Made by a program: the position numbers and the translations under genes
Shown: one piece after another, positions 1 to 64,000 of the stretch
Layout of the letters: each line of letters opens with the position of its first letter
How positions within the stretch are numbered: position 1 is the first letter of the stretch
From: Phytohabitans suffuscus
GTDB taxonomy: Bacteria > Actinomycetota > Actinomycetes > Mycobacteriales > Micromonosporaceae
NCBI RefSeq assembly: GCF_011764565.1
Contig: NZ_AP022871.1
Span: forward strand, 2,664,320 to 2,728,319
Reading direction: 5' to 3'
DNA length: 64,000 nt
The notes under the pieces: model-generated
Databases searched by the model: none
What the model saw: the letters and a program-made list of their open reading frames with translations, nothing else
What the model was told of the DNA's origin: nothing

Positions 1-204
1 GACCACGTCGAACGCCACGAAGTGCAGCCGGTCCTGTGCCGGCGTGACGATGCCGGCCTGCCGTTCGCCGTAGAAGTCGACCGCACCCGAGGTCCCGGCC
101 GTGGCCGGCTCGTGGTCACGGGTGAGCGCGGCGGCACCGGCCGCCGCCGCACCGGCCCCGACCACCCCGGCGCCGGCCAGGGCGATGACCTTGCGTCGGT
201 TCAC
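1..204 (-). CDS. efeB: Dyp-type peroxidase EfeB, N-terminal fragment (gene runs off the left edge)
   Basis: Reverse complement of 1-204 translates to VNRRKVIALAGAGVVGAGAAAAGAAALTRDHEPATAGTSGAVDFYGERQAGIVTPAQDRLHFVAFDV. This is a twin-arginine signal plus the conserved Dyp/EfeB N-terminus. GTG start at 204 preceded by GGGAGAG; directly downstream of efeO. Confidence 0.6.
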   Translation of the reverse strand, partial: MNRRKVIALAGAGVVGAGAAAAGAAALTRDHEPATAGTSGAVDFYGERQAGIVTPAQDRLHFVAFDVV

Positions 205-228
205 CGCGCTCTCCCTACGTGGCGATGA

Positions 229-1365
229 CTACTTGGCGATGACCGCCGCGACCTTGCTGATCGGCTCGGCCAGCGCGTTGATCGAGTCGGACAGTTCCTT
301 CAGCTCGTCCTGGTCGAGCTGGTTGTGCAGCTTCCAGCCGTCGCCGGCCCGGTGCCTGCCCAGCGTCGTCTCCACGTTGGCGAACTCGGTGTCAAGCTGC
401 TTGACCAGGTCGGGCGCCCGCTGCTCCAACGCGGGACGCAGCGCCGCGATCGCCGCCTTCGAGCCCTCCAGATTGGCGGCGAAGTCCCACAGGTCGGTGT
501 GCGAGTAGCGGTCCTCCTCACCCGTGATCTTCCCGCTGGCCACCTCGTCGAGCAGCTCCTTGGCACCGTTGGCCAGCTGCAGCGGGGAGAGCTTCTCCGC
601 GTTCGCCCTGGCCACGACCTCGTCGATGTCGGCCATCAGGCGGTCGGCCAGCGGCCCATCCTTGGAGATGTCACCGGTCGTCCACAGGTCCTTCTCGATC
701 CGGTGGAACCCGGTGAACTCCATACCCTCCTCGATGACCTCCTCACGACCGTCGATCTTCGGGTCGAGGTCACCGAAGATCTCCGCGACCGGCTCGATCC
801 GCTCCCAGTACGTACGCGCGACCGGGAACAACTCCTTGGACCTCGCGACGTCACCGGCCTTGACCGCCGTCACGAACTCCCGGGTCTTCTCCAGCAACGC
901 GGCGGTCTGGCTCCTGACGTACCGCTGGTAGCTCTCGGTAGCCGCGGCGAGCGCGGCGTCCGCGGTCAACGGCACGGCCGACCCGTTCACCTTCAGCGCC
1001 CCACGGATGCCCTTGCCCACCATGCCCGGCTTACACGCCGTCTCGTAGCTGCCCGCCGGCAACTCGACGTGCAGCTCACGACTCAGGCCCGGCGCGATGT
1101 TCTCCACCTCGCCCATCACCCGGTCACCCTGCGCATACACGTAAAACTCCGTGACCTTGACACCCTTGTTGGTCACCCTGAAGATCACCGTGCCGGCATC
1201 GACGTCGGTCCTGGCGACCTCACACACACTGTCCGTCGCGTTGACCGCGATCGGGCCGCCGCCGGCGGCCTCCCCGCCGGAGCCGGCATCGTCCGAACAA
1301 GCGGCGAGGACACCACCGGCCAGCGCACCGGCCGCGGCGAGGGCGAGGATTCTGTGAGTACGCAT
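229..1365 (-). CDS. efeO: Iron uptake system lipoprotein EfeO (cupredoxin-like + M75-like domains)
   Basis: 378-aa ORF with lipoprotein signal (LAAC). It sits between efeU and efeB in canonical efeUOB order. Confidence 0.75.
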   Translation of the reverse strand: MRTHRILALAAAGALAGGVLAACSDDAGSGGEAAGGGPIAVNATDSVCEVARTDVDAGTVIFRVTNKGVKVTEFYVYAQGDRVMGEVENIAPGLSRELHVELPAGSYETACKPGMVGKGIRGALKVNGSAVPLTADAALAAATESYQRYVRSQTAALLEKTREFVTAVKAGDVARSKELFPVARTYWERIEPVAEIFGDLDPKIDGREEVIEEGMEFTGFHRIEKDLWTTGDISKDGPLADRLMADIDEVVARANAEKLSPLQLANGAKELLDEVASGKITGEEDRYSHTDLWDFAANLEGSKAAIAALRPALEQRAPDLVKQLDTEFANVETTLGRHRAGDGWKLHNQLDQDELKELSDSINALAEPISKVAAVIAK

Positions 1366-1383
1366 CGTGCGGTCTCCTTGCGG

Positions 1384-2265
1384 TCAAGCTGCCTGCGGCG
1401 CCGCGGGCGCCGGGCTCTCCGGGGAAGGCTTGGGTGGTCCCGGCCGCTTGCGGCCGGGGAGGAGAAAGAGCAGCAGCACGGGTACGCCGTACGCGAGCCA
1501 GGCGACGACCTCCAGCACGCTGGGTGCCGGGGTGACGTTGAACATGCCGGCCAGCAGTGCCGCGTACCAGGTCGACGGGTCGAGGGTGCCGCTGATGTCG
1601 TACGCGAGCGTGTTGAGGCCGGGCAGGATGTCGGCCTCCTGGAAGTCGTGCACGCCGTACTTGAGGATGCCGGCCGCGACCAGCACCAACAGCACTCCGG
1701 TCCAGGTGAAGAAGCGGGTGAGGTTGATCCGGACCGCGCTGGCGTAGAGCAGGACGCCGATCACGATCGAGGTGAGGATGCCGCCCAGGATCGCGAGGAG
1801 CGGGCTGGTGTCGCTGCTCGCACCCTGTACGGCCGCGAAGAACAGCAGCGCGGTCTCCAGCCCTTCGCGGACCACGGCCAGCAACGCGAACAGGACGACC
1901 GCGATCGGCCCGACGGCGATCGCGCGGTCGAGGCCCTCGCGCAGCTCACCCGCGATCGAACGGGCGGCCCGCCGCATCCAGAAGATCATCCAGGTGACGA
2001 AGCAGACCGCCGCGATCGACGTGATCGCCTCGAACAGCTCCCGGTCCCGGTAGTCGGCCAGCAACGTGGTCCGCGTGTACGTCAGCAGGGCGCCGAAGCC
2101 GACCGAGAGCGCCACGGCCACGGTGACGCCGAGGGCGACCCAGGGCAGGCGGTTGCGCCGGTCCGACTTGACGAGGAAGGCGACGAGGATGCTGACCACC
2201 AGCGTGGCCTCAAGCCCCTCGCGTAGCCCGATGAGGTACGTCGCGAACAGAGGGTTGTCGCCCAT
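1384..2265 (-). CDS. efeU: FTR1-family ferrous iron permease EfeU
   Basis: Two REGLE motifs (LREGLEATL, VREGLETAL), polytopic membrane protein, 293 aa. Confidence 0.8.
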   Translation of the reverse strand: MGDNPLFATYLIGLREGLEATLVVSILVAFLVKSDRRNRLPWVALGVTVAVALSVGFGALLTYTRTTLLADYRDRELFEAITSIAAVCFVTWMIFWMRRAARSIAGELREGLDRAIAVGPIAVVLFALLAVVREGLETALLFFAAVQGASSDTSPLLAILGGILTSIVIGVLLYASAVRINLTRFFTWTGVLLVLVAAGILKYGVHDFQEADILPGLNTLAYDISGTLDPSTWYAALLAGMFNVTPAPSVLEVVAWLAYGVPVLLLFLLPGRKRPGPPKPSPESPAPAAPQAA

Positions 2266-2282
2266 GGCGTGGCTCCGGATCC

Positions 2283-2301
2283 TTAGGCACCCCTAACTTA
2301 G
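2283..2301. promoter_or_regulatory. Candidate IdeR/DmdR-type iron box immediately upstream of efeU
   Basis: TTAGGCACCCCTAACTTAG sits 18 nt upstream of the efeU start. It matches the outer halves of the iron-box consensus TTAGGTTAGGCTAACCTAA in about 12 of 19 positions. Weak match, by eye only. Confidence 0.25.
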
Positions 2302-2435
2302 GGCAGCCACACCTTCCCTCCTCGGCTGGGCGGGAGTCAAGCCGGAGCCCTGTGACGCACACCGCCCCGCCCCGCCCCGCCCCGAAAATGCGATCAGGGC
2401 GGCCCGAGAGGGACCGCCCTGAGTATCTATCTGCG

Positions 2436-2651
2436 TCAGGACCGCGGCTGGTCGATCTCCCCTGTCCGAACGTCAGCCACGAACCGCTGCCAGGAACCGG
2501 CGGAAAAGCGCAGGACGGGGCCTCGCGGGTCCTTGGAGTCACGCATGGCGACCGCGCTGGAGCTCACGAACGCCACCTCGACGCAGGCGCCATTGCCCGC
2601 GCTGCGGCTGCTCTTGAACCAGAGCAGCCCATCGTTGAACGCAGGGAACAT
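2436..2651 (-). CDS. DUF397 domain protein
   Basis: WFKSSRSAGNGACVEVAF...RDSKDPRGPVLRF signature; immediately downstream of its usual XRE/DUF5753 partner. Confidence 0.7.
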   Translation of the reverse strand: MFPAFNDGLLWFKSSRSAGNGACVEVAFVSSSAVAMRDSKDPRGPVLRFSAGSWQRFVADVRTGEIDQPRS

Positions 2652-2687
2652 TTCCCCGGTACTTCCTCTCTCGGAATGGTTCGTTGA

Positions 2688-3539
2688 TCAACCGTCGCCG
2701 CGCGCGACCGAGACGATGAAGTCCACCGACTTCCTCGGGTCGAGCGCGGCAGCGCGTAGCGACTCGAAGCTCATCCAGTAGCTCCGTAGCTCGTCCGAGC
2801 GGCTGCGGAAGACGCCGCCGGTCATGCCTTCGCTGTAAACGAGCGGATGCTCTCCGTCCCGGCCGAACTCGAGGATGATGAACGATCCCGCCAAGGCACG
2901 GTGAGCACCGGCCGAAAAGGGGAGGACCTGGATCGTTATCATCGTTCGTTCACTGGCCTCCGCCAGGCCCGTGAGCTGGCGGCGCATGACGTCCAGACCG
3001 CCGATCTGGCGGCGCAGGACCGCCTCGTCAAGGATCACGGACAGGTCGGGCGGCGGATCGCGCGTCAACACTGCCTGACGTGCCATCCGTACGGCCACCC
3101 GCTGGCCGTGCACCTCGTCGTCTTCGTAGATGCCGTCCGCCTGGATGACTGCGCTCGCGTACTCGGCGGTCTGCAACAGGCCCGGCACGATCTGTGCCTC
3201 GTAGTTGTAGATGCCGACCGCTTCCGCCTCGAACCCGATGTATGTCTCGTAGGCGTTCGGCAGGATGTCGCCGTACGCCTCCCACCACGCTCGCTGCCGG
3301 GACTGACCCGCGAGCGCCCGGATCCGTACCCGGGCGTCTTCGGCGACGTCGTACACCTCGAGCAGCCGGTCCAGGTCTTTGGGCCGGACGCCCGTGTGGG
3401 CGGTCTCGATGCGGCTCAGCTTGGATTCTGACCAGCCGAGCTCAGCGGCCACGTCCGCCACCGTGCGGTCGGCACGCAAACGGCGCAACTCGGCGCCCAG
3501 TTGCCGTCGCAGGGTCGTCGGGCTTGGCTTCACTGCCAT
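2688..3539 (-). CDS. XRE-family HTH regulator with DUF5753 C-terminal domain
   Basis: N-terminal HTH (LRRLRADRTVADVAAELGWSESKLSRIE) and the long C-domain typical of the actinomycete DUF397 partner. I chose the internal ATG at 3539 (MAVKPS...) over the ORF-track start at 3605. Confidence 0.7.
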   Translation of the reverse strand: MAVKPSPTTLRRQLGAELRRLRADRTVADVAAELGWSESKLSRIETAHTGVRPKDLDRLLEVYDVAEDARVRIRALAGQSRQRAWWEAYGDILPNAYETYIGFEAEAVGIYNYEAQIVPGLLQTAEYASAVIQADGIYEDDEVHGQRVAVRMARQAVLTRDPPPDLSVILDEAVLRRQIGGLDVMRRQLTGLAEASERTMITIQVLPFSAGAHRALAGSFIILEFGRDGEHPLVYSEGMTGGVFRSRSDELRSYWMSFESLRAAALDPRKSVDFIVSVARGDG

Positions 3540-3696
3540 CGTGGATACCGTACACGCAAGCGGCACAGCCAGGTTGCAACAAGTTGACGTCAGATGCACT
3601 TGCATCTGTGACGCGTGCCATGCACTCTATGGATGTACGACGACAACGGAGTCGACGCGCAGCCACCGAGTCGGGTGAATTCCGAGGGAGGCAGCC

Positions 3697-4005
3697 GTGC
3701 TGGACGAGCAGACGTTGGTCCCCGAGCTTCCTGAGCTGCCCTGGCAGCTGCGACTCGGCCTGGTGTTCGTCGACGAGAAGCCCCTCCTCTTCGCCTTCTA
3801 CCGGCGCGACGAGGAAGGTTCGGGCGGGCGCGTGGTCGCCTGGCTGATGGTTCTCCCCGGCGACCACGTGGTGCTGATCCCGGTCGACGGGACGCCGAGC
3901 CGCCCGATCGTCACGACGCTGGTAAGCGTGCGGCGGCGGTGGCTCCGGCTGTTCGAGTCAGAACTTGTACAGGTCGTAGGACCGCAGACCCAGCACATGC
4001 TCTGA
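3697..4005 (+). CDS. Hypothetical small protein, divergent from the XRE regulator
   Basis: GTG at 3697 preceded by GAGGGAGG at 5-nt spacing; 102 aa; no recognisable motif. Confidence 0.4.
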   Translation: MLDEQTLVPELPELPWQLRLGLVFVDEKPLLFAFYRRDEEGSGGRVVAWLMVLPGDHVVLIPVDGTPSRPIVTTLVSVRRRWLRLFESELVQVVGPQTQHML

Positions 4006-4156
4006 TCGAGCGAACAGGGACTGGACGGCGGGTCGGTGGCGGCAAACACCGGCCCGCCGCTCCTTGTCCCGACCTCACCTTTTGTCCCGACTTCACCTTC
4101 CGCCAGAGCCGTTGCGTCAGCCAGAGCCGTTACCTTCGGCCAGTACCGTTGCGGGG

Positions 4157-4312
4157 GTGAAGGTGCTCCTCCCCTGGCTCGCCGTGCTGGCCGTGGTCCT
4201 GCTGCTCGACGCGATGCACCTCAGCTTCCTGGCCACCGCCGTCGCCGTGAGCTGGCTGGTCTACTGCGTCTGGACCTGGGTCCGCCCGAAAAGCCGAAAT
4301 CGGGCCGGCTAG
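4157..4312 (+). CDS. Possible small membrane peptide (about 51 aa)
   Basis: Hydrophobic stretch LLPWLAVLAVVLLLDAMHLSFLATAVAVSWLVYCVW; weak start context; ends just before a palindromic hairpin. Speculative. Confidence 0.15.
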   Translation: MKVLLPWLAVLAVVLLLDAMHLSFLATAVAVSWLVYCVWTWVRPKSRNRAG

Positions 4313-4326
4313 CAGCCGGCCCGATT
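4298..4326. terminator. Bidirectional stem-loop between the small + ORF and the ahcY 3' end
   Basis: Perfect inverted repeat aatcgggccggct / agccggcccgatt with a 3-nt loop; no T-tract. Confidence 0.4.
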
Positions 4327-4339
4327 CCCGTGGCTCAGC

Positions 4340-5833
<1,494 letters not shown>

Positions 5834-6197
5834 GAAAGCTCCTGTCGAACGCGTCCGTTGCAACGACCACACACCATACGCGGACGAGTGAGCGGAGCGA
5901 GCGCGACCCAACTCAACCCCTGGGCACAGCAGGTAGCGCGCGGGGCGGCGGGTCATGAGCGGTTTTTCCGCTCAACTCCCACCGCCCCGCGCATCCCCCC
6001 GGTTTGGTTCCCCCGCGCGTGACTCGGACCTTAGGTCGCGATAACGCTGCGTGGTTATAGCGTTACATTGCGCTACAGCAGTGTCAAGCTAATCAGGAAA
6101 TTTCTTGATATGCGCCGCTGTGCTGATGGCGCAAACGCCCAGGTGGGGGCGGATACCGCCCAGAGTGGCAGGCCCGCAGCAGGCTACAAGGTCAAAC

Positions 6198-7301
6198 CTA
6201 CGTCGGCACCGACGCGACGTACGCCTCTCCGGCACCTTCGAACGCGAGCGTGGCCTGACCGTCCGCGGCGAAAGCGGCCTCCCCACCGGCCAGCTCGACC
6301 GCGCCGGCACCGTCGTCGACAGCGAGGTCACCGGCGAGGCAGAGCACCGTGCGCGGCCCGCGCACCGGCAGGGTGAGCGCGCCGCCGGCGTCGGCCGGAC
6401 GCACCCGGTGCAGGGCGAACTCCGCGACCGGCGCGGGCCAGGTCACGATCCCGGGCGCCACCGGCTCGGCCCGGACGACGGGGTCGGCCAGCACCTCGAA
6501 GCGGAGCACCTGGAGCAGCTCGGCCACGTCGACGTGCTTGGGCGTGAGGCCGCCGCGCAGCACGTTGTCGCTGGCCGCCATGATCTCCACGCCGGCGCCT
6601 TCGAGGTACGCGTGCAGGTTGCCGGCCGGCATCCAGATCGCCTCGCCGGGCGCGAGCGTCAGCTGGTTGAGCAGCAGCGCCACGAGCACGCCGGGATCGC
6701 CCGGGTAGGCGGCGGCCAGCCGGCGGACGAGCGCGGGCGCGTCCGGCGCCGCCGCGGCCTCGGTGACCACGGCGGCGGGCAGTGCGACCAGGCCGGCCAC
6801 CGCCGCGCGCAGGTCGCCGCGGCCGAGGGCGGACAGGACCGGACCGAGCGCCGGCAGGTCCAGAGTGGACAGCGCGGCCGCCGACGCCGCCGGGTCGCGA
6901 AACCCGCACAGCGCCTCGAACTGCGACACCGCCACGAGCATCTCCGGCTTGTGGTAGGCGTCGACGTAGCTCGGATGCCCGGCCGCGAACCGCTCCCGTG
7001 CCCGCTCCGCGTCGGGGTGCGCCTGAAGCGACAGCGGCGCGGCGGCGGCGAGCACCTTCAGCAGGTACGGCAGCCGCGGCCCGAACCGCCCCGCGACCTC
7101 GCCGCCGAGCAGGCGCTCCGGCTCGGCGGCGATCAGGTCGGCCAGGCTCGCCCCGTCGACCGTGGCCGGGGCGCCCGGGTGGGCGCCCAGCCACAGCTCC
7201 GCCTCCGGCCCCTCGCTGGGGACCGGCCGGCCCTGCAGGCGCGCGAGCACGGTCCGCGAGCCCCAGGCGTACGGACGGACGCGTCCCGACAGGCGACGCA
7301 C
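6198..7301 (-). CDS. manA: Mannose-6-phosphate isomerase, type I
   Basis: YAWGS, LSLQAHP and EAIWMPAGNLHAY motifs. Confidence 0.8.
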   Translation of the reverse strand: MRRLSGRVRPYAWGSRTVLARLQGRPVPSEGPEAELWLGAHPGAPATVDGASLADLIAAEPERLLGGEVAGRFGPRLPYLLKVLAAAAPLSLQAHPDAERARERFAAGHPSYVDAYHKPEMLVAVSQFEALCGFRDPAASAAALSTLDLPALGPVLSALGRGDLRAAVAGLVALPAAVVTEAAAAPDAPALVRRLAAAYPGDPGVLVALLLNQLTLAPGEAIWMPAGNLHAYLEGAGVEIMAASDNVLRGGLTPKHVDVAELLQVLRFEVLADPVVRAEPVAPGIVTWPAPVAEFALHRVRPADAGGALTLPVRGPRTVLCLAGDLAVDDGAGAVELAGGEAAFAADGQATLAFEGAGEAYVASVPT

Positions 7302-7305
7302 GGCG

Positions 7306-8262
7306 TCAGCCCGCGGCGGGCGCCGGCTCGGTGGCCGGCGACGCCGGGACGTGGTAGATGTCGGGCTCCAGGTAGATCACCCGGGCGATCGGCACGGCCT
7401 CGCGGATGCGGGCCTCGGTGGCGTTGATGTGCCGCGCGATGTCTTCGCCGGTCTCGTGCTCGCGTACCGCGATCTTCGCCGCCACGAGCAGCTCCTCCGG
7501 GCCGAGGTGCAGCGTCTTCATGTGGATGACCCGCTCGACCTCGGGACCGGCGGTGATCGCGGCCTCGATCCTGGCCTGGTCTTCCGGGGTGGCGCTCTCG
7601 CCCAGCAGCAGGCTCTTGGTCTCCAGCGCCAGCACGACCGCGATCGTGACCAGCAGGATGCCGATGGCCGCGGTGCCGAGCGCGTCCCAGGTGCCGTCAC
7701 CGGTGATCAGCGTCATCGAGACACCGATGAGCGCGAAGATCAGACCGACCAGCGCGCCGAGGTCTTCCAGCAGTACGACCGGCAGCTCAGGCGCCCGGGC
7801 GCGGCGGACGAAGTGCACCCACGACGCCTTGCCGCGCACGAGGTTGGACTCGACGATCGCGGTACGGAACGAGAACGACTCCATGACGATGGCCGCCGAG
7901 AGCACGACCAGCGGCACCCATTGCCAGCTCTCGATGCCCTCGTGGCGGTGGCCCCACTTGTGGTACGCCTCGTAGAGCGCGAAGCAGCCACCGAGGCTGA
8001 AGAGCACGATCGACACGATGAACGCGTAGATGTAGCGCTCCCGGCCGAAGCCGAAGGGGTGCTGCGGCGTGGCCACCCGCCGCGCGCGCCGGCCGCCGAG
8101 CAGCAGCAGCGCCTGGTTGCCCGAGTCGGCCACCGAGTGGATCGCCTCGGCCAGCATCGACGAGGACTGGGTGAGCAACCACGCGATGAACTTCGTGACC
8201 GCGATGCCCAGGTTTGCCAGCAGCGCCGCGACAATCGCCTTAGTGCCGCCGGAGGTACTCAC
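7306..8262 (-). CDS. Cation diffusion facilitator (CDF) family transporter
   Basis: Six-TM N-domain with HSVADSGNQ and a C-terminal cytoplasmic domain; 318 aa. Confidence 0.8.
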   Translation of the reverse strand: MSTSGGTKAIVAALLANLGIAVTKFIAWLLTQSSSMLAEAIHSVADSGNQALLLLGGRRARRVATPQHPFGFGRERYIYAFIVSIVLFSLGGCFALYEAYHKWGHRHEGIESWQWVPLVVLSAAIVMESFSFRTAIVESNLVRGKASWVHFVRRARAPELPVVLLEDLGALVGLIFALIGVSMTLITGDGTWDALGTAAIGILLVTIAVVLALETKSLLLGESATPEDQARIEAAITAGPEVERVIHMKTLHLGPEELLVAAKIAVREHETGEDIARHINATEARIREAVPIARVIYLEPDIYHVPASPATEPAPAAG

Positions 8263-9443
8263 GGGTTGCTCAGCTCCTTCATCTCTGTGACGGCCGGGAC
8301 GGCCATCGGGTCGAGTCCGTGCGCGAGAGCGAGGTAGATCGAGGCGAAGTCGGGGACGGCGACCAGCGAGGCGAGGCGCTCCAGCGGCGAGCCGCCCTCG
8401 GCGGTGACCACGTCGCAGCGCACGCCACGCCGCTCGGCGAGCGTCTGCACCGCGTCGGCCCGCCGCTCCTCGACCGCGACGGGCTCGTCGGTGTCCTCCT
8501 CGTTGCCGAGGCCGCCGTCCCGGAGCAGCACGACCCGCAGCCGGGTCGCCTCCTGCTCGTCCTCCGGGTCGGCGAAGATGTCACGGGACGACTCCACCAG
8601 GCCGCCGAAGACGCCGTCGAGCAGGCCGACGCGGCCACGGCCGGCCTCGCCGAGCGCGCCGGCGACCACGGGGTAGCGGGCGTTCGCGGAGATCGTGTCG
8701 GCGAAGCGGCGGGCGGCCACGGAGGCCAGCGGCGAGGAGCCCCACACGATCGGCACCGAACCGGCCAGGCCGAGCGCGAGCGACTTGGCCGGGTTGACGA
8801 ACGACTCTGCCGTCGGGCGGCAGCGGTCGGCGTCCGCGTCGAGCCGGGCCGCGGTCTCCGCCAGGTCCGCCTCGTTGACCTTGACCAGGCCGAACGAGCG
8901 GGCGGCGAGCAGCACCGGAACGGTGAGCCCCCACAGGCTCGCGCGGGCCGGCGCGCGGCGCGGCACCGGGATGAACGGCGCCCGGGCGCTCTCCGCGACC
9001 GACTGGAGCAGCGAGTCGGGTGCGCCGACCGCCACGAGGCGGGCACCCCGGCGGGCGGCGGCCTCGGCGGCGCCGAGCGCTTCGGGGCTGCGGCCGGAGG
9101 CGCTGACCGCGATCACCACGTCGGCGGCGCCGACCCAGCCGGGCACGCCGGCGCTGCGGTGGGCGATCACGGGTACGGGGCAGCGCGGCCCGGCGACGGT
9201 GGCCAGGATCTCGCCGGTGCGGCCGGCGGTGCCGATGCCCGCGATCACCACGGCGCGGGGGCGGCCCTCGTCGCTGAGCGCGGCCAGGTTGGCCTCCGCG
9301 GCGAGCGCGGCCGACTCGCGGACCTGCGCTCCGGCGGACGCGGTCGCCCGCAGCATGCCGCCCGGGTCGTTCTCCTCGATGCCGGCCGCGTCGTCCAGCA
9401 GGGACTCGTCGACGGTGCGCCGGCCCCGTACTCCAGCGCTCAT
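8259..9443 (-). CDS. SIS-domain protein conserved between manA and manB in actinobacteria
   Basis: Tandem SIS-like sugar-isomerase folds (VVIAGIGTAGRTGE...AVSASGRSPE); synteny with manA. Confidence 0.7.
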   Translation of the reverse strand: MSAGVRGRRTVDESLLDDAAGIEENDPGGMLRATASAGAQVRESAALAAEANLAALSDEGRPRAVVIAGIGTAGRTGEILATVAGPRCPVPVIAHRSAGVPGWVGAADVVIAVSASGRSPEALGAAEAAARRGARLVAVGAPDSLLQSVAESARAPFIPVPRRAPARASLWGLTVPVLLAARSFGLVKVNEADLAETAARLDADADRCRPTAESFVNPAKSLALGLAGSVPIVWGSSPLASVAARRFADTISANARYPVVAGALGEAGRGRVGLLDGVFGGLVESSRDIFADPEDEQEATRLRVVLLRDGGLGNEEDTDEPVAVEERRADAVQTLAERRGVRCDVVTAEGGSPLERLASLVAVPDFASIYLALAHGLDPMAVPAVTEMKELSNP

Positions 9444-9643
9444 TTGTCGCCTTCAGGGGTGCGTGCCTCGTCCAGCAGCAGCACCGGGATGCCGTCGCGC
9501 ACCTCGAAGATCCGCCCGCACTCGGTGCAGGTCAGGGTCTCGGCGGCGGCGTCGTACTCCAGCGGTGCGTGATGCGTGTCCGGGCACGCGAGGATCTCCA
9601 GCAACTGCGTGTCCAGAGACACCGGACGCTCCTTCCAAAGCAC
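9440..9643 (-). CDS. Trm112-family small protein (DUF343)
   Basis: 67 aa with LEILACP...[18 protein letters not shown] zinc-ribbon-like Trm112 signature; ATGA overlap with the SIS gene. Confidence 0.65.
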
Positions 9644-9722
9644 TGTGCTCCCGCGCTGGTTGGGGGTCGCGGGCCCGCGGCCCGCCCGCCAGCGCCCAAG
9701 GTATCGGGGTGCTGCGATGATC

Positions 9723-10502
9723 CTAAACGTCGCCGGGCAGGCCGGCCGGCAGCGTGGTGAGCAGCCGTTCCACGTAGTCGGCGGTGTCCTGCCAGCGGGT
9801 TACCGCCACGCACCGGATACCCATCGCCTTGACCGGGTAGTCGTTGCCACCCTCGTCGAGGCGGTCGCCGACGAAGAGCACGTCCTCGTTGGTCAGTCCG
9901 AGGTGCTGGACCAGCTTGGTCATCCCGTACGCCTTGTCGACGCCCTTCTTGGTCACGTCGACCGACGTCGAGCCGCCGCTGCGCACCTCCAGGTCGGGCA
10001 GCCGGGCCGCGGCGTAGTCGCGCAGCGCGCCCTTCTTGGCGCCGTCCGGGTCCCACGCGTACTTGGCGTCGACCGGCGCGCGCTGCCCCAGCGCGGAGAA
10101 CGTCACCTGGCTGCCGCGGTCTTCGATGATCTCGCCCCACGGCTCGGGCTCCCAGATGCCGAGCGCCTTCGCCCCCTCGACCAGCACCGAGACGATCCGC
10201 TCCTTGGCCTCGTCGCTGAGATCCTCGGCGTAGACCAGGCCCCAGCCCTCGCCGATCCAGCGGTAGTAGCGGGTGCCGCAGGTGGGCATCAGGTGCAGCC
10301 GGTCACGCACGGCGGCGTCGAGGTCGAGGTGGCGCAGCACCTGGGTGTCGAACTGCTCGAACCGCCCGCCCGAGATGACGCAGACGTCCACCTGGGCCAG
10401 CAGCTCGGCCAGGAGCTTCGCCATGCGGTCGTCGATCTGGGACTTCGACACGGCGAGTGTGTCGTCGAGGTCGAATGCCACGACTCGAATGTTCCCCGCC
10501 AA
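9723..10502 (-). CDS. HAD-IIB family hydrolase (eukaryotic-type phosphomannomutase-like)
   Basis: FDLDDTL motif I, later [12 protein letters not shown] motif; 259 aa; TTG start assumed. Confidence 0.6.
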
Positions 10503-10562
10503 CAGAAGCCTCCCACGCGACTACGATCGAACCCGCTTCCCAACTTCCCGAGAGGATACGTC

Positions 10563-12217
<1,655 letters not shown>

Positions 12218-12340
12218 GGCCCGCGCGACCGCGGAGGGTGAGGCCGCGGGAAAGCAGCTCCACCGCGCTCCACGTTTCCCCGGGGGCCCCCGCGCAACGG
12301 TCCGGACCACCGCGGACGTCGCGGTAGCTCGGATCCCGGT

Positions 12341-13786
12341 CTAAAGGTCGACGCCGGTGAGGACCATGACGCGCGGCTCGGTGTAGTCGTCCATCGCGCT
12401 GCGCAGGCCCTCGCGGCCGACGCCGCTGGCCTTGAGGCCGCCGTAGGGCATCTGGTCGGCGCGGAACGACGGCACGTCGCCGATGATCACGCCGCCCACC
12501 TCCAGCGTGCGGTGGGCGGTGAAGGCGGTCTGCAGGTTGTGCGTGAAGACGCCGGTCTGCAGGCCGAACGCGGAGTCGTTGATCGCGGCGAAGCCGGCGT
12601 CGTCGTCGGTGACCCGCGCGACCGCGAGCACCGGGCCGAAGACCTCTTCGGTGAGCACCTTGGCACCGGCCGGCACGCCGCTCAGCACGGTGGGCGGGTA
12701 GGTCGCGCCCTGCCGGCGGCCGCCGACCAGGACGGTGGCGCCGGCGGCGACGGCCTCCTCGACCCAGCTCTCCACCCTTTTCGCCGCGTCTTCGTTGATC
12801 ATCGGACCGACGTCGACACCTTCGTCGGAGGGGTCGCCGGTCCTGAGCGCCTCGACGGCCGCGACGAGCCGGGGCACGAACGCGTCCTCCAGGTACTCGT
12901 GCACGAACACCCGCTGCACCGCCACGCAGCTCTGCCCGGCCTGGAAGTTGCCGAAGAGCGCGATCCGCCGCGCCGCGTAGTCCAGATCCTCGATCGACGA
13001 CCAGTCGCCGCAGACCAGGGCGGCCGCGTTGCCGCCAAGCTCCAGCGTCACGTGCTTGTGCGGCACCTTCTCGCGGATCGCGTACCCCACCGGGCCCGAG
13101 CCGGTGAACGACACGACCGGCAGGCGCGGGTCTTCGACCAGCGTGCCGGCGCGGTCGTTGGGCACCGGGAGCACCGAGAACATGCCCGCCGGCAGGTCGG
13201 TCTCGGCCAGCAGCGAGCCGAGCAGCAGCGCGGTCAGCGGCGTGGCCGGCGCCGGCTTGAGGATGATCGGCGCGCCCACCGCGATGGCCGGTGCGACCTT
13301 GTGGGCGACGAGGTTGAGCGGGAAGTTGAACGGGCTGATCCCGAGCACCGGCCCGCGCGCGAAGCGGCGCACGAGCGCGATCCGCCCGGCCGCCGACGGG
13401 TCGGTGTCGAGCCTCTGGAGCTCACCCGCGAAGCGGCGCGCCTCCTCGGCGGCCCACCGGAACGTGGAGGCGCCGCGCGCCACCTCGGCCCGGGCCCACT
13501 TGATCGGCTTGCCGTTTTCGGCGGTGATGAGCTGGGCCACCTCGTCGGCCCGCTCGGTGAGCCGGCGGGAGACGTGGTCCAGCGCCGCCGCGCGGGCGGC
13601 GGCGGGGAGCGCCGAGGCTTCGGCCGCCACGTCGGCGGCGGCCGCGACCGCCCGCTCGACCTGTTCGGGAGTGGCGTTCGCGGTACGCCCGACCGTGCGA
13701 CCGTCATAGGGGTGGCGCACATCGAGGAGGTCGTCGCTGGTGCTCTTCTGACCGGCCACGTAGAAGGGCGTGATCTCCATGGCCAA
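12341..13786 (-). CDS. Aldehyde dehydrogenase family protein
   Basis: 481 aa with ELGGNA, catalytic-Cys region FGNFQAGQSCVA and EEVFGPV motifs. Confidence 0.85.
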   Translation of the reverse strand: MAMEITPFYVAGQKSTSDDLLDVRHPYDGRTVGRTANATPEQVERAVAAAADVAAEASALPAAARAAALDHVSRRLTERADEVAQLITAENGKPIKWARAEVARGASTFRWAAEEARRFAGELQRLDTDPSAAGRIALVRRFARGPVLGISPFNFPLNLVAHKVAPAIAVGAPIILKPAPATPLTALLLGSLLAETDLPAGMFSVLPVPNDRAGTLVEDPRLPVVSFTGSGPVGYAIREKVPHKHVTLELGGNAAALVCGDWSSIEDLDYAARRIALFGNFQAGQSCVAVQRVFVHEYLEDAFVPRLVAAVEALRTGDPSDEGVDVGPMINEDAAKRVESWVEEAVAAGATVLVGGRRQGATYPPTVLSGVPAGAKVLTEEVFGPVLAVARVTDDDAGFAAINDSAFGLQTGVFTHNLQTAFTAHRTLEVGGVIIGDVPSFRADQMPYGGLKASGVGREGLRSAMDDYTEPRVMVLTGVDL

Positions 13787-13893
13787 ACTCTAGACCCCAA
13801 ACGGAAACAGTCGCCTGGCACCTTGTCTGCCGCGAATTCAGTCGCGAAGATGGCGGGTGAGATGCGATAACCGCCGTTCACCGGGAGACCTCG

Positions 13894-15326
13894 ATGACTG
13901 ATAAGCAAACCCTGCGCAACTTCGTCAACGGGGAGTACGTCGATCCGGTCGACGGTGGCTACAGCGACCTGGTCGACCCCTGTACCGGCGAGGTCTTCGC
14001 CCAGGCCCCGATCTCCTCCGAGCGCGACGTCGACCTCGCGATGAGCGCCGCCGCCACCGCCTTCGAGTCGTGGCGCGACGCGACGCCGGCCGAGCGGCAG
14101 AAGGCGATGCTGAAGTTCGCCGACGCGGTGGAGTCGCGGGCGGCCGAGCTTGTCGACGCCGAGGTGCGCAACACGGGCAAGCCGCGCCAGCTCACCGCCG
14201 ACGAGGAGCTGCCCCGGCCGTCGACGAGCTGCGCTTCTTCGCCGGCGCCGCCCGGATGCTGGAGGGGCGCTCGGCCGGCGAGTACATGGCGGGCCACACC
14301 TCGTACGTGCGGCGCGAGCCGATCGGCGTCGTCGGCCAGGTGACCCCGTGGAACTACCCGCTGATGATGGCGATCTGGAAGATCGCGCCGGCGCTGGCCG
14401 CGGGCAACGCGGTCGTGCTCAAGCCGTCCGACACCACCCCGGTCTCCACGCTGCTGCTCGCCGAGATCGCGTCGGAGTTCTTCCCGGCGGGCGTCTTCAA
14501 CGTGGTCTGCGGTGACCGCGACACCGGCCGCTCGCTCGTCGCCCACCCGACCCCGCAGCTGGTCTCGATCACCGGCTCCACGCGGGCCGGCAAGGAGGTC
14601 GCCGCGGCGGCCGCACCCGACCTCAAGCGCACTCACCTGGAGCTGGGCGGCAAGGCGCCGGTCGTGATCTTCGACGACGCCGACCTGGCCGCGGCGGCCG
14701 AGGCCATCGCGGTGGGCGGCTACTTCAACGCCGGCCAGGACTGCACCGCCGCCACCCGCGTGCTCGCCGGCCCCGGCGTGTACGACGACTTCGTGGCAGC
14801 GCTGGTCGAGCAGGCGCGGGAGACCAAGACCGGCCTCCCGGACGACGAGGACGTGCTCTACGGCCCGCTCAACAACGCCAACCAACTCGCCCGCGTGACC
14901 GGCTTCGTGGACCGGCTGCCCGACCACGCCGCGCTCGGCATCGGCGGCTCGCGCGTCGGCGACCGCGGCTTCTTCTACGCGCCCACGGTCGTGTCGGGCG
15001 TGCGGCAGCAGGACGAGATCATCCAGGACGAGGTCTTCGGGCCGGTGATCACGGTGCAGCGCTTCACCGACGAGGAGGAGGCGGTGCGCTGGGCGAACGG
15101 CGTCGAGTACGGCCTCTCCGCCTCGGTGTGGACCAAGGACCACGGGCGCGCGATGCGGATGACCCGCCGGCTCGACTTCGGCTGCGTGTGGGTCAACACC
15201 CACATCCCGTTCGTCTCCGAGATGCCGCACGGCGGGTTCAAGCACTCCGGGCACGGCAAGGACCTTTCCGTGTACAGCCTGGAGGACTACACCCGGATCA
15301 AGCACGTCATGCACAACTGGGGTTAG
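13894..15326 (+). CDS. Aldehyde dehydrogenase (gamma-aminobutyraldehyde/succinate-semialdehyde type); apparent -1 frameshift near 14212
   Basis: N-terminal part in frame 13894 (...NTGKPRQLTADEELP), remainder in frame 14070 (AVDELRFFAGAAR...ELGGKAP...GQDCTAA...EVFGPV). Junction lies in a C-run. Confidence 0.75.
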
Positions 15327-15329
15327 GCG

Positions 15330-16679
15330 ATGCCCACTTCGGAGGAAATCCACAAGCGGCGTACGGCGGCGGTGGCCCGCGGCGTCGGCAGCGTCATCAG
15401 CTCCTATGTGGACCACGCGGGCGGCGGCACGCTGACCGATGTGGACGGTCGGGAGTGGATCGACTTCGCTTCCGGCATCGCGGTCACCTCCGTCGGCAAC
15501 TCGGCTCCCCGGGTCGTCGAGGCGGTGCGCGAGCAGGTGGCCCGCTTCACCCACACCTGCTTCATGGTCGCGCCGTACGAGTCCTATGTGGCCGTCGCCG
15601 AGACACTGAACGCGTTGACGCCGGGCGGGTTCGACAAGCGCACGGCGCTCTTCAACTCCGGCGCCGAGGCGGTGGAGAACGCCGTGAAGATCGCCCGGCA
15701 CGCGACCGGGCGGCCGGCCATCGTGGTGTTCGACCACGCGTACCACGGGCGCACCAACCTCACGATGGCGATGACGGCCAAGAACATGCCGTACAAGCAC
15801 CGGTTCGGCCCGTTCGCCGGGGAGATCTACCGGGTGCCGATGTCGTACCCGTTCCGGGACGGCGGCCTCAGCGGTGCGGAGGCCGCCGCCCGCGCGCTGG
15901 ACCAGGTGGACAAGCAGGTCGGCGCGGCCAACGTGGCAGCGGTCATCGCCGAGCCGATCCAGGGCGAGGGCGGCTTCGTCGTCCCCGCGGACGGCTTCCT
16001 GCCCGCGCTGGCCGCCTGGTGCCGCGACGCCGGCGCGCTCTTCGTGGCCGACGAGATCCAGACCGGCTTCTGCCGCACGGGGTCGTGGTTCGCCTGCGAG
16101 TGGGAGGGCGCCGTTTCCGGCGCTGCTGCGCGTGCCCACGTCGCGGACCCGCGACGTGGGCACGCGCGGCGAGAGGAGTGGGCACCCGACCTGGTCACCA
16201 TCGCCAAGGGCATCGCCGGCGGGCTGCCGCTCGGCGGGGTCACCGGGCGCGCGGAGATCATGGACGCGGTGCACCCGGGCGGGCTCGGCGGCACGTACGG
16301 CGGCAACCCGCTCGCCTGCGCCGCCGCCCTGGCCGCGATCGAGACCATGCGCGAGCTGGACCTCGCCGCGGCGGCCCGCCGGATCGAGTCGGTGACGATG
16401 CCGCGCCTGCGCGCCCTGGCCGAGCGCGACCCGCGCATCGGCGACGTACGCGGGCGCGGCGCGATGCTCGCCGTGGAGATCGTCGCGCCCGGCACCATCA
16501 TCCCGGACGCGGCCACGGCCGGCGCTGTCTCGGCCGCCTGCCACCGGTCCGGCCTGCTCACGCTGACCTGCGGCACGTACGGCAACGTGCTCCGCTTCCT
16601 GCCACCCCTGGTGATCGGCGACACGACGCTGGCGCGCGCCCTGGAAATCCTCGACGGGGCCTTCGACACCACCACCTGA
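15330..16679 (+). CDS. gabT: 4-aminobutyrate aminotransferase-like class-III PLP aminotransferase carrying a 22-aa palindromic in-frame insertion
   Basis: Collinear with GabT (DHAYHGRT, ADEIQTGFCRTG, TIAKGIAGG, GTYGGNP). There is extra sequence SGAAARAHVADPRRGHARREEW between FACEWEG and APDL. Confidence 0.8.
   Translation: MPTSEEIHKRRTAAVARGVGSVISSYVDHAGGGTLTDVDGREWIDFASGIAVTSVGNSAPRVVEAVREQVARFTHTCFMVAPYESYVAVAETLNALTPGGFDKRTALFNSGAEAVENAVKIARHATGRPAIVVFDHAYHGRTNLTMAMTAKNMPYKHRFGPFAGEIYRVPMSYPFRDGGLSGAEAAARALDQVDKQVGAANVAAVIAEPIQGEGGFVVPADGFLPALAAWCRDAGALFVADEIQTGFCRTGSWFACEWEGAVSGAAARAHVADPRRGHARREEWAPDLVTIAKGIAGGLPLGGVTGRAEIMDAVHPGGLGGTYGGNPLACAAALAAIETMRELDLAAAARRIESVTMPRLRALAERDPRIGDVRGRGAMLAVEIVAPGTIIPDAATAGAVSAACHRSGLLTLTCGTYGNVLRFLPPLVIGDTTLARALEILDGAFDTTT
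16128..16167. repeat. Perfect 19-bp inverted repeat inside the gabT coding sequence
   Basis: gcgcgtgcccacgtcgcgg-ac-ccgcgacgtgggcacgcgc, flanked by a gagtggg direct repeat (16100 and 16178). Confidence 0.6.
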
Positions 16680-16760
16680 CCACCACACCCACCGCGGGCA
16701 TCGCGTTAGCTCGAATCGCCCTGATCGCCCGGGAGCCGGGCGCGCGGAAAGCCCCGGCCG

Positions 16761-16818
16761 CGCGGGAAGGCGGGCGGTCGCGCGGGAAGGCGGGCGGTCG
16801 CGCGGGAAGGCGGGCGGG
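16761..16818. repeat. 20-bp tandem direct repeat (about 2.9 copies) in a convergent intergenic region
   Basis: cgcgggaaggcgggcggtcg repeated twice exactly, plus a partial third copy. Confidence 0.7.
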
Positions 16819-16835
16819 AGGAAAGACGCGGGCGG

Positions 16836-17243
16836 CTACGAGGCGGCGAGTGCGCTGAAGGCGGGCAGGTGGTGGTCGGCGCGGCCGGCGAAGAGGGCCA
16901 TCTCGTAGGCGATCGCGTCGACGTCGGAGTCGGCTTCGAAGACGACGGCGAGGATGGCGCCGCCGGCGGTGGCGGTGACGAAGAGGAACTTCTCCCGCAT
17001 CTCGATGGTGATCTGGCGGACGCCGCCGCTCTCGGTGTGGCGGCCGGCTGCCACGGCCAGGGCGTACAGGCCGGCGGCCACAGTGGACAGCTGGTCGGCG
17101 GCTATCGGGCCGGCGTGGCGGGAGGCGGCCAGCAGGAGGCCGTCGGGAGAGATGGCCACCGCGTGCTCCGCGCCCGGAACGCGGTCGACGACGTCGTCGA
17201 GAAGCCAGGCCAGGTCTTCGCTCGTTACCGCCGGGTGCGCCAC
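16836..17243 (-). CDS. Roadblock/LC7 (MglB-like) domain protein
   Basis: About 136 aa from the GTG at 17243 (RBS GAGGGGG). C-terminal region matches the roadblock fold pattern (…ISPDGLLLAAS…VFEADSDVDAIAYEMALF). The long Arg/Gly-rich N-terminus in the track is rejected. Confidence 0.6.
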   Translation of the reverse strand: MAHPAVTSEDLAWLLDDVVDRVPGAEHAVAISPDGLLLAASRHAGPIAADQLSTVAAGLYALAVAAGRHTESGGVRQITIEMREKFLFVTATAGGAILAVVFEADSDVDAIAYEMALFAGRADHHLPAFSALAAS

Positions 17244-17269
17244 GTCGTCATTCCCCCTCGTCGTAACCT

Positions 17270-19834
17270 TCAGTCCATCGGGCGTCGCGGCCAAGGTGCC
17301 CGGCGCGACGCTGCGCCCGGCCGGTCCGCGGACATGGCACGCAGCTTGGCCAGCAGGTCGCCGCGGTTGGCGCAGCCCAGTCGCTGGCGCATGCGTGCCA
17401 CGTGGTGCTCGACCGTCTTGGCCGATATGAAGAGGCGGTCGCCGATCTGCCGATACGTCAGCCCGTCGAGTACCAGATCCGCCACCTCCTGTTCCCGCTC
17501 GCTGAGCAGGCTCTCCGCGGGCGCGGTGAACGCCTCTGTGACCTGCGCCACGGCCGGCTGAGCCGCGGTCTGGGCGCCGCCTGCGCGGGCCGAGCCCTGA
17601 AGCAGCCGGGCACAGTCCAGCAGAGCGGTCATGGCCTTGCGGTCCGACGTACGGATCGCGGCCTGCCCCGCCAGCCGTGCTCCGTCCCACCAGAGTCCCG
17701 CACCGTGCAAACCCCTCGCGGCAGCCTCCACTTTGGCCGGATCGACCGCCCCACGCAGTGTCTCCAGCCAGCTCTCCGCGGCTGCCGCTACCACCGCACC
17801 GTACCGGCTGTGCTGGGCGGTCGCCACCAATGCGGCGGCGTGTTCATCGGCAGTTGTTGGTTCCTCGGCGATGATGGCGGCGTGCAGGGCGCACCAGTGC
17901 AGCGGCGCCGTCCACAGTGGTGGGCGGCCGAGGCGGTCGAGAAGCCGCCACGCCTCGGCCAGATGGGTGGCCATCCGGGCCTGCTCCCCCAGTCGGGCGG
18001 CGGCGACAGCCAGCTCACCGAGGGGCAGCAGTGAGTACAGGTCGACGGGGTGCCGCATGACCGCCTCGCGGGCCTGTGCCCAGGCGCGGTGCAGCCCCGC
18101 CAGGTCGCTTTCGCGGCGGGCGATGCCGGCGTCGAGCGCGGTGGCGTAGAGCAGGTCGCGCGGCTCGAGTGGGCCGGTGCCGGCGGCGGCGCGGTGCTCG
18201 GCCGCCGACGCGGTGCGTCCGCGCACCATCTGCATCCAGCCGAGCAACAGACGGTGGCGGCGCGACATCAGGGCGGCACCGACGTCGGCGGCGACCGCCC
18301 GGTCGAGCACGGACTCGCCGGTGTCCAACTCGCCACAGTGGATGGCCACGAGCGCGGCGAGCGCGGCCGGGCTGTCGGGCAGCAGCACCGCCCGGCCGGC
18401 CGGCTCCAGGAGCGCGGCCGCCTGTACCAATGTGGACAATGCCGCCGTGGCCGAGCCGGAAAGGGATTCCCGGATCCCGCTCGCCATCAGGGCGGCCGCG
18501 CCGGTGAGCAGGGTGGGCGGGCCGTCCGGCGGCACCAGGTCGTCGGCCCGTCCGAGCTGCCCGGTGCCGATGAAGCCGATCGCCGCGAACGACACCGACG
18601 ACGTCGTGCCCGACCACCGGTACAGCTCCGCGCTGCGGCCGAGCTGCCCGCGATGGGCGAGCGCGGAGCCCGATACCGCCGCGCCCACCGCGCGGTCGGG
18701 CGAGCCCTCGGCGGCGACGAGGCGGTCGGCGAGGCGGAGGCCGGCGTCGAGGTCGCCGGAGAGCGCGGCGGCCAGCGCGCGGCGCGCGGCGGTGGGCCGC
18801 CCGGCGGACGCGGCGACCGCGAACAGCTCCGCGGCCAGCGCCGGCTCGTCCACCAGTGCCTCTTCGGCCGCGGCCTCGAACATGGCGGCCAGGCCACCGC
18901 CGCCCACCCCGGCGTCGCGCAGGGCCCGCACGAGCGGGAGTACGGCGCCGCCGCGGGCCAGCTGCAGCTCGGCGAGGCGTTGCCACACGGCGGTGCGCTG
19001 CGCGGCGGGGCTGAGCGAGGCGACCGCGCGGCGGGCCACCGGCACCAGCCGGCCGTCGGGCGCCACGAGGCCGGTGGCCCGCGCGGCGTCCAGCAGGTCG
19101 TCGACCGCCTCGGGCGCGCGGTCGAGCAGCGCGCCGAGCAGGTCGGCGGGAAGCTCCACGCCGGTGGCGGCGGCGAGCAGCAGCCCGCGTAGGTCGGCGT
19201 CGAGGTCGTCCAGGTCGGTCCGGAACCGCACGAGCACCTGCGGCGGCAGGCCGGCGTCCGTCCGCTCGACAGTTGGCGCCAGCCGGTCCACCAGCCGGGG
19301 CACGCCACCGGTCTGCGCGAACACGTGCCTGGCGGCCGCGGTGCCAGGCTCGACGCCCAGGTGCTCGGCCGTGCGCTCGGCGGTGAAGGGGCTCAGCACC
19401 AGCGGTGGACCGTCCTGCCGCAGCAGCTCCAGCAGCTCGGCGAGAGCCGCTGGGCGGGGCCACGGCCGGTACGCGAGCACGATCCCCGGCCGCCGTGCCT
19501 CGACGAGCGCGCGCACCTCGCGGAGCCTTTCCTCTCCCACTCTGTGGGCGTCATCCAGGAACAGTACGAACGGACCGTCCTGCGGTGACATCTCCTGCCA
19601 CGCGTCGAGCACCGGCACGTCCGCCCGCCGGTAGATCCGGGTCAGCTCGCGCAGCAGCAGGCTCTTGCCGTACCCGCCGGGGGCCTGGACGGCGACCCGC
19701 AGCGGTGCGTGCGGCGCGACCGTGGCCGCGTCGAGCAACGCCGCGGTCGGCTCGTCCAGGACGAGCCGCGGGGCCGGGACGGTCCGCGAGTCGCGGGGGC
19801 CCCGCGGCGGAGCGCCGGCGTGGGCGGCTTTCAA
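17270..19834 (-). CDS. LAL/STAND-type LuxR-family regulator, candidate IniR-like regulator of iniBAC
   Basis: 854 aa with N-terminal P-loop (GGYGKS), a long helical repeat region and a C-terminal LuxR HTH (LSEREQEVADLVLDGLTYRQIGDRLFISAKTVEHHV). Adjacent and divergent to iniB-iniA-iniC, as is IniR in mycobacteria. Confidence 0.7.
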   Translation of the reverse strand: MKAAHAGAPPRGPRDSRTVPAPRLVLDEPTAALLDAATVAPHAPLRVAVQAPGGYGKSLLLRELTRIYRRADVPVLDAWQEMSPQDGPFVLFLDDAHRVGEERLREVRALVEARRPGIVLAYRPWPRPAALAELLELLRQDGPPLVLSPFTAERTAEHLGVEPGTAAARHVFAQTGGVPRLVDRLAPTVERTDAGLPPQVLVRFRTDLDDLDADLRGLLLAAATGVELPADLLGALLDRAPEAVDDLLDAARATGLVAPDGRLVPVARRAVASLSPAAQRTAVWQRLAELQLARGGAVLPLVRALRDAGVGGGGLAAMFEAAAEEALVDEPALAAELFAVAASAGRPTAARRALAAALSGDLDAGLRLADRLVAAEGSPDRAVGAAVSGSALAHRGQLGRSAELYRWSGTTSSVSFAAIGFIGTGQLGRADDLVPPDGPPTLLTGAAALMASGIRESLSGSATAALSTLVQAAALLEPAGRAVLLPDSPAALAALVAIHCGELDTGESVLDRAVAADVGAALMSRRHRLLLGWMQMVRGRTASAAEHRAAAGTGPLEPRDLLYATALDAGIARRESDLAGLHRAWAQAREAVMRHPVDLYSLLPLGELAVAAARLGEQARMATHLAEAWRLLDRLGRPPLWTAPLHWCALHAAIIAEEPTTADEHAAALVATAQHSRYGAVVAAAAESWLETLRGAVDPAKVEAAARGLHGAGLWWDGARLAGQAAIRTSDRKAMTALLDCARLLQGSARAGGAQTAAQPAVAQVTEAFTAPAESLLSEREQEVADLVLDGLTYRQIGDRLFISAKTVEHHVARMRQRLGCANRGDLLAKLRAMSADRPGAASRRAPWPRRPMD

Positions 19835-21090
19835 GCTAGGCCTCCTACCAGGCCGAAGAGGCGCTGTGTCGGGCGGAGTCGCAACGGGCTGATCTCGACG
19901 GGCGGCCTGGGTGGCGGGCCGGCGTCCATGCCCTCTTGCACGAGCGGCGGCGGCTCATGGTTCGACGCTTCGATGGCCTGTTGCTCCGGAATCCACATTG
20001 GATCCCGCCGCCACGCCCCGGGCGGCGAGACGACCTGCACCGCGGCGAGCGCCCCACCCAGGGCGGCCGTGGTCTGCGGCTCGGCCTCCACGCCGACCGG
20101 GCCGGGCAGTGCGGCGCGGAGCAGCTCCGCGACGAGCGGCATCCGCGCCGCGCCACCCAGCAGGAGGACACCGTCCAGCTCACGCCGCCCCAGGCCGCAG
20201 GAATCGATCACCTGCGCCAGCGTGCCGACGCTCAGCTCCAGCGCCGGCCGGACCAGCTCTTCGAGCTCGGCCCGGGTGACCGGCACCCGCACGTGCCCGT
20301 GAGACGTGCTGAGCACCACCTCGGCCTCGGTGGCCGTGGTCAGCTCCTCCTTCACCCGCCGGCACTCCCGGCGCAGCCCGAAGAGCGCGATCCGGGCCTG
20401 CGGGCCACTCGCGAACACCTCCCGCAGCTCCCGGTCGAGCCGCGACCGCACATGGCCGACGAGAGCCTCGTCGACGTCCGCGCCGCCGAACGGCTCGATC
20501 GCGCCGGCACTGCCGAGGAGTTGGAAACCGATGCCCTCCGCCGATCGCACGACGGAAGCCTCGTAGCCGCTGCCGCCCAGGGAGTACACACCGAACGCAC
20601 GGCCCCTCCAGCCGCGTGCGGCGTGACTCTCGGCAGCGACGACGGGCTCCGGCAGCAACGTGGCGTTGGCCAGGCCGATCTCCCACAGCGCCCGGTGCAG
20701 CAGCTCCCGGCGATACGCGCCCCATGCGGCGGGGTGGCTGATCACCACCTGCTCGGCCGGCTCTCCCTCATGAGCCAGCACCCGCTCGACCACCCACATG
20801 GCCAGCACGGCGGTGAGCGCCTGCGGTGTGCAGGGCTCCCCACCGACGATCTGCGGCACGTCATCGCCGATGCGCCGGACGAAACCGCGGGCCACCCGCC
20901 CCGCGTCCAGCCGCACCGGCTCGCCGACGGTGAGCGCACCGTCGCCAGACACGTGCAGCACCGACGGAACGGCCGTGGACCGCGGTCCCAGCCGTACGAC
21001 CTCAGGCGCCGACCATCCCGCGTTACCCAGCCGCGAGACGGCGGCGGTCGTGGTCGTCCCACCGATGTCGATCCCCAGCACGTATGGCAT
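19831..21090 (-). CDS. Hsp70/actin-fold ATPase-like protein
   Basis: LGIDIGGTTTTAAV phosphate-1 motif and a DnaK-like NBD pattern; 419 aa; ATGA overlap with the LAL regulator start. Confidence 0.6.
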   Translation of the reverse strand: MPYVLGIDIGGTTTTAAVSRLGNAGWSAPEVVRLGPRSTAVPSVLHVSGDGALTVGEPVRLDAGRVARGFVRRIGDDVPQIVGGEPCTPQALTAVLAMWVVERVLAHEGEPAEQVVISHPAAWGAYRRELLHRALWEIGLANATLLPEPVVAAESHAARGWRGRAFGVYSLGGSGYEASVVRSAEGIGFQLLGSAGAIEPFGGADVDEALVGHVRSRLDRELREVFASGPQARIALFGLRRECRRVKEELTTATEAEVVLSTSHGHVRVPVTRAELEELVRPALELSVGTLAQVIDSCGLGRRELDGVLLLGGAARMPLVAELLRAALPGPVGVEAEPQTTAALGGALAAVQVVSPPGAWRRDPMWIPEQQAIEASNHEPPPLVQEGMDAGPPPRPPVEISPLRLRPTQRLFGLVGGLA

Positions 21091-21249
21091 CCGAACGCTC
21101 TCCTCCCAGCGGACCCATACGTTCGTACCAGAGATGTTCGTGCAGCTGAGCCACTAATTCTGGGGCGGCGGACCCCCTAATCCCCTAACCCGGAAACCCG
21201 GCGCGGTCCCCGATGCCCGGGGGATCACCGCACTCCTACGGTCTGCGAC

Positions 21250-22158
21250 ATGGAATCGACCCAGACACTGCACGACTTCGTGCTTAACCTCCTCACCAAC
21301 CCTGAGGCGCGCTCGGCGTTCGAGCTGGACCCAGAGGGCACGCTGAACGCCGCGGGGCTCGGTGACATCACCGCCGCGGACGTGCAGGACGTGGTCCCCC
21401 TGGTCGTGGACTACGCGCCCGTACAGGGGATCACCGGCCTGGTCCCGGGCGACCTGGGCTTGGGCCAGATCGGCGCGCTCGACGGTGACGCCACCAACGT
21501 GATCGGCCAGCTCCAGACGGTCACCCAGCAGCTTTCCGCCGGCGTACCCACCCCCAGCGCCGACGCCAACGTCAACGTCGCCGCGGTCGGCGCGATCACC
21601 GTCGACACCAGCGGTGTCAGCCTCGCGACCACCGGGCTCATCCCCGGTCTCGGCGTCGCGGCCAGCACGTCCGGCGCCTCGGTCGACCTCTCCGGCGCGC
21701 ACGACCTGGCCGGCACGCTCGACTCCGACATCGTCGGTACGGTCGGCGCGGACGCGACCGGCACGGTCGACGCGACGCTGGGCACGGCCACCGGCCTGGT
21801 CCCGGGCGCGCCGGTGGACAGCGTGCTCGGCACCACCGACGACACCCTGGGCACCGTCGACGCGCAGCTCGACGGCGTGACCGGCCTGGTCGGCTCGCTG
21901 ACCGCCCCGCTCGGCGTCCCGCCGGTCGACCTGCCGGAGCTGGACGACACCCTGGGCAACGACTCGCTGCTGGGCGGCGCCACGGGCACTGTGAACAGCA
22001 CGCTCGACGGCGTCGGCGTGGGCGGCATCCTCGGCGGCGGCGCGGAGGCGCACGGATCGGCGAGCGCGGCCGGCCTGCACGGCACGGTCCACGGCTCGGC
22101 GAGCGCCGACGCGCACGCCAACGGCGGCCTGCTCGGCGTCACCGACATCCTGTTCTGA
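21250..22158 (+). CDS. iniB: IniB N-terminal-domain protein with Gly/Thr/Val-rich repeats
   Basis: N-terminus MESTQTLHDFVLNLLTNPEARSAFELDPEGTLNAAGL matches the conserved IniB N-domain. The remainder is a low-complexity G/A/T/V repeat as in mycobacterial IniB. Confidence 0.65.
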   Translation: MESTQTLHDFVLNLLTNPEARSAFELDPEGTLNAAGLGDITAADVQDVVPLVVDYAPVQGITGLVPGDLGLGQIGALDGDATNVIGQLQTVTQQLSAGVPTPSADANVNVAAVGAITVDTSGVSLATTGLIPGLGVAASTSGASVDLSGAHDLAGTLDSDIVGTVGADATGTVDATLGTATGLVPGAPVDSVLGTTDDTLGTVDAQLDGVTGLVGSLTAPLGVPPVDLPELDDTLGNDSLLGGATGTVNSTLDGVGVGGILGGGAEAHGSASAAGLHGTVHGSASADAHANGGLLGVTDILF

Positions 22159-22265
22159 ACCCGTCCGGAGAACCAGGCGTCACGGCTGGTTCTCGCAGCG
22201 TCACCGCGGTGCCAGGGATGGGAGGCCGGACTCGGGCCCGGCCTCCCATCCCACTTGATATATGA

Positions 22266-24110
22266 GTGGAAATCAGCAGACTTGGTCCGGTGATGGCACC
22301 GATCTGGCTCGACACCCTCGACGAGACGGCTCGGGTATGCGCGGCGCACAGCCGCACCGACCTCGTCCGGCGCCTCCTGCAAAAGCGGGAGCAGCTGCTG
22401 GACCCCACCCTGCGGGTGCTTGTCGTCGGCGAGCCCAAGCAGGGCAAGAGCCAGCTCGTCAACGCACTGATCAACGCGCCGGTCTGCCCCGTGGGCGACG
22501 GCCTGACCACCGCCATCCCCACGGTCGTGCGGCACGCGGAGACGCCCTCGGCGGCCCTGGTGCACGAGGGGGACGAAGACGAGCGCGTGCCGATGCCGGT
22601 GGCCGACATCGCCGCCCGGATCAGCGCCACGACCCCGGGCCGCCGGCCGGGCGTGAGCGAGGTGCACGCCGAGATCGGTGTCCCTCGTGGACTCCTGGCG
22701 AGCGGCATCGTGCTCATCGACACCCCCGGAGCGGACGGCGACGACCCGACCACCGGCAGCGGTGTGTCGGCCCTCCCCCGCGCCGACGTCGTCGTGATGG
22801 TCACCGACGCGACCCGCGAGCTCTCCGTCTCCGAGGTCAACCTGCTGCTGCACATCGTCCAGTCGCACCCGCGGGTGGTCGTCGCGCTCACCAAAATCGA
22901 CATCTCGCCGCACTGGCGCGCGGTCGCCGAGCGCAATCGGGAGCACCTCGCGAGCGCCGGCGTGCCCGCCGTGCTCGTGCCGGTGTCGGCGACGCTGCGG
23001 CTGCAGGCCGCGCGCACCAACGACAAGGCGGTCAACGCGGAGTCCGGCTTTCCGGACCTGATCGCCCGGCTCAAGCGGGAGCAGGGCGCCAAGGGGCAGG
23101 TGCTCGCGCCGGCCGCGGTGGGGCTGATCGCGAGCACGGTCGTCGAGCAGCTCGCCGCGCCGCTGCGCGCCGAGCTGTCCACTGAGGACTCCGGCTCCCT
23201 GCACCGGCTGTACGAGGCGCAGCGCGGGCTCGACGAGCTGCGCCGCTGCTCCACCCGCTGGCAGAACACGCTGGCCGACGAGATGACGGATCTGATCTCC
23301 GACATGGAGTACGACCTGCGCGACCGCACGCGGCAGATCATGCGCAAGGTCGACGAGGCGTTCGAGACGGCCGACCCGCTGAAGACCTGGGACGACTACC
23401 AGGCGTGGATGGAGCAGAGCCTGACCGAGGCGGCCGAGGCCAACTTCGCCTGGCTGCTGCAACGCTGCGACTGGGTCACCGGACGGGTCGCCGACCACTT
23501 CGTCCGGTACGGGGCCGACATCCTCCCCGAGTGGCGGGCCGGCATCCCGGACCGGCTGGCCGAGCAGCTGGAGGAGCTCGAGCGGCCCAGCGTGGAAAAG
23601 TTCACGCCGGTGCAGAAGGTCTTCAGCGGCCTCCGCGGCTCGTACGGCGGCCTGCTCATGTTCGGCCTCGCCACGACGCTCGCCGGCATGCCGCTGATCA
23701 ACCCGGTCTCGCTCGGCGCGGGCGCGCTCTTCGGCGGCAAGACCATCCGCGACGAGGGCAAGACGATGCTGCGCCGGCGGCAGGCAACCGCCAAGATGGC
23801 CTCGCAGCGGCACGTCGACGACTTCTTCCTCCGGCTCAACAAGGAGTGCAAGGACACCGCGCGGTGGGTGCAGCGGGCGCTGCGCGACCACTTCACCGGG
23901 CTGACCGAGCAGCTGCAGGAGGCGATCGTCCACTCGCTGCGCAGCGCCAAGCAGGCCGCGGACGCCGACGCGCTGGAGCGCGAGCAGCGCAAGCGGGAGG
24001 TGCAGCAGCAGATGCGCCGGCTGGCCGCGCTGTACGACCGGGCGCAGGCCCTGACCGCGCTGGGTGGCTCCCCGGCACAGCCGCAGCGCCGCCTGGAGCC
24101 CGTCGGATGA
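22266..24110 (+). CDS. iniA: Dynamin-like GTPase, IniA-like
   Basis: G1 GEPKQGKS, G3 DTPG, G4 TKID; 614 aa; long helical stalk. Start may instead be the ATG at 22293. Confidence 0.75.
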   Translation: MEISRLGPVMAPIWLDTLDETARVCAAHSRTDLVRRLLQKREQLLDPTLRVLVVGEPKQGKSQLVNALINAPVCPVGDGLTTAIPTVVRHAETPSAALVHEGDEDERVPMPVADIAARISATTPGRRPGVSEVHAEIGVPRGLLASGIVLIDTPGADGDDPTTGSGVSALPRADVVVMVTDATRELSVSEVNLLLHIVQSHPRVVVALTKIDISPHWRAVAERNREHLASAGVPAVLVPVSATLRLQAARTNDKAVNAESGFPDLIARLKREQGAKGQVLAPAAVGLIASTVVEQLAAPLRAELSTEDSGSLHRLYEAQRGLDELRRCSTRWQNTLADEMTDLISDMEYDLRDRTRQIMRKVDEAFETADPLKTWDDYQAWMEQSLTEAAEANFAWLLQRCDWVTGRVADHFVRYGADILPEWRAGIPDRLAEQLEELERPSVEKFTPVQKVFSGLRGSYGGLLMFGLATTLAGMPLINPVSLGAGALFGGKTIRDEGKTMLRRRQATAKMASQRHVDDFFLRLNKECKDTARWVQRALRDHFTGLTEQLQEAIVHSLRSAKQAADADALEREQRKREVQQQMRRLAALYDRAQALTALGGSPAQPQRRLEPVG

Positions 24111-24120
24111 AGCACCCCGC

Positions 24121-25548
24121 GTGACTTCGGTACTCGAAGAGTCGGTGTGGCGCCTCATGCACGGGGCGCTCGACCTCTACCACGACAGCCCGCCCGCCGC
24201 CGAGCAGCTCCGCCACCACCTGAGCCGGTTCGACGAGCCGCTGCGCATCGCCATCGCGGGGCCCTGGCAGGCGGGCAAGTCCACATTGGTCAACGCGATC
24301 GTCGGCGAGGAGGTCGCGCCCATCGAGGTGCCGGACGCCGAGCAGGTCTTCACCTGGTACCAGGACGGCCCCGAACCGCACGCCACCGCCTACCCGGCGG
24401 GGATCGAGCTGCCGGTCGCCCGGACCGCCAACGGGCTGCGGGTGGACATCCGGCGGTGGCGGCCGGCACCGGTGAACGACCTGGTTATCACCTGGCCGAG
24501 CCGGGCACTGCGCAACGCCACCCTTGTGGACACTCCGGCGCTGCCCGACTCCGGCGACAAGGTGCTGCGGGACGCGGACGCGGTGCTCTACCTGACCCGT
24601 GACGGGCGCGGCACCGACCTGGAGTGGCTGGAGTCGGCGCAGGACGGCACGGTCGCGCGGGCCGCCCCGGTCAACGTGATCCTCGTGCTCTCCCGCGCCG
24701 ACGAGATCGGCGGCGGCCGCATCGACGCGCTGCTCGCCGCCAAGCAGCTCGCCCGCAAGCACCACCGCGACCACCACGTCGGCTCGCTCTGCCTCGCGGT
24801 GGTGGCGCTCGGCGGCCTGGTCGCGCTCGCCGGCCGGGTCCTCGGCGACCGCGACTACACAGCACTGTCCACACTGGCCGGTACCCCGCGCCCGGAGCTG
24901 GAGCCATATTTGCTCACCACCGACCGGTTCGTGGGTGAGGACTTTCCCGCGCCGGTCGACGTGCGGACCCGGGAGGACCTGCTCGACCGGCTCGGCATCT
25001 TCGGCGTACGGCTGGCCACGACGCTGATCCGCGCCGGCACGGGCACCGACACCCGGGCCGGGCTGGCGGCCGAGCTGGTGCGCCGCAGCGGCCTGAGCGA
25101 GCTGCGCGAGGCGGTCGGCCGGTGCTTCGTCGACCGGGCCGACGCGCTCAAGGCCCGCTCGGCGCTCGCCGCGCTGGAGGCCGTGCTCCGCACCGAGCCC
25201 CGGCCGGGCAGTGAAAAGCTCCTCGCCGACCTGGAACACACGCTGACCAACGCGCACGACTTCCGCGAGCTGCGGCTCGTCGCGGCGCTCCAGGGCCACC
25301 GGATCAAGTTCGGCGCGGAGCTGGAGGCCGAGGCGCGGCGGCTCGTCGGCGAGGGCGGCACCTCGCCCGCGACCCGGCTGGGCGTCGACCCGCGCACGAA
25401 CCCGGGCCAGCTGTGGGAGCTGGCCTCGGGCGCGCTGGCCCGGTGGCAGGAGCAGACCGAAGACCCCCTGCTGAGCCTGGAGCAGCGCCGGGCCGCGGCC
25501 GTCGTCGTGCGCAGCTGCGAAGGCATCCTGCACGCTCTGTCGTCGTAG
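24121..25548 (+). CDS. iniC: Dynamin-like GTPase, IniC-like
   Basis: G1 GPWQAGKS, G3 DTPAL, G4 SRAD; GTG start 10 nt after the iniA stop; 475 aa. Confidence 0.7.
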   Translation: MTSVLEESVWRLMHGALDLYHDSPPAAEQLRHHLSRFDEPLRIAIAGPWQAGKSTLVNAIVGEEVAPIEVPDAEQVFTWYQDGPEPHATAYPAGIELPVARTANGLRVDIRRWRPAPVNDLVITWPSRALRNATLVDTPALPDSGDKVLRDADAVLYLTRDGRGTDLEWLESAQDGTVARAAPVNVILVLSRADEIGGGRIDALLAAKQLARKHHRDHHVGSLCLAVVALGGLVALAGRVLGDRDYTALSTLAGTPRPELEPYLLTTDRFVGEDFPAPVDVRTREDLLDRLGIFGVRLATTLIRAGTGTDTRAGLAAELVRRSGLSELREAVGRCFVDRADALKARSALAALEAVLRTEPRPGSEKLLADLEHTLTNAHDFRELRLVAALQGHRIKFGAELEAEARRLVGEGGTSPATRLGVDPRTNPGQLWELASGALARWQEQTEDPLLSLEQRRAAAVVVRSCEGILHALSS

Positions 25549-25603
25549 CGGATCGACCGCCGCGCCGCCGGCGGCGTCGAGGTCTGCGGCCCGCCGCGGT
25601 TTC

Positions 25604-25632
25604 TCGACATCCACCAGCCGCGCGATGTCGAG
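25604..25632. terminator. Hairpin 55 nt downstream of iniC
   Basis: ctcgacatc ... gatgtcgag, 9-bp arms with a 12-nt loop; no T-tract. Confidence 0.25.
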
Positions 25633-25709
25633 AATCCGGCGCTGGCTGCGTCCCAGGGAGGTAGCGTCCCACGACGGGCCGCACCACGAGGAGTATGGAG
25701 GGCGTAGCG

Positions 25710-26054
25710 GTGAGCGAGATTCAGGGTATCGCCCGGTTCAGGTTTCACGAGGGCCTGATCGGGGAGTTCAAGCGCCTGTCCGAGGAGTGCATGGAGATCG
25801 TGCGGGCCAAGGACACCGGGACCCTGCAGTACGAGATCTACTTCAACGACGACCAGTCCGAGGCCATCGTCCTCGAGCGGTACCGGGACTCCGAGGCGCT
25901 CGTCGAGCACCTGGCGAACGTCGGTCACCTCATGGAGGCGATCCTCGCGACGGCCTCGGTCTCCGGCGAGGTCCTCGGTGAGGCGAACGCCGAGCTACGA
26001 GCGATGCTGGCCGGCAGCGAGGTCCGCCTCTTCGCGCCCTTCCAGTCGATGTAG
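25710..26054 (+). CDS. Antibiotic-biosynthesis-monooxygenase (ABM/Dabb) family protein
   Basis: About 114 aa ferredoxin-like ABM pattern (IARFRFHEG...LERYRDSEALVEH). I prefer the GTG at 25710 (GGAGGG 7 nt upstream) over the ATG at 25695. Confidence 0.55.
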   Translation: MSEIQGIARFRFHEGLIGEFKRLSEECMEIVRAKDTGTLQYEIYFNDDQSEAIVLERYRDSEALVEHLANVGHLMEAILATASVSGEVLGEANAELRAMLAGSEVRLFAPFQSM

Positions 26055-26055
26055 C

Positions 26056-29000
26056 TCAGGATACGGGGCCCTGGATGCGGTCGGCGGCGCGTTCTATCGC
26101 CGACTCGACCGCTCCGACCCGGTCGGCGAGCAGGCCCACGGCGCCGACGGCGCGACTCATCGGGTCGTCCTCGGCGCCGCCGAGGGCCTTGGCCTTCAGG
26201 TAGCCGGCCTTCACCTCGTCCCACCGGGCGGCCCGCTCCGGAGTGAGCCGGCCACGCAGCTCGGCCAGCTTGAGCAGGTTGGCCTCGGCGTTGGCGGCCA
26301 GCGTCTGCGCCTCGCCCAGGTAGTGGTCGTCGATGACCGCGTCCAGCTCGGCGTCGTTCATCACCGGCACGATCCGCTCGGCCAGCTTGTTCATGTTTCG
26401 GTACGAGCCCTGCAGCTGGTACGGCGGCTCGGTGCGGGACGCGTCGGACTGGGCGGCCGAGGCGATGTACGCCAGGTTGTTGGTGAGCACCACCTGCTGC
26501 ACCCGGAGCAGCTTGCGCAGCACCGCGAGGATCTGATCCAGCTCGACCGCCGAGTACGGGTGGGCGAGCTGGTCGGGGCGCACCGACCCGTCACCCTTGG
26601 CGAGCCGCACGAGCAGCTCCAGGTCGCTACGGTCCCTTGTGGACAGCGCGGCGAGCACCTGGTTGGCGGTCAGCGAGTTTTCGATGTAGCTGAGCGCGAA
26701 GAGCTGCTCCTTGCCGGAGAGCACGTCGCCGAGGTTCCACACGTCGGCGCGGTTGGCGAGCATGTCCGGGATCCGGAAGCGCTTGCCCGACTCCGTGTAC
26801 GGGTTGCCCGCCATGCACACCGCGAAGCGCTTGCCCCGCAGGTCGTACGTGCGGGTGCGCCCCTCCCACACACCCTCCATCCGGCGCTGCGCGTCGCAGA
26901 GCGAGATGAACTTCTGCAGCAGCTCCGGCGAGGTGTGCTGGATGTCGTCGAGGTAGAGCAGCACGTTGTTGCCCATCTCCAGGGCGAACGAGATCTTCTC
27001 CACCTCCTGCCGGGCGGTGGCGTTGGGCGCCTCGGCCGGGTCGACGGAGGTGACCGCGTGCCCCAGGGCCGGGCCGTTCACCTTGACGAAGACCAGGCCG
27101 AGGCGGCTCGCCACGTACTCCATCAGGGTGGTCTTGCCGTAGCCGGGCGGCGAGATGAGCAGCAGCAGGCCCATCTGGTCGGTGCGCTTGGCGTCACCCA
27201 CCGCGCCGAGCTGGCGGGCCAGGTTGTCGCCGATCAGCGGCAGGTAGACCTCGTCCAGCAGCCGGTTGCGGACGAACGCGCTCATCACCTTCGGCTGGTG
27301 CTCGGCGAGGCGCAGGCGGGTGCGCTCGCGCGCGATGAGGTCGTTGCGCTGCCGCTGGTACGCCCGGAAGGCCGGCACCCGCTCGTCGCGGAAGCGGCGG
27401 ACGCGGGTGAGCGCCTCGTCGAGCCGCAGCTCCAGCTGGCGGCTCGCGATCCGCGGGTGGGTGCCGAGCAGACCCTCCACAGTGGCCGACAGCACCGCCG
27501 ACGAGTCGTGGCGCGGCAGGTCGGCGCCGCACAGCTCGATGGCGATCGCCTCGGGCAGCTCGGGCGCGGGCTTTTCGCCCACGAACGCGTCGAGCCAGGC
27601 CGACACGAGCTGGTGCCGCGCGGCCAGGTCACCGCCGAGCGCGCGCAGGTCGTCGTCGAACGACTCCACCTTCGGCCCGCCGAGGGCGCGGTGGAAGCGG
27701 TCGAGCAGTTCGCGGGCGCCGGCGCTGGTGACGAAGCCGGAGGGCGCGCTCGCCAGCTCCTCGAAGAGGTACTCGCCGGCGAGGTGGCCGTCCAGCGGGA
27801 GGCGTCGTTCGCCCAGGAAACGGCCGACCGCCCCGGAGAGCTCGGCGGTCAGCTCCGCGATCGCCGGTCCCGGGCCGAACGCCGCGCGGGCCCGGGCCAT
27901 CGAACCGGCCCGCGTGGACCATGCGCCGCGGGACGCCTCGTCGGTGCCGTACGCCCAGAAGAGCTGCGCGGCGGCACGGGCGACCGGCGGGTAGCGCAGC
28001 AGCCCCGCACCGGCGTGCAGGCGGAGCAGCGCGTCGAGGATCGCGGCCGCGTCCTGGTCGTGCACGCCCCGCTCGTACCCCTCGTCGTAGCGCGTCTCGG
28101 CCGCACGCCGCACCAGGTCGCGCAGCCCACCCTCGGCGACGGCCACCTCGTGCAGGTCGTCCAGGTCGCCGTCGAGCAGGATCGACGCGGCGAGGAACTC
28201 GGCCCGGTACACCTCCGGCGTCTCCGAGACCAGCAGCTGCTCCCAGTACGGCCGGGTGGCCTCGAACGCCTCGTCGCGCACCGCCGCCCGGTAGTCGGTG
28301 CCGGTGACCGCGACCGCCATCCGGCCGTCGTGCGGCACGAGCGTGAGGTCGATCGCCTGGGTGTTGACCGCGAAGCGGTGCCGGCCCAGCGCGATCGTCT
28401 CGCCACCGTCGCTGTAGAGGTCGAGCCGGTCGCGCAGGCTCCGGCCGGCCTCCTGGCGGGCCGCCTTGATCCGGCCGTCCAGCTCCTCGGCGCGCACCGC
28501 GTCACCGAGGTCGCGCAGCTCCTGCGCCACCGAGCGGAGCTTGGCCACCATGGGGTCGCCGGCGAAGTACGTGTTGACCTCGTCGATCGTCTTCAGCGTG
28601 GCGATCCGCCGCTGCACGCTGGCGAGGATGCGGTCGGCGGAGTCGACCAGCCGGTCGGAGCGGCGGGCCCGCTCGTCCAGCAGCGCCTGCTTGCGCGCGG
28701 AGAACACCTCGTAGACATCGGTGCGCTTGGCACCCAGGTCGGCCAGGAAGTCGTCGAACTCGCCGAACCGCGACTCCAGGTTTTCCAGCTGTAGCAGCAG
28801 CCGGCCAAGCTGCTCGTCGCAGCGCTCCGGGGTGTCGGCGACCGCGAGCGCGCCGGTGATCGCCTGGCCGAGCAGCGCGAACTCGGCCGCGAACTCGGCC
28901 CGCCCCTCGGTGGCGAGCAGCTCCTTGCGCCGACCCTCCAATGTGGCCCGGGCGCGGTTGACGCCGCCCAGCACCTCGCCGATCCGCTCCAGGATCGAGG

Positions 29001-30969
29001 TGCGCACGGTCGCGTCGGCGATGTCGAGCGAGCCGACCACCTCGGTGATGACCTGCATCCCCTCGGCCTGCGCGGCGAGCCGCTGGCCGAGCGGCTCGGC
29101 CGCCGCGACGGTCCGGATGCCTCCGGCGTCGGCGACCAGCCGCTCGATCTCGCTGTGGTAGCCGGCGAACGCGTCGTCCCGCCGCAGGAACGACACCGCG
29201 CGCTGGGCGGCGGAGGCCAGCTCCTCGTCGAGTACCCGGGAAAGCTCGTCGATCCGCGCGGTGTCCACATAGCGCAGCTCGCGGATCGTCACCAGGTGGC
29301 CCTGCGCCGAGCGGAGGTCGGCCAGCTGCGTCACCCAGCCGTCCGTCGACTGTGGAGCCTCGCCGCGCGTGCGCCGGACGAGGGACTGGATCCCCGCGGC
29401 GGCCTCGTCCAGCGCGGTGGCGGCCTGCTCGGTGAGCGCCTGCACCTTTTCGAACTCGTCCAGCACCTGCTCGGCGGTGGACCGCACCTCCGACAGCGGC
29501 GTACGCAGGTCGCCCAGCTCCGGCTCGCCCAGCCAGTGGTAGTGGTCGAAGATGCGGGCGCAGGTGGCGATCAGGCTCTCGAACACACCTGTCGAGGGCT
29601 TCATCTCGTCGGTCATCCGGGCCACCGAGAGGCAGTCCGAGATGCCGCGCACGAGGTCGGCGTTGCCCACCCGCTCCAGCGGCCCGGTGCCGACCGGCTG
29701 GGCCGCGGCGTACGTGTCCGACAGGTAGGGCGTCTGCCACACCTGCATCGGGTGCACCCGGGTCGGCTCCTCGGAGGTGGCCCGGAACACGACAAGCGTC
29801 CCGTCGTCGAAGAGCGAGTAGCCGTGGCACGGGATCGGCGTGGCGACCTCTTTGCGGATCACGTTGTACGGCAACAGCAGCGAGCGCCCCTCGGCCCGCG
29901 CGTGGAAGACGTAGAGCACGTCTTCGCCGTTGGTGGAGCGGATGACCTGGTCGAACTCCAGGCTCGCCACGTCGGTGTCGAACGTCTTGTTGACGCCGGT
30001 CGCCAGGTAGTAGCCGCCCGGGAAGATGATGCCGTGGTCCTCCGGCAGCCGCTGGCACGCCTGCCCGATGCCGTCGAGCCGCACCACCGTCCTGGTCCGC
30101 GTGTTGAAGACCAGGTGCCGCCAGACCGTCTCCCGGTACGGCCGCACGCGCAGCAGGATCAGCGGGCCGACCCGCGCGTAGTGGATGTCGGCGTCGGCGA
30201 GGCTCTGCAACGGCTCCTCGACCGGCTCGGCGTAGATGCCCTCGCCGGTCTCGGTGTTGTTCTCCACCTTGACCGTCAGGTTGCCGCCGACCGTCTCGAC
30301 GAAGACCTCGTCGCCGATGGAGATGTGCGGGTGGCGGCCGAGCACGTGGTTTTCCCGCGTCGTCTCCACCCACTCGAAGTCGTGGGCCGGGGGAAACGTG
30401 TGGTCGCGCTCGCCCCGGTTGTCTATGTAGGACACCGCGCCGTCGTTGCCGACCTGCCACCGCAGCACGCGGATGTCTTCGAGGTTGGGCCCGGTCTGGA
30501 AGATGGCGAGCAGCCGCCCGTCGAGCCGGCGCAGCTGGAGCAGCCGGGTCTCCCGGTAGTACCGGTACAGCTCGCCGAAGTCGCGCAGGAACTGCTGCTC
30601 GCGCAGCCACGGCACCTCGGCCGCCGGCTCGAAGCGGAACGCCTCGCCGTCGCGGCTGAAGGCGTGCACCGCGAACACGTCGTCGACGGTGGTCTCCGGC
30701 TTCAGCCCGATGAAGACGTTGTAGCCGAAGAGCATCAGCCCGCCGATCGACACGATGTCGCGCGGGACGCAGTTGTTCTCCGTACGGATCCGCTCGGTGC
30801 CGACCAACCGCATCTCCGCGCTGCCGAACACCTCCAGGCGGTGCGCGTTGAGCGCCTCCGCCCGGCGGGCCAGCTCCGCCGACCGGTCGGCCAGCCGCGT
30901 GCGCAGGACCTCGTAGGTGCCGACGTCCAGCGCGGGCGCGGCCGCGGCTTTCTCGTCGACCTGGGTCAC
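26056..30969 (-). CDS. Large (1637 aa) protein with C-terminal AAA_5 (MoxR/dynein-related)-type ATPase domain, translationally coupled to flotillin
   Basis: Walker A ISPPGYGKTT, Walker B LLYLDDIQ, then AVCMAGNPY...GKRFRIPDMLANRA, the AAA_5 pattern. N-terminal ~1200 aa has no recognised motif and is partly helical. GTG start overlaps the flotillin stop (GTGA). Uninterrupted 4.9-kb frame. Confidence 0.7.
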   Translation of the reverse strand: MTQVDEKAAAAPALDVGTYEVLRTRLADRSAELARRAEALNAHRLEVFGSAEMRLVGTERIRTENNCVPRDIVSIGGLMLFGYNVFIGLKPETTVDDVFAVHAFSRDGEAFRFEPAAEVPWLREQQFLRDFGELYRYYRETRLLQLRRLDGRLLAIFQTGPNLEDIRVLRWQVGNDGAVSYIDNRGERDHTFPPAHDFEWVETTRENHVLGRHPHISIGDEVFVETVGGNLTVKVENNTETGEGIYAEPVEEPLQSLADADIHYARVGPLILLRVRPYRETVWRHLVFNTRTRTVVRLDGIGQACQRLPEDHGIIFPGGYYLATGVNKTFDTDVASLEFDQVIRSTNGEDVLYVFHARAEGRSLLLPYNVIRKEVATPIPCHGYSLFDDGTLVVFRATSEEPTRVHPMQVWQTPYLSDTYAAAQPVGTGPLERVGNADLVRGISDCLSVARMTDEMKPSTGVFESLIATCARIFDHYHWLGEPELGDLRTPLSEVRSTAEQVLDEFEKVQALTEQAATALDEAAAGIQSLVRRTRGEAPQSTDGWVTQLADLRSAQGHLVTIRELRYVDTARIDELSRVLDEELASAAQRAVSFLRRDDAFAGYHSEIERLVADAGGIRTVAAAEPLGQRLAAQAEGMQVITEVVGSLDIADATVRTSILERIGEVLGGVNRARATLEGRRKELLATEGRAEFAAEFALLGQAITGALAVADTPERCDEQLGRLLLQLENLESRFGEFDDFLADLGAKRTDVYEVFSARKQALLDERARRSDRLVDSADRILASVQRRIATLKTIDEVNTYFAGDPMVAKLRSVAQELRDLGDAVRAEELDGRIKAARQEAGRSLRDRLDLYSDGGETIALGRHRFAVNTQAIDLTLVPHDGRMAVAVTGTDYRAAVRDEAFEATRPYWEQLLVSETPEVYRAEFLAASILLDGDLDDLHEVAVAEGGLRDLVRRAAETRYDEGYERGVHDQDAAAILDALLRLHAGAGLLRYPPVARAAAQLFWAYGTDEASRGAWSTRAGSMARARAAFGPGPAIAELTAELSGAVGRFLGERRLPLDGHLAGEYLFEELASAPSGFVTSAGARELLDRFHRALGGPKVESFDDDLRALGGDLAARHQLVSAWLDAFVGEKPAPELPEAIAIELCGADLPRHDSSAVLSATVEGLLGTHPRIASRQLELRLDEALTRVRRFRDERVPAFRAYQRQRNDLIARERTRLRLAEHQPKVMSAFVRNRLLDEVYLPLIGDNLARQLGAVGDAKRTDQMGLLLLISPPGYGKTTLMEYVASRLGLVFVKVNGPALGHAVTSVDPAEAPNATARQEVEKISFALEMGNNVLLYLDDIQHTSPELLQKFISLCDAQRRMEGVWEGRTRTYDLRGKRFAVCMAGNPYTESGKRFRIPDMLANRADVWNLGDVLSGKEQLFALSYIENSLTANQVLAALSTRDRSDLELLVRLAKGDGSVRPDQLAHPYSAVELDQILAVLRKLLRVQQVVLTNNLAYIASAAQSDASRTEPPYQLQGSYRNMNKLAERIVPVMNDAELDAVIDDHYLGEAQTLAANAEANLLKLAELRGRLTPERAARWDEVKAGYLKAKALGGAEDDPMSRAVGAVGLLADRVGAVESAIERAADRIQGPVS

Positions 30970-33035
30970 TTGGCGTTCAGCTCGGCGAGGGGGGCGTCCG
31001 CGAGGCCGAGCCGCTTGGCGGCCTGGAGCAGCTCCTTCAGCTTCGTCGAGTCGGCGTTGCCGGCCTTGATCTGCTGGAGCAGGAACGCGGAGAGCGTCAG
31101 GTTCTGCACATCGCCGGTGTTGAGCGACCTGAGCAGCTCGGCGAGGTCCTTGGTGAAGTCGGCCGAACCCTCCAGCCACGGCTTGGCGAGCGCCTGCGCG
31201 ACGTCGGAGTGGCCGACGAAACCGTCGACCGCCTTGCCCGCGGCGATCGAGCTCATCAGCCGGTCGAAGAAGACGCTGTCGCCGCCGACGATGTCGATGT
31301 TCGCCTTCTCCAGGCCCTTCGACACGACGCTCGCCTGCGACTCGGCGATCTGCCGCTGCACGTCCAGGCCGGCGAGCCGGATCTCCTTCTCCGCCTCCAG
31401 CCGCAGGCGGTACTCCTCGTGCTCGCGGGTCGCCTCGTCGAGCGCGGCCATCGCGGCGGCCTTCTCGGTGAGACCCTCGGCCTCGCCCTTCAGCTTTTCG
31501 CGCACCGCGTCGGCCAGGGCCAGGGCCTTCTCCCGCTCGACCGTGGCTTCGGCCTTGCCGACCTTCTCCGCGCCCTCGGCCGCGGCGAGCGCCTTCTCCC
31601 GCTCCACGGCCGCCTCGGCGCGACCCACCTTCTCGATGGCCACCGCGTCCCGCTCGCGCACCTGCACGTCGGCCAGGCCGGCCGCGGCCGCCTCGGCCTG
31701 CACGCCCTCGGCCAGCCGGATCTTCGCCCGGGTGTCGAGCTCGGCCGCCTGCTGCCGGGCTTCGGCGAGCACCAGCGCCTCGCGCGCCTTGTGCTTGGCC
31801 GCCTGCTCCGCCGCCTCGGCCGCCTTGATGTCCTTGACCAGCGCCTCCTGCGCCTCGGCCTCGGCCTGGATGACGGTCGCCTGGCGCACCCGCTCGGCCT
31901 CTTCGACCACGCGCAGGCGCTTGATGTTCTCCTCCTGCTCGGCGACGGTCTTTTCGACCGCGATCCGCTCGCGGACCACCTCGGCGATGGACCGCTTCTC
32001 GGCCTCGACCTCCTTGTCCTTGGAGATCGTGGTCAGCTCGGTCTCCCGCTGCCGGGAGATGACCTCCAGCATGCGGTCCTTTTCGATCCGCTCGGTCTCG
32101 ATCGCGATGACCCGTTCCCGGTTCTTCTCCGCGACCGCGATCTCCCGCGCCTTGTTCTCCGCCTGGACGCCCAGCTGCTCCTCGGCCCGGAGGTTGGCGG
32201 CCTCGGCCTTCTGCCGCTCCTCCGCGCGCACCCGGGCGATCTCCGCCTCTTCGCGCGCCCGCATCGTCTCGACCTCGCGGCGCTGCTTGATCTCCGCCTC
32301 GGCCTGCTGGCGCTCCAGCTCCAGGATCGCCTGGCGGGCGTCGACGTTCTGGCGGGTGATCTCCTTCTGCTCGGTCTTCTGGAACTCGTTGGTCCGCACG
32401 TGCTCGATCGCGGTCAGCTCGGTGATCTTCCGGATGCCCTGCGCGTCGAGGATGTTGGCCGGGTCGAGCCGCGACATCGGCGTCTGCTCCAGGAAGTCGA
32501 TGGCCGCGTCCTCGAGGCTGTAGCCGTTGAGGTCGGTGCCGATCACCGCGATGATCTGGTCGCGGAACTCGTCGCGCTTGGTGTACAGGTCGACGAAGTC
32601 GAGCTGCTTGCCGACGGTCTTCAGCGCCTCGGAGAACTTCGCGTTGAACAGCTCCTGCAGCGTCTCCTGGTCGCTGGCCCGTGCGGTGCCGATCGCCTGC
32701 GCCACCTTGATGACGTCTTCGGTGGTCTTGTTGACCCGCACGAAGAACGTGATTTTGATGTCGGCCCGGATGTTGTCGCGACAGATGAGCCCCTCGTTGC
32801 CGGTGCGCTCGATGTCGATCGTCTTGACCGAGATGTCCATGATCTCGGCCTTGTTGAAGACCGGCAGCACGACCGCGCCGGTGAACGTGACGTCGACCTT
32901 CCGGATCTTCGAGATGATGAGCGCCTTGCCCTGCTCCACCTTGCGGAACAGCCGGCTCACCATGAAGAGCAGCACGATGACGACGAGCAGTACGACGGCG
33001 ACGAGCACGCCGAAGCCGGTGGTGATGGCGTCCAT
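30966..33035 (-). CDS. Flotillin-family SPFH/band-7 protein (FloT/YqiK-like)
   Basis: N-terminal TM, SPFH domain, and a long EA-rich coiled coil with repeated AEAE/ERQKAE heptads; 689 aa. RBS GAGGGA 6 nt upstream of the ATG. Confidence 0.85.
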   Translation of the reverse strand: MDAITTGFGVLVAVVLLVVIVLLFMVSRLFRKVEQGKALIISKIRKVDVTFTGAVVLPVFNKAEIMDISVKTIDIERTGNEGLICRDNIRADIKITFFVRVNKTTEDVIKVAQAIGTARASDQETLQELFNAKFSEALKTVGKQLDFVDLYTKRDEFRDQIIAVIGTDLNGYSLEDAAIDFLEQTPMSRLDPANILDAQGIRKITELTAIEHVRTNEFQKTEQKEITRQNVDARQAILELERQQAEAEIKQRREVETMRAREEAEIARVRAEERQKAEAANLRAEEQLGVQAENKAREIAVAEKNRERVIAIETERIEKDRMLEVISRQRETELTTISKDKEVEAEKRSIAEVVRERIAVEKTVAEQEENIKRLRVVEEAERVRQATVIQAEAEAQEALVKDIKAAEAAEQAAKHKAREALVLAEARQQAAELDTRAKIRLAEGVQAEAAAAGLADVQVRERDAVAIEKVGRAEAAVEREKALAAAEGAEKVGKAEATVEREKALALADAVREKLKGEAEGLTEKAAAMAALDEATREHEEYRLRLEAEKEIRLAGLDVQRQIAESQASVVSKGLEKANIDIVGGDSVFFDRLMSSIAAGKAVDGFVGHSDVAQALAKPWLEGSADFTKDLAELLRSLNTGDVQNLTLSAFLLQQIKAGNADSTKLKELLQAAKRLGLADAPLAELNAK

Positions 33036-33046
33036 GAGGGTCCCTC

Positions 33047-33636
33047 TTATCCGTGTGGTTCGGGGTGTGGGACGGGGTGACCCAGAAGAACTCCCCGTCG
33101 GCGTCGTAGTCGTAGATCAGCGCGGTCGTGCCGGCCTTGAACGTGTCGCTGCCGGTCTGCCGCACCTGGATGATCGCGGACGAACCGTCCGCGGAGGTAA
33201 CCTCCGCTTGGCCGAATGTCTGGCTGACCCGCCCGGTGCGGATGACACACACCGATCCGACGAAGTCGGCGCGGGACGCCTCAGGCCCGGTGGGAAAGAG
33301 CCGCCGCAGCGGAATCACGAGCAGCCGCGTGGCGAGCCACGCCAACGCGAGCGCCACGAGCAACGCGAGGATCGCGAGCAACAGCACACCGCCGGAAATC
33401 ACCGTGCCGGCGAGGCTGAGGAACCAGGCGATCGCGATCAGAAGCGAGGCGGTGACGGCGACGGGCACCCCGGCGAACCCGAGACCGCCCAACACGTCAC
33501 CGTCGCCGTCGAAGTCGAGGGCCTCGATGTCGAGCGCACCGAGAAGCACCAGGATCCAGTAGCCGACGACGACCACGAGGAGGAAAGTGAACAGCACAGC
33601 CGGGAAACCGAGCGCCGCGTCCACAAACTCACCCAT
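33047..33636 (-). CDS. NfeD-like (YqiJ/YuaF-type) membrane protein with C-terminal OB/beta-barrel; stop hidden by a probable homopolymer indel
   Basis: Three TM helices, then GSVCVIRTGRVSQTFGQAEVTSADGSSAIIQVRQ...ALIYDYDADGEFFWVTP. The observed frame has no stop and runs into flotillin. The neighbouring frame gives TAA 12 nt before the flotillin ATG if one C is restored in a C4 run. Confidence 0.6.
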
Positions 33637-33737
33637 CGGCCCGCGCCTACCCCCGCTGCGAAAGTGCCCAACCCGTAGTCAGGATCATGACATGGCTGGT
33701 CAACCCCTGGCAGCACCGGCCCGGGTGGGCAAGGGCC

Positions 33738-34734
33738 TCAGCGGCCGTCGAGCAAGGGTTGGCGGGGATCCCAGGGCTCGCCGCCGCGGCGGCGGGCGAT
33801 CGCGGACAGGGCCTCCAGCACGACGCGGTTGCCCAGGTAGGCCGTGATGTCGGCGTGGTCGTACGGCGGGGAGACCTCGACCACGTCGACGCCGACGACC
33901 GGCAGCTCCAGGCAGCAGCGCCGGACCGCGTCGAGCAGCTGGCGCGCGGTCAGCCCGCCTGGCTCCGGGTGCCGGTGCCGGGCGCCATGCCGGGATCCAC
34001 CACGTCGATGTCGACGGACAGGAAGACACCCTCGCACCCGTCGACCGCGATCCCGAACGCCTCGGTCAGGCACTCGTCGACGCCGCGGGCCACGATCTCG
34101 CTCATCTCGTACGAGCGCATGCGCCGCTCGGCCATCCAGCTCAGCACGGCAGGGCCGGGCCAGTAGCCGCGCAGTCCAATTTGGAGGAAGCGGTCGCCGC
34201 GGATGGCGCCGGACTCGATGAGGCGGCGCATCGGGAGGCCGTGGCCGTACAGCGAGCCGAACTCGATCTCGCCGGTGTCGGCGTGCGCGTCGAAATGCAC
34301 CATCGACACGTTGCCGTAGCCGTGGTGCCGGGCCACACCCTTGGCGTCCGGCAGGGTGATGGAGTGGTCGCCGCCGAGCACCAGGGGATCGCGCCGGACG
34401 CGGCCACCGCCGCGACCGCCTCCTCCAGCGCGCCCAGCGCCCGCTCGATGTCGCCGCTGAACATCTCGACGTCGCCGGCGTCGTACACCTTCAGGTCGCG
34501 CAGGCCGTCGGTGCGCAGCGCGAGCGACGGACGGCTGCCGTCGTGTTCGAGATAGCACGCCTGGCGCATCGCGGTCGGCCCGAAGCGGGTGCCGGGACGG
34601 TTGGTGGTGCCGCCGTCGAAGGGCGCGCCGACGATGACGACGTCGGCGTCCGCGTACGACTCCGGCGCGCCGATGTCGCATCGCTCGACCCCGAGAAACG
34701 TCACGTCCGGACCGAACATCGGGCCGTACCTCAC
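33738..34734 (-). CDS. speB: Agmatinase/arginase-family ureohydrolase; two apparent -1 frameshifts
   Basis: Pieces in three frames join collinearly: ...NRPGTRFGPTAMR...ASGAIP | LVLGGDHSITLP...HFDAHADTG...SVDIDVVDPGMAPGTGT | PEPGGLT...VGVDVVEVSPPYDHADITA. Both junctions lie at C/G runs (about 34385 and 33975). GTG start overlaps the upstream stop (GTGA). Confidence 0.7.
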
Positions 34735-35933
34735 CGCTCCTCCATCCCCCACGGCGAGCCGTACCCGGTCAGCAGGTCGAGGAACGGCCGGGCCGGGAAC
34801 GCCTCCGGGCCCAGCACGCCGGTGCCCGACCAGGTGCCGGCGGCGAGCAGTTCGAGCGCGACGATCGGGTTGATGGCGGTCTGCCACACGACGGCCTGGT
34901 GACCGTACTCGCGCATCGACCACTCGTTGTCGACCACGTGGTAGAGGTAGACGGCGCGCGGCCCGCCGGACTTTCCGGTGCCGCGCACCCACGTGCCGGC
35001 GCAGGTCTTGCCGCGCATCTTGTCGCCGAGCGTGGCCGGGTCGGGCAGGCAGGCGGCGACCACGTCGCGCGGCGCCACCGACACCCCGCCCACCCGCACC
35101 GGGTCGGTGCCGTCCAGGCCGAGCTTGTGCAGGATACGGAGCACGTCGATGAACTCGCTGCCCAGCCCGTACTTGAACGTGACCCGCTTGGCGTCGACCC
35201 AGCGCGGGATCAGCAGCACCTCTTCGTGCTCGACGTTGACGCACTCGACCGGGCCGATGCCCTCCGGGAAGTCGAAGACCTCCGGCTCGGAGAACGGCTC
35301 GGTGGTGTGCCAGCCCTTGCCCGCCTCCCAGATCACCGGCGGGTTGAGGCACTCCTCGATGGTGGTCCAGATGGAGAAGGAGGGCGCGAAGTCGTACCCG
35401 TCCACGACCAGGTTGGCGCCGTCACGCACACCGATCTCGTCGATCTCGCTGAAGAGCTCGTCGGCCGCGTACCGCGCGAAGACGTCGGAGAGGCCCGGCT
35501 CGACGCCCATGCCGACCAGCGCCAGCCGCCCGCTCCGCGCCCACCGCTCGGCCTGGGCGAACTGGTCGTCGCCGAGCTTCACGCCGGTCTGCGCGTGCGG
35601 CCGCTCGGGGTGCGGCTTGGACAGCGACATCGCCATGTCGAGGTAGCCGGCGCCGGCGGCGTACGCGCCGTCGAAGATGGGCATGACGAACCGCGGGTCG
35701 ACCGCGTTGAGCACGTGGGTGATGCGGTGCTCGCGGCAGAGCGCGGCCACCGCCTCGGCCGAGGAGGCGTCGACCCGGGCCGCCGTGAAGCGGTCGTCCA
35801 CAGTGGATACCGCGCGGGCGGCGCGGTCCGGGTCGTAGTCGGCGACCACCATCGCCTCGAAGAACTCGCGGCGGGCGGCGATGGGCACGGCGGCCGAGCC
35901 CACCCCGCCGGCACCGACCAGCAGGATGCGCAT
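34731..35933 (-). CDS. Saccharopine-dehydrogenase-family NAD(P) oxidoreductase (homospermidine/carboxynorspermidine-synthase-like)
   Basis: N-terminal Rossmann MRILLVGAGGVGSA; 400 aa; ATGA overlap with potC. Confidence 0.7.
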   Translation of the reverse strand: MRILLVGAGGVGSAAVPIAARREFFEAMVVADYDPDRAARAVSTVDDRFTAARVDASSAEAVAALCREHRITHVLNAVDPRFVMPIFDGAYAAGAGYLDMAMSLSKPHPERPHAQTGVKLGDDQFAQAERWARSGRLALVGMGVEPGLSDVFARYAADELFSEIDEIGVRDGANLVVDGYDFAPSFSIWTTIEECLNPPVIWEAGKGWHTTEPFSEPEVFDFPEGIGPVECVNVEHEEVLLIPRWVDAKRVTFKYGLGSEFIDVLRILHKLGLDGTDPVRVGGVSVAPRDVVAACLPDPATLGDKMRGKTCAGTWVRGTGKSGGPRAVYLYHVVDNEWSMREYGHQAVVWQTAINPIVALELLAAGTWSGTGVLGPEAFPARPFLDLLTGYGSPWGMEER

Positions 35934-36721
35934 CAGACGGCCCTCCTCCGGCGTACCGACGTGCCGAGCACGAGCAGCAGCGCGATCAGGAACATCGCGG
36001 TGCCGATGACGTTCACCTCCGGCGGGATGCCACGCTGGGCGGCGCCCCAGACGTACATCGGGAACGTCACCGTGGTGCCCGAGTTGAAGTTCGTGATGAT
36101 GAAGTCGTCGAACGACAGCGAGAACGCCAGCAGCGCGGCCGCGACGATGCCCGGCAGGACCAGCGGCAGCGTCACCTTGCGGAAGGTCTGGAGCTCGCTG
36201 GCGTACAGGTCCATCGCCGCCTCCTCCAGCCGGCTGTCCAACCCGGACAGTCGCGCCTTAACGGTGACGACGACGAACGAGACGCAGAACATCACGTGCG
36301 CGATGACCACCGTCCAGAAGCCGAGCGGCAACCCGCCGGCCACGAAGAGCGCGAGCAGCGAGGAGCCCATCACCACCTCGGGCGTCGCCATCGGCAGGAA
36401 GATGAGCAGGTTTGTCGCGCCACGGCCGCGGAAGCGGTGGCGTACGAGCGCGAACGCCATCAGCGTGCCGAGAAGCGTGGCCACGACGGTGGCGATGAAG
36501 CCGATCTGCACGCTGCGCACGACCGCGTCACACATGTCGCCCGGACCGCAGGGGTTGGTCCAGTTGTCCAGGGTGAACTTGTTGAAGTCGTACGACAGGC
36601 GGCTCGACGGCTCGTTGAACGAGAGCCCCACGACCACGGCGATGGGCAGGAAGAGGTAGGCGAGGACGAGCACGCCCACGCCCATCACCCAGTGGTCGGA
36701 CAGCCAGCGCCCGAGTCTCAT
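35933..36721 (-). CDS. potC: Spermidine/putrescine ABC transporter permease
   Basis: MRLGRWLSDHW...; EAA-like loop region; six TM; ATGA overlap with potB. Confidence 0.75.
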   Translation of the reverse strand: MRLGRWLSDHWVMGVGVLVLAYLFLPIAVVVGLSFNEPSSRLSYDFNKFTLDNWTNPCGPGDMCDAVVRSVQIGFIATVVATLLGTLMAFALVRHRFRGRGATNLLIFLPMATPEVVMGSSLLALFVAGGLPLGFWTVVIAHVMFCVSFVVVTVKARLSGLDSRLEEAAMDLYASELQTFRKVTLPLVLPGIVAAALLAFSLSFDDFIITNFNSGTTVTFPMYVWGAAQRGIPPEVNVIGTAMFLIALLLVLGTSVRRRRAV

Positions 36722-37631
36722 CAGAGCACCTCGTCCGTTCCGGCCCGCTTCACGTACACGAACACCATCGCCAGGATGATCGCCATCAGGATGAACGACA
36801 GGGCCGCCGCCTGCGGGTAGTCGAGCCGTACGAGGAAGGCGGAGTCGATCACGTTGCCGATCATGTACTGGTTGGGCGTGCCGAGCAGCTCCGCGTTGAT
36901 GTAGTCGCCGGCCGCGGGGATGAACGTGAGCAGCGTGCCGGCCACCACGCCGGGCATCGACAGCGGCAGCGTCACCTTGGCGAACGCGCGCACCGGGCTC
37001 GCGTACAGGTCGTTGGCCGCCTCCAGCAGCCGGCCGTCGAGGCGGTCCAGGCTGGCGTAGAGCGGCAGCACCATGAACGGCAGGAAGTTGTAGGTCAGGC
37101 CGAGCACCACCGCCGCCGACGTCGCCAGCACCCGGCCGTCGGAGCCGACGACGCCGATGTCGCGCAGGATGCCGACCACGAAGCCGTTGTCCGACAGGAT
37201 CGTCTTCCAGGCCAGCGTGCGCACGAGAAAGCTGGTGAAGAACGGGGCGATGACGCAGACCAGCATGAGGTTCTTGAAGCGGGTGGCCTTCTGCGCGATC
37301 GCGTACGCCAGCGGGTAGCCCAGCAGCAGGCAGAGCAGCGTGGCGATGCCCGCGTAGACCAGCGAGCGCACGAAGTGCGGCCAGTACGCGGAGAGCGCGT
37401 CGGCGTAGTTGCCGAACTCCCACGTCATCGCGTACCCCGTCTGCAGCGACCCGTTCGGGTCGTACAGGCTGGTGGCGGCGAGCTGCACCGCGGGCACCGC
37501 GAAGAAGACGGTCAGCCACAGGCCGCCGGGAGCAGCAGCAGGTACGGCAGGAGCCGCCGCCCCTTCCGCGGGGGCGGTGGAGGTGTCTCATGTGGACCGA
37601 CGGCGGTGCCGATGTGCCCTACGACACTCAC
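36721..37631 (-). CDS. potB: Spermidine/putrescine ABC transporter permease; apparent -1 frameshift near 37527
   Basis: N-terminus ...RKGRRLLPYLLLLP in one frame continues GGLWLTVFFAVPAVQL... in the next. GTG start overlaps the potA stop (GTGA). Confidence 0.7.
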
Positions 37632-38754
37632 GGTACGGGCTCCAGCAGGGGTTGAGTCGCGTCGCCGGCGCCGGCCTGGCGGCTGAGCAGGAACGCGTGG
37701 TCGGGCCGCCAGTACGCCACCACGTGGGCGCCGACCGGCACCTGGGCGAGCACACCGGCGTTCGAGGCGAACGCGGAGACCTCGGTGCCCCACGGCGTGC
37801 GCACGAGGTACTGCGTGCTGACACCCACGTAGGACGAGTCGGAGACGACGCCGGTCACCCACTGGTGGCCCGCCGGCACCGAGTCGGTGTTCGGCGCGAG
37901 GTGCAGCTTTTCCGGCCGTACCCCAGATAGACGTCTCCGTCGACGGCCCGGCAGCGGGCCGCGGGCAGCGAGAAGCGCGAACCGTACGCCGAGACCATCA
38001 CGTCTTCGCCGCTCCGGCCGGACACCTCCCCGGCCAGCAGGTTGGACTGGCCGAGGAAGTTGGCGACGAACGGCGTGGACGGGAACTCGTAGATCTCGGC
38101 CGGCGCGCCCAGCTGCTCGATCCGCCCCGCGTTCATCACGGCGACCGTGTCGGCCATCGTCATGGCCTCCTCCTGGTCGTGCGTGACGTGCACGAAGGTC
38201 AGCCCGACCTCGGTCTGGATGCGCTTGAGCTCGATCTGCATCTGCCGGCGCAGCTTGAGGTCGAGCGCGCCGAGCGGCTCGTCCAGCAGCAGCACCTGCG
38301 GGTGGTTGATGAGCGCGCGGGCGAGCGCCACCCGCTGCTGCTGGCCGCCGGAGAGCTGGGCCGGGCGGCGCTTGCCGTACCCCTCCAGCTGCACCAGCGC
38401 GAGCATCCGCTCGACCTGCGCCCGGATGTCGCCGACACCGCGCCGGCGCAGGCCGAACGCGACGTTCTCGAAGACGTCCAGGTGCGGGAAGAGCGCGTAG
38501 CTCTGGAACACGGTGTTGACCGGGCGCTTGTACGGCCGGAGCCGGCTGATGTCCTTGCCGCCGAGCAGCACCTTGCCGCTCGTCGGCTCCTCCAGGCCGG
38601 CCACCATCCGCAGCGTGGTGGTCTTGCCGCAGCCGGACGCGCCGAGCAGCGCGAAGAACCCGCCCTGCGGGATCGTGAGGCTGAGGTCGTCGACGGCGGT
38701 GAAGATCCCGAACCGCTTCGTCAGGTTGACCAGCCGCAGGTCGCTATCGCTCAT
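37628..38754 (-). CDS. potA: Spermidine/putrescine ABC transporter ATPase; apparent -1 frameshift near 37922
   Basis: Walker [10 protein letters not shown], signature [15 protein letters not shown], Walker B LLLDEP. C-terminal TOBE domain continues in ORF 37628-37879 (G4 run should be G5). Confidence 0.75.
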
Positions 38755-38764
38755 CTCTCCGCCA

Positions 38765-39988
38765 TCACGCGCCGATTGCCTGCTGGAACTTGGTCGAGTA
38801 CGACCGCTCCTGCGCCTCGTCGAGCGCCATGAAGACCTTGGTCTTGTTGAGCGTCGCGTCGTCCGGGAAGATCAGCGGGTTTTCGGCCAGCTCGGGGTCG
38901 ATCTCGGTGATCTTCTCCTGGGCGCCCTGCACGGGGCAGATGTAGTTGACGTACGCGGCGAGCTCGGCGGCCACACTCGGGTCGTAGTAGTAGTCGATCA
39001 GCTTCTCGGCGTTCGCCTTGTGCGCCGCCTTGTTGGGGACCAGCATGTTGTCCGACCAGAGCATGAGCCCCGAGTCCGGCGCCACAAACTTGATCTTGTC
39101 GTTTTCGGCGGACAGCTGGATCACGTCACCGGACCAGGCCACGCAGGCGGCGATGTCGCCCTTGGTGAGCTCGCTGGTGTAGTCGTTGCCGGTGAACTTG
39201 CGGATCTGGCCGGACGAGACGCCCCGCTTGAGCTTCTCCAGCGAGTCGTCGAACTGCGCCTCGGTGAAGTTGCTCGGGTCGTGCCCGCTGGACAGCAGCA
39301 TCAGGCCCATCGTGTCGCGCATCTCGGTCAGGAAGGTGACCTTGCCCTTGAGGTCGGCCCGGGTGAGCAGCTCGTCGATCGTGCGCACCTCGCCGGTCAC
39401 GCTGCCGTTGTAGGCGATGCCGGTGAGGCCGGACTGCCACGGCACCGCGTACTCGTCGTTCTTGTCGAACGGCCGGGCGCGCAGCGAGCGCAGGAGGTTG
39501 GCCTGCACGTTGGGCAGGTTGGCCTTGTTGAGCTTCTGCAGCCAGCCGAGCCGGATCAGGCGGGCGGCCATCCAGTCGGTGAGCACGAAGATGTCGCGGT
39601 CGGTGGGCTGGCAGCCGGAGAGCTGGTTTTGCACCTTGCCGAAGAACTCGTCGTTGTCGTTGACGTCCTCGGTGTAGGTGACCTGGATGCCGGCGCTCTC
39701 CTGGAAGGAGATCAGCGTGGGGTGCTTGGACTCGTCCTTCTCGTCGACGTCCAGGTACTGCGGCCAGTTGGAGAAGGCCAGCTTCTTGTCGGTGGCAGAG
39801 GTGTCCTCGCTGACACAACTGTCGGCGGACTGGGCGGTGCCCTCAGTGCCGCACGCGGTGAGGAGGCCACCCGCGGTGGCCAGTGCGCCCGTGGCCATGG
39901 CCCCGCGCACGAGGGTGCGCCGGGAAAGCCGGGACGCTGAGACCAGGGCCATGGCTTCGGGCGAGAGGGAGCTATGTGAGGGGCGCAT
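38765..39988 (-). CDS. potD: Polyamine ABC transporter substrate-binding lipoprotein (PotD/PotF-like) with Tat-type signal
   Basis: [11 protein letters not shown]...LLTAC signal/lipobox; PotD-like fold pattern. ATG at 39988 (GGAG 8 nt upstream) preferred over the ORF-track start at 40090. Confidence 0.75.
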
Positions 39989-40137
39989 GTGCGACTCCAG
40001 GGTGGTTCGCGAGAATGCTTCGTACGATCCGACGCCTGATCCTGGCATGATGTATGCCCAGTCACAAGGATTCCGTTGCAGAAGAGCCAATTCGCAACGA
40101 AATACGAACGTAACAGTGCTCTCGCAGGAGGCAACGG

Positions 40138-40623
40138 ATGGTGAAACCGCGGCAGGGCGTGGGCGAGGGTATGGCCCACGTACTGCTCGATGACGTCGGC
40201 AAGCAGATCATCGAGCAACTGCAGGAGGACGGACGGCGCCCGTACGCCACGATAGGCAAGGCGGTGGGGCTCTCCGAGGCCGCGGTGCGGCAGCGCGTGC
40301 AGCGGCTCCTCGACGCCGGCGTGATGCAGATCGTGGCGGTCACCGACCCGCTCCAGCTGGGCTTCCCCCGCCAGGCCATGATCGGTCTGCGCACGCGGGG
40401 GGACCTCGAGGCGATCGCCGACCGGCTCGCCGAGGTCGAGGAGCTCGACTACGTGGTGATCACCGCAGGCTCGTTCGACCTGCTGACCGAGGTGGTCTGC
40501 CGCAACGACGACCACCTGCTGGAGATCATCAGCCGGCTACGCCAGGTCGAGGGCGTGATCGCGACCGAGGCCTTCGTCTACCTCAAGCTCCGGAAACAGA
40601 CATACACCTGGGGTACGGCATGA
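40138..40623 (+). CDS. Lrp/AsnC-family transcriptional regulator
   Basis: HTH_AsnC pattern (LDDVGKQIIEQLQEDGRRPYATIGKAVGLSEAAVRQRVQRL) plus RAM domain; strong RBS AGGAGG 6 nt upstream; divergent from potD. Confidence 0.75.
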   Translation: MVKPRQGVGEGMAHVLLDDVGKQIIEQLQEDGRRPYATIGKAVGLSEAAVRQRVQRLLDAGVMQIVAVTDPLQLGFPRQAMIGLRTRGDLEAIADRLAEVEELDYVVITAGSFDLLTEVVCRNDDHLLEIISRLRQVEGVIATEAFVYLKLRKQTYTWGTA

Positions 40624-40633
40624 AGCGCTCGCC

Positions 40634-41220
40634 CTAGGAGCCGGCGACGGTCCGGGGGCGGCGGGCGTGGTAGACGAGCGCGGGGGCACGTTGCGCCAGA
40701 CGGTCCGGCCGATCACGACCTCCTCGAAGGCCGTGCGGACGGCAGAGCGGAGGCGCCGGGCCGGCGGGGCCCAGAGCGCGTGGACGTACGCGAACGTCGT
40801 GAACGCGCCGTCGGGAGCCATCGCCTGCCGCACCGCGTCCAGGACGCTCCCCTGCCGCCGGGCGGAGAACGCGGCCCACGGCAGGCCGCTCACGATCACG
40901 TCAGCCCGGCCCAGGCCGCGCTCGCCCAGCAGGTCGCCCAGGTGCGCCGCGTCGCCGACCGCGATGTCCACACCCGGGTACCGGTCGGCGAGGCGGTTGG
41001 CGAAGACCGGGTTCAGCTCGACCGCGAGGTGGTGACCGCGGCCGCCGAGCCGGCGCTGGATGACGTCGGTGAACGCGCCGGTGCCGGGACCGAGCTCGAC
41101 CACCACCGGGTCGCCGCTCTCGGGTACGGCGGCGCAGATGTGGCGGGCCAGGACGGCGGAGCTCGGGGCGATCGCACCCACCGAGAGGGGAGCGCGGGCG
41201 AACTCGCGGAAGAAGCGCAT
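40634..41220 (-). CDS. Class I SAM-dependent methyltransferase; apparent -1 frameshift near 40684
   Basis: ELGPGTG motif I; the C-terminus WRNVPP|ALVYHARRP continues in the neighbouring frame at a C5/C6 run. Confidence 0.5.
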
Positions 41221-41451
41221 CGCGTCGTCGGTCACGCCGCCCAGTCTCGTGAGCGCGAAGGCGATCACCCTCCTCCATACGGACCGGGAGGCCGGCCAGT
41301 TGGAGGAGACGGCGGCAGGCCGCGGGAGTACACGGTCCGGGACGGCTACGCGGGCCCAATTAGGCGGAGAGTCAACGAAATCCGTTGCGTCCGGTTTCTC
41401 GCGTGACGGATTCGCTTGCATGGCACGCTGGTGCTGTGCGGTAATCGTCGC

Positions 41452-42798
41452 ATGGGCAACGCGACTGATCACCTCTGGATGCACTTCACCCGCATGGCCA
41501 GCTACCGCGAGGGCGAGGTGCCCACGATCGTCCGCGGTGAGGGTGCCTACGTCTGGGACGCCCAGGGCCGGCGCTACCTCGACGGCCTCGCCGGCCTCTT
41601 CGTCGTGAACGCCGGCCACGGCCGCACCGAGCTGGCCGAGGCGTCCGCCAAGCAGGCCGCCGAGTTGGCCTTCTTCCCGCTGTGGTCGTACGCGCACCCG
41701 ACCGCGGTCGAGCTGGCCGAGCGGATCGCCGCGCTCACGCCCGGCGACCTCAACCGGGTCTTCTTCACCACCGGCGGCTCCGAGGCGGTCGAGGCCGCGT
41801 GGAAGCTGGCCCGCGCCTACTACAAGCGGGTCGGCAAGCCGACCAAGCACAAGGTGGTCAGCCGGTTCATCGCGTACCACGGCACCTCGATGGGCGCCCT
41901 GTCGATCACCGGGCTGCCCGGCATCAAGAGCGACTTCGAGCCGCTGGTGCCCGGCGGGATCAAGGTGCCGAACACGAACTTCTACCGGGCTCCCGAGCAC
42001 GGCGACGACATCGAGGCGTTCGGGCGGTGGGCGGCCGACGAGATCGCCCGCGCGATCGAGCGGGAGGGTCCGGAGACGGTCGCGGCGGTCTTCCTGGAGC
42101 CGGTGCAGAACTCCGGTGGCTGCTTCCCACCGCCGCCCGGCTACTTCCAGCGGGTCCGGGAGATCTGCGACGAGTACGACGTACTGCTCGTCTCCGACGA
42201 GGTGATCTGCGCCTGGGGCCGGCTCGGCGAGTACTTCGGCGCGGTGCGCTACGGCTACCAGCCCGACATCATCACCACCGCCAAGGGGCTCACCTCCGGC
42301 TACTCGCCGCTCGGTGCGATGATCGCCTCGGACCGGCTGATGGAGCCGTTCCTGGCCGAGACCGGCATGTTCGCCCACGGCGTGACCTTCGGCGGCCACC
42401 CGGTCTCCTGCGCGGTGGCCCTGGCCAACCTCGACATCTTCGCCCGCGAAGACCTCACCGGGCACGTGCGGGCCAACGAGGGCGCGTTCCGGGCGACGCT
42501 GGAGAAGCTCAACGACCTGCCGATCGTCGGCGAGGTCCGGGGCGACGGCTACTTCTACGGCATCGAGCTGGTCAAGGACAAGCAGACCCGGGCGACGTTC
42601 GACGACGACGAGTCCGAGCGGCTGCTGCGCGGCTTCCTCTCCACCGCGCTCTTCCAGGCCGGGCTCTACTGCCGGGCCGACGACCGGGGCGACCCGGTGG
42701 TCCAGCTCGCGCCGCCGCTGACCGCCGGCCAGGAGCAGTTCGACGAGATGGAGCAGATCCTTCGCGCCGTACTGGCCGAGGCATGGCGACGTCTCTGA
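41452..42798 (+). CDS. Class-III PLP aminotransferase (putrescine/omega-amino-acid transaminase-like)
   Basis: HLWMHFT, YHGTS, SDEVICAWGRLGEYFG, TTAKGLTSGY (Schiff-base Lys). ATG at 41452 chosen. Confidence 0.8.
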   Translation: MGNATDHLWMHFTRMASYREGEVPTIVRGEGAYVWDAQGRRYLDGLAGLFVVNAGHGRTELAEASAKQAAELAFFPLWSYAHPTAVELAERIAALTPGDLNRVFFTTGGSEAVEAAWKLARAYYKRVGKPTKHKVVSRFIAYHGTSMGALSITGLPGIKSDFEPLVPGGIKVPNTNFYRAPEHGDDIEAFGRWAADEIARAIEREGPETVAAVFLEPVQNSGGCFPPPPGYFQRVREICDEYDVLLVSDEVICAWGRLGEYFGAVRYGYQPDIITTAKGLTSGYSPLGAMIASDRLMEPFLAETGMFAHGVTFGGHPVSCAVALANLDIFAREDLTGHVRANEGAFRATLEKLNDLPIVGEVRGDGYFYGIELVKDKQTRATFDDDESERLLRGFLSTALFQAGLYCRADDRGDPVVQLAPPLTAGQEQFDEMEQILRAVLAEAWRRL

Positions 42799-44108
42799 AG
42801 GCGGACAGCCTCTGGATGTCCACTGTGGACGACGACCTGACGCCGAGACCGGCGCTGGGTGGCTCACTGGTGGCCGACGTCGCGATCGTCGGCGCCGGCT
42901 ACACCGGCCTGTGGACCGCGTACTACCTGGCCGCCGCCGCGCCCTCGCTGCGCATCGTGGTGCTGGAGAGGGAGTTCGCCGGCTACGGCGCGTCCGGGCG
43001 CAACGGCGGCTGGTGCTCGGCGCTGTTTCCCACGCCGGTACGGCTGATGACCCACCGCCACGGGCGGCACGGCGTGGTCGCGATGCAGCGCGCGATGAAC
43101 TCCACAGTGGACGAGGTGGGCCGGGTGGCGGCGGCCGAAGGCATCGACTGCCACTGGAGCAAGGGCGGCACGGTCGTCGTGGCCCGTACGCCGGCGCAGC
43201 TGCGCCGGGCCCAGAAGGCGGTGGAAGAGGCCCGGGAGTACGGCTTCGGCGAGGACGACCTGGCCCTGCTCGGCGCCGAGGAGGCGGCGGAGCGGTGCGG
43301 GGCCACGAGCGTGCTGGGCGGCACCTACACCCCGCACTGCGCGGCGGTCCACCCGGCGCGGCTGGTGCGCGGCCTGGCCCGCGCGGTGGAGCGGCGGGGC
43401 GTCACCGTCTACGAGGGCACGCCGGTCATCGGGCTGCGCAAGGGCGCGGCCGACACCCCGGTCGGCACGGTGCGGGCCCCGGTGATCGTGCGGGCGACCG
43501 AGGCGTACACGCCGGAGCTGCCCGGTGCCCGCCGCGCGATCGCGCCGGTGTACTCGCTGATGATCTCCACGCCGCCGCTGCCGGACGACTTTTGGGCCAC
43601 GGCGGGGCTGGCCGGGCGGGAGACGTTCGCGGACTTCCGCCGGCTCATCGTGTACGGGCAGCGCACGGCGGACGGGCGGCTGGCGTTCGGCGGGCGCGGC
43701 GCGCCGTACCACTTCGGGTCGAAGACCAGCGCGGCCTACGACAGCGAGCCGCGCGTCTTCGCCGCGCTGTACAAGGCGCTGGTCGAGCTCTTCCCCGCGC
43801 TCGCCGGGGTGCCGATCACGCACAGCTGGGGCGGCGCGGTAGGGGTGGCGAGCGACTGGTCCGCGTCGGTGGGGCTCGACCGGGAGACCGGGCTGGCCTG
43901 GGCCGGCGGCTACGTCGGTGACGGCGTCGGCACGACCAACCTGGCCGGTCGCACCCTCGCCGACCTGGTCCTCGGCGTGGAAAGCGAGCTGACCTCGCTC
44001 CCCTGGGTCGGGCACGAGTCGCCACGGTGGCCGCCGGAGCCGCTGCGCTGGATGGGCATCAACACGGTCCGCAAGATCGTTACGTGGGCTGACTCAGCCA
44101 GGTTGTGA
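42783..44108 (+). CDS. FAD-dependent oxidoreductase, PuuB (gamma-glutamylputrescine oxidase)-like
   Basis: Collinear with E. coli PuuB: VAIVGAGYTGLWTA, GASGRNGG, C-terminal HSWGG. Start may be the ATG at 42816. Confidence 0.7.
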   Translation: MATSLKADSLWMSTVDDDLTPRPALGGSLVADVAIVGAGYTGLWTAYYLAAAAPSLRIVVLEREFAGYGASGRNGGWCSALFPTPVRLMTHRHGRHGVVAMQRAMNSTVDEVGRVAAAEGIDCHWSKGGTVVVARTPAQLRRAQKAVEEAREYGFGEDDLALLGAEEAAERCGATSVLGGTYTPHCAAVHPARLVRGLARAVERRGVTVYEGTPVIGLRKGAADTPVGTVRAPVIVRATEAYTPELPGARRAIAPVYSLMISTPPLPDDFWATAGLAGRETFADFRRLIVYGQRTADGRLAFGGRGAPYHFGSKTSAAYDSEPRVFAALYKALVELFPALAGVPITHSWGGAVGVASDWSASVGLDRETGLAWAGGYVGDGVGTTNLAGRTLADLVLGVESELTSLPWVGHESPRWPPEPLRWMGINTVRKIVTWADSARL

Positions 44109-44838
44109 TCTGGTCCTGGCGGGTCGCCTCGTCGAGCTTGGGGCAGACCCGCTCGCAGTGCTCCAGCCCGGGTCGCTTGTAGGCGAGGCAGCAGGCGGAC
44201 GCGAGCGGCACCGGACCGATCCACCGCCGCCGCATCGCGAGCGGTCCGGCACCGGCGAGCAACCGCTCCGCCTCGGTCGCGGCGGCGTGCGCCGGCCCGG
44301 GTGGCAGCTCGCCGGCGAACGCGCTCACGACGGTGTCGGCGACCAGCGCCCAGGCCGTACGCCGGCCGAGCCGCGAGACGCCGCGCAGCGTGTCGACGAC
44401 CGGCGTGGACAGGGCGAGGATGGTGGCGACGAGCTGGGCGTCCATTGTGGAGGTCACCTCGACCCCGGGCGTACCCGCGAGCGGGTCACCGGGGAGCACC
44501 GCGAGCGCGGGCGCGCCCACCGCCAGCCCGTTGAACCAGCCGCCCTCGTCCACCCGCAGCGCCGTACCGTCCACTGTGAGCAGTGGCAGCCGCCGCTCCC
44601 GCCGGTACGCGTAGACGAGCAGCCGGATGAACGAACCGGTCACCCAGCCGGCCATGTGCGTGGCAGCGGTCTCCGAGGGGCAGCCGGACGAGGCCACGAA
44701 CGCCCGCATCTGCGCGGACAGCACGCTCCCGTCCATGTCCCGGAGGGTGTGCCAGCCGCCGCCGTCCCGGCCCGCGCCCGCGGGCGGGTAGCCGTCGGCC
44801 GCGTTGTAGCGGTCGAGGAGGGCGTCGGCCGGCGGCAT
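44080..44838 (-). CDS. FhuF-like siderophore-iron reductase ((2Fe-2S) C-terminal cluster)
   Basis: C-terminal Cys cluster ACCLAYKRPGLEHCERVCPK (C-C-x10-C-x2-C); adjacent to the siderophore ABC importer. Confidence 0.55.
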   Translation of the reverse strand: MPPADALLDRYNAADGYPPAGAGRDGGGWHTLRDMDGSVLSAQMRAFVASSGCPSETAATHMAGWVTGSFIRLLVYAYRRERRLPLLTVDGTALRVDEGGWFNGLAVGAPALAVLPGDPLAGTPGVEVTSTMDAQLVATILALSTPVVDTLRGVSRLGRRTAWALVADTVVSAFAGELPPGPAHAAATEAERLLAGAGPLAMRRRWIGPVPLASACCLAYKRPGLEHCERVCPKLDEATRQDQITTWLSQPT

Positions 44839-44845
44839 GGCGGGC

Positions 44846-45859
44846 TCAGGCGACGGTCTCGAACGTGCTCAGCTTGGCGGTGAGGTCGCGCAGCGCCGCC
44901 CCGAACGCGGCCCAGGTGGAGGGCGTCTCCGGGTTCCACGCGACGGCCTGGTTGGCCTTCACGGCCGGCAGGTTGGCGACCGTGGGGTACCGGGACAGGT
45001 CGGTGGTGAAGTACGACGGGTTGCGCGAGTCGTAGAGCAGCACGTCGGCCGGGTACTTGCCAGCCTGCTCCCAGGAGAGCACCTCCCAGTGCGGCTCGGC
45101 CGGCGGCACGGTCGGCTGCACGAAGCCGACGCCGAGGTTCTGCAGGTACGCCAGGTCGGAGAAGATCCTCGCGTTGCCGAGGTACATGTTCTCCTTGGTG
45201 CCGCTCACGAAGGCGACCCGCAGGCCCGGCTTGGCCGTGACCGCCTCGGCGAGCGCCTTGCCGGCCGCGTCGAACTCGGTCCTGGCGGTGGTGACCGCGC
45301 TGGCGTTCAGGTCGGCGCCGAGCGATCCGGCCAGCTCGGCGAAGCGGCCGATCACCTGGTCGACCGGCACCTCGAAGAGGTTGATGCCCACGCTCGGGCA
45401 GAGCGGCTCGACCTTGGCGACCGCGTCCTCCGGCACGTACCAGAGCTGGTCCTTGGTCTGCATCGGCGCGACCAGCAGGTCGGGGGTGAGCGACGCGAGC
45501 TTCTCGATGTTGAACTCGCCCCAGGTCTGGCCCACCCACTGCACCGCGCCGACGTCGACGTTGCCCTTGAGCACGTCGTTGCCCTTCGCCTCACCGAAGA
45601 CGCCGACCGGACGGATGCCGAAGTCCCAGAGCGTCGCGGCGGCGCCGAGCTGGGCGACGATCCTGGTGGGCCGGCTGTCCCGGGTCGCCTTCCTGCCCCG
45701 GTCGTCGGTGAACTCCCACGGGCCGCCGTCGCCGGCTCCGGCGGGCGCCTCGCCGCCGTCCTCGCCACCGCACCCGGCCAGCACGAACAGCGCCGCGCCA
45801 CCACCTGTCAACAGCCGCCGCCGGCTCAGTCCACTCACGTCGCAGCCTCTCCTCGCCAA
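44846..45859 (-). CDS. Fe3+-siderophore ABC transporter substrate-binding lipoprotein
   Basis: Tat/lipoprotein signal SRRRLLTGGGAALFVLAGC; class-III SBP pattern. Confidence 0.7.
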   Translation of the reverse strand: MARRGCDVSGLSRRRLLTGGGAALFVLAGCGGEDGGEAPAGAGDGGPWEFTDDRGRKATRDSRPTRIVAQLGAAATLWDFGIRPVGVFGEAKGNDVLKGNVDVGAVQWVGQTWGEFNIEKLASLTPDLLVAPMQTKDQLWYVPEDAVAKVEPLCPSVGINLFEVPVDQVIGRFAELAGSLGADLNASAVTTARTEFDAAGKALAEAVTAKPGLRVAFVSGTKENMYLGNARIFSDLAYLQNLGVGFVQPTVPPAEPHWEVLSWEQAGKYPADVLLYDSRNPSYFTTDLSRYPTVANLPAVKANQAVAWNPETPSTWAAFGAALRDLTAKLSTFETVA

Positions 45860-45891
45860 GATAAGGGCAGGCTAAGCTAACCCGCACCACG

Positions 45892-46962
45892 ATGTCGAGG
45901 AGGGATCTTGTGACGGCGACCGCAGCGGGTACCTCCGCCGCCTCCGCGGCGAGCGTGCGGTCGCGGCCCGTGCTCGCCTGGGGCCTGGCCGCGGCCGGTG
46001 CCGCCCTGGTGGCCGCGGCGCTGCTGTCGATCGCGGTCGGCTCCAAGTCGATCCCGGTCGGCACGGTCCTCGACGCGCTCCTGCACTACGACGCGCGGAT
46101 CGACGACCACGTGGTGATCCGTGACCTGCGGCTGCCGCGCACGCTGCTCGGGCTCGTCGTCGGCGCCGCACTGGGGCTCGCCGGGGCGCTGATCCAGGCG
46201 CTCACCCGCAACCCGCTCGCCGACCCGGGCATCCTCGGCATCAACGAGGGCGCCGGCCTGGGTGTGCTGGTGGCGATCGGCATCGTCGGGCTGACCAGCC
46301 CGTGGGCGTACGTGTGGTTCGCCTTCGCCGGCGCGGCGGCCAGCGCGGCGCTCGTCTACGCGATCGGCGCGCGCGGCCGGGAGGGGGCCAGCCCGGTGCG
46401 GCTCGTGCTGGCCGGCATCGCCTTCACATACGTGCTGCACGCCATCGGCCGGGCGATCCTGCTCACCGACTCGACCACCTTCGACCGGTGGCGCAACTGG
46501 GTGGTGGGCTCGCTGGCCAGCGCCGACCCGGGCGTGATCGTCAGCGTACTGCCGTTCGCGGCGGTCGGCGCGGCGGTCGCGCTGGGGCTGACGCCGTCGC
46601 TCAACGCGCTGGCGCTGGGCGAGGAGGCGGGGCAGGCGCTGGGCGTCCACCGTGGACGGACGCGGGCGCTCGGGGCGGTGGCGGTCACGCTGCTGTGCGG
46701 CTCGGCGACCGCGGCGGCCGGGCCGATCGCGTTCGTCGGGCTGATGGTGCCGTACGCCGCCCGCATGATCACCGGACCGGACTACCGCTGGCTCGTGCCG
46801 TACTCCCTGGTGCTCGCCCCGATCCTGCTGCTCGTCGCGGACGTCGTGGGTCGCGTGGTCACCCGCCCGAGCGAGGTGGGCGTCGGCGTGGTGACCGCGG
46901 TCGTCGGCGCCCCGCTGCTCATCGCGCTGGTGCGCCGCCGTGGAAGGCTGCCCCGGCTGTGA
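45892..46962 (+). CDS. FecCD-family iron-siderophore ABC permease
   Basis: RLPRTLLGLVVGAALGLAGALIQALTRNPLADPGILGI signature; 356 aa. Confidence 0.75.
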   Translation: MSRRDLVTATAAGTSAASAASVRSRPVLAWGLAAAGAALVAAALLSIAVGSKSIPVGTVLDALLHYDARIDDHVVIRDLRLPRTLLGLVVGAALGLAGALIQALTRNPLADPGILGINEGAGLGVLVAIGIVGLTSPWAYVWFAFAGAAASAALVYAIGARGREGASPVRLVLAGIAFTYVLHAIGRAILLTDSTTFDRWRNWVVGSLASADPGVIVSVLPFAAVGAAVALGLTPSLNALALGEEAGQALGVHRGRTRALGAVAVTLLCGSATAAAGPIAFVGLMVPYAARMITGPDYRWLVPYSLVLAPILLLVADVVGRVVTRPSEVGVGVVTAVVGAPLLIALVRRRGRLPRL

Positions 46963-47936
46963 GGCGCTCCTTCGCCGTCGGTCTGGCGCTGCTCGCCACC
47001 TGCGCCGCCGTCGCCGTGGTCGCGCTCGGCACCGGCGACTACCCGATCTCGCCCGCCGGGGTGCTGCGCACGCTCGTGGGGCGGGGCAACCCGGCGACCG
47101 AGTACATCGTGATCGACCTGAGGCTGCCCCGGGTGCTGACCGCGCTCGCGGTGGGCGCGGCGTTCGGCGCGAGCGGGGCGATCTTCCAGAGCCTGACCCG
47201 CAACCCGCTCGGCAGCCCGGACGTCATCGGCTTCACGGCCGGTGCGAGCGTGGGCGCGCTCATCATGATCATCCTGGTCGGCGGCGGCCTGCTGGAGATC
47301 GCCTCCGGCGCCGTGCTCGGCGGCGCGCTCGCCGCCGCGGCGGTCTACCTGCTCGCCTACCGCCGCGGCTCCCAGGGCTACCGGCTCGTGATCATCGGGG
47401 TCGCCGTACAGGCGCTGCTCACCGCCGTGATCACGTACCTGCTGGCACGGGCGAACATCTTCGACTCCCAGCGCGCCGCCCTCTGGATCATGGGCAGCCT
47501 GAACGCCCGCGGCTGGGCACACGCGGCCGTGGCCGGCGGCGCCCTCGCCGTACTGCTGCCGGTCGTGCTGGCCCTGCACCGGCGCACGCTGGTCCTGGAG
47601 CTGGGCGACGAGACCGCCCGCTCGCTCGGCGTGTCCGTGGAGCGCGTCCGCCTGACCCTGATCGCCACGGCGGTCGCCCTGGCCGCGGTCGGCACCGCCT
47701 GCGCCGGCCCGATCGCCTTCGTCGCGCTGGCCGCACCACAACTCGCCCGGCGCCTCACCCGGGCCACCGGCCCCAACCCCCTGCCGTCCGCCGCGATGGG
47801 CGCCGGACTGCTGCTCGCCAGCGACCTGCTGGCGCAGCGGGCCCTCGCCCCGACCCAGCTTCCGGTCGGCGTCGTCACGGCCGCGCTGGGTGGCGCCTAC
47901 CTGATCTGGCTGCTGGGCTGGCGCCGCACCGCCTAG
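46959..47936 (+). CDS. FecCD-family iron-siderophore ABC permease (second subunit)
   Basis: RLPRVLTALAVGAAFGASGAIFQSLTRNPLGSPDVIGF; GTG start overlaps the upstream stop (GTGA). The ORF-track N-terminus from 46302 is a shadow. Confidence 0.75.
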   Translation: MRRSFAVGLALLATCAAVAVVALGTGDYPISPAGVLRTLVGRGNPATEYIVIDLRLPRVLTALAVGAAFGASGAIFQSLTRNPLGSPDVIGFTAGASVGALIMIILVGGGLLEIASGAVLGGALAAAAVYLLAYRRGSQGYRLVIIGVAVQALLTAVITYLLARANIFDSQRAALWIMGSLNARGWAHAAVAGGALAVLLPVVLALHRRTLVLELGDETARSLGVSVERVRLTLIATAVALAAVGTACAGPIAFVALAAPQLARRLTRATGPNPLPSAAMGAGLLLASDLLAQRALAPTQLPVGVVTAALGGAYLIWLLGWRRTA

Positions 47937-47975
47937 ACGATCCCTCCCAAGGACAGGGCTCCCTTTTAGGAGATT

Positions 47976-48002
47976 TGGGCTACCGCGACGCCCGCGGTAG
48001 CC
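47976..48002. terminator. Stem-loop 40 nt downstream of the permease operon
   Basis: gggctaccgcg acgc ccgcggtagccc, perfect 11-bp stem. Confidence 0.35.
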
Positions 48003-48186
48003 CGGATCTCAGGGTTTGGGATCTATGGAGCTTTCGCGGTCGAGGTCCGAGCGGATCGCGCGTCGCTGGTCGCGGTGGGGCGCCGGTAGTCCAGAGACGT
48101 CCCGATGGGCGACGCGGTGTGTGATCGTGATCCCGGTGGGCCGGCGCAGCCGCCCCGGGCTCGCTCTCTCTAGTGGCTGGGTGGGA

Positions 48187-48534
48187 TCACGCGGAGGTGG
48201 CCGCGGCGGCCGGTCTGGTGGCCCGACGACGGGTCGTTGGGGAAGTCGTCCAGCCGGGGGTGGGCCGGGCGGCTTCGCGGACGGCCTCGGCGAGTGCGAC
48301 GAGGTCGTCCGTGGTGGGGGGTGGGGGTGCGAACTCGCCGTCGTGGCGCACCAGCTCCCAGCCGCGGGGGGCGGTCAGGCTGCGGGCGTGCGGCTCACAG
48401 AGGTCGTACGTGTGCGGCTCGGCGAAGGCCGCCAAAGGCCCGACGACCGCGGTGGAGTCGTTGTAGACATAGGTCAACGTCGCGACGGCCTGACGCGGGC
48501 AGCCGTTTCGGGAGCAACGCCGTGGTGACCTCAC
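48187..48534 (-). CDS. DUF3499 domain protein (Rv3258c-like)
   Basis: RRCSRNGCPRQAVATLTYVYNDSTAVVGPLAAFAEPHTYDLCEPHARSLTAPRGWELVR. Confidence 0.65.
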   Translation of the reverse strand: MRSPRRCSRNGCPRQAVATLTYVYNDSTAVVGPLAAFAEPHTYDLCEPHARSLTAPRGWELVRHDGEFAPPPPTTDDLVALAEAVREAARPTPGWTTSPTTRRRATRPAAAATSA

Positions 48535-48670
48535 GGCGGCACGTTATCTCCCCTACCCCTCCACCGGTCCCGATGCGACCGCGACACGCCGACCACGAGT
48601 GATCACGATATGAAGACGCAGGTTGGACACGGGGTGAGTTGGGTCGCCTCCGGGCCACTACGCTCTTGAC

Positions 48671-49120
48671 GTGAGCAGTCCAGAACCACGGCGCCCGGGT
48701 CCCGGCCGCCGGTCCCACCGCGATCGTCACGGTCGCGGCCTGCGCGGGCGCCTGGTGCCGGCCACGGTGCCGCTCGCCCGCACCAAGGCAGAGATCTTCG
48801 ACGACCTCGTGCTCGACACGGTGGAGGCCCTGGAGCGGCGCTTCGCCAAGGAGCTGGCGGGTGTCGAGTTCGCCGTCGAGGATGTGCCACCCGACCTCAA
48901 CGTCTACGACTCGGACGTGCTCGAAGACGGCGAGGTGCCGCTGGCCAGGCTGCTGCCCGGGCGGCCCGGTCGGCAGGAGGTGCCGCCGCGCATCGTCCTG
49001 TATCGCCGGCCGCTCGAGTTTCGCGCCATGGATCGGGAAGACCTGGCCGACCTCGTGCACGACGTGATCATCGAGCAGGTCGCCAACCTCCTGGGTGTCG
49101 ACCCGGACGAGCTGGCCTGA
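48671..49120 (+). CDS. Small conserved metallopeptidase-like protein (Rv3259-like neighbour of whiB2)
   Basis: 149 aa; position between DUF3499 and whiB2 as in other actinobacteria; acidic C-terminal half. Confidence 0.5.
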   Translation: MSSPEPRRPGPGRRSHRDRHGRGLRGRLVPATVPLARTKAEIFDDLVLDTVEALERRFAKELAGVEFAVEDVPPDLNVYDSDVLEDGEVPLARLLPGRPGRQEVPPRIVLYRRPLEFRAMDREDLADLVHDVIIEQVANLLGVDPDELA

Positions 49121-49196
49121 GCGTCCCGTGCCCCCTGGTGGGCCAGCACTCCCCCCATGGTGCGCTGGCCCAGCCGGGCAGGGCGAAGCTCAGGGC

Positions 49197-49454
49197 TCAG
49201 GCGACGCGGCGCTTGAGCTTGCGGCGCTCGCGCTCCGAGAGCCCGCCCCAGATGCCGAAGCGCTCGTCGTGACCCAGCGCGTACTCCAAGCACTCGGCCT
49301 TGACCTCGCAACGGGAGCAGATGCGCTTCGCCTCGCGGGTCGAGCCGCCCTTCTCCGGAAAGAACGCCTCCGGGTCGGTCTGCGAGCACAGGGCCCGCTC
49401 CTGCCACTCCGGCGCGTCTCCGATCAGGTCGGCCACCTCCAGTGGGCCGTCCAT
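49197..49454 (-). CDS. whiB2: WhiB-family transcriptional regulator WhiB2/WhmD type
   Basis: 85 aa from the ATG at 49454. Near-identical pattern to Streptomyces WhiB (WQERALC..DPE.FFPEKGGSTREAK..C..C.V..ECLEYAL..DERFGIWGGLSERERR). Confidence 0.85.
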   Translation of the reverse strand: MDGPLEVADLIGDAPEWQERALCSQTDPEAFFPEKGGSTREAKRICSRCEVKAECLEYALGHDERFGIWGGLSERERRKLKRRVA

Positions 49455-49592
49455 CAGCCTGCCTCCTTCTTGCGCACCGACCGCGTCGCCGGCGCAACCC
49501 CCCACGCGGAAGGCGTGTCTTTTGTCCGAACGGTGTAGTTTCAGATGATCCTAGGGAACAACTGAAGATCCTATTCGAACAACCCCACTGAA

Positions 49593-49608
49593 ATTACACG
49601 CGTGTAAT
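49593..49608. promoter_or_regulatory. 16-bp perfect palindrome in the whiB2 upstream region
   Basis: ATTACACGCGTGTAAT lies about 140 nt upstream of the whiB2 start in a locally AT-richer stretch. Confidence 0.3.
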
Positions 49609-49755
49609 GCGTGCGTCGTCAAGCCGAACCTGATAAAAGGCCCGCTTTATCGGCGCGCCGCGCGCGACTCGCGGAAAATGCGCGCGAGGCGCCATCGCCC
49701 CTATCGATTCAGCCCCTCCCGGGGTAACGCTCGCCGCCGGAAGTCACCCGCGGCA

Positions 49756-52316
49756 CTATCGTGGCGCGTACGCCGTGGTGCGCTCCCGCGCCGGGCGACC
49801 GGCCGCGCTGGCGATCGAGCGGAGCTGCTCGACCGTGCGCGCGGAACCGTTCGCCGAGCCCGCCATCCGCGAGATCGTCTCCTCCATCAGCGTGCCGCCC
49901 AGATCATTGCAGCCGCCCTGGAGCATCGCCACGGTGCCCTCGTCGCCGAGCTTCACCCAGGAGCACTGTATGTTGGCGATCCGCTCGTGCAGCAGGATCC
50001 GCGCCATGGCGTGCACGACCCGATTTTCCCGCCAGGTGGGACCGGGGCGGGCGATGCCGGCGAGGTAGATCGGCGCGTTGGTGTGCACGAACGGCAGCGC
50101 CACGAACTCGGTGAAGCCACCCGTACGGTCCTGGATGTCGGCCAGCACCCGAAAGTGTCCCAGCCAGTGGCGCGGGTGGTCGACGTGGCCGTACATCATC
50201 GTGGAGCTGGACCGGATGCCGACCTCGTGCGCGGTCGAGACCACCTCGACCCAGGTGGCGGTCGGGAGCTTGCCCTTGGTGAGCACCCAGCGCACCTCGT
50301 CGTCGAGGATCTCCGCGGCGGTGCCGGGGATCGTGTCGAGCCCCGCCTCGCGGAGCATGGTCAGCCAGTCCCGGATGGACGTGCCGGCCTTGCTCGCGGC
50401 GGTCACGATCTCCATCGGCGAGAACGCGTGGACGTGCATCCGCGGCACCCGCTCCTTGACCGCACGCACCAGGTCGGCGTACACGGTGACCGGCAGCTTG
50501 GGGTCGATGCCACCCTGCATGCACACCTCGGTCGCGCCGGCCCGCCACGCCTCCTCGGCCCGGTCGGCCACCTGCTCCACGGAGAGCCGGTAGGCGTCGG
50601 CGTCCCGCTCGCGCTGGGCGAACGCGCAGAAGCGGCACCCCACGTAGCAGACGTTGGAGAAGTTGATGTTGCGGTTGACGACGTACGTGACGTCGTCGCC
50701 GACCGCCTCCCGCCGCAGCCCGTCCGCGATCCGGCACAGCTCGTCGAGCGCCGCACCGTCCGCCCCGAACAGCGCCAGCGCCGCCCCTCGTTCCGCGGAA
50801 GCAGCAGGCTGCCCGGCCGGCTCCCCGCCAGCCTCAGCCCTTCCCGCAGTTGGTCAGGGAGTTCGTGGTGCGGCGCGCCGGACGGCACGCCCACGGAGTC
50901 CCTGACCAACGACCAGTCGCCGTACACGGAGTCGAAGTCGCCGCGGCGGTCCTCGGTGCGGCCCTCGGTGTCGATCTCCTTGTGCAGGTCGACGCGTCCG
51001 GACGCGACCGTGTCGTCGGGCTCCTGCCAGGGGTGGCCGGTCGGCGCGGCCTCCGGGTCGGCCAGGCCGGAGTCCAGGGACAGGGCGGCCACGTGTGGCA
51101 GGACACGGGGGTCGAGCCACGGGTCGCCGCGCACCACGTACTCGGGGTAGACGGCGAGGCGCTCGCGCATGGTGAAGCCGGCGGCGGCCGTGTGGCGGGC
51201 CAGCTCCTCGATCTGCGGCCAGGGGCGCTCAGGGCTGACGTGGTCGGGCGTCACCGGCGACACGCCGCCCCAGTCGTCGATGCCGGCGCGCAGCAGCAGG
51301 TCGTACTCGCCGGCGATCAGGTTGGGCGGGGCCTGGATGCGGGCCCGCGGGCCGAGCAGGATGCGGGCGACGGCCACCGTGGCGGCGAGGTCGTGCAGCT
51401 CGGCGTCGGGCATGCCGCGCATCGCGGTGTCCGGCTTGGCGCGGAAGTTCTGCACGATGACTTCCTGGATGTGGCCGTACTGCCGGGCCACCCGCCGGAT
51501 CGCGAAGAGCGAGTCGGCCCGCTCGGCCAGCGTCTCGCCGATGCCGATCAGGATGCCAGTGGTGAACGGCACGCCCACCCGCCCGGCGTCCTCCAGCACG
51601 CGCAGGCGGACCGCGGGCTCCTTGTCCGGCGAGCCGTAGTGCGGGCCGCCCGGCTCGCTCCACAGCCGCGTGGCCGTCGTCTCCAGCATCATGCCCATGC
51701 TGGCCGCGACGGGCTTGAGCCGCTGCAGGTCGGCCCAGGAGAGCACGCCGGGGTTGAGGTGGGGCAGCAGGCCGGTCTCTTCGAGCACCGCGATCGCGCT
51801 GGCCCGCACGTAGTCCAGAGTGGAGTCGTAGCCCCGCTCGTGCAGCCACTCGCGGGCCGCCGGCCACCGCTCCTCAGGCCGGTCGCCGAGCGTGAAGAGC
51901 GCCTCCTTGCACCCTTGCGCGGCGCCGTCGCGGGCGATCTGGAGCACCTCGTCGCGCTCCAGGAACGCCGCCGGCAGCCGGTGCGGGACCGTCGCGAACG
52001 TGCAGTAGTGGCACCGGTCGCGGCAGAGTCGGGTGAGCGGGATGAAGACGTTCTTGGAGAACGTGACGACGCCCGGCCGACCCGCGTCGCGCAGCCCGGC
52101 GTCGCGGACGCCGCCGGCGATCGCCAGGAGCTGGTCGAGCGGCTCGCCGCGTGCGGTCAGGAGCGTGGCCGCTTCGTCCACGTCGAGCGCCCGCCCGTCG
52201 GCGGCCCGGTGCAGCGCACGCCGGAGGCTGGCCTCGGTGGGCGGAGCGTCGTTGTGATCAGCCACCCGAAGAAGCCTACGGCGATACGGCGTGGGGAGGG
52301 CAGTTGCCCTCCCCAC
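49756..52316 (-). CDS. fbiC: FO synthase (bifunctional CofG/CofH); apparent -1 frameshift near 50828
   Basis: N-terminal radical-SAM CofG domain ([10 protein letters not shown]) in frame 50403. C-terminal CofH domain ([13 protein letters not shown]) in frame 49756. Linker LREGLRLAG|EPAGQPAAS spans a C4/C5 run. Confidence 0.8.
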
Positions 52317-52359
52317 ACGTTGATCGGGAATCTTTCGGCGGCTCAGCGAGCCGCGCTTG

Positions 52360-53274
52360 TCAGCGCTGGACGGGCCGCGTCGGGTCGTCGCCCAGCCCAG
52401 CCGGCGGAGGCGGCGGGAAGCCGGCCGAGGGCTGCTGGCTGGCCGGGTTGATCAGCTGGGTCTGCTGGCCCGGCTCGACCGGCGGCGGCTGCTCGTGGCT
52501 CGGCGGGGTGCTGGTCGGCGCGTGCGGCGGGGCGGCCGGCATGGGCGGCACCGGTGCGGTGGGACCCGCGCCGTAGGGCTGCGCGGGCTGCTGGGCGGGC
52601 TGCTGTGCGGGCTGGCCGTACGCCTGCGGGTAGGCGGCCGTGGGCTGCCCGTACGCCTGGGGGTACCCCTGCTGCGGGTAGCCCGGCTGCTGGCCGTAGC
52701 CCTGCGGGTAACCGGGCTGCTGGCCGTACGCCGGCTGCCCGTACATGCCCGGCTGGGGCTTGGGCTTCGGCACGAAGTAGAGGCCGCGGGCGACCCGGAC
52801 CAGGGCGTACGCCGCGATGGCGAGCACCGCCAGGACGGCGATCCGGCTGAGGAAAGCCTTCAACGCGTTGAAGACGCTGTCGTCGGCGATCTTCACGACG
52901 CCGATGAAGAGGCCGAAGATCACCCCGAAGAAGGCGGCGGCCGCGTACTCGATCAGGGCCACCAGCGTGATGACCTTGGCCCGCCCCAGCGCCGGCTGGA
53001 CGTGGTTGGCCAGGAGCACCGCGAGGAAGGGCAGCCCGATCGTGCCGAGGTTGACGAAGCCGTCGAAGCTGCCGGCGGCGTTTCCGGTGAACGTCTCGAA
53101 GTCACCGGTCGGGATGAGGTTGAGAATCGCCACGAAGAGCAGCACCGCGGTGGCGCCGAGGAGCACCAGGGCGGCTAGCTCGCGCAACGGCTTGGTGAAC
53201 TGGCTGGCCGACGTCCCGTCGCTCGGCGTGGCCTCGGGTTGGGTGGTCAAGGCTCCCCCTGGGGTGGCGGACAA
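52360..53274 (-). CDS. Membrane protein with a C-terminal Pro/Gln/Tyr-rich low-complexity tail
   Basis: Four predicted TM helices, then (GYPQ/YGQP) repeats. Start uncertain (TTG candidates at 53250 or 53274) because the ORF-track N-terminus overlaps cofD antisense. Confidence 0.45.
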
Positions 53275-53370
53275 AGCGGTCTGCGACCGTGAGCCTAGCG
53301 GTCCGGGGGTAGCGCCGCTGCTCTCGCCTGGCCTGCGGGAGGATATGTGGACCTGCGGGAGGATGTGGAC

Positions 53371-54306
53371 ATGCGGATCGTGGTACTGGCCGGAGGCATC
53401 GGCGGGGCTCGCTTCCTGGTCGGCGTGCGCGCGTACGCCCGCGAGGTGGGCGCCGAGGTGACCGCCGTCGTGAATGTCGGGGACGACGCGTCCATGCACG
53501 GGCTCCGGATTTGCCCCGATTTGGATAGTGTCATGTATACGCTCGGTGGCGGCGCCGACCCGGAACGCGGCTGGGGACGGGCCGGCGAGACCTGGACGGT
53601 CAAGGGTGAGCTGGCCGCGTACGGCGCCGAGCCCACGTGGTTCGGCCTCGGCGACAAGGACATCGCCACCCACCTGGTGCGCGGCACGATGCTGACCGCC
53701 GGCTACCCGCTCTCCGCGGTGACCGAGGCGCTCTGCGACCGGTGGCGGCCCGGCGTGCGGCTGCTGCCGGCCAGCGACGACCGGCTGGAGACCCACGCCG
53801 TGGTCGAGGTCAACGGCGAGCAGCGGGCGATCCACTTCCAGGAGTGGTGGGTGCGGTACCGGGGAGACCTGCCGACCGAGCGCTTCGTCTTCGTCGGCGC
53901 GGAGTCGGCCAAGCCGGCGCCCGGCGTGCTCGACGCGCTCGCCGCGGCCGACGTGGTGCTGCTCGCGCCGAGCAACCCGGTGGTGAGCATCGCGCCGATC
54001 CTGGCCGTGCCGGGGCTGCGCGAGGCGGTCGCCACGAGCGCCGCGCCGGTGGTCGGGATCTCCCCCATCATCGGCGGCGCGCCGGTGCGCGGCATGGCCG
54101 ACAAGTGCCTGTCGATCGTGGGCGTGGAGTGCACGGCGGGTGGCGTCGGCGCGCTCTACGGCCCCGACCTCCTCGACGGCTGGCTGGTCGACACGACCGA
54201 CGAGGGCGCGGAGGTGCCGGGCGTGCCGGTCCGCGCTGTTCCACTGTGGATGAACGACGAGCAGGCGACCGCCGCGATGGTGCGCGCCGCGATGGAGCTG
54301 GCGTGA
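53371..54306 (+). CDS. cofD: 2-phospho-L-lactate transferase
   Basis: MRIVVLAGGIGGARFL...; CofD/FbiA pattern; RBS GGGAGGA 7 nt upstream of the ATG at 53371. Confidence 0.8.
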   Translation: MRIVVLAGGIGGARFLVGVRAYAREVGAEVTAVVNVGDDASMHGLRICPDLDSVMYTLGGGADPERGWGRAGETWTVKGELAAYGAEPTWFGLGDKDIATHLVRGTMLTAGYPLSAVTEALCDRWRPGVRLLPASDDRLETHAVVEVNGEQRAIHFQEWWVRYRGDLPTERFVFVGAESAKPAPGVLDALAAADVVLLAPSNPVVSIAPILAVPGLREAVATSAAPVVGISPIIGGAPVRGMADKCLSIVGVECTAGGVGALYGPDLLDGWLVDTTDEGAEVPGVPVRAVPLWMNDEQATAAMVRAAMELA

Positions 54307-55313
54307 GGTTGGAAGTACTGCCGGTCACCGGCATCGGCGACGTCTCCCCCGGTGACGACCTGGCCGCGCTGATCGCGGGTGCCGCACCGTGGCTGCGCGA
54401 CGGCGACGTGCTCGTCGTCACCAGCAAGATCGTGTCCAAAGCGGAGGGTCAGCTTGTCGACGTGCCGGCCGAGGGGCCCGAGCGGGCCGCCGCGCGCGAC
54501 GAGGTACTGGCCGCCGAGACCGCGCGCCGGGTGGCGACCCGCGGCCAGACCCGGATCGTGCAGACCCACCACGGCTTCGTGATGGCCTCCGCCGGGATCG
54601 ACGCCTCCAATGTGGACCGCCAGCGGCTCGTGCTGCTCCCCAAGGACCCGGACGCCTCCGCCCGCGCGCTGCGGGCCGCGCTGCGCGAGCGGCACGGCGT
54701 CGACGTGGCCGTGGTCGTCTCCGACACGATGGGCCGCCCGTGGCGCAACGGCCTCACCGACGTGGCGCTCGGCGCGGCCGGCATCGCGCCGGTCCGCGAC
54801 CACCGGGGCGAGACCGACCCGTACGGCAACGAGCTGCACATCACCCAGATGGCCGTCGTCGACGAGCTGGCCGCCGCGAGCGAGCTGGTCAAGGGCAAGA
54901 CCGACCAGGTGCCGGTCGCGGTCGTGCGCGGCTACCTGTCCCGGCCGGGCGACGACGGCCCGGGGGCGGTCACGCTCGTGCGCGAGGCGGCGGCCGACAT
55001 GTTCTCGCTCGGCACGGCCGAGGCCCGCGCGGCCGGCCTCCGCGAGGCGGCACTGCTCCCGCTCGACCCGCCGGCGGCCGAGGAGCCGGCCGAGCCGGCC
55101 GCGGTGGAGCGCGCGATCGCCGCGGTGGCCGGCGTGGTCGCGCCCGGCACGGTCTTCACCCACGTTCCAGGCGAAGGGGTACGGGCTACGCCGCCCCGGT
55201 CCACGGACGCCGCGACGCTCGTGCGCTTCGGCACCGACCTGCACCGCCTGCGGGCCGCCCTGGCCGCCGAGGGCGCCGCGAGCCTGCCCGTGCGGCCGGT
55301 CCTGCCCGGCTGA
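54303..55313 (+). CDS. cofE: Coenzyme F420-0:L-glutamate ligase (CofE domain) with a short C-terminal tail
   Basis: CofE pattern (VVTSKIVSKAEG...SAGIDASN...); GTGA overlap with cofD; 336 aa. Confidence 0.75.
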   Translation: MRLEVLPVTGIGDVSPGDDLAALIAGAAPWLRDGDVLVVTSKIVSKAEGQLVDVPAEGPERAAARDEVLAAETARRVATRGQTRIVQTHHGFVMASAGIDASNVDRQRLVLLPKDPDASARALRAALRERHGVDVAVVVSDTMGRPWRNGLTDVALGAAGIAPVRDHRGETDPYGNELHITQMAVVDELAAASELVKGKTDQVPVAVVRGYLSRPGDDGPGAVTLVREAAADMFSLGTAEARAAGLREAALLPLDPPAAEEPAEPAAVERAIAAVAGVVAPGTVFTHVPGEGVRATPPRSTDAATLVRFGTDLHRLRAALAAEGAASLPVRPVLPG

Positions 55314-55527
55314 GCCTGCCCGCCTGATCCTTCCCCGCCCGGGTCTTCTCGCGCGGCCTCGTTTTCGTGGGCCGGGTGGTGGCTCGCGAGTTTCGACGGC
55401 GGCTGCCAGCCGTACCGGAACAGTATTGACATGTTTCGGTCTCTCGGTCGAAACTTGTCGATGTCGGCATCGGTGATCTTCGATCGCGGCGCCGCGCCCA
55501 CCACCCCACCTCGGAAGGAGAGCCCAA

Positions 55528-57201
55528 GTGACCATCAGCTCGGGCCGCTCTAAGTTCCGATCGACGGTCATCGTGCTGGCAGTAGCGGTGCTCGCGGTCA
55601 CCGGAACGGTAGCTGTGTTGACGAGAACCACCCCCGCGTTCGCCGCGGTGGGTGTCGAGGACGACGGCGCCGACTGCCCGGTGGCCAGCAGCCCCTCGAC
55701 GTCCAGCGCCAGACTGCCCGATCCTTTCCGGAAGATTGACGGTAGTCGCGTCACCTCCAAGGCGGACTGGCGGTGCCGCCGAGCCGAGATCCGGGAGATG
55801 GCCGAGCGGTCCGTATACGGACAGAAGCCACCAAAGCCCGCATCCGTCACGGGCACCGTCTCGACCAGCGGCATCACCGTGAACGTCTCGGACCAGGGCC
55901 GCAGCGCGAGCTTCTCGGCGAGCGTCCAGCTGCCGACGACCGGCTCCGCGCCGTACCCGGCGGTCTTCGTCGTCGGCGGGTTCGGCGCCGACACCGCGAC
56001 CATCCGCAGCTCGGGCGCCGCGGTCATCAGCTACGACCCGCTCGCCGTCGGCCGCGAGGGCACCCCGCGCAACAACAAGCAGGGCGCGTTCTACAGCATC
56101 TACGGCGCGTCGAGCAGCACCGGCATCCTGATGGCCTGGGCCTGGGGCGTGAGCCGCCTCATCGACGTCATCGAGTCGTCCGGCAGCGGCGTCTTCCGGG
56201 CTGACGGGCTGGGCGTCACGGGCTGTTCCCGGTACGGCAAGGGCGCCTTCACGATCGGCGTCTTCGACCAGCGCATCGCCCTGACCATGCCGATCGAGTC
56301 CGGCAGCGGCGGCGCACCCATCTTCCGCGGGATACCTGGCGAGTCCGGCTCCCAGCCGCTGAGCAGCGCGTACAGCGAGCAGCCGTGGCTGGGTGACGCG
56401 TTCAGCTCGTACACCGGCAACCCGAACTCGCTGCCCGTGGACACCCACGAGATGGTCGGCATGATCGCGCCACGCGGCCTTCTCCTCATGGAGAACCCGC
56501 ACATCGACTGGCTGGCCGCGAGGTCCGGCAGCAACGCGGCGCTCGCCGGTGCCGAGATCTACAAGGCGCTCGGCGTGGGCGGCAACATCACGTACTGGTC
56601 CGACGTGTCGGACGGGACGCACTGCGCCGCCCGGAGCGAGTGGCGCACCCCGATCCAGCAGTTCATCCAGAAGTTCCTGCTGAAGACGGGCAACGCGGCC
56701 GGCACGATCCGGATCTCCAGCCGCAAGCAGGGCAACCTGGCCGAGTGGCGGGACTGGACGACCCCGACCCTGACCGACGGGCCGACCACCCCGCCGCCGA
56801 CGACCCCGCCGCCCACCACGCCCCCACCCACGACGCCCCCGCCCACCACACCGCCGCCGACCACCCCGCCGCCCACGACGCCACCGCCCACGACCCCGCC
56901 GCCAGCGGGTAACGGCTGCACGGCGACGGTCTCGCTCAACCAGTGGACGGGCGGGTTCGTGGCGACGATACGGGTGACCGCCGGCTCCGCGGCGATCAGC
57001 GGCTGGACGGTCGCGGCGACCCTGCCGTCGGGCGCCAGCGTCACCAACCACTGGAACGCCAACCGCACCGGCACCAGCGGAAACGTCCAGTTCACCAACG
57101 TCAGCTACAACGGCTCGATCGGCGCCGGCCAGTCGACCGCGTTCGGCTTCCAGGGCACGGGCACCGGCACCGGCCTCACCCCCACCTGCACAGCGCGGTA
57201 A
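55528..57201 (+). CDS. Secreted CE15 glucuronoyl esterase with Pro/Thr linker and C-terminal CBM2
   Basis: Signal peptide; CE15 catalytic motif GCSRYGKGA; (PTTPP)x8 linker; CBM2 (CTATVSLNQWTGGF...W...NVSYNGSIGAGQSTAFGFQG...PTCTA). Confidence 0.75.
   Translation: MTISSGRSKFRSTVIVLAVAVLAVTGTVAVLTRTTPAFAAVGVEDDGADCPVASSPSTSSARLPDPFRKIDGSRVTSKADWRCRRAEIREMAERSVYGQKPPKPASVTGTVSTSGITVNVSDQGRSASFSASVQLPTTGSAPYPAVFVVGGFGADTATIRSSGAAVISYDPLAVGREGTPRNNKQGAFYSIYGASSSTGILMAWAWGVSRLIDVIESSGSGVFRADGLGVTGCSRYGKGAFTIGVFDQRIALTMPIESGSGGAPIFRGIPGESGSQPLSSAYSEQPWLGDAFSSYTGNPNSLPVDTHEMVGMIAPRGLLLMENPHIDWLAARSGSNAALAGAEIYKALGVGGNITYWSDVSDGTHCAARSEWRTPIQQFIQKFLLKTGNAAGTIRISSRKQGNLAEWRDWTTPTLTDGPTTPPPTTPPPTTPPPTTPPPTTPPPTTPPPTTPPPTTPPPAGNGCTATVSLNQWTGGFVATIRVTAGSAAISGWTVAATLPSGASVTNHWNANRTGTSGNVQFTNVSYNGSIGAGQSTAFGFQGTGTGTGLTPTCTAR
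56782..56904. repeat. 15-nt tandem repeat encoding the (PTTPP)8 linker
   Basis: ccgaccaccccgccg-type units repeated about 8 times inside the CE15 gene. Confidence 0.8.
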
Positions 57202-57252
57202 CCAGCCGGGCCTCTCCCCGGGTCTCGCGCGCGCCGCGCGACCCGGGGGCGA

Positions 57253-58299
57253 TCAGCTCAGCCAGACGGCCACCCGGTGGTCCTCGTCGGTGACGTAGAC
57301 GTGCTGGCCGCCGGCGACCGCCAGGCCCTCGACGTTGTGAAAGGGGGCCAGGTCGGCGATGAGCTCGGCGGCCACCTGCCGGCCGCCGTCCGGGGTCGGG
57401 AGGCGGAAGCGGATGTGCCGGCTGGTCACGTCGCCGCCCTCGGGGTGGTCGTCGAGCAGCACCGAGCCCTTGCCCAGCGCGTCGATCGAGCCGACCACCG
57501 CCTCGTACATGCCGTCGCCGACCGCGGTCAGCGCCCGGAACCCGACGAGCGCGCCGGGCGGTGTGACGCCGGTCAGGGCGTAGGCCCGCACGACCTCGGG
57601 CCAGGTCCGCGAGTCGTCGTCGAACATGCCCTCCACGCCCGCCACCTCCACCAGCACCGGCTCGCCCTTTTCGGTCACCGGGAAGCGGAGCCCGAGCAGC
57701 AGCGTGCCGGACGGGGTGAAGGCGGCCGCCTCGACGTTGAGCGGGAGGTCACCGGGGGTGAGGCGGGTGGCCCAGGTCTTCTCCCGCGCCGTGCCTCGGT
57801 TGATGGTCTCCACGATGAACCTGGTCCGCACCCGGTTGCCCGGCGGCAGCGGCGTGATGTCGGCGGCCGCCAGCGCGTCGTTGACCAGCCGGTGCAGCCG
57901 GAACTGGTTGCGGACGATCTGCAGGCCCGCCGCGCCGGGGCGACCCGCGTCGGCCTCCCGGAAGCGGGCGAAGAACGCGCGCTTCGGGCGCAGCGGGCCG
58001 CCCTTGGAGCCGAAGTGCGAGCCGATCACGTACACCCACTCGCCGGAACGGGCGAGCGCCTCGCCATCCTCGGTGCGGCCGGTCTCCACCCCCGCGTCGA
58101 ACGCGGCGTGATGTGCCGTCCAGATGCCGTCCTGGCGCTCCAGCAGCAGCGCCAGGCACTGCTCGACGGTGCCCTCGTCGAGCACCGTCCAGAACGCCCG
58201 CCGCGCGCCGTGCGCCGCCAGCACCTCGGGCGCGAGCACGGGAAGCAGGTCGCTCGCCTCGTTGCATCCGACGGCGAGCTCTACCGAGGTCAGGGTCAT
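57253..58299 (-). CDS. Hypothetical protein
   Basis: 348 aa from the internal ATG at 58299 (MTLTSVELAVG...) chosen instead of the ORF-track start at 58338, giving 13 fewer residues. No motif I can name with confidence. Confidence 0.4.
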   Translation of the reverse strand: MTLTSVELAVGCNEASDLLPVLAPEVLAAHGARRAFWTVLDEGTVEQCLALLLERQDGIWTAHHAAFDAGVETGRTEDGEALARSGEWVYVIGSHFGSKGGPLRPKRAFFARFREADAGRPGAAGLQIVRNQFRLHRLVNDALAAADITPLPPGNRVRTRFIVETINRGTAREKTWATRLTPGDLPLNVEAAAFTPSGTLLLGLRFPVTEKGEPVLVEVAGVEGMFDDDSRTWPEVVRAYALTGVTPPGALVGFRALTAVGDGMYEAVVGSIDALGKGSVLLDDHPEGGDVTSRHIRFRLPTPDGGRQVAAELIADLAPFHNVEGLAVAGGQHVYVTDEDHRVAVWLS

Positions 58300-58353
58300 T
58301 GATCCAGCGTAGGGGCATTCCACTGGTCCGGCCGGCACGGGCCGGTCCGGCCG

Positions 58354-58841
58354 TCACGGGGCGTTGAACGTGTGGCACAGCAGCAACGCCGCGACCGAAG
58401 ACTGCTCGGTGACGACGCCGGCTCGTACGAGATCGAGTGCCGATGACCACCGGGTGAGCCCGACGGAGGGCTTGTCAGGCTCATCCGCGTCGGGACGGCA
58501 GCCCACGCCTTCGACTCTCCCGCGAGCGAGAAACACGAAGATCCTTGCCGCCGAGCTGGCCGCGTCACGTTCGAGCACGGCGACCTGGACCAGGGTGGAC
58601 GCCTGGAATCCGGCCTCCTCGCGCAGCTCTCGCCGAGCCGCGTCGACGGCGTCCTCCCCCTCCTCCAGAGCGCCTCCGGGGAGCTCCCAGTCTCCCGCCC
58701 GATCCCGCACCTGAACTGGCGCACGAGCACGAGATCGCCGGCCTCGGTGACCGCGCAGGCGATCGCGACGTCTGGCCGGCTGACGATGTAGTAGTCGTCC
58801 ATCCGCCGACCCCGCGGATCGACGAAACTGACGTTCTCCAC
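58354..58841 (-). CDS. NUDIX hydrolase; apparent -1 frameshift near 58697
   Basis: N-terminus (...DLVLVRQFR) in frame 58296, then NUDIX box GGALEEGEDAVDAARRELREEAGF in frame 58354. Junction lies at a C3/C4 run. Confidence 0.6.
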
Positions 58842-58925
58842 TGAAAGCCATCGAGATCGCAGGACAGTCTCCGCGGCCTCCGGCAGCCACGGAACCGGCT
58901 CGGTGCCGCCCAGCCCCGGATCAGC

Positions 58926-59810
58926 TCACTGTCCCGTGACATCGCGGCTCACGCTCCACAGTTCCTCGTACTGGCGCGCGAAGAAGGCGAAAAGGTCGTC
59001 GTCACCCGACCCCGATCCCGGCCGGAGGAGCAGGCCCGGCCGGAGGTTGGCCGAAGCCCGGTACGGCAGTATCTCCACCTGTATGCGGCCCTCGCCCGAG
59101 CCCGGATCCACGATGATCACATTAACGGTCGGCGTCGTGTCGTAGGCGCGGACGTCGAATCGGCCGCCCTGGGCCCTCGCCTCTCGGGCCAGCTCGACCA
59201 TCGCGCTCTGACTACGGCGCAGCTCCCGGTGAAACGAGTCCTCTTCACCGAAGTGGCGCCCCAGAGCGAGGTGGATCTGGCGCAGGTTGGTGCCACCGTC
59301 CAGCAGCAGGATCCGCACCGGGCACTCGAGCGACTTCTCGATCAGGAAGGTCCGGTAGTGCTGGGCGAAATGGATCAACGTCGTACCGGCGATGAGGATC
59401 AGGCTGCGCGCCGGCGAAAGAAGCGGCAGCAGCGGAATCTCCCGGCGGGTACTCCGCACCATCGACTCCACCTCGGCGGGAAAGCGCGAGTTTGCCGCTA
59501 TCTGCCGCTCCAGCTCGGCGAACTTCCGGTCGGACCGATGTGCCGCCGCCACTACCGCCCGATGCGTACGTTCGAGGACGCTCTTCCGCTCCAGGATGTT
59601 CGACCCGAAGAACAGTCCCAACGCGAGCAGGGTTATGACCGGCACCCGTGGAGCGAGCCACGGAAGGCGATCCAGGCCGACACTCAGGTCGATCGCGGAA
59701 ATCGCCAGTGCGGTCGCGAGCAGCAGCAGGACGACCGCGTCTGAAACCCGGCGAGCCACGACCTCCCACCGGGAGACCTCGTCCTCAAGAGTGTCTGGAC
59801 CGGAAACCAT
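58926..59810 (-). CDS. Hypothetical membrane-anchored protein (two N-terminal TM helices)
   Basis: 294 aa; no recognisable catalytic motif. Confidence 0.4.
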   Translation of the reverse strand: MVSGPDTLEDEVSRWEVVARRVSDAVVLLLLATALAISAIDLSVGLDRLPWLAPRVPVITLLALGLFFGSNILERKSVLERTHRAVVAAAHRSDRKFAELERQIAANSRFPAEVESMVRSTRREIPLLPLLSPARSLILIAGTTLIHFAQHYRTFLIEKSLECPVRILLLDGGTNLRQIHLALGRHFGEEDSFHRELRRSQSAMVELAREARAQGGRFDVRAYDTTPTVNVIIVDPGSGEGRIQVEILPYRASANLRPGLLLRPGSGSGDDDLFAFFARQYEELWSVSRDVTGQ

Positions 59811-59816
59811 TGCCCG

Positions 59817-60569
59817 TCACCAGAGCCCTGCGCCGAGCGTCACCGGCAGATCGGCACCGCAGATGCCTGACGCGGAATCGCTGGCCAGGAAGGCGACAAC
59901 CGCCGCGACCTCCCCGGTGGTGAGAAGGCGACCCTCAAGTGTGGCCCGACGATAGGCATCGAGCACCGCCTCGTCGCCCACTCCGGTCCTTTCGCCCAAG
60001 CCCGCGGCGGACGATCGCAGCATCGCCGTGTCAACCGGGCCGGGCGCGACAGAGTTGACCGTGACGCCCGTTCCCGCCAGCTCAAGTGCCAAGGTGCGGG
60101 TGAGCACGCCAAGCGCGGCCTTCGACGCGGCGTACGAGCCGTTGTGAGCCTCGGCCAGGCGAGCGGCCTGAGACGAGATATTGATGATCCGTCCACTTCC
60201 CGACGCCAACATGACCCTCAGCACCGCCTTGGTCACCGTAAGCGCGCCGAACACGTTGACCTCGAAGGTGCGGCGCCAACTGTCCAGGTCGGCACCGCCA
60301 ACATCGCCGATCTCGCAAATCCCCGCGTTATTGACCAGAAGGTCGATCCCGCCAAGCGAGTCCACAGTCTGCACCACGACCTGACCCACCTCAGCCGCGT
60401 CCGTGACGTCCATCCGCACGACCCGAAACCGGCGACTCATCGCGGTCGCCCTCGAGTCCATCCTGTGGACCGCCGCGACGACGTCATAACCACCCTCCGC
60501 CAGCGCTTGGCAGGTGGCATTCCCGATGCCGCCCGACGCCCCGGTAACGATGGCGACCCGGCCGCTCAT
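59817..60569 (-). CDS. Short-chain dehydrogenase/reductase (SDR)
   Basis: TGASGGIG Rossmann motif, NNAG, catalytic YxxxK (YAASK); starts 8 nt after the restored stop of the upstream gene. Confidence 0.7.
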   Translation of the reverse strand: MSGRVAIVTGASGGIGNATCQALAEGGYDVVAAVHRMDSRATAMSRRFRVVRMDVTDAAEVGQVVVQTVDSLGGIDLLVNNAGICEIGDVGGADLDSWRRTFEVNVFGALTVTKAVLRVMLASGSGRIINISSQAARLAEAHNGSYAASKAALGVLTRTLALELAGTGVTVNSVAPGPVDTAMLRSSAAGLGERTGVGDEAVLDAYRRATLEGRLLTTGEVAAVVAFLASDSASGICGADLPVTLGAGLW

Positions 60570-60576
60570 GAACTGG

Positions 60577-61670
60577 TCACAAAATGCCCGCAGCGGCACC
60601 GCGCAGCTCTTCGATCGTGACCCCTTCGATACCGACGCGGAACCGATCCCATCTGGCAGCACCACACGCATGCTGCCGCCGCGCACCAGGGCTATCTGCC
60701 GCAGCGCGGCGTCGAACCGGCCGGCGGCGGCAGGGGGCAGCTCGAAGTGGGTGGGCAGCTCGTACCGCGCCAGCACTTCCATGATCCGGTGGCTGTTGTG
60801 GCCCGTGAGGTAGCCACGCGCCTCCGCGATCCGGGTTGCGGCCGCGATTCCGATCGCCACCGCCTCACCATGCTCAATGCCGTGATCCGTCGCGATCTCA
60901 AGCGCGTGGGCCGTCTCGTGTCCGAAGTTCAGAAGACGGTCGAGATCGTTCTCGTAAGGGTCAGGTGTCAGCAGGCGCAGCTTGGCCATCAGCGCTCGTC
61001 CGACTATCTCCTCGATTCTCGCGCTCCCGGCGAAAGCCTCCGACGGTCCGGCCTCCACCATCTCGAACAGTGCCCGGTCGGTGATTGTCGCCACCTTGAT
61101 GATCTCGGCCATCCCGGCCCTGAGGACGTCTCGCGGAGCGTCCTCCACGATCGCCGGATCCACGACGACGGCCGACGGGTGGTAGAACGCGCCGATGAGG
61201 TTCTTTGCCCACGGCGTGTTGACGGCTACCTTCCCACCGACCGCGGCGTCGACCTGCGCCGTCAGCGTGGTGGGCAGGCAGACGTACGGGATGCCACGCA
61301 TGTAGCAGGCCGCCACGAACCCGACCGTGTCCGTCACACTCCCGCCGCCGACAGCGACCAGGGTTGTGGTCCGGTCCGCGCTCAGAGCGTGTAGTCGCTC
61401 GATGAGCTGAGCGAACCCGTCGAGTGTCTTCGCGGCCTCACCCGCACTGATGGTGATCGCGTCGACCCGCTCGAACGCGCCGCCGAGCACCTGATTCACG
61501 ACCGGTCCCAAAACGGCGCCGACCTTGGCGTCGGAGATCCAGATCGCCCTTCGCCCACTCGTCCGTGACGCGAAGATCACGCCGCTGCGGCTCAGGCTGC
61601 CGTGGCCGACCACGATCCGGCAGAGCGCTGGTCTCCCGACATTCAATGTGATGTCGAGGTCGCCGCCCAT
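60577..61670 (-). CDS. 3-dehydroquinate-synthase-like sugar-phosphate cyclase (EEVS/DDGS/DHQS family); apparent -1 frameshift near 60650
   Basis: DHQS-family pattern (GGGSVTD, metal-binding His region HETAHALE...HGEAVAIG). True C-terminus ...EELRGAAAGIL* lies in the neighbouring frame. An alternative TTG start at 61646 overlaps the GHMP kinase stop (TTGA). Confidence 0.7.
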
Positions 61671-62713
61671 TCGACCACCAGCCCTTCCCGTTCGACTGAC
61701 GCGGTCAACGGCTCTACCCCACCTTGACCGAGGATCTCCCGCCATCTGGTGCGCACCCGGTCTCTGCTCTCCGGAGGCACCAGAGCCCAGACGGCACCAC
61801 CGCGCCCGCCGCCCGCGAACCTCGCCGCACCGCCACCGGCCAGCGCCGCTTCACGCAGAGCGCGCGCCGTCTCGGTCATCGTTTCCGGCCAGGCCCGGAT
61901 CCTGATCTGGCACTCCCGGTCGAGCGAGTCATGAGCTCCGGACCAGTCACGCCGCTCAAGGCAACCGGCGAGCTCTCTCGTGGTGGCCGAGGTCGCTTTC
62001 CAGGCCGGCATCGCGCCTTGCCGGACAGAGGCGACCCACTCGGCGGTCATCCCGCCATCGACGTGTCCCTCCGCGGTCAGCGCGACAAGGAGTCGACGGC
62101 CAAGCTCGTCGAGCAGATCCGGATCCGAGAGGCTGAGCCGCCGAAAGGGATGCGCGTAGTCTCTGGAGTTCCAGGTCCACAGTGACGCGCCACCGAACGC
62201 CGCGGCGAGGTGGTCCTGAAACCCGACCGCCGTAGGGGTGACCGCGGCTTCCAGTCGCTGTGCCAGCAGGGCACACGCCGCGAGGTCGGGAAGGCCCGAT
62301 CCGGCGTCGTGATCCGCCCTCGTGACCGCCTCGCAGGCCGCGACGAGGCACAACGACACCGCACCCGAACCGCCGAGCCCCATCCCTCTCGGCAGTACGC
62401 TTCTGATCTGGATCGATACGCCACTGAGCTGGTAGTGATGCAGCGCAGCGGCCGCCAGCCGGTGCGAACCTCCCAGCGGTACCTCGGCGTACGAGCTGAA
62501 CTCACCGGCCTCAGCGCCGTCGTCGACCGACACCCTGCCGTCGTCGCGCGGCGCGACGACGACCTCGACCCGCGGTCCAATGGCGATATTCAGCGTGCAG
62601 GGGTCGTACGGCTGAAGCAGCACCGACAATCCCTGCAGGTCCAAGGCATTGCCGCAGTCCACTCGCAACGGTGCGGTCGCTCGAACCCCCGCGATGGAGC
62701 GGATCCCGCCCAC
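61643..62713 (-). CDS. GHMP-family sugar kinase (HddA-like heptose-7-phosphate kinase candidate)
   Basis: GHMP motif II PRGMGLGGSGAVSLCLVAA and motif III LAGGGAARFAGGGRGGAV. Confidence 0.7.
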   Translation of the reverse strand: MGGIRSIAGVRATAPLRVDCGNALDLQGLSVLLQPYDPCTLNIAIGPRVEVVVAPRDDGRVSVDDGAEAGEFSSYAEVPLGGSHRLAAAALHHYQLSGVSIQIRSVLPRGMGLGGSGAVSLCLVAACEAVTRADHDAGSGLPDLAACALLAQRLEAAVTPTAVGFQDHLAAAFGGASLWTWNSRDYAHPFRRLSLSDPDLLDELGRRLLVALTAEGHVDGGMTAEWVASVRQGAMPAWKATSATTRELAGCLERRDWSGAHDSLDRECQIRIRAWPETMTETARALREAALAGGGAARFAGGGRGGAVWALVPPESRDRVRTRWREILGQGGVEPLTASVEREGLVVEWAATSTSH

Positions 62714-62811
62714 CGTGCCTCCGTCAGCCGTCTCGCCGTGTCATGCAAGATTCGGCCATGGCGAAGACGTCGTCAAGAGTGGTTGGCAGCCCCTGTCAGC
62801 TACCGGACCGA

Positions 62812-63927
62812 TCACAGGTAGCGGGAACCGCCATCCTCCTGGAGGCGGGCCACCAACCGCCGCACGTCCTGCGCCTTGGCGCGGTCACAGACCATCAGGA
62901 CGTCCGGCGTATCGACGATGACCAGGTCGTGGACGCCGAGGGCGGCCACCAACCGGCCCGAGTGGGGCAGCACCACCAAGCGGTCGCTCTCTTCCAGCAG
63001 GACCGGGGTGATGTCACCGCCGCCGGACTCCCCCGCGCCGGCGGCGCGGATCACGACGTTCGCGTCCGGTCCCTCGGCCAGTGCCTCGCCAAGAGTGTGG
63101 AAGTGCCCGACGTCGGTCCAGCCGAAGTCCGACGGCACCGCACCGACGATGCCGGCCTTCGCGGCACCCTCCATCACCGCGAAGTCCACAGAGATCCTCG
63201 GTAGCGTGGGCCAGACCTCACCCAGCACCTCCTGCTGGCGCGGCCCGTCCCAGGCAGCGGCGATCTCCAGCAGCGCGTCGTGCATCTGAGGCTGCTGCCT
63301 CTTCAGCTCGCCCAGGAAGACATCGACCCGCCAGACGAACATCGAGGCGTTCCAGTAGTACCGGCCGGAGCGCACGTACTCTTCCGCCACGTCGGCGGTC
63401 GGCTTCTCCTTGAAGGTCGTGACCCGGCGGATCGGACCCTGGCCGACCGCCTCGTCACACTCCACATAGCCGTATCCGGTCTCGGCGTGGGTGGGGTCGA
63501 TCCCGAAGACGACCAGCAGCCCTTCCTCGGCACCCGCCACCGCCGCCCTGACGCACTCGACGAACCGGCGCTCGTCGCGAACGATGTGGTCGGCCGAGAA
63601 GGCGCCCATGAGCGCGGCCGGGTCCTTCCGGGCGATCAGGGCCGCCGCCAGGCCGATCGCACCGCAGGAGTCGCGACCGAAGGGCTCGACGAGGATGTTT
63701 TCGTCGGGCACCTGCGGGATCTGGCGAGCGACCGCGGGCGCGTGAGCCGTACCGGTGACGATGTAGGTCATGTCGTCACTCGTGACCGGGGCCAGCCGGT
63801 TGACCGTCGCCTGCAGAAGGGTGGCGGGCGTGCCGTCCAAGGCGTGCAGGAACTTCGGGTAGTTGGCCCTCGACAACGGCCATAGCCTCGTGCCGCTTCC
63901 GCCGGCCGGAATCACGATGTGCAGCAT
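62812..63927 (-). CDS. Sugar-1-phosphate guanylyltransferase (ManC/HddC-like)
   Basis: IPAGGSGTRLWPLSR nucleotidyltransferase motif. The ATG at 63927 (MLHIVIPAGG...) is preferred over 63972. Confidence 0.75.
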   Translation of the reverse strand: MLHIVIPAGGSGTRLWPLSRANYPKFLHALDGTPATLLQATVNRLAPVTSDDMTYIVTGTAHAPAVARQIPQVPDENILVEPFGRDSCGAIGLAAALIARKDPAALMGAFSADHIVRDERRFVECVRAAVAGAEEGLLVVFGIDPTHAETGYGYVECDEAVGQGPIRRVTTFKEKPTADVAEEYVRSGRYYWNASMFVWRVDVFLGELKRQQPQMHDALLEIAAAWDGPRQQEVLGEVWPTLPRISVDFAVMEGAAKAGIVGAVPSDFGWTDVGHFHTLGEALAEGPDANVVIRAAGAGESGGGDITPVLLEESDRLVVLPHSGRLVAALGVHDLVIVDTPDVLMVCDRAKAQDVRRLVARLQEDGGSRYL

Positions 63928-64000
63928 CGGGCTATCATGCCCCACCGGTCGAACCCCCAGAATTTCCCCCACAGTGTCCCCGGTCAGGCCGCGGCCCGGC

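What the first reader, a model, noticed from the sequence alone, without database searches (positions are those of the whole stretch)
16100..16184. In-frame ~66-nt insertion with a perfect 19-bp inverted repeat inside gabT, 10 residues upstream of the PLP lysine
Between FACEWEG and APDLVTIAKG, where other GabT proteins have no spacer, this gene encodes SGAAARAHVADPRRGHARREEW. The DNA is gcgcgtgcccacgtcgcgg-ac-ccgcgacgtgggcacgcgc (16128-16167), flanked by a gagtggg direct repeat (16100 and 16178).

This looks like a miniature palindromic element (REP/MITE-like), or a palindrome-driven assembly artefact, sitting inside an active-site loop. Homopolymer error cannot explain it.
Basis: seen in the sequence. 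Interest (0 to 1): 0.6.

Follow-up and report, generated by a model that had tools for sequence, protein, structure and literature searches.

The report
Old palindromic in-frame insert in gabT
The hairpin-forming 69-base insertion in this GABA aminotransferase gene is real and inherited: related Phytohabitans lineages carry a decayed version at the same site, it reads as a floppy extra loop on an otherwise normal enzyme, and in this species the two arms look freshly re-copied from each other, which makes it a neat but ordinary case of palindrome evolution, not an artefact and not a demonstrable mobile element.

Summary
gabT (15330-16679, +) of Phytohabitans suffuscus carries 23 extra codons (about 16113-16181). 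These contain a 22+22-nt inverted repeat (16125-16146 / 16149-16170; perfect 19+19 core, 2-nt loop). It is the only long hairpin-type repeat in the 64 kb window.

- **Not an artefact.** A second assembly of the species has the identical sequence.
- **Not unique.** Three other Phytohabitans-like gabT alleles carry a homologous in-frame insert (16-21 codons) at the same site. About seven close relatives and 90 of 94 class-III aminotransferases compared lack it.
- **Ancestrally a palindrome.** All four inserts are quasi-palindromes about the same homologous axis, and their arms are alike across species and across arms. The ancestral insert was therefore a palindrome of roughly 46-52 nt.
- **Different fates.** Three lineages decayed at about the synonymous rate (16/23 arm identity). 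P. suffuscus has 21/23, although its arms are the most diverged from the consensus, and 7 derived changes are mirrored in both arms. This points to arm-to-arm copying (template switching).
- **Gene still works.** gabT remains under purifying selection. AlphaFold gives a normal GabT fold, with the insert as its only low-confidence loop.
- **No sign of mobility.** No other copy, conserved target-site duplication or REP tag was found. The rest of the P. suffuscus genome could not be searched.

The parts
15330..16679 (+). gabT coding sequence (449 aa), 4-aminobutyrate / class-III aminotransferase of Phytohabitans suffuscus
   Evidence: ORF. PF00202 E = 1.5e-119. Exact protein P0001 is named 4-aminobutyrate--2-oxoglutarate transaminase [Phytohabitans suffuscus]. 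AlphaFold model has pLDDT 95.9 and TM 0.93-0.96 to solved GabT structures. omega is 0.12-0.23 against orthologues.
16113..16181 (+). lineage-specific in-frame insert, 23 codons (residues 262-284); boundaries uncertain by a few bases because the junction codons also changed
   Evidence: Gap of 23 columns against insert-less orthologues (EGV-EPDL). DNA. No counterpart in PDB 3q8n. It is the only low-confidence segment of the model (blocks 261-270 pLDDT 73, 271-280 pLDDT 55).
16125..16146 (+). left arm of the palindrome, GCTGCGCGTGCCCACGTCGCGG (perfect core 16128-16146)
16147..16148 (+). 2-nt loop 'AC'. The symmetry axis lies between 16147 and 16148, after the 2nd base of codon GAC (D273). This is homologous to the axis in the GGC codon of the three orthologous inserts.
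16149..16170 (+). right arm of the palindrome, CCGCGACGTGGGCACGCGCGGC (perfect core 16149-16167)
16098..16104 (+). upstream copy of the 7-nt direct repeat GAGTGGG; probably coincidental, not a target-site duplication
   Evidence: Read. The orthologous inserts have GAGCGGG or GAGCACG here, and the W258 codon is unique to P. suffuscus.
16176..16182 (+). downstream copy of GAGTGGG (codons E283-W284, conserved 'EW' at the right end of all four inserts)
16206..16208 (+). AAG codon of K293, the PLP-binding lysine in the conserved AKG motif
   Evidence: K293 is invariant among close relatives and nearly invariant among 94 diverse class-III aminotransferases. It follows strand 288-291 in the model.

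Best explanation
**History proposed.**
1. An insertion of about 63 nt, made almost entirely of a perfect palindrome of about 46-52 nt, entered the surface turn between the 'FACExEG' helix and the beta-strand that carries the PLP lysine. This happened once, in gabT of an ancestor within the Phytohabitans radiation. The ancestral arm was approximately GGCCCTGGTGCTCGTGTCGCGGG.
2. The insert kept the reading frame and is tolerated as a flexible extra loop, so it was inherited.
3. Its sequence has since drifted at roughly the neutral rate, constrained only to stay in frame. In three lineages (L002, L003, L004) the two arms drifted apart.
4. In the P. suffuscus lineage the arms were re-homogenised by arm-to-arm copying. 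The most likely mechanism is replication template switching on the hairpin (quasi-palindrome correction), one or more times and recently. This gave the present 19+19 perfect palindrome and rewrote about 10 residues of the loop at once.

**Function.** The palindrome has no demonstrated function. It is best read as a mutational by-product riding in a permissive loop.

**Shown:** the insert is real, shared and homologous across lineages; the ancestor was palindromic; the arms evolved in concert in P. suffuscus; the gene is under purifying selection; the fold is intact.

**Inferred:** the template-switch mechanism, its timing, the origin of the first palindrome, and the surface exposure of the loop.
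For: **Real and inherited.**
- Identical sequence in a second assembly.
- Homologous in-frame inserts of 21, 16 and 21 codons at the same site in P0002, P0003 and P0004.

**Ancestral palindrome.**
- The best symmetry axis falls at the homologous position in P. suffuscus, L002 and L004: 21, 18 and 18 complementary pairs of 26. Shuffle P values are 0.0002, 0.0014 and 0.024.
- In L003 the same axis is second best (15/26).
- In register from that axis, arms are as alike across arms and species as within an arm. For example, L002-left vs L004-right(rc) is 16/23, and L002-right(rc) vs L004-left is 17/23. Chance P(>=16/23) is about 1e-4.
- The minimum-energy DNA folds of L002 and L004 are the same-axis hairpin.

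**Neutral decay elsewhere.** Within-species arm identity is 16/23 in L002 and L004. This is comparable with dS of 0.22-0.40 between lineages.

**Concerted evolution in P. suffuscus.**
- Its arms are 21/23 identical to each other but only 14 and 16/23 to the consensus of the other lineages. The other arms score 18-19/23, apart from the right arm of L003 (14/23), which carries a deletion.
- All 7 derived changes of the right arm are mirrored among the 9 of the left arm. The positions-only probability is 1.5e-4.
- P(>=21/23) is 0.014 if the arms had decayed like the others.

**Tolerated.**
- omega is 0.08-0.23 outside the insert, in insert-bearing and insert-less lineages alike.
- All insert length differences are multiples of 3.
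- The AlphaFold model (94-sequence alignment) has pLDDT 95.9. Only residues 261-280 are low (73 and 55).
- TM is 0.93-0.96 and rmsd about 1 A to solved actinobacterial GabT structures.

**Mechanism is established elsewhere.**
- Correction of imperfect to perfect inverted repeats by template switching in bacteria (PMC5941160).
- Creation and maintenance of perfect hairpins with multi-base mirrored changes (PMC8794818).
- Arm homogenisation inside yeast coding genes, replacing several neighbouring amino acids (PMC8604942).
Against: - The direction and number of copying events cannot be reconstructed. Both P. suffuscus arms are about equally far from the orthologues, so neither stands out as the template.
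- An alternative, left-anchored alignment puts two 3-nt indels inside the left arm, instead of 6 nt outside it (my reading).
- Only four insert-bearing sequences exist, so the consensus 'ancestor' is rough.
- The local phylogeny (3.2 kb) is star-like. Insert-bearing and insert-less lineages do not separate: the +/- split has 6 supporting sites, mid-range among all splits. A single origin is therefore assumed, not shown.
- The origin of the first palindrome is unexplained. No donor sequence was found nearby.
- The rest of the P. suffuscus genome could not be searched. The genome scan did not even return the window's own locus, so the genome is absent from or masked in that collection.
- Surface exposure and distance from the active site were not measured, because no model coordinates were available.
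Confidence: 0.62

Rival explanations
1. The insert is a copy of a small mobile palindromic repeat family (REP-, MITE- or RPE-like) of Micromonosporaceae that can land in frame in genes. The perfect P. suffuscus copy would then be either a fresh re-insertion or the product of gene conversion from another genomic copy.
For: - The ancestral insert was a complete palindrome with both arms inside the inserted DNA, not an inverted copy of flanking gene sequence.
- In-frame palindromic insertions of this kind are known for Rickettsia RPEs and intragenic REPs, which encode 20-30 amino acids (PMC3733652).
- A 7-nt direct repeat flanks the P. suffuscus copy.
- Insert presence and absence is not cleanly separated in the local gene trees.
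- The whole P. suffuscus genome could not be searched.
Against: - No other copy of the P. suffuscus arm (<=3 and <=5 mismatches), the ancestral arm or the L002/L004 arms (<=5 mismatches) in the 64 kb window or about 40 kb of Phytohabitans loci.
- The exact 19-mer arm gave 70 single-arm hits in unrelated phyla. None has a partner arm (best partner >=5 mismatches of 19) and none is from Phytohabitans.
- Nothing in plasmid or phage collections.
- The flanking repeat is not conserved in the orthologous inserts.
- There is no unpaired GTAG/CGTC tag, and the stem of 19-23 bp exceeds the 5-13 bp of REPs (PMC3733652).
- The P. suffuscus arms are homologous to the other inserts in the same register and about the same axis (14-16/23). 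This argues for descent at this locus, not a new insertion.
Confidence: 0.14
2. The hairpin is functional in P. suffuscus and its perfect pairing is kept by selection. Possible roles are an mRNA structure that tunes gabT translation or decay, an internal U-tract-less terminator, or a long palindromic protein-binding site.
For: - The predicted stem is very stable (RNA -65.9 kcal/mol, z = -6.4).
- Seven mirrored changes look like compensatory substitutions.
- L002 also keeps a 14-bp stem that includes G-U pairs (z = -2.4).
Against: - The pairing is not maintained in L004 or L003 (z = -0.4 and -0.6). Arms there decayed at about the neutral rate.
- No Rfam family matches above noise, only sub-threshold generic hairpin hits.
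- No T-run and no terminator-like or promoter-like site.
- 19 of 19 perfect pairs with no intermediate state is what one copying event produces. Stepwise compensatory evolution would be expected to leave intermediates (PMC8794818).
- A 40-bp perfect palindrome is far longer than transcription-factor half-sites need (my knowledge).
Confidence: 0.08
3. P. suffuscus simply retained the ancestral perfect palindrome unchanged, while the other lineages decayed. No re-copying is needed.
For: A perfect palindrome is the inferred ancestral state.
Against: - The P. suffuscus arms are the most, not the least, diverged from the consensus of the other arms: 14 and 16/23 against 18-19/23 (L003's deleted right arm, 14/23, aside).
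- With dS of 0.22-0.30 to its relatives, 38 unconstrained paired bases would not stay perfect. P(>=21/23) is 0.014 even under the observed decay of the others.
Confidence: 0.04
4. The palindrome is an assembly or sequencing artefact, for example a PacBio hairpin-adapter chimera.
For: - The complete genome AP022871 was assembled from PacBio RSII reads with Canu only (PMC7692728).
- The window carries at least one homopolymer indel relative to the other assembly.
Against: - The second assembly is identical through the insert over 7,350 nt, with a single homopolymer difference elsewhere.
- Homologous inserts occur at the same codon position in three independent data sets.
- The insert is in frame and the downstream gene is intact and under constraint.
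Confidence: 0.01

Closest known systems
Quasi-palindrome correction / template-switch homogenisation of inverted-repeat arms (Ripley model; E. coli thyA and rpsL hotspots; comparative evidence in Proteobacteria, PMC5941160; RNA hairpins, PMC8794818; yeast coding genes, PMC8604942)
   Same: - A perfect inverted repeat in one lineage stands against imperfect repeats at the orthologous site in relatives.
- The multi-nucleotide changes are clustered and mirrored in both arms.
- Several neighbouring amino acids were replaced at once inside a coding gene.
   Different: - The arms here (19-22 nt) are longer than most reported cases.
- The substrate is itself an old inserted palindrome, not native gene sequence.
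- The event is inferred from four sequences without a resolved tree, and the template arm cannot be named.
Rickettsia palindromic elements (RPE) and intragenic REPs (PMC3733652)
   Same: Palindromic DNA inserted in frame in a housekeeping protein-coding gene, adding about 20-30 residues that the protein tolerates.
   Different: - RPEs and REPs are multi-copy families (tens to thousands of copies per genome). REPs carry GTAG/CGTC terminal tags and 5-13 bp stems, and RPE-1 is about 100-150 bp.
- Here no second copy was found, there is no tag, the stem is 19-23 bp, and the host is an actinomycete.
Coding palindromes in Nematomorpha mitochondrial genes (PMC6649704)
   Same: Long perfect inverted repeats embedded in functional protein-coding genes and kept perfect over time.
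   Different: - In Nematomorpha both arms encode conserved protein regions, and there are many such repeats per genome.
- Here the arms encode an unconstrained extra loop, and there is a single case in 64 kb.
Lineage-specific loop insertions in fold-type I (class-III) aminotransferases such as GabT (PDB 3q8n, 4atp, 1sf2)
   Same: The fold and catalytic residues are as in solved GabT structures (TM 0.93-0.96). The extra residues sit in a turn between secondary-structure elements.
   Different: None of the solved structures, and 90 of 94 diverse relatives compared, have more than 4 extra residues at this turn.

Membership tests
GabT / class-III (fold-type I) aminotransferase | Aminotran_3 domain over the whole length | tested here: met
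   PF00202 E = 1.5e-119, split in two stretches by the insert. PDB GabT hits reach E = 1e-174.
GabT / class-III (fold-type I) aminotransferase | PLP lysine and the D-E-x-Q motif conserved; fold as in solved GabT | tested here: met
   K293, D241, E242 and Q244 are conserved in 94 diverse relatives. Model pLDDT is 95.9, with TM 0.93-0.96 and rmsd about 1 A to 3q8n, 4atp and 4ffc.
REP (repetitive extragenic palindrome) | Multi-copy family in the genome (tens to thousands of units) | tested here: inconclusive
   No other copy in the 64 kb window or Phytohabitans loci. No palindromic copy among 185,579 species genomes. The remaining roughly 10 Mb of P. suffuscus was not searchable.
REP (repetitive extragenic palindrome) | Unpaired GTAG or CGTC tag at one end; stem 5-13 bp (PMC3733652, Table 1) | tested here: not met
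   The arms begin GCTGCGCG and end CGCGCGGC. The only CGTC lies paired inside the stem. The stem is 19-22 bp.
REP (repetitive extragenic palindrome) | Association with a RAYT (Y1) transposase gene | not tested
   The ORFs of the window were not screened for Y1 transposases. The whole genome is not available here.
MITE | Terminal inverted repeats plus a target-site duplication created on insertion | tested here: not met
   GAGTGGG flanks the P. suffuscus copy (16098, 16176). The orthologous inserts have GAGCGGG or GAGCACG upstream (6/7 or 4/7 matches), and the exact repeat depends on a P. suffuscus-specific W258 codon.
MITE | Several dispersed copies; related autonomous element | tested here: inconclusive
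   Same searches as for REP. None was found in what could be searched.
Rickettsia palindromic element (RPE)-like in-frame element | Palindromic insert that keeps the frame of a functional gene | tested here: met
   Inserts of 69, 63, 48 and 63 nt are all in frame. omega is 0.08-0.23 and the fold is intact.
Rickettsia palindromic element (RPE)-like in-frame element | The same element inserted in many different genes of the genome | tested here: inconclusive
   No other gene in the window carries a comparable hairpin. The rest of the genome was not searchable.
Template-switch (quasi-palindrome correction) product | Perfect inverted repeat in the focal lineage, imperfect inverted repeat at the orthologous site in relatives | tested here: met
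   Same homologous axis. Complementary pairs of 26: 21 (with a perfect run of 19) against 18, 18 and 15.
Template-switch (quasi-palindrome correction) product | Clustered multi-nucleotide changes that are mirrored in the two arms and raise complementarity | tested here: met
   There are 9 and 7 derived changes in the two arms, and all 7 of the right arm are mirrored in the left. The positions-only probability is 1.5e-4. Caveat: the consensus ancestor comes from only three other sequences.
Template-switch (quasi-palindrome correction) product | Identifiable template arm (unchanged) and copied arm (changed) on a resolved branch | tested here: inconclusive
   Both arms are about equally far from the orthologues (14 vs 16 of 23). 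The tree is unresolved.

The most novel reading that the evidence does not exclude
The insert is the first visible member of an undescribed family of small palindromic elements in Micromonosporaceae. Like Rickettsia RPEs, these would insert in frame into housekeeping genes, and could be lost precisely or refreshed by conversion. That would explain both the patchy presence among Phytohabitans lineages and the pristine P. suffuscus copy.
Probability: 0.1. Interest if true: 0.6.

Novelty: new member of a known kind. Interest (0 to 1): 0.32.

Why it matters
This is a clean natural example in a high-GC actinomycete with three features. A whole palindrome was inserted into the core of a PLP enzyme and survived as an extra loop. 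Its arms decayed neutrally in some lineages. In one lineage they were re-perfected in a single step that rewrote about ten amino acids.

It shows that mirrored 'compensatory' changes and bursts of non-synonymous change can come from a mutational copying process without selection. That is a useful caution for covariation-based RNA structure calls and for positive-selection scans. It also marks a permissive site in GabT for loop engineering.

It does not reveal a new kind of system. For annotation purposes the gene is an intact gabT.

Tried and rejected
- **Other copies nearby.** I searched the window for the P. suffuscus arm with <=3 mismatches. I searched the window and the Phytohabitans loci for the P. 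suffuscus, ancestral, L002 and L004 arms with <=5 mismatches, and with blastn-short using whole inserts. Only chance 10-14-mers turned up, and there was no donor sequence in or near gabT.\n- **Genome-collection scan with the exact 19-mer arm.** It returned 70 single-arm chance matches in unrelated phyla. None is palindromic and none is from Phytohabitans. The window's own locus was not returned, so nothing can be said about the rest of the P. suffuscus genome.\n- **Two metagenome scans for more insert-bearing gabT alleles.** The right-junction pattern gave 0 hits. The left-junction pattern gave 8 hits, none of them in gabT.\n- **Plasmid and phage collections:** no match.\n- **Rfam at a permissive threshold:** only sub-threshold generic hairpin hits to plant miRNA models.\n- **Promoter/terminator scan:** nothing found.\n- **Trees.** Trees of gabT, the upstream aldehyde dehydrogenase gene, and a 3.2 kb concatenate were all star-like. 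The number of gains and losses of the insert therefore could not be settled.\n- **First AlphaFold run.** A shallow alignment with >77% identity failed (pLDDT 56). It was replaced by a run on a diverse 94-sequence alignment.\n- **Target-site duplication reading of GAGTGGG:** rejected because the repeat is not conserved in the orthologous inserts.\n- **12-13-nt inverted match.** The L004 left arm matches gabT about 260 nt downstream on the opposite strand (window 16425-16436). I judged this to be chance (E = 0.08-0.3, and exact only in L004).
Full report
**Observation**

The window comes from Phytohabitans suffuscus. The 449-aa product of ORF 15330-16679 (+) is identical to a protein named 4-aminobutyrate--2-oxoglutarate transaminase [Phytohabitans suffuscus]. 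That protein is on record on a 10.1 Mb contig and on a 363 kb contig of a second assembly. It is a class-III aminotransferase (PF00202, E = 1.5e-119), and the Pfam match is broken in two at the finding's position.

The inverted repeat is as described:
- The arms are 16125-16146 and 16149-16170 (22 nt, one mismatch), with a perfect 19-nt core and a 2-nt loop.
- It is the only hairpin-type repeat of this size in the 64 kb window.
- It folds far better than shuffled sequence: RNA -65.9 kcal/mol, z = -6.4; DNA -32.5 kcal/mol, z = -7.0.

Two small corrections apply. The insert is 23 codons (69 nt, residues 262-284, about 16113-16181). The 'gagtggg' repeat lies at 16098-16104 and 16176-16182.

**Not an artefact**

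Locus L001, from assembly GCA_054778935.1, matches the window over 7,350 nt with no mismatch. The single difference is a 1-nt gap in a C-run at about window 14212, and the match covers the whole palindrome. The complete genome AP022871 was a PacBio-only Canu assembly (PMC7692728). A homopolymer difference is what one expects between two independent assemblies, and the palindrome is common to both.

**Not unique**

Among the closest homologues, three have lengths of 442-447 aa and carry an insert at exactly the same place:
- P0002, from a JGI assembly (L002)
- P0003, from a JGI metagenome (L003)
- P0004, from Phytohabitans sp. ZYX-F-186 (L004)

Aligned, the four inserts read:

| Sequence | Peptide across the site |
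|---|---|
| P. suffuscus | EG-AVSGAAARAHVADPRRGHARREEWA-PDL |
| P0002 | EG-SVPGPGARH--AGTRNEHRGQAEWA-PDL |
| P0003 | EG-CVPGPGVGA--AGLRHQ-----EWA-PDL |
| P0004 | EG-GVPGPGARV--AGTRPEHQGQAEWV-PDL |

P. flavus, P. houttuyneae, strain LJ34, four metagenomic relatives and every Micromonospora sequence examined have plain EGVEPDL.

In a 94-sequence alignment of class-III aminotransferases down to 33% identity, the TG...AK segment is 24 residues in 83 sequences and at most 28 in any other. It is 40-47 only in these four. The closest solved structure (3q8n) has no counterpart for query residues 262-281. The insert is therefore a lineage-specific, inherited feature.

**The insert was a palindrome from the start**

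I scanned each of the four sequences for its best symmetry axis.
- In P. suffuscus, L002 and L004 the top axis falls at the homologous position, after the second base of the G(A/G)C codon. The counts are 21, 18 and 18 complementary pairs of 26, with shuffle P values of 0.0002, 0.0014 and 0.024.
- In L003, which has a 15-nt deletion on the right side, the same axis ranks second (15/26).

I then wrote each left arm, and the reverse complement of each right arm, in register from that axis.
- The eight 23-mers are mutually similar across species and across arms. For example, L002-left vs L004-right is 16/23 and L002-right vs L004-left is 17/23.
- The chance probability of >=16/23 at this base composition is about 1e-4.
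- The majority sequence is GGCCCTGGTGCTCGTGTCGCGGG.
- The minimum-energy DNA folds of L002 and L004 are the same-axis hairpin.

Both arms lie inside the inserted DNA. I found no donor in or around gabT. Where the first palindrome came from stays open.

**Decay in three lineages, re-perfection in one**

Outside the insert, gabT has dS of 0.22-0.40 between all pairs and omega of 0.08-0.23. Within L002 and L004 the two arms are 16/23 identical, and arms of different species differ to the same degree. The insert DNA therefore drifts at about the neutral rate.

P. suffuscus is the exception:
- Its arms are 21/23 identical to each other.
- They are nevertheless the furthest from the consensus of the other lineages (14 and 16/23, against 18-19/23 for the others, except L003's deleted right arm at 14/23).
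- Nine positions of the left arm and seven of the right differ from that consensus.
- All seven right-arm changes are mirrored in the left arm. The positions-only probability is 1.5e-4.

Simple retention of an ancestral perfect palindrome is thus rejected, and so is independent drift. The arms evolved in concert.

The known process that does this to short inverted repeats is template switching during replication or repair (quasi-palindrome correction). It converts imperfect to perfect repeats in bacteria (PMC5941160). It creates and maintains perfect stems with multi-base mirrored changes (PMC8794818). It homogenises arms inside coding genes and replaces several neighbouring residues at once (PMC8604942).

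This is my preferred mechanism, but it is inferred. I cannot name the template arm, because both arms are about equally far from the orthologues. An alternative alignment places two 3-nt indels inside the left arm instead of 6 nt outside it.

**The protein**

- Insert lengths differ only by multiples of three (69, 63, 48, 63 nt).
- The gene is under purifying selection in insert-bearing lineages as much as in insert-less ones.
- A first AlphaFold run on a shallow alignment failed (pLDDT 56).
- A second run on the diverse alignment gave pLDDT 95.9 and pTM 0.94. The only weak stretch is at residues 261-280 (block means 73 and 55). It sits between helix 255-259 and strand 288-291, which leads to K293.
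- The model superposes on solved actinobacterial GabT structures with TM 0.93-0.96 and rmsd about 1 A.

From general knowledge of fold-type I enzymes, the N-terminal end of the lysine-bearing strand points away from the cofactor. I therefore expect a surface loop and not an active-site loop.

**Mobile-element tests**

- No second copy of any arm exists in the window or in about 40 kb of Phytohabitans loci.
- The exact 19-mer arm occurs 70 times among one genome each of 185,579 species. Every occurrence is a single arm in an unrelated organism, with no partner arm.
- Plasmid and phage collections give nothing.
- The 7-nt flanking repeat is exact only in P. suffuscus, where it depends on the lineage-specific W258 codon. 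The other inserts have GAGCGGG or GAGCACG upstream.
- REPs as defined in PMC3733652 have an unpaired GTAG or CGTC tag, 5-13 bp stems and many copies. The first two features are absent here. The third could not be tested for the whole genome, because the scan did not return P. suffuscus at all.

I therefore do not file the insert as a REP, MITE or RPE. It does resemble RPEs and intragenic REPs in being a palindrome that adds about 20 residues in frame to a working protein.

**Function of the hairpin**

- No Rfam family matches above noise.
- There is no T-run, terminator-like site or promoter-like site.
- Pairing is not conserved in L004 or L003.

I see no evidence for a selected structure. A very stable stem inside an mRNA could still affect expression, and only experiment can settle that.

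**Open point**

The local phylogeny is star-like. The gabT tree pairs P. suffuscus with insert-less P. flavus (90% bootstrap) and L003 with insert-less LJ34 (86%). That signal is confined to parts of the gene, the neighbouring gene gives a different tree, and in 3.2 kb every split has 3-18 supporting sites.

A single insertion during a rapid radiation, followed by lineage sorting or recombination, is the simplest reading. Repeated loss cannot be excluded without a genome-scale tree.

**Verdict**

This is a real, inherited, palindromic in-frame insertion in an intact gabT. The ancestor was a palindrome. The arms were re-homogenised in P. suffuscus, most likely by template switching. It is a good textbook-style instance of known processes and not a new kind of element.

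Noticed in passing
window ~14212 (within 13894-15326, + strand): The aldehyde dehydrogenase gene just upstream of gabT is frameshifted in the window. It appears as two overlapping ORFs, 13894-14343 and 14070-15326. The second assembly (L001) has one more C in a C-run (C5 vs C4) and an intact 477-aa gene. This is probably a homopolymer error of the PacBio-only assembly.
   Followed up: yes
window 16755-16817: A tandem repeat of a 20-nt unit (CGGTCGCGCGGGAAGGCGGG, 3.2 copies, 97% matches) lies in the short spacer between gabT and the convergent Robl_LC7 gene.
   Followed up: partly
window 16680-16835, compared with L002 3377-4642, L003 1493-2602, L004 3386-4648, L007 3323-3955, L008 3326-4069: A hipA-like toxin kinase gene (Couple_hipA + HipA_C) follows gabT in three relatives (incomplete at the contig end in L003). 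It is truncated in P. houttuyneae and strain LJ34, replaced by a periplasmic-binding-protein gene in P. flavus, and absent in P. suffuscus, where the tandem repeat sits instead.
   Followed up: partly
gabT alignment columns about 350-600 (window about 15680-15930): P. suffuscus and P. flavus are unusually alike in this stretch (6-10 differences per 200 nt, against 10-26 to the others), but not elsewhere in the gene. L003 and LJ34 show a similar local closeness. This hints at recombination between Phytohabitans lineages within gabT.
   Followed up: partly
window 15943-16185 (- strand): Because the axis falls in register with the codons, the reverse strand reads almost the same peptide through the palindrome (AARAHVAGPRRGHA). 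This is a by-product of the symmetry, and the minus-strand ORF is not a gene.
   Followed up: no

Follow-up and report, generated by a model that had tools for sequence, protein, structure and literature searches.

A 64,000-nucleotide stretch of the Phytohabitans suffuscus genome, referred to below as the window, carries six genes at positions 16836-25548. A sequence-only reading of the same DNA had placed six genes there; all of them are present and backed by third-position GC, and all are under purifying selection, with Ka/Ks values of 0.05-0.28. Genes resembling iniB, iniA and iniC occupy the plus strand. Divergent from them, on the minus strand, are the genes for a protein with an Hsp70 NBD only (hereafter Hsp70L), an 854-aa STAND/LuxR regulator and a 135-aa roadblock protein. 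The genes and the elements of the control region are:

16836-17243, minus strand: roadblock/LC7 protein of the CvnB/MglB type, 135 aa, last gene of the minus-strand operon (Pfam PF03259 Robl_LC7, 2e-20)
17270-19834, minus strand: IniR-like STAND ATPase and LuxR-family activator, 854 aa (NCBIfam NF038181, GerE HTH, Walker motifs, AlphaFold)
19831-21090, minus strand: Hsp70L, 419 aa, an NBD only plus a disordered tail with a conserved PPPRPPVxIxPLxLR motif (PF00012, PDB DnaK NBD, AlphaFold)
21091-21249, no strand: divergent control region, 159 bp (18-locus alignment; element spacing fixed across 74 loci)
21121-21131, minus strand: conserved CTGGTACGAAC block, about 40 nt ahead of the Hsp70L start (65 of 74 loci)
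21151-21157, minus strand: third, degenerate box, TTAGTGG, upstream of the predicted Hsp70L promoter (aligns with TTAGGGT of other genera)
21174-21188, minus strand: two adjacent TTAGGGG boxes, GTTAGGGGATTAGGGGG, candidate IniR operator
21206-21215, minus strand: CATCGGGGAC box, a related TCGGGG box beside the iniB promoter (CATCGGG in 74 of 74 Micromonosporaceae intergenic regions)
21237-21242, plus strand: −10-like TACGGT, 7 nt ahead of the iniB ATG (TANNNT hexamer conserved at this alignment column)
21250-22158, plus strand: IniB-like protein, 302 aa, IniB N-domain and acidic low-complexity region (NF038175)
22266-24110, plus strand: IniA-like dynamin-like GTPase, 614 aa (M. smegmatis IniA, PDB 6J72)
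24064-25548, plus strand: IniC-like dynamin-like paralogue, 494 aa (GTG 24064) or 475 aa (GTG 24121) (IniC homologues)

The plus-strand genes have the iniB-iniA-iniC architecture that had been proposed for them. A search with the IniB N-domain profile (NCBIfam IniB_NTERM, NF038175) gave 71.6 bits, above the cutoff of 40. The rest of the protein had been described as G/T/V-rich repeats; residues 61-302 are instead acidic low-complexity sequence (G 19%, L 13%, A 13%, T 12%, V 11%, D 9.5%; 35 D/E against 1 K/R) that contains no true tandem repeats. IniA matches M. smegmatis IniA (6J72) at 322 bits over its full length (residues 15-598 against 5-597), whereas it scores 23 bits with BDLP/mitofusin, 24-26 bits with LeoA/LeoBC (PADLOC) and 20 bits with B. 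subtilis DynA, for which the NF052648 model has a cutoff of 1600. Its motifs are intact (G1 GEPKQGKS at 55-62, G3 DTPG at 152-155, G4 TKID at 209-212). The hydrophobic membrane hairpin, at residues 458-492, is conserved and aligns with the lipid-binding region of the M. smegmatis protein. IniA is thus a full-length dynamin of the membrane-fission type. IniC, which more likely starts at GTG 24121 than at GTG 24064, is 35-44% identical (E 1e-71 to 1e-102) to IniC of six distant loci, including those of Mycolicibacterium, Pseudonocardia, Arthrobacter and Nocardia; cross-matches between IniC and IniA reach about 1e-5, and each protein pairs with its own counterpart in these loci. By these profile scores and the IniA structure match, the dynamin pair groups with IniA and IniC rather than with DynA or LeoA.

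Clean G1, G3 and G4 motifs had been reported for both dynamins, which holds for IniA but not for IniC. There, G1 is present (66-74), G3 reads DTPA (156-159), G4 reads SRAD, and the switch-I Thr is missing, so that G2 and G3 are degenerate. The IniC G3 is DTPA or DTPP in 76 of 78 Micromonosporaceae, and other orders keep DTPG. As a side observation, IniC is catalytically degenerate in exactly the family that has the roadblock gene, the Micromonosporaceae.

The regulator has the STAND architecture of a P-loop NTPase (Walker A APGGYGKS at 51-58, Walker B LFLDDAH at 91-97), a helical sensor and a C-terminal LuxR HTH (GerE, residues 776-827, 4e-14). Its AlphaFold model has a pLDDT of 92.5, and its best fold matches in the PDB are the STAND-TPR protein 6MFV, Avs3 and MalT (8BOB). 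The NCBIfam IniR model NF038181 aligns with it at 457.6 bits (E 9e-137) over model positions 6-825 of 827, and the next-best family scores 37 bits, in the HTH only; 436 relatives were found among 50%-identity clusters at E<1e-30. The gene adjoins and diverges from iniBAC here, in 77 of 80 Micromonosporaceae loci and in the Mycolicibacterium loci with an NCBI-named IniR. The proposal that this LAL is an IniR orthologue is upheld insofar as its likeness to IniR runs full length, beyond the generic LAL fold, and its synteny is conserved, but it falls short of the 750-bit equivalog cutoff of NF038181, which is tuned on mycobacteria. Given that shortfall and an identity to mycobacterial IniR of only 34-35%, equivalence of function is at most putative.

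PADLOC gives weak matches to LeoA/LeoBC (23-26 bits), and actinomycete gene clusters often include LAL regulators; both facts would suit a dynamin pair from some other system (DynA/LeoABC phage defence or toxin release, or Streptomyces DynAB division) beside a generic pathway regulator. We consider this highly improbable given the IniA score of 322 bits against about 25 for LeoA and BDLP, the IniB N-domain gene upstream, the end-to-end match of the regulator to the IniR HMM, and surroundings free of biosynthetic genes.

Hsp70L matches PF00012 (1.4e-26, residues 83-350) and the DnaK NBD in the PDB (7e-27). The AlphaFold model is confident for an NBD at residues 1-355, and residues 360-419 are disordered. 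Against the Hsp70 chaperone equivalogs, which have cutoffs of 620-1019, it scores 93 bits, in the NBD only, and does not class as a chaperone. A check for the substrate-binding domain and for catalytic K70, D194 and T199 (DnaK numbering) found all of them absent, with V71, S170 and G175 at the three catalytic positions. The Phytohabitans protein ends ...RLFGLVGGLA, where a TM helix would start, and has neither that helix nor a P/T-rich tail. One TM helix and a P/T-rich tail are found in seven of seven non-Micromonosporaceae homologues, and the helix also occurs in some Micromonosporaceae forms (Planosporangium sp. 12N6, Plantactinospora).

The stop codon of Hsp70L overlaps the start of the regulator, and the overlap reads TTGA rather than the ATGA given previously, which is the usual form in Micromonospora relatives. 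A 4-nt overlap is present in 67 of 79 Micromonosporaceae loci and also in Mycolicibacterium; in Arthrobacter, Nocardia, Rhodococcoides and M. chubuense a gap of 1-7 nt takes its place. The minus-strand genes had been called a co-translated trio. The overlap agrees with this for Hsp70L and the regulator, but the roadblock gene overlaps nothing and begins 26 nt past the regulator stop.

All five core genes (Hsp70L, IniR, IniB, IniA and IniC) occur together in 77 of 80 Micromonosporaceae species loci. The same set was found in Mycolicibacterium sp. S3B2 (with an NCBI-named IniR), M. chubuense, Rhodococcoides trifolii, Nocardia nova, an Arthrobacter sp., one uncultured-actinobacterium MAG and Pseudonocardia xishanensis, so that it spans Micromonosporales, Pseudonocardiales, Mycobacteriales and Micrococcales. 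This recurrence is far beyond chance. The window's Hsp70L gene is a member of the ini cluster by position, lying inside it and directly upstream of iniR. The window protein shares 38-42% identity with its Pseudonocardia and Arthrobacter counterparts and about 30% with those of mycobacteria. Because the Mycobacteriales proteins score 51-96 bits against the window protein, no better than DnaK (107 bits), the unity of the family rests on synteny, architecture and intermediates. In Pseudonocardia, Hsp70L and the LAL lie on opposite sides of iniBAC, which suggests a tie of Hsp70L to the cluster and not to IniR in particular.

The distribution bears on the view that the Hsp70-like and roadblock genes are lineage-specific additions elaborating a mycobacterial IniR sensor. 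In M. tuberculosis and M. marinum, indeed, iniR and iniB* are not separated by any Hsp70-like gene (Boot et al. 2017), and the roadblock gene is confined to Micromonosporaceae and absent from all seven distant loci. Hsp70L, however, adjoins IniR/iniBAC in two Mycolicibacterium species, Nocardia, Rhodococcoides, Arthrobacter, the MAG and Pseudonocardia, and a 'dnaK-like gene' beside iniR in M. smegmatis was mentioned in passing by Boot et al. (2017). The view is accordingly unlikely, and the sequence-only reading erred in treating the Hsp70-like partner as an elaboration of a non-mycobacterial actinomycete. Since the M. smegmatis neighbour of iniR was already on record, it is the M. tuberculosis/M. 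marinum layout that looks like a reduced one, and the simplest history would be an ancestral Hsp70L-IniR pair that was later unlinked in slow-growing mycobacteria. In M. smegmatis, MSMEG_0691 is IniR, and MSMEG_0692 is an ATP-binding, Pro/Thr-rich protein with one TMH in the FhaA interactome; it cross-links with the FhaA/MmpL3 envelope-synthesis network and the elongasome, and not with a transcription factor. Its putative orthology with Rv0312 is as tabulated in a published paper.

The roadblock gene has a GTG start preceded by the Shine-Dalgarno sequence GAGGGGGA. Its product is 46-57% identical to the Robl of a CvnA-Robl-DUF742 module downstream of the Micromonospora LAL, in which CvnA combines NIT and HATPase domains. 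Conservons are defined by four genes, cvnA (HK-like), cvnB (roadblock), cvnC (DUF742) and cvnD (Ras-like GTPase) (PMC13343842, PMC13621833). No CvnD-type GTPase was found near the module in any locus examined, and of the four genes only cvnB is present in the window, CvnA and CvnC having been lost in Phytohabitans. Gene neighbourhoods thus mark the roadblock as the surviving piece of a GTPase-less CvnA–CvnB–CvnC module that is specific to Micromonosporaceae. It had been placed outside the mycobacterial system, which its distribution confirms, but it normally belongs to this module and not to a trio: Hsp70L-IniR is the conserved core, and the roadblock is a Micromonosporaceae-only neighbour.

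It is possible, though we lean against it, that the roadblock is the leftover of an unrelated conservon-type module that happens to be a neighbour and has no functional link to ini. Robl sits within the module in 53 Micromonospora-type loci, 7 Micromonosporaceae loci lack the module, as do all other orders, including all seven distant loci, and two of its parts have gone in Phytohabitans. Against this, Ka/Ks among Phytohabitans species is lower for Robl (0.05-0.10) than for any of the other five genes, and its Shine-Dalgarno sequence has been kept 26 nt after the LAL stop. When the module shrinks it is Robl that stays (12 loci have Robl without CvnA, one has CvnA/C without Robl), and the module, with no CvnD GTPase of its own, holds its position directly after the LAL across genera. 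We prefer to regard the roadblock as a probable lineage-specific addition to the ini locus, drawn from a CvnD-less CvnA-B-C module and under strong purifying selection.

Same-strand (T/C)T(A/C)GGGG repeats with fixed spacing were found in the intergenic regions of all core-set lineages. The sequence TTAGGG occurs at 8.9 per kb in 74 intergenic regions and at 0.003 per kb in 2.9 Mb of flanking DNA, an enrichment of about 2,600-fold. TAGGGG is the only 6-mer present in all eight intergenic regions from eight genera, a result reached by none of 200 shuffles; TCGGGG is present in seven of the eight, and each of the two Mycolicibacterium loci has three boxes. These TAGGGG repeats, conserved in at least four actinomycete orders, are a candidate IniR operator. 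ChIP-seq shows IniR on the iniBAC promoter, and a MalT-like domain has been remarked upon in the protein (Boot et al. 2017). The CTGGTACGAAC block is always 58-60 nt from GTTAGGGG (65 of 74 loci), the other fixed spacing being 57-59 nt, and it may be the −10 region of an Hsp70L-iniR promoter or the site of a second regulator. A scan for the σ70 consensus found no promoter, and the −10 assignments given here are our own; the candidate TACGGT, 7 nt before the ATG, suggests a leaderless iniB mRNA. Judged from sequence comparison, Hsp70L, which is unstudied, and the repeated TAGGGG box are conserved parts of the IniR-iniBAC system, and the roadblock is a local add-on.

Mycobacterial IniR multimerises upon ATP plus a stress signal, and the Phytohabitans regulator would do the same. 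The multimer is predicted to bind the TAGGGG array in a manner resembling that of MalT on its own repeated boxes, and to activate iniBAC under envelope stress, a prediction for which the boxes provide candidate operators; membrane remodelling or repair by IniA and IniC would follow. Because one of the boxes is placed about 40 nt ahead of the predicted −10 of Hsp70L, the regulator probably activates its own operon as well. Micromonosporaceae lack mycolic acids, and the trehalose signal reported for the mycobacterial IniR system may therefore not apply. In this mechanism Hsp70L is most likely a stoichiometric input or modulator subunit of IniR, although gene order alone suggests the interaction. 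In most lineages it is bitopic: the NBD is predicted to face the cytoplasm, and a single TM helix joins it to a Pro/Thr-rich tail lying in the wall. It could thus inform IniR of the state of the envelope, analogous to the way in which MalK or MalY keeps MalT inactive; the cross-links of MSMEG_0692 to the FhaA/MmpL3 network point in this direction. The Phytohabitans form would be a soluble, probably non-hydrolysing partner, since it stops where the TM helix would start and no longer has the Lys, Asp and Thr of the catalytic site.

A different role for Hsp70L has to be weighed, in which it is no regulatory partner of IniR but belongs to the Ini membrane machinery itself, perhaps as a membrane-anchored scaffold or chaperone of actin/Hsp70 fold serving IniB, IniA or IniC, and is simply expressed under the common control region. 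The TM anchor and wall-spanning P/T-rich tail of most lineages would fit such a part, as would the contacts of MSMEG_0692 with the elongasome/MmpL3 network and not with a transcription factor. In Pseudonocardia the gene is divergent from iniB and outside the LAL operon, and control through the common intergenic boxes would induce it together with iniBAC. On the other hand, in nearly all lineages the tight translational coupling is to the regulator and not to iniBAC, and the Arthrobacter order is Hsp70L-LAL-IniB-IniA-IniC. The absence of a substrate-binding domain and the loss of catalytic residues in several lineages argue against chaperone activity. We therefore judge this role somewhat unlikely and favour Hsp70L as a modulator of IniR.

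The region is the P. suffuscus version of an actinobacterial IniR-iniBAC module, and we are fairly confident in this explanation as a whole, the proposed mechanism included. A bolder proposal, which we offer as speculation and think unlikely to be right, is that Hsp70L is the missing envelope-status sensor or anti-activator of IniR throughout Actinomycetota, with Rv0312 as its unlinked M. tuberculosis counterpart. Its wall tail and FhaA/MmpL3 contacts would couple wall synthesis to a TAGGGG-reading IniR, and the MglB-type roadblock of Micromonosporaceae would have been drawn into the circuit, where it may act on IniA/IniC or on IniR.

No transcriptional response of M. tuberculosis to isoniazid and ethambutol is stronger than that of the iniBAC operon. 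Its regulation by IniR was described as incompletely understood in a 2026 paper. The locus provides two leads: an Hsp70-fold protein, usually membrane-anchored, that is translationally coupled to IniR in at least four actinomycete orders and whose M. smegmatis counterpart is already in an envelope-synthesis interactome, and a conserved TAGGGG direct-repeat array that is the likely, predicted IniR operator. The comparison also marks the well-studied M. tuberculosis locus as a reduced form of a module that is wider in actinobacteria, and non-pathogenic, genetically tractable actinomycetes could therefore serve to dissect the system. The roadblock raises a smaller question, the role of an MglB-type protein beside dynamin-like GTPases without a cognate small GTPase.

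Among known systems, DnaK and HscA share with Hsp70L the NBD fold, the phosphate-1 motif (DIGGT), the EP motif and the GG..R.P adenosine motif, but Hsp70L has no substrate-binding domain or lid, carries V/S/G for K70/D194/T199, and has no DnaJ or GrpE nearby. Conservons share the CvnB/MglB-type roadblock, which most Micromonospora relatives flank with an NIT+HATPase CvnA-like and a DUF742 CvnC-like protein; unlike them, the module has no CvnD Ras-like GTPase, and in the window CvnA and CvnC are missing as well and Robl is attached to the IniR operon. The STAND/LAL activator MalT of E. coli is restrained by MalK, MalY and Aes. It resembles the regulator in its P-loop NOD, helical arm, repeat sensor and LuxR HTH, in the short same-strand boxes upstream of its target promoters and in having a partner ATPase-fold protein encoded alongside. 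Sequence similarity to MalT is, however, limited to the HTH (21 bits), so that the analogy is one of mechanism only, and the partner at the ini locus has an Hsp70/actin fold and is not an ABC ATPase.

The P/T-rich membrane proteins of the MSMEG_0692/Rv0312 type share the N-terminal Hsp70 NBD and, as in the Mycolicibacterium loci L081 and L087, a gene position directly upstream of iniR and divergent from iniB; they differ in having the TM helix and extracytoplasmic P/T-rich tail that the Phytohabitans protein lacks. The closest comparison is with mycobacterial IniR (Rv0339c/MMAR_0612/MSMEG_0691) and iniB*-iniBAC (Rv0340-Rv0343). Phytohabitans differs in its single iniB-type gene with no separate iniB*, its degenerate IniC G2/G3, the roadblock gene downstream, and a host without mycolic acids in which the signal may differ. 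Compared with M. tuberculosis and M. marinum it also has an Hsp70-like gene coupled upstream of the regulator, as fast-growing mycobacteria do. Common to both are the divergent STAND regulator and the IniB-N/IniA/IniC operon, with full-length matches to the IniR HMM and the IniA structure and with the IniA hairpin kept.

Genes were chosen by third-position GC, because most long open reading frames are spurious at the 72% GC of the window. The locus comprises the following genes:

16836-17243, minus strand, roadblock/LC7 protein (Robl, 135 aa)
17270-19834, minus strand, LAL regulator (LAL, an 854-aa STAND/LuxR protein)
19831-21090, minus strand, Hsp70-like protein (Hsp70L, 419 aa)
21250-22158, plus strand, IniB-like protein
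22266-24110, plus strand, IniA-like protein
24064-25548, plus strand, IniC-like protein, with the GTG at 24121 the likelier start

This confirms the arrangement described in the sequence-only reading with minor corrections only; for example, the stop codon of Hsp70L shares TTGA, and not ATGA, with the start of LAL. The start codon of Robl is a GTG preceded by a good Shine-Dalgarno sequence, and the LAL stop lies 26 nt upstream. An Rfam search of the region (E ≤ 0.1) gave no match. A σ70-consensus scan of 16600-26200 gave no promoters and one chance-level terminator, but such a scan is uninformative for an actinomycete of 72% GC.

Ordinary metabolism genes occupy the flanks at 12341-16679 and 4340-10520. 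Two aldehyde dehydrogenases and a class-III aminotransferase are convergent with Robl, and an S-adenosylhomocysteine hydrolase, a phosphomannose isomerase, an SIS/PGI-like protein and a PMM/HAD-like hydrolase lie farther off. Next after iniC comes an ABM monooxygenase-like gene (25695-26054) that related loci do not share. Just downstream of iniC there is also a minus-strand cluster at 26056-33636, listed as a single 2526-aa open reading frame, that frame-specific third-position GC resolves into three. These encode a 1637-aa DUF3686 + DUF7902 + AAA_5 ATPase (26056-30969), a membrane/coiled-coil protein of 690 aa that gave no Pfam match (30966-33038) and, at ~33100-33636, a small membrane protein.

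The locus is an orthologue of IniR-iniBAC. IniR was defined by Boot et al. 2017, who detected its binding to the iniBAC promoter by ChIP-seq, described MalT-like and LuxR-like domains and left the binding motif undefined. The NCBIfam IniR model matches LAL end to end (model positions 6-825 of 827) with 457.6 bits, which is below the equivalog cutoff of 750 bits; the second-best family reaches 37 bits, confined to the HTH, and MalT 21 bits. With a full-length match of this kind, LAL is specifically IniR-like and not merely a protein of the generic LAL fold. It carries Walker A, Walker B and GerE HTH motifs, and the best PDB fold matches of its AlphaFold model (pLDDT 92.5) are a STAND-TPR protein, Avs3 and MalT. 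The family has 436 members at E<1e-30, counting one representative per 50%-identity cluster; those that are named come from Pseudonocardiaceae, Nocardiaceae, Rhodococcoides and others. Across 63 diverse homologues, the sensor region (residues ~585-743, window 17610-18080) is most strongly conserved at a group of Trp, Asp and Pro positions; the conserved residues W585, D598, P604, E607, W641, W647, W689 and W716 point to a candidate surface for ligand or partner binding that several orders have in common. One IniR-like protein of actinobacterial type (P0135, 47% identical to LAL) has a database entry assigned to the proteobacterium Parasphingorhabdus pacifica, probably through contamination or mislabelling of the assembly.

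The dynamin pair is of the IniA/IniC type and does not group with DynA/LeoA. The IniA-like protein matches the solved M. smegmatis IniA over its full length, hydrophobic lipid-binding hairpin included, with 322 bits, versus only 20-26 bits for BDLP, mitofusin, LeoA and B. subtilis DynA. A defence-system reading was dropped, as PADLOC matches to LeoA and LeoBC were weak only. The IniB-like protein scores over the cutoff for the IniB N-terminal domain, in agreement with the sequence-only reading, and its remainder is acidic and of low complexity; the repeats claimed in that reading are compositional bias instead, because the iniB DNA holds only a single weak repeat (18 nt, 2.2 copies). The IniC-like protein is the orthologue of IniC at six distant loci. 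Its G3 motif is DTPA and the switch-I Thr is missing. The IniC proteins examined in Micromonosporaceae share this state, with DTPA or DTPP as G3 in 76 of 78 and the switch-I Thr absent, while DTPG is kept in Mycobacteriales, Pseudonocardia and Arthrobacter. The gene is under strong purifying selection (Ka/Ks ~0.09). The Micromonosporaceae IniC may be a catalytically dead dynamin partner. Solved structures searched by sequence with IniC gave no match.

Gene order is conserved across Micromonosporaceae. A scan of the family with one genome per species yielded 80 loci, 77 of which contain the five core genes in the same layout, with Hsp70L and LAL, in that order, divergent from iniB-iniA-iniC; contig ends interrupt the remaining three. 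At 67 of 79 loci a start codon of LAL shares 4 nt with the end of Hsp70L. Beyond this family, we compared the neighbourhoods of distant LAL-family members at seven loci. The Hsp70 gene of Mycolicibacterium sp. S3B2 overlaps iniR (so named by NCBI) by 4 nt, and the two are divergent from IniB-IniA-IniC; M. chubuense has the same layout followed by an Rv0338c-like Fe-S protein, matching the M. tuberculosis locus. The dynamin pair adjoins Hsp70L then LAL in Rhodococcoides trifolii, Nocardia nova and a metagenome-assembled genome, and a single strand carries all five genes in Arthrobacter. In Pseudonocardia xishanensis iniB is divergent from Hsp70L and LAL lies beyond iniC on the far side, an order that fits equally well with the main rival explanation, in which Hsp70L serves the Ini machinery as an effector and is no subunit of the regulator. 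No Robl or Cvn (conservon) genes were found at the seven loci.

The Hsp70-like partner is ancestral and widespread, and the roadblock gene alone is lineage-specific. The original interpretation is partly supported: the IniR-iniBAC identity holds, but its view of the Hsp70-like partner as a local elaboration fails, the same gene being found beside LAL/iniBAC in Mycolicibacterium, Nocardia, Rhodococcoides, Arthrobacter and Pseudonocardia. At two Nocardiaceae loci (L082 12559-16747, L084 12528-16751) extra genes lie 3' of the IniR-like gene; they include proteins faintly similar to Hsp70L and, at L082 13702-15300, a second, divergent Hsp70-like protein (PF00012 6e-12).

A conservon is defined by four genes, CvnA-D. 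The region 3' of LAL holds a CvnA-like sensor (NIT + HATPase), Robl and a CvnC-like DUF742 gene in 53 Micromonosporaceae loci, Robl-DUF742 in four, Robl alone in eight (including Phytohabitans species), and neither Robl nor CvnA/DUF742 genes in seven. No CvnD-type (Ras-like) GTPase was found in these modules. Because the loci vary from CvnA-Robl-DUF742 to Robl alone, with no CvnD, Robl is a retained piece of a conservon-like module without the GTPase. Its Ka/Ks of 0.05-0.10, the lowest among the six genes, indicates that it is not decaying. Robl is a selected, lineage-specific addition whose cognate small GTPase is absent nearby. Where the module has shrunk, Robl is the gene retained. In most Micromonospora the CvnA(NIT+HATPase)-Robl-DUF742 set stands directly 3' of the IniR-like gene and is followed by a CBM_2-domain protein (e.g. 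locus L028, 13836-17386); downstream of that cluster (L028 17723-19915) is a 730-aa radical-SAM protein with Hint/intein-type matches.

Hsp70L consists of an Hsp70 nucleotide-binding domain only, with V71, S170 and G175 at the positions of DnaK K70, D194 and T199, and a disordered C-terminal tail with a conserved PPPRPPVxIxPLxLR motif. Its sequence matches an NCBI protein of Phytohabitans suffuscus (Micromonosporaceae) at 100% identity. The seven homologues outside Micromonosporaceae are all 575-681 aa long, with a single TM helix and a C-terminal tail rich in Pro, Thr and Gly. The helix is kept by some Micromonosporaceae proteins; that of Phytohabitans ends where it would start. The catalytic K, D and T are present in Pseudonocardia and Arthrobacter and lost in Phytohabitans and Mycobacteriales. 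The Mycobacteriales proteins are very divergent, so that pooling all these homologues in one family depends less on pairwise scores than on synteny, architecture and intermediate sequences. A precomputed Pfam match of homologues to PF23717 was not reproduced in a repeat Pfam search. We rejected the idea that gain of CvnA compensates for loss of the TM helix, because Plantactinospora has the Cvn module as well as an Hsp70L with the helix. Nor did we count P0285 (1476 aa, in the metagenome cluster of P0162) as a natural Hsp70L-IniR fusion, because what separates it from the two-gene form (P0277 + P0286) is a frameshift ~50 codons ahead of the end of Hsp70L, seen in one assembly; an error of assembly or an uncommon variant is the probable cause.

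The sequence-only reading placed the Hsp70-like protein outside the mycobacterial system as described, which is right for M. tuberculosis and M. marinum but not for M. smegmatis, in which a 'dnaK-like gene' adjoins iniR according to one sentence of Boot et al. 2017. The Rv0339c orthologue is given as MSMEG_0691, and the published entry for MSMEG_0692 gives an ATP-binding protein, rich in Pro and Thr and with a single TM helix, as the orthologue of Rv0312, which is essentially unstudied in the literature. The link from Hsp70L to Rv0312 is literature-based, because a search with the Mycolicibacterium Hsp70L gave at least 120 matches, those listed being all from fast-growing mycobacteria, and did not reach Rv0312. 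MSMEG_0692 was found in FhaA complexes only, alongside MmpL3-network proteins; this interactome, too, fits an effector role for Hsp70L equally well.

Alignment of the Hsp70L-iniB intergenic regions revealed invariant blocks. On the Hsp70L-sense strand their order is CATCGGGGAC beside iniB, GTTAGGGGATTAGGGGG, a third TTAGKG box and CTGGTACGAAC. The window carries the boxes at:

21174-21188
21206-21215
21151-21157

TTAGGG occurs in 2-3 copies at fixed spacings in all 74 intergenic regions, a density of 8.9/kb compared to 0.003/kb in 2.9 Mb of flanking DNA. Both Mycolicibacterium loci have the same boxes, three each; Rhodococcoides has an identical core, and the boxes recur in Nocardia, Pseudonocardia, Arthrobacter (in the LAL-iniB gap) and the metagenome-assembled genome. 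In an unbiased count TAGGGG was the sole 6-mer common to all eight genera, a number reached in 0 of 200 shuffles. We infer that the TAGGGG box array is a candidate IniR operator. A TANNNT hexamer (the −10-like TACGGT) stands 7 nt ahead of the iniB ATG (window 21237-21250), suggesting a leaderless iniB transcript in Phytohabitans; Micromonospora relatives have a longer iniB leader with a GGAGAA Shine-Dalgarno sequence.

Beyond the gene set, coupling, box array and protein architectures observed here, we propose that an envelope-stress signal would cause the IniR-like STAND protein to multimerise on the repeat array and so activate iniBAC, and probably its own operon too. Hsp70L would be a stoichiometric partner of the IniR-like protein. 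In most actinomycetes it would be well placed to report envelope status, because it is predicted to be membrane-anchored with its tail in the wall; in Phytohabitans it would be a soluble partner, probably unable to hydrolyse ATP. Regulation of iniBAC was described in a 2026 paper as still incompletely understood, and for the mycobacterial system the analysis provides two testable leads, the proposed Hsp70L partner and the candidate TAGGGG operator. The proposed partnership between Hsp70L and IniR resembles the restraint of MalT by MalK or MalY.

Follow-up and report, generated by a model that had tools for sequence, protein, structure and literature searches.

The window analyzed here, a stretch of 64,000 nucleotides of Phytohabitans suffuscus DNA, contains three co-directional minus-strand genes, each with a coding-type composition (GC3 0.89-0.97), as had been proposed in an earlier note on this DNA: a YqiJ/YuaF-type membrane protein (gene 1), a flotillin/YqiK-type SPFH protein (gene 2) and a giant ATPase (gene 3; Table 1). 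The open reading frames of genes 2 and 3 are as that note had read them, including the EA-rich stretch of the flotillin and the GTG start and overlapping GTGA of the ATPase gene. A 4-nt overlap of this kind between the gene 2 stop and the gene 3 start is available in 40 of the 74 actinomycete loci. The ribosome-binding site cited for gene 2 is likewise present, and the gap between the TAA of gene 1 and the ATG of gene 2 is 11 nt. Upstream of the trio, the presumed promoter region contains a TTGACC hexamer; a consensus scan was uninformative, returning neither a sigma-70-type site in this region nor a terminator of any conviction within the three genes.

Table 1. Features of the three-gene locus, in positions of the window
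Feature	Position	Strand	Description
Gene 1, YqiJ/YuaF-type (NfeD-like) membrane protein	33047..33636	-	196 aa in intact allele
Gene 2, flotillin/YqiK-type SPFH protein	30966..33035	-	689 aa
Gene 3, cytoplasmic DUF3686/DUF7902/AAA+ ATPase	26056..30969	-	1637 aa, GTG start
Intergenic region (~100 nt), agmatinase gene to gene 1	33637..33738	-	Presumed trio promoter region; from sequence
C-run	33074..33077 (about)	-	One base short relative to second same-species assembly; blastn against L001
GAGGGA, Shine-Dalgarno-like motif	33041..33046	-	5 nt upstream of gene 2 ATG
GTGA, gene 2 stop overlapping gene 3 GTG start	30966..30969	-	Read from sequence
DUF3686 (PF12458) region	29536..30876	-	Pfam, gene 3 aa 32-478, E 4e-226
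DUF7902 (PF25472)	28921..29175	-	Pfam, gene 3 aa 599-683, E 4e-30; within helical arm
AAA+ core	26788..27165	-	Gene 3 aa 1269-1394; Pfam AAA_5 29.5 bits (cut-off 22)
Walker A, GYGKTT	27127-27144	-	Gene 3 aa 1276-1281
Walker B, LYLDDIQH	26935-26958	-	Gene 3 aa 1338-1345; DD replaces usual DE

Gene 1 has no in-frame stop codon in the window because one base is absent from the C-run listed in Table 1. The interval from 33047 to 33636 measures 590 nt, which is not a multiple of 3, and its TAA is out of frame with the ATG at 33636, whose own frame meets no stop for 2526 codons, as far as 26056. A second Phytohabitans suffuscus assembly (L001) is identical to the window across 16.9 kb in a blastn comparison, save for 4 single-base homopolymer deletions in the window, one of them in this C-run. 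With the base restored as in L001, gene 1 encodes 196 aa and ends in ...WVTPVPHPEPHG-TAA (TAA at 33049-33047), while the frameshift in the window alters its last ~12 codons and removes the stop. The NfeD-like reading frame described earlier thus exists in L001, ending at the TAA that had been cited for it, although it cannot be translated from the window as given; the short C-run is likely a homopolymer error of the assembly. The 2526-aa frame from 26056 to 33636 was itself considered as a real gene and rejected, given its non-coding composition over the flotillin gene (GC by codon position 0.38/0.97/0.71) and the absence of a frameshift in L001.

Hydropathy analysis of gene 1 predicts about 3 TM helices in its N-terminal hydrophobic segments (aa 3-41 and 48-111), which are followed at the C-terminus by a β-rich domain bearing the motif FVGxxCVIRTG...FGQAEV...ALIFDYD in the translation and alignments. 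Gene 2 begins with a TM segment (aa 1-34), followed by the SPFH domain (about aa 35-200), and a long, charged coiled coil rich in E/A/K/R/Q (about aa 200-560); its C-terminal domain is conserved and of the IDIVGGD type. At the level of Pfam the labels 'NfeD' and 'flotillin' that these genes had been given both fail, even at E<=10: gene 1, whether from the window or as the L001 allele, has no match, with YqiJ_N, YqiJ_OB and NfeD absent (PF01957; YqiJ PF21001, PF07290), and gene 2 matches neither Band_7 (PF01145) nor Flot (PF15975). As Pfam, NCBIfam and PADLOC together gave only a weak FloT match for the two genes (gene 2 against NCBIfam FloT, E 0.003), we used hhalign comparisons with E. coli YqiJ and YqiK, and these support an NfeD-like and an SPFH identity. 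YqiK aligned with gene 2 (alignment A1) with a probability of 99.6% and an E-value of 7.8e-25 (aa 5-301 against 10-304). For gene 1, a shallower alignment (A2) gave a non-significant probability of 9% against YqiJ; alignment A3, consisting of A2 plus the Pseudomonas, Hymenobacter and Deinococcus orthologues, reached 90.4% with E 1.4e-6. A profile of the gene 2 C-terminus (A6) scored a probability of just 0.9% in hhalign against the YqiK C-terminus/Flot domain, and nothing in the PDB matched when the alignments of genes 1 and 2 were used as profile queries.

The gene 2 orthologue of plasmid pQBR103 passes the Band_7 threshold (42.5 bits against a cut-off of 23.6, E 9e-11), and the Deinococcus gene 1 orthologue matches NfeD below the cut-off (E 0.0078). 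Relatives of gene 2 are named 'flotillin family protein' or YqiK in the databases, and those of gene 1 'DUF1449 domain-containing' in UniRef. On these profile comparisons gene 2 is a divergent SPFH/flotillin member. By sequence similarity it is also the orthologue of P. aeruginosa BacD (PA3729; 48.6% identity, E 4e-166), just as gene 1 is assigned as the orthologue of BacC (PA3730; 29% identity, E 1.9e-12 in tblastn). The E. coli yqiJ-yqiK and B. subtilis yuaF-floT pairs share the core of the trio, namely a 3-TM protein whose C-terminal domain is OB-like (putatively so in gene 1) and, after it, a flotillin of TM-SPFH-coiled-coil architecture. Unlike those pairs, gene 2 lacks a detectable Flot or Band_7 domain and gene 1 lacks YqiJ_N and YqiJ_OB; moreover, E. 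coli yqiK has no giant ATPase downstream, where sibD/ibsD come next.

Whereas genes 1 and 2 are membrane-anchored, gene 3 has zero hydrophobic segments by hydropathy. It is 49% identical over 1655 aligned positions to P. aeruginosa BacE (P0152; PA3728/PA14_16190), of which it is, on this alignment, the orthologue. More than 6600 relatives are found in the databases, with identities to gene 3 of 72-78% across actinomycete families and of 41-50% to Proteobacteria, Bacteroidota and Deinococcota; a single cluster at 90% identity holds 3222 P. aeruginosa sequences. The family is not well characterized. The first ~1200 aa of the protein, in which nothing had been recognized earlier, do match known models, containing both DUF3686 and DUF7902. 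In the DUF3686 region an N-terminal helix (aa 18-48) precedes a β-propeller-like domain (aa 54-412), for which the AF2 N-terminal model gives β-propeller fold matches, and there begins a long helical arm with helices spanning aa 418-850. In fold searches the propeller plus arm comes closest, though weakly, to the terminal domain of the clathrin heavy chain together with its linker.

The AAA_5 assignment made earlier for the C-terminal part passes the Pfam threshold (Table 1), as does the classical Pfam AAA model on the same core (27 bits, cut-off 21.2). The core has a predicted β-hairpin (aa 1362-1381) ahead of sensor 1, which lies within MAGNPY (aa 1386-1391); LANRAD (aa 1404-1409) comes next. 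Across 33 sequences from actinomycetes and Proteobacteria, the two Walker motifs, sensor 1 and LANRAD do not vary. Given the DD in Walker B, hydrolysis may be slow, or the protein may be a nucleotide-dependent switch and not a motor. Foldseek matches of the core include RuvB, NorQ, MCM, dynein, HslU and ClpX (E 1.6e-3 to 4e-2), with AF2 confidence over this region low (pLDDT 50-70), and a profile search of the PDB with gene 3 gave P-loop matches only. A Foldseek search with the C-terminal model yielded generic AAA+ matches only, and no analogue of the middle domain (aa ~875-1220), which is well predicted. Gene 3 resembles the MoxR/AAA_5 ATPases RavA, NorQ and CbbQ in its single AAA+ module, in similarity at the AAA_5 level and in the β-hairpin predicted before sensor 1, and NorQ is among its best fold matches; no VWA partner typical of MoxR systems was found among the neighbors scanned. 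The likeness to Vps4 acting on ESCRT-III is one of concept, in that an ATPase is paired with a membrane-scaffold polymer. Gene 3 differs from these ATPases in the ~1250 aa of propeller and arm N-terminal to its AAA+ domain, in its Walker B DD and in having no recognized MIT domain, and its similarity to any solved AAA+ structure is weak (E >= 1.6e-3).

The conservation of the flotillin-ATPase linkage across genomes, which had been suggested as a check, is borne out. Among the actinomycete loci, 79 of 80 retain all three genes; two loci that lack a component (L028 and L030) are cut at contig ends. One Streptomyces plasmid locus has the flotillin and the ATPase with no detectable gene 1. Beyond the 80 loci, all three genes occur together in 6 of 7 distant contexts (two loci in Pseudomonas, and one each in Vibrio, Proteus, Hymenobacter and Deinococcus), and the flotillin-ATPase pair in 7 of 7. 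Copies are also carried by megaplasmids, namely pQBR103 and plasmids of Deinococcus, Hymenobacter and Streptomyces. Judged from these gene neighborhoods, the linkage across phyla is beyond chance. A conserved fourth gene was sought around the trio in 78 loci, with no flanking family occurring in more than 18. Among the distant contexts PspA adjoins the trio only in P. aeruginosa and Hymenobacter, and a PLD gene only in P. aeruginosa and Vibrio. Present in all 7 of these contexts, the flotillin emerges as the invariant neighbor of the ATPase. No homologue of PspA or DUF2170 was detected in the 64-kb window or beside the trio in the actinomycete loci. The dynamin-like module reported next to the trio is real; however, this dynamin/IniB (IniBAC-like) module is convergent with it, an ABM gene lies between the module and the ATPase gene, and the association is seen only in Phytohabitans. 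A functional tie of the trio to this module or to the polyamine cluster was rejected, both being conserved only within that genus.

The earlier note could not map the giant AAA+ partner to a described system, but such a system has been reported. A comparative genomic study delineated an operon class that combines CesT/Tir-PspA, a band-7/flotillin protein, a β-propeller-coiled-coil-AAA+ protein and YqiJ/YuaF, with a predicted role in sub-membrane dynamics, and its listing includes PspA-less 'abbreviated' operons (Ravi et al. 2024, mSystems; PMC11237479). That study is confined to comparative genomics and offers no structure or mechanism for the ATPase (PMC11237479). Its architecture matches the trio component by component, and a Hymenobacter locus of the full version encodes a full-length gene 3 homologue (44.8% identical). 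By gene content, the trio is an abbreviated, PspA-less actinomycete form of this already described PspA-associated flotillin/AAA+ operon. In P. aeruginosa the counterpart is bacABCDEF (PA3732-PA3727; PA14_16140-16200), in which bacC, bacD and bacE have the same order, orientation and domain content as the trio; the window, unlike P. aeruginosa, has no bacA (DUF2170/CesT-Tir-like), bacB (PspA/IM30) or bacF (PLD), and the sigma-54 promoter proposed for the Pseudomonas operon is not applicable to it. RT-PCR shows co-transcription of the bac genes, and loss of function in a bacA mutant is accompanied by a joint increase of BacB-F, by 6-13-fold (PMC10948618). A mutant of the pspA-like PA3731 has defects in biofilm, swarming and virulence, and the PA3731 protein is induced by osmotic shock (PMC2587700). 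The phenotypes published for Pseudomonas are those of mutants in bacA and bacB, not in bacC, bacD or bacE. The recurrent close spacing, the linkage across phyla and the co-transcription in P. aeruginosa (PMC10948618) all favor the view, advanced earlier, that the three genes form a functional unit.

We propose that the trio is probably a module for membrane stress, its cytoplasmic ATPase serving to remodel assemblies of the flotillin, a reading we hold with rather better than even confidence. On the cytoplasmic side of the membrane, the flotillin, anchored by its N-terminal TM segment and organized by its YqiJ-like partner, would build an oligomeric scaffold. The ATPase is predicted to form oligomers, probably hexamers, via its one AAA+ domain, and might use its propeller and helical arms to dock on the flotillin, a contact to which the gene linkage points. 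ATP could then be used to assemble, disassemble or remodel the flotillin scaffold under envelope stress, by analogy with Vps4 on ESCRT-III. In loci that have PspA, it would take part as an accessory client or partner and not as an obligate one.

The most serious competitor of this proposal, which we nevertheless regard as unlikely, is that the ATPase acts as a Vps4-like disassemblase of a PspA/ESCRT-III polymer, with the flotillin merely recruiting it and the actinomycete PspA encoded elsewhere. Such a machine would have a eukaryotic and archaeal precedent in Vps4 with ESCRT-III, and would fit the operons of P. aeruginosa, Hymenobacter and Dokdonia, in which the trio is accompanied by PspA and a CesT/Tir-like chaperone. 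Yet PspA is absent near the trio in all 79 actinomycete loci, on pQBR103 and in Deinococcus, Vibrio and Proteus, just as it is from the window, and the invariant neighbor of the ATPase is the flotillin, not PspA; nor was an MIT-like domain recognized in gene 3 by Pfam or fold searches.

Still less probable is an anti-phage or conflict system, in which the flotillin/YqiJ pair would sense membrane perturbation by phage and the MoxR-like AAA+ would activate an effector, such as the downstream PLD/HKD protein of Pseudomonas and Vibrio. PA3728-PA3732 are indeed up-regulated in every phage-infected sample (PMC12041424), but induction by phage is also classical for the Psp envelope-stress response. 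The megaplasmid copies, the flanks that differ between genera and, in P. aeruginosa and Vibrio, the PLDc_2 gene next after that of the ATPase would suit a defense role, though no effector gene accompanies the actinomycete trio and the neighbors in the window are polyamine and IniBAC-like genes rather than defense genes. Gene 3 has weak matches to mad8 (E 2e-4) and IetA (E 2e-3) in PADLOC, but the PADLOC-DB 2.0 matches are confined to about 30-50 residues of the P-loop (E 2e-4 to 1e-2), with none for genes 1 and 2. The high conservation of the ATPase, both among actinomycetes and in the large P. aeruginosa cluster, resembles that of a vertically inherited housekeeping or stress gene and not of fast-turnover defense.

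That gene 3 is a DNA repair ATPase, as Pfam and NCBI names have it, its linkage to membrane genes being incidental or regulatory, is highly improbable: recJ does lie three genes downstream in P. aeruginosa, and RuvB-type P-loop matches exist below threshold (Pfam RuvB_N, 21 bits against a cut-off of 27; PDB RuvB, E 0.017 over ~40 residues; NCBIfam RuvB, E 8e-5, yet 21.7 bits against a cut-off of 282 and 20.3 against 299), but this similarity is limited to the generic AAA+ core, to which NorQ, MCM, HslU and ClpX are equally close. Pfam, NCBIfam and fold searches revealed no domain in gene 3 for DNA binding, nuclease or helicase activity, its only invariant partners are two membrane proteins, and the literature searched contained no paper using DUF3686 or PF12458 and none tying 'DNA repair ATPase' to flotillin. 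The NCBI name 'DNA repair ATPase' is unsupported by anything examined, and this annotation, used family-wide, should not be propagated.

Returning to the remodeling of flotillin assemblies, the actinomycete version has only its three genes and does without PspA, chaperone and PLD, and thus offers the minimal system for studying a possible direct action of the ATPase on the flotillin. A more specific and distinctly tentative form of the proposal is that the DUF3686 ATPase (BacE family) might be a dedicated ATP-driven remodeler, a ~1-MDa hexamer gripping the coiled coil or C-terminal domain of the flotillin with its β-propeller and helical arms, which together with the YqiJ-like protein could make a self-contained machine for membrane repair or microdomain turnover that operates without PspA in actinomycetes. 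We know of no established energy-consuming partner of bacterial flotillin/SPFH scaffolds; if the proposal is true, the DUF3686 ATPase would be the first one known with an SPFH scaffold as its target. The trio, which is very widespread and unusually well conserved, bears on how SPFH scaffolds assemble, turn over and couple to membrane repair.

Three consecutive minus-strand genes in the window, encoding a YqiJ/NfeD-like protein (gene 1), a YqiK-type flotillin (gene 2) and a giant ATPase (gene 3), constitute a real, conserved and tightly linked three-gene module. Examination of 80 actinomycete genome loci encoding close relatives of gene 3, drawn from Micromonosporaceae, Pseudonocardiaceae, Streptosporangiaceae, Thermomonosporaceae and Nocardiopsaceae, revealed genes 1 and 2 upstream of it in unchanged order in 79; contig ends truncate the two loci in which a component is missing. 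In 40 of 74 actinomycete loci the flotillin stop and the ATPase start can overlap by 4 nt, and gaps in the remainder are mostly no longer than 11 nt. Gene 3 also has full-length homologues in distant bacteria (41-50% identity across about 96% of the length), namely in records of Deinococcus, Pseudomonas, Proteus, Hymenobacter, Halomonas, Vibrio and Photobacterium. The flotillin gene immediately precedes the ATPase gene in all seven distant contexts inspected, and six of them also have a YqiJ-like gene. In the seventh, a Streptomyces globosus plasmid, tblastn detected no gene 1 homologue; the locus-tag numbers skip one gene at this very spot, and hence an unlisted pseudogene is possible. The linkage proposed in the earlier note is thus borne out by gene-neighborhoods. 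A search for a fourth conserved gene around the trio recovered no other flanking family common to more than 18 of 78 loci.

The window has a G+C content of ~72%, and each of the three genes shows a coding-type third-position GC of 0.89-0.97. An NCBI protein of Phytohabitans suffuscus matches the gene 3 product with 100% identity. Both the GTGA overlap of genes 2 and 3 and the GAGGGA motif, 5 nt ahead of the gene 2 ATG, are present as previously described. The gene 1 model is biologically right, in that a second assembly of Phytohabitans suffuscus encodes 196 aa ending at the cited TAA; in the window itself the proposed interval spans 590 nt and this TAA is out of frame with the ATG at 33636. 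The frame of that ATG is open for 2526 codons, as far as 26056, and across gene 2 its GC by codon position (0.38/0.97/0.71) is of non-coding composition. We accordingly reject the 2526-aa ORF (26056-33636) as an artefact, its frame being non-coding over gene 2 and its stop lost through a one-base deletion. Across 16.9 kb the second assembly differs from the window only at four homopolymers, each of which is one base shorter in the window. One of these deletions, in a C-run close to the end of gene 1, removes the gene 1 stop, while two others break the upstream agmatinase ORF (243 versus 332 aa). All four look like long-read assembly errors, and the frameshift in the window is most likely an assembly error.

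Coordinates of the trio, its neighbors and related features (window positions unless another locus is named)
Feature	Position	Strand	Remark
Gene 1	33047-33636 (ATG 33636)	-	196 aa once missing base restored
Gene 2	33035-30966	-	689 aa
Gene 3	30969-26056	-	1637 aa, GTG start
Gene 3 N-terminal modelled part	28870-30969	-	aa 1-700
Gene 3 intermediate domain	~27310-28345	-	aa ~875-1220
Gene 3 Walker B	26935-26958	-	aa 1338-1345, LYLDDIQH
LuxR-family regulator	17270-19834	-	STAND-like NTPase N-terminus
HSP70-like ATPase	19831-21090	-	truncated
IniB N-terminal-domain protein	21250-22158	+	
Dynamin_N protein	22266-24110	+	
Second dynamin-like protein	24064-25548	+	weak
ABM monooxygenase	25695-26054	+	
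Polyamine cluster	33740-40090	-	
Homopolymer deletions, agmatinase gene	~34387, ~33969		
Homopolymer deletion, intergenic	~33654		
Homopolymer deletion, gene 1 C-run	~33074-33077		
PLDc_2 gene (bacF), P. aeruginosa locus	13260-13952		
PLDc_2 gene, Vibrio campbellii locus	11891-12547		
S. globosus plasmid pair (NZ_CP030864.1)	4574-11875		flotillin + ATPase

Gene 2 returned no Pfam match even at E<=10 and only a weak match to the NCBIfam FloT model; its orthologue on the megaplasmid pQBR103 passes Pfam Band_7, and hhalign aligned the gene 2 profile with E. coli YqiK at 99.6% probability (E 7.8e-25, aa 5-301 versus 10-304). A C-terminal Flot domain was not demonstrable when the gene 2 C-terminal profile was aligned with the YqiK C-terminus. 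Gene 1 likewise has no Pfam match; a 16-sequence profile aligned with E. coli YqiJ at 90.4% (E 1.4e-6), and the protein displays the hydrophobic N-terminal region and β-rich C-terminal domain expected of the YqiJ type.

The AAA_5 assignment of gene 3 passes at the Pfam level, with the model matching aa 1269-1394 at 29.5 bits (cut-off 22) and the classical AAA model likewise above its cut-off. The first ~1200 residues, in which the earlier note recognised nothing, do have matches, to two domains of unknown function: DUF3686 (PF12458; aa 32-478, E 4e-226), which Pfam titles 'ATPase involved in DNA repair', and DUF7902 (PF25472; aa 599-683). The predicted structure of aa 1-700 has as its top Foldseek match the clathrin heavy-chain terminal domain plus linker, with further propeller-then-helices matches including Vps11 and IFT-A; given the low TM-scores, this likeness is architectural only. 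A small, confidently predicted β-sheet plus helical domain (pLDDT about 90) separates the arm from the AAA+ core; it has no Pfam model and no solved-structure analogue among the Foldseek matches listed. The model of aa 701-1637 has an overall pLDDT of 77.7; the AAA+ core within it is modelled poorly, and Foldseek matches of this core are scattered over RuvB, NorQ, MCM, dynein, HslU and ClpX. Across 33 actinomycete and proteobacterial sequences the Walker A (GYGKTT), Walker B, MAGNPY and LANRAD motifs are all invariant. Walker B shows Asp-Asp where Asp-Glu is usual, and this invariance makes it a family trait, which could, judging from the motif, signify slow hydrolysis or switch-like behavior.

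The trio is an actinomycete, minimal representative of a known kind of operon, whose mechanism is predicted. The earlier impression that no described system includes a giant AAA+ partner does not hold: Ravi et al. (2024, mSystems, PMC11237479; preprint 2020) described an operon with a CesT/Tir-like chaperone, PspA, a band-7/flotillin protein, a β-propeller, coiled-coil and AAA+ protein and a 3-TM YqiJ/YuaF protein, reported a wider distribution for abbreviated, PspA-lacking operons and tabulated the same gene order in Dokdonia. In the Hymenobacter locus inspected, the full form surrounds the gene 3 homologue. In Pseudomonas aeruginosa, whose gene 3 homologue forms one 90% cluster of 3222 sequences, the order is DUF2170, PspA, proteins of 213 and 688 aa, a 1746-aa ATPase and PLD, followed by yaeQ, recJ and lasB. 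From this gene order, together with protein sizes in PMC2587700, where the cluster was named bac, we infer this locus to be PA3732-PA3727. By RT-PCR bacABCDEF is a six-gene operon, and BacB to BacF increase together in a bacA mutant (PMC10948618); PA3728 appears on a list of recurrent mutation targets in cystic-fibrosis isolates (PMC8190622). The window proteins share 29%, 48.6% and 49% identity with BacC, BacD and BacE, and the trio is very probably of the bacCDE type. In Pseudomonas (bacF) and Vibrio campbellii (45% identity) a PLDc_2 (HKD phospholipase D-like) gene lies directly 3' of the ATPase gene; none of the actinomycete loci examined has one.

Other neighbors are of narrower distribution. 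A second membrane-remodelling module, convergent on the ATPase gene, is indeed present as the iniBAC-like dynamin module noted earlier, but its IniB, dynamin and ABM genes, like the HSP70-like, LuxR and polyamine genes, accompany the trio only within Phytohabitans. The polyamine cluster directly adjoins the trio on its upstream side and shares its orientation. Its products are a PotD-like binding protein and a PotA-like ATPase, a pair of permeases, an agmatinase that passes TIGR01230 and a protein resembling carboxynorspermidine synthase that scores below cut-off; among actinomycetes the cluster adjoins the trio only in this genus. PspA/CesT operons are repeatedly coupled with polyamine genes (Ravi et al., PMC11237479), and on pQBR103 the genes preceding the trio are DUF2491, DUF350, DUF1190 and one resembling glutathionylspermidine synthase.

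Two membrane-anchored proteins and a large soluble AAA+ protein, in which hydropathy analysis found no hydrophobic segment, are co-inherited and closely spaced, and their Pseudomonas orthologues are co-transcribed and co-regulated (PMC10948618). We tentatively propose, as the likeliest reading though one with something short of an even chance, that the flotillin and its YqiJ-like partner would form a sub-membrane scaffold, and that the ATPase, oligomerizing via its single AAA+ domain, would grip this scaffold with its propeller and helical arms and remodel it upon envelope stress. We favor flotillin rather than PspA as the direct partner because flotillin is the invariant neighbor, whereas only a minority of lineages have PspA beside the trio and the window has none; a Vps4-like action on PspA is for the same reason unlikely. 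An anti-phage function is less likely still: PA3728-PA3732 were induced in every phage-infected sample of one study (PMC12041424), and plasmid-borne copies and the PLD neighbor point the same way, but there are no PADLOC matches beyond the P-loop, the actinomycete trio is devoid of an effector and vertical conservation is strong. A genuine role in DNA repair, for which the family name and sub-threshold RuvB P-loop matches are the sole basis, is highly improbable. Our literature search found no paper on the biochemistry of the ATPase and no mention of DUF3686.

The trio shows the family-wide database annotation as a DNA repair ATPase to be misleading. With the flotillin scaffold as the favored target, the actinomycete trio offers the simplest setting for testing a giant AAA+ ATPase for action on such a scaffold in bacteria.
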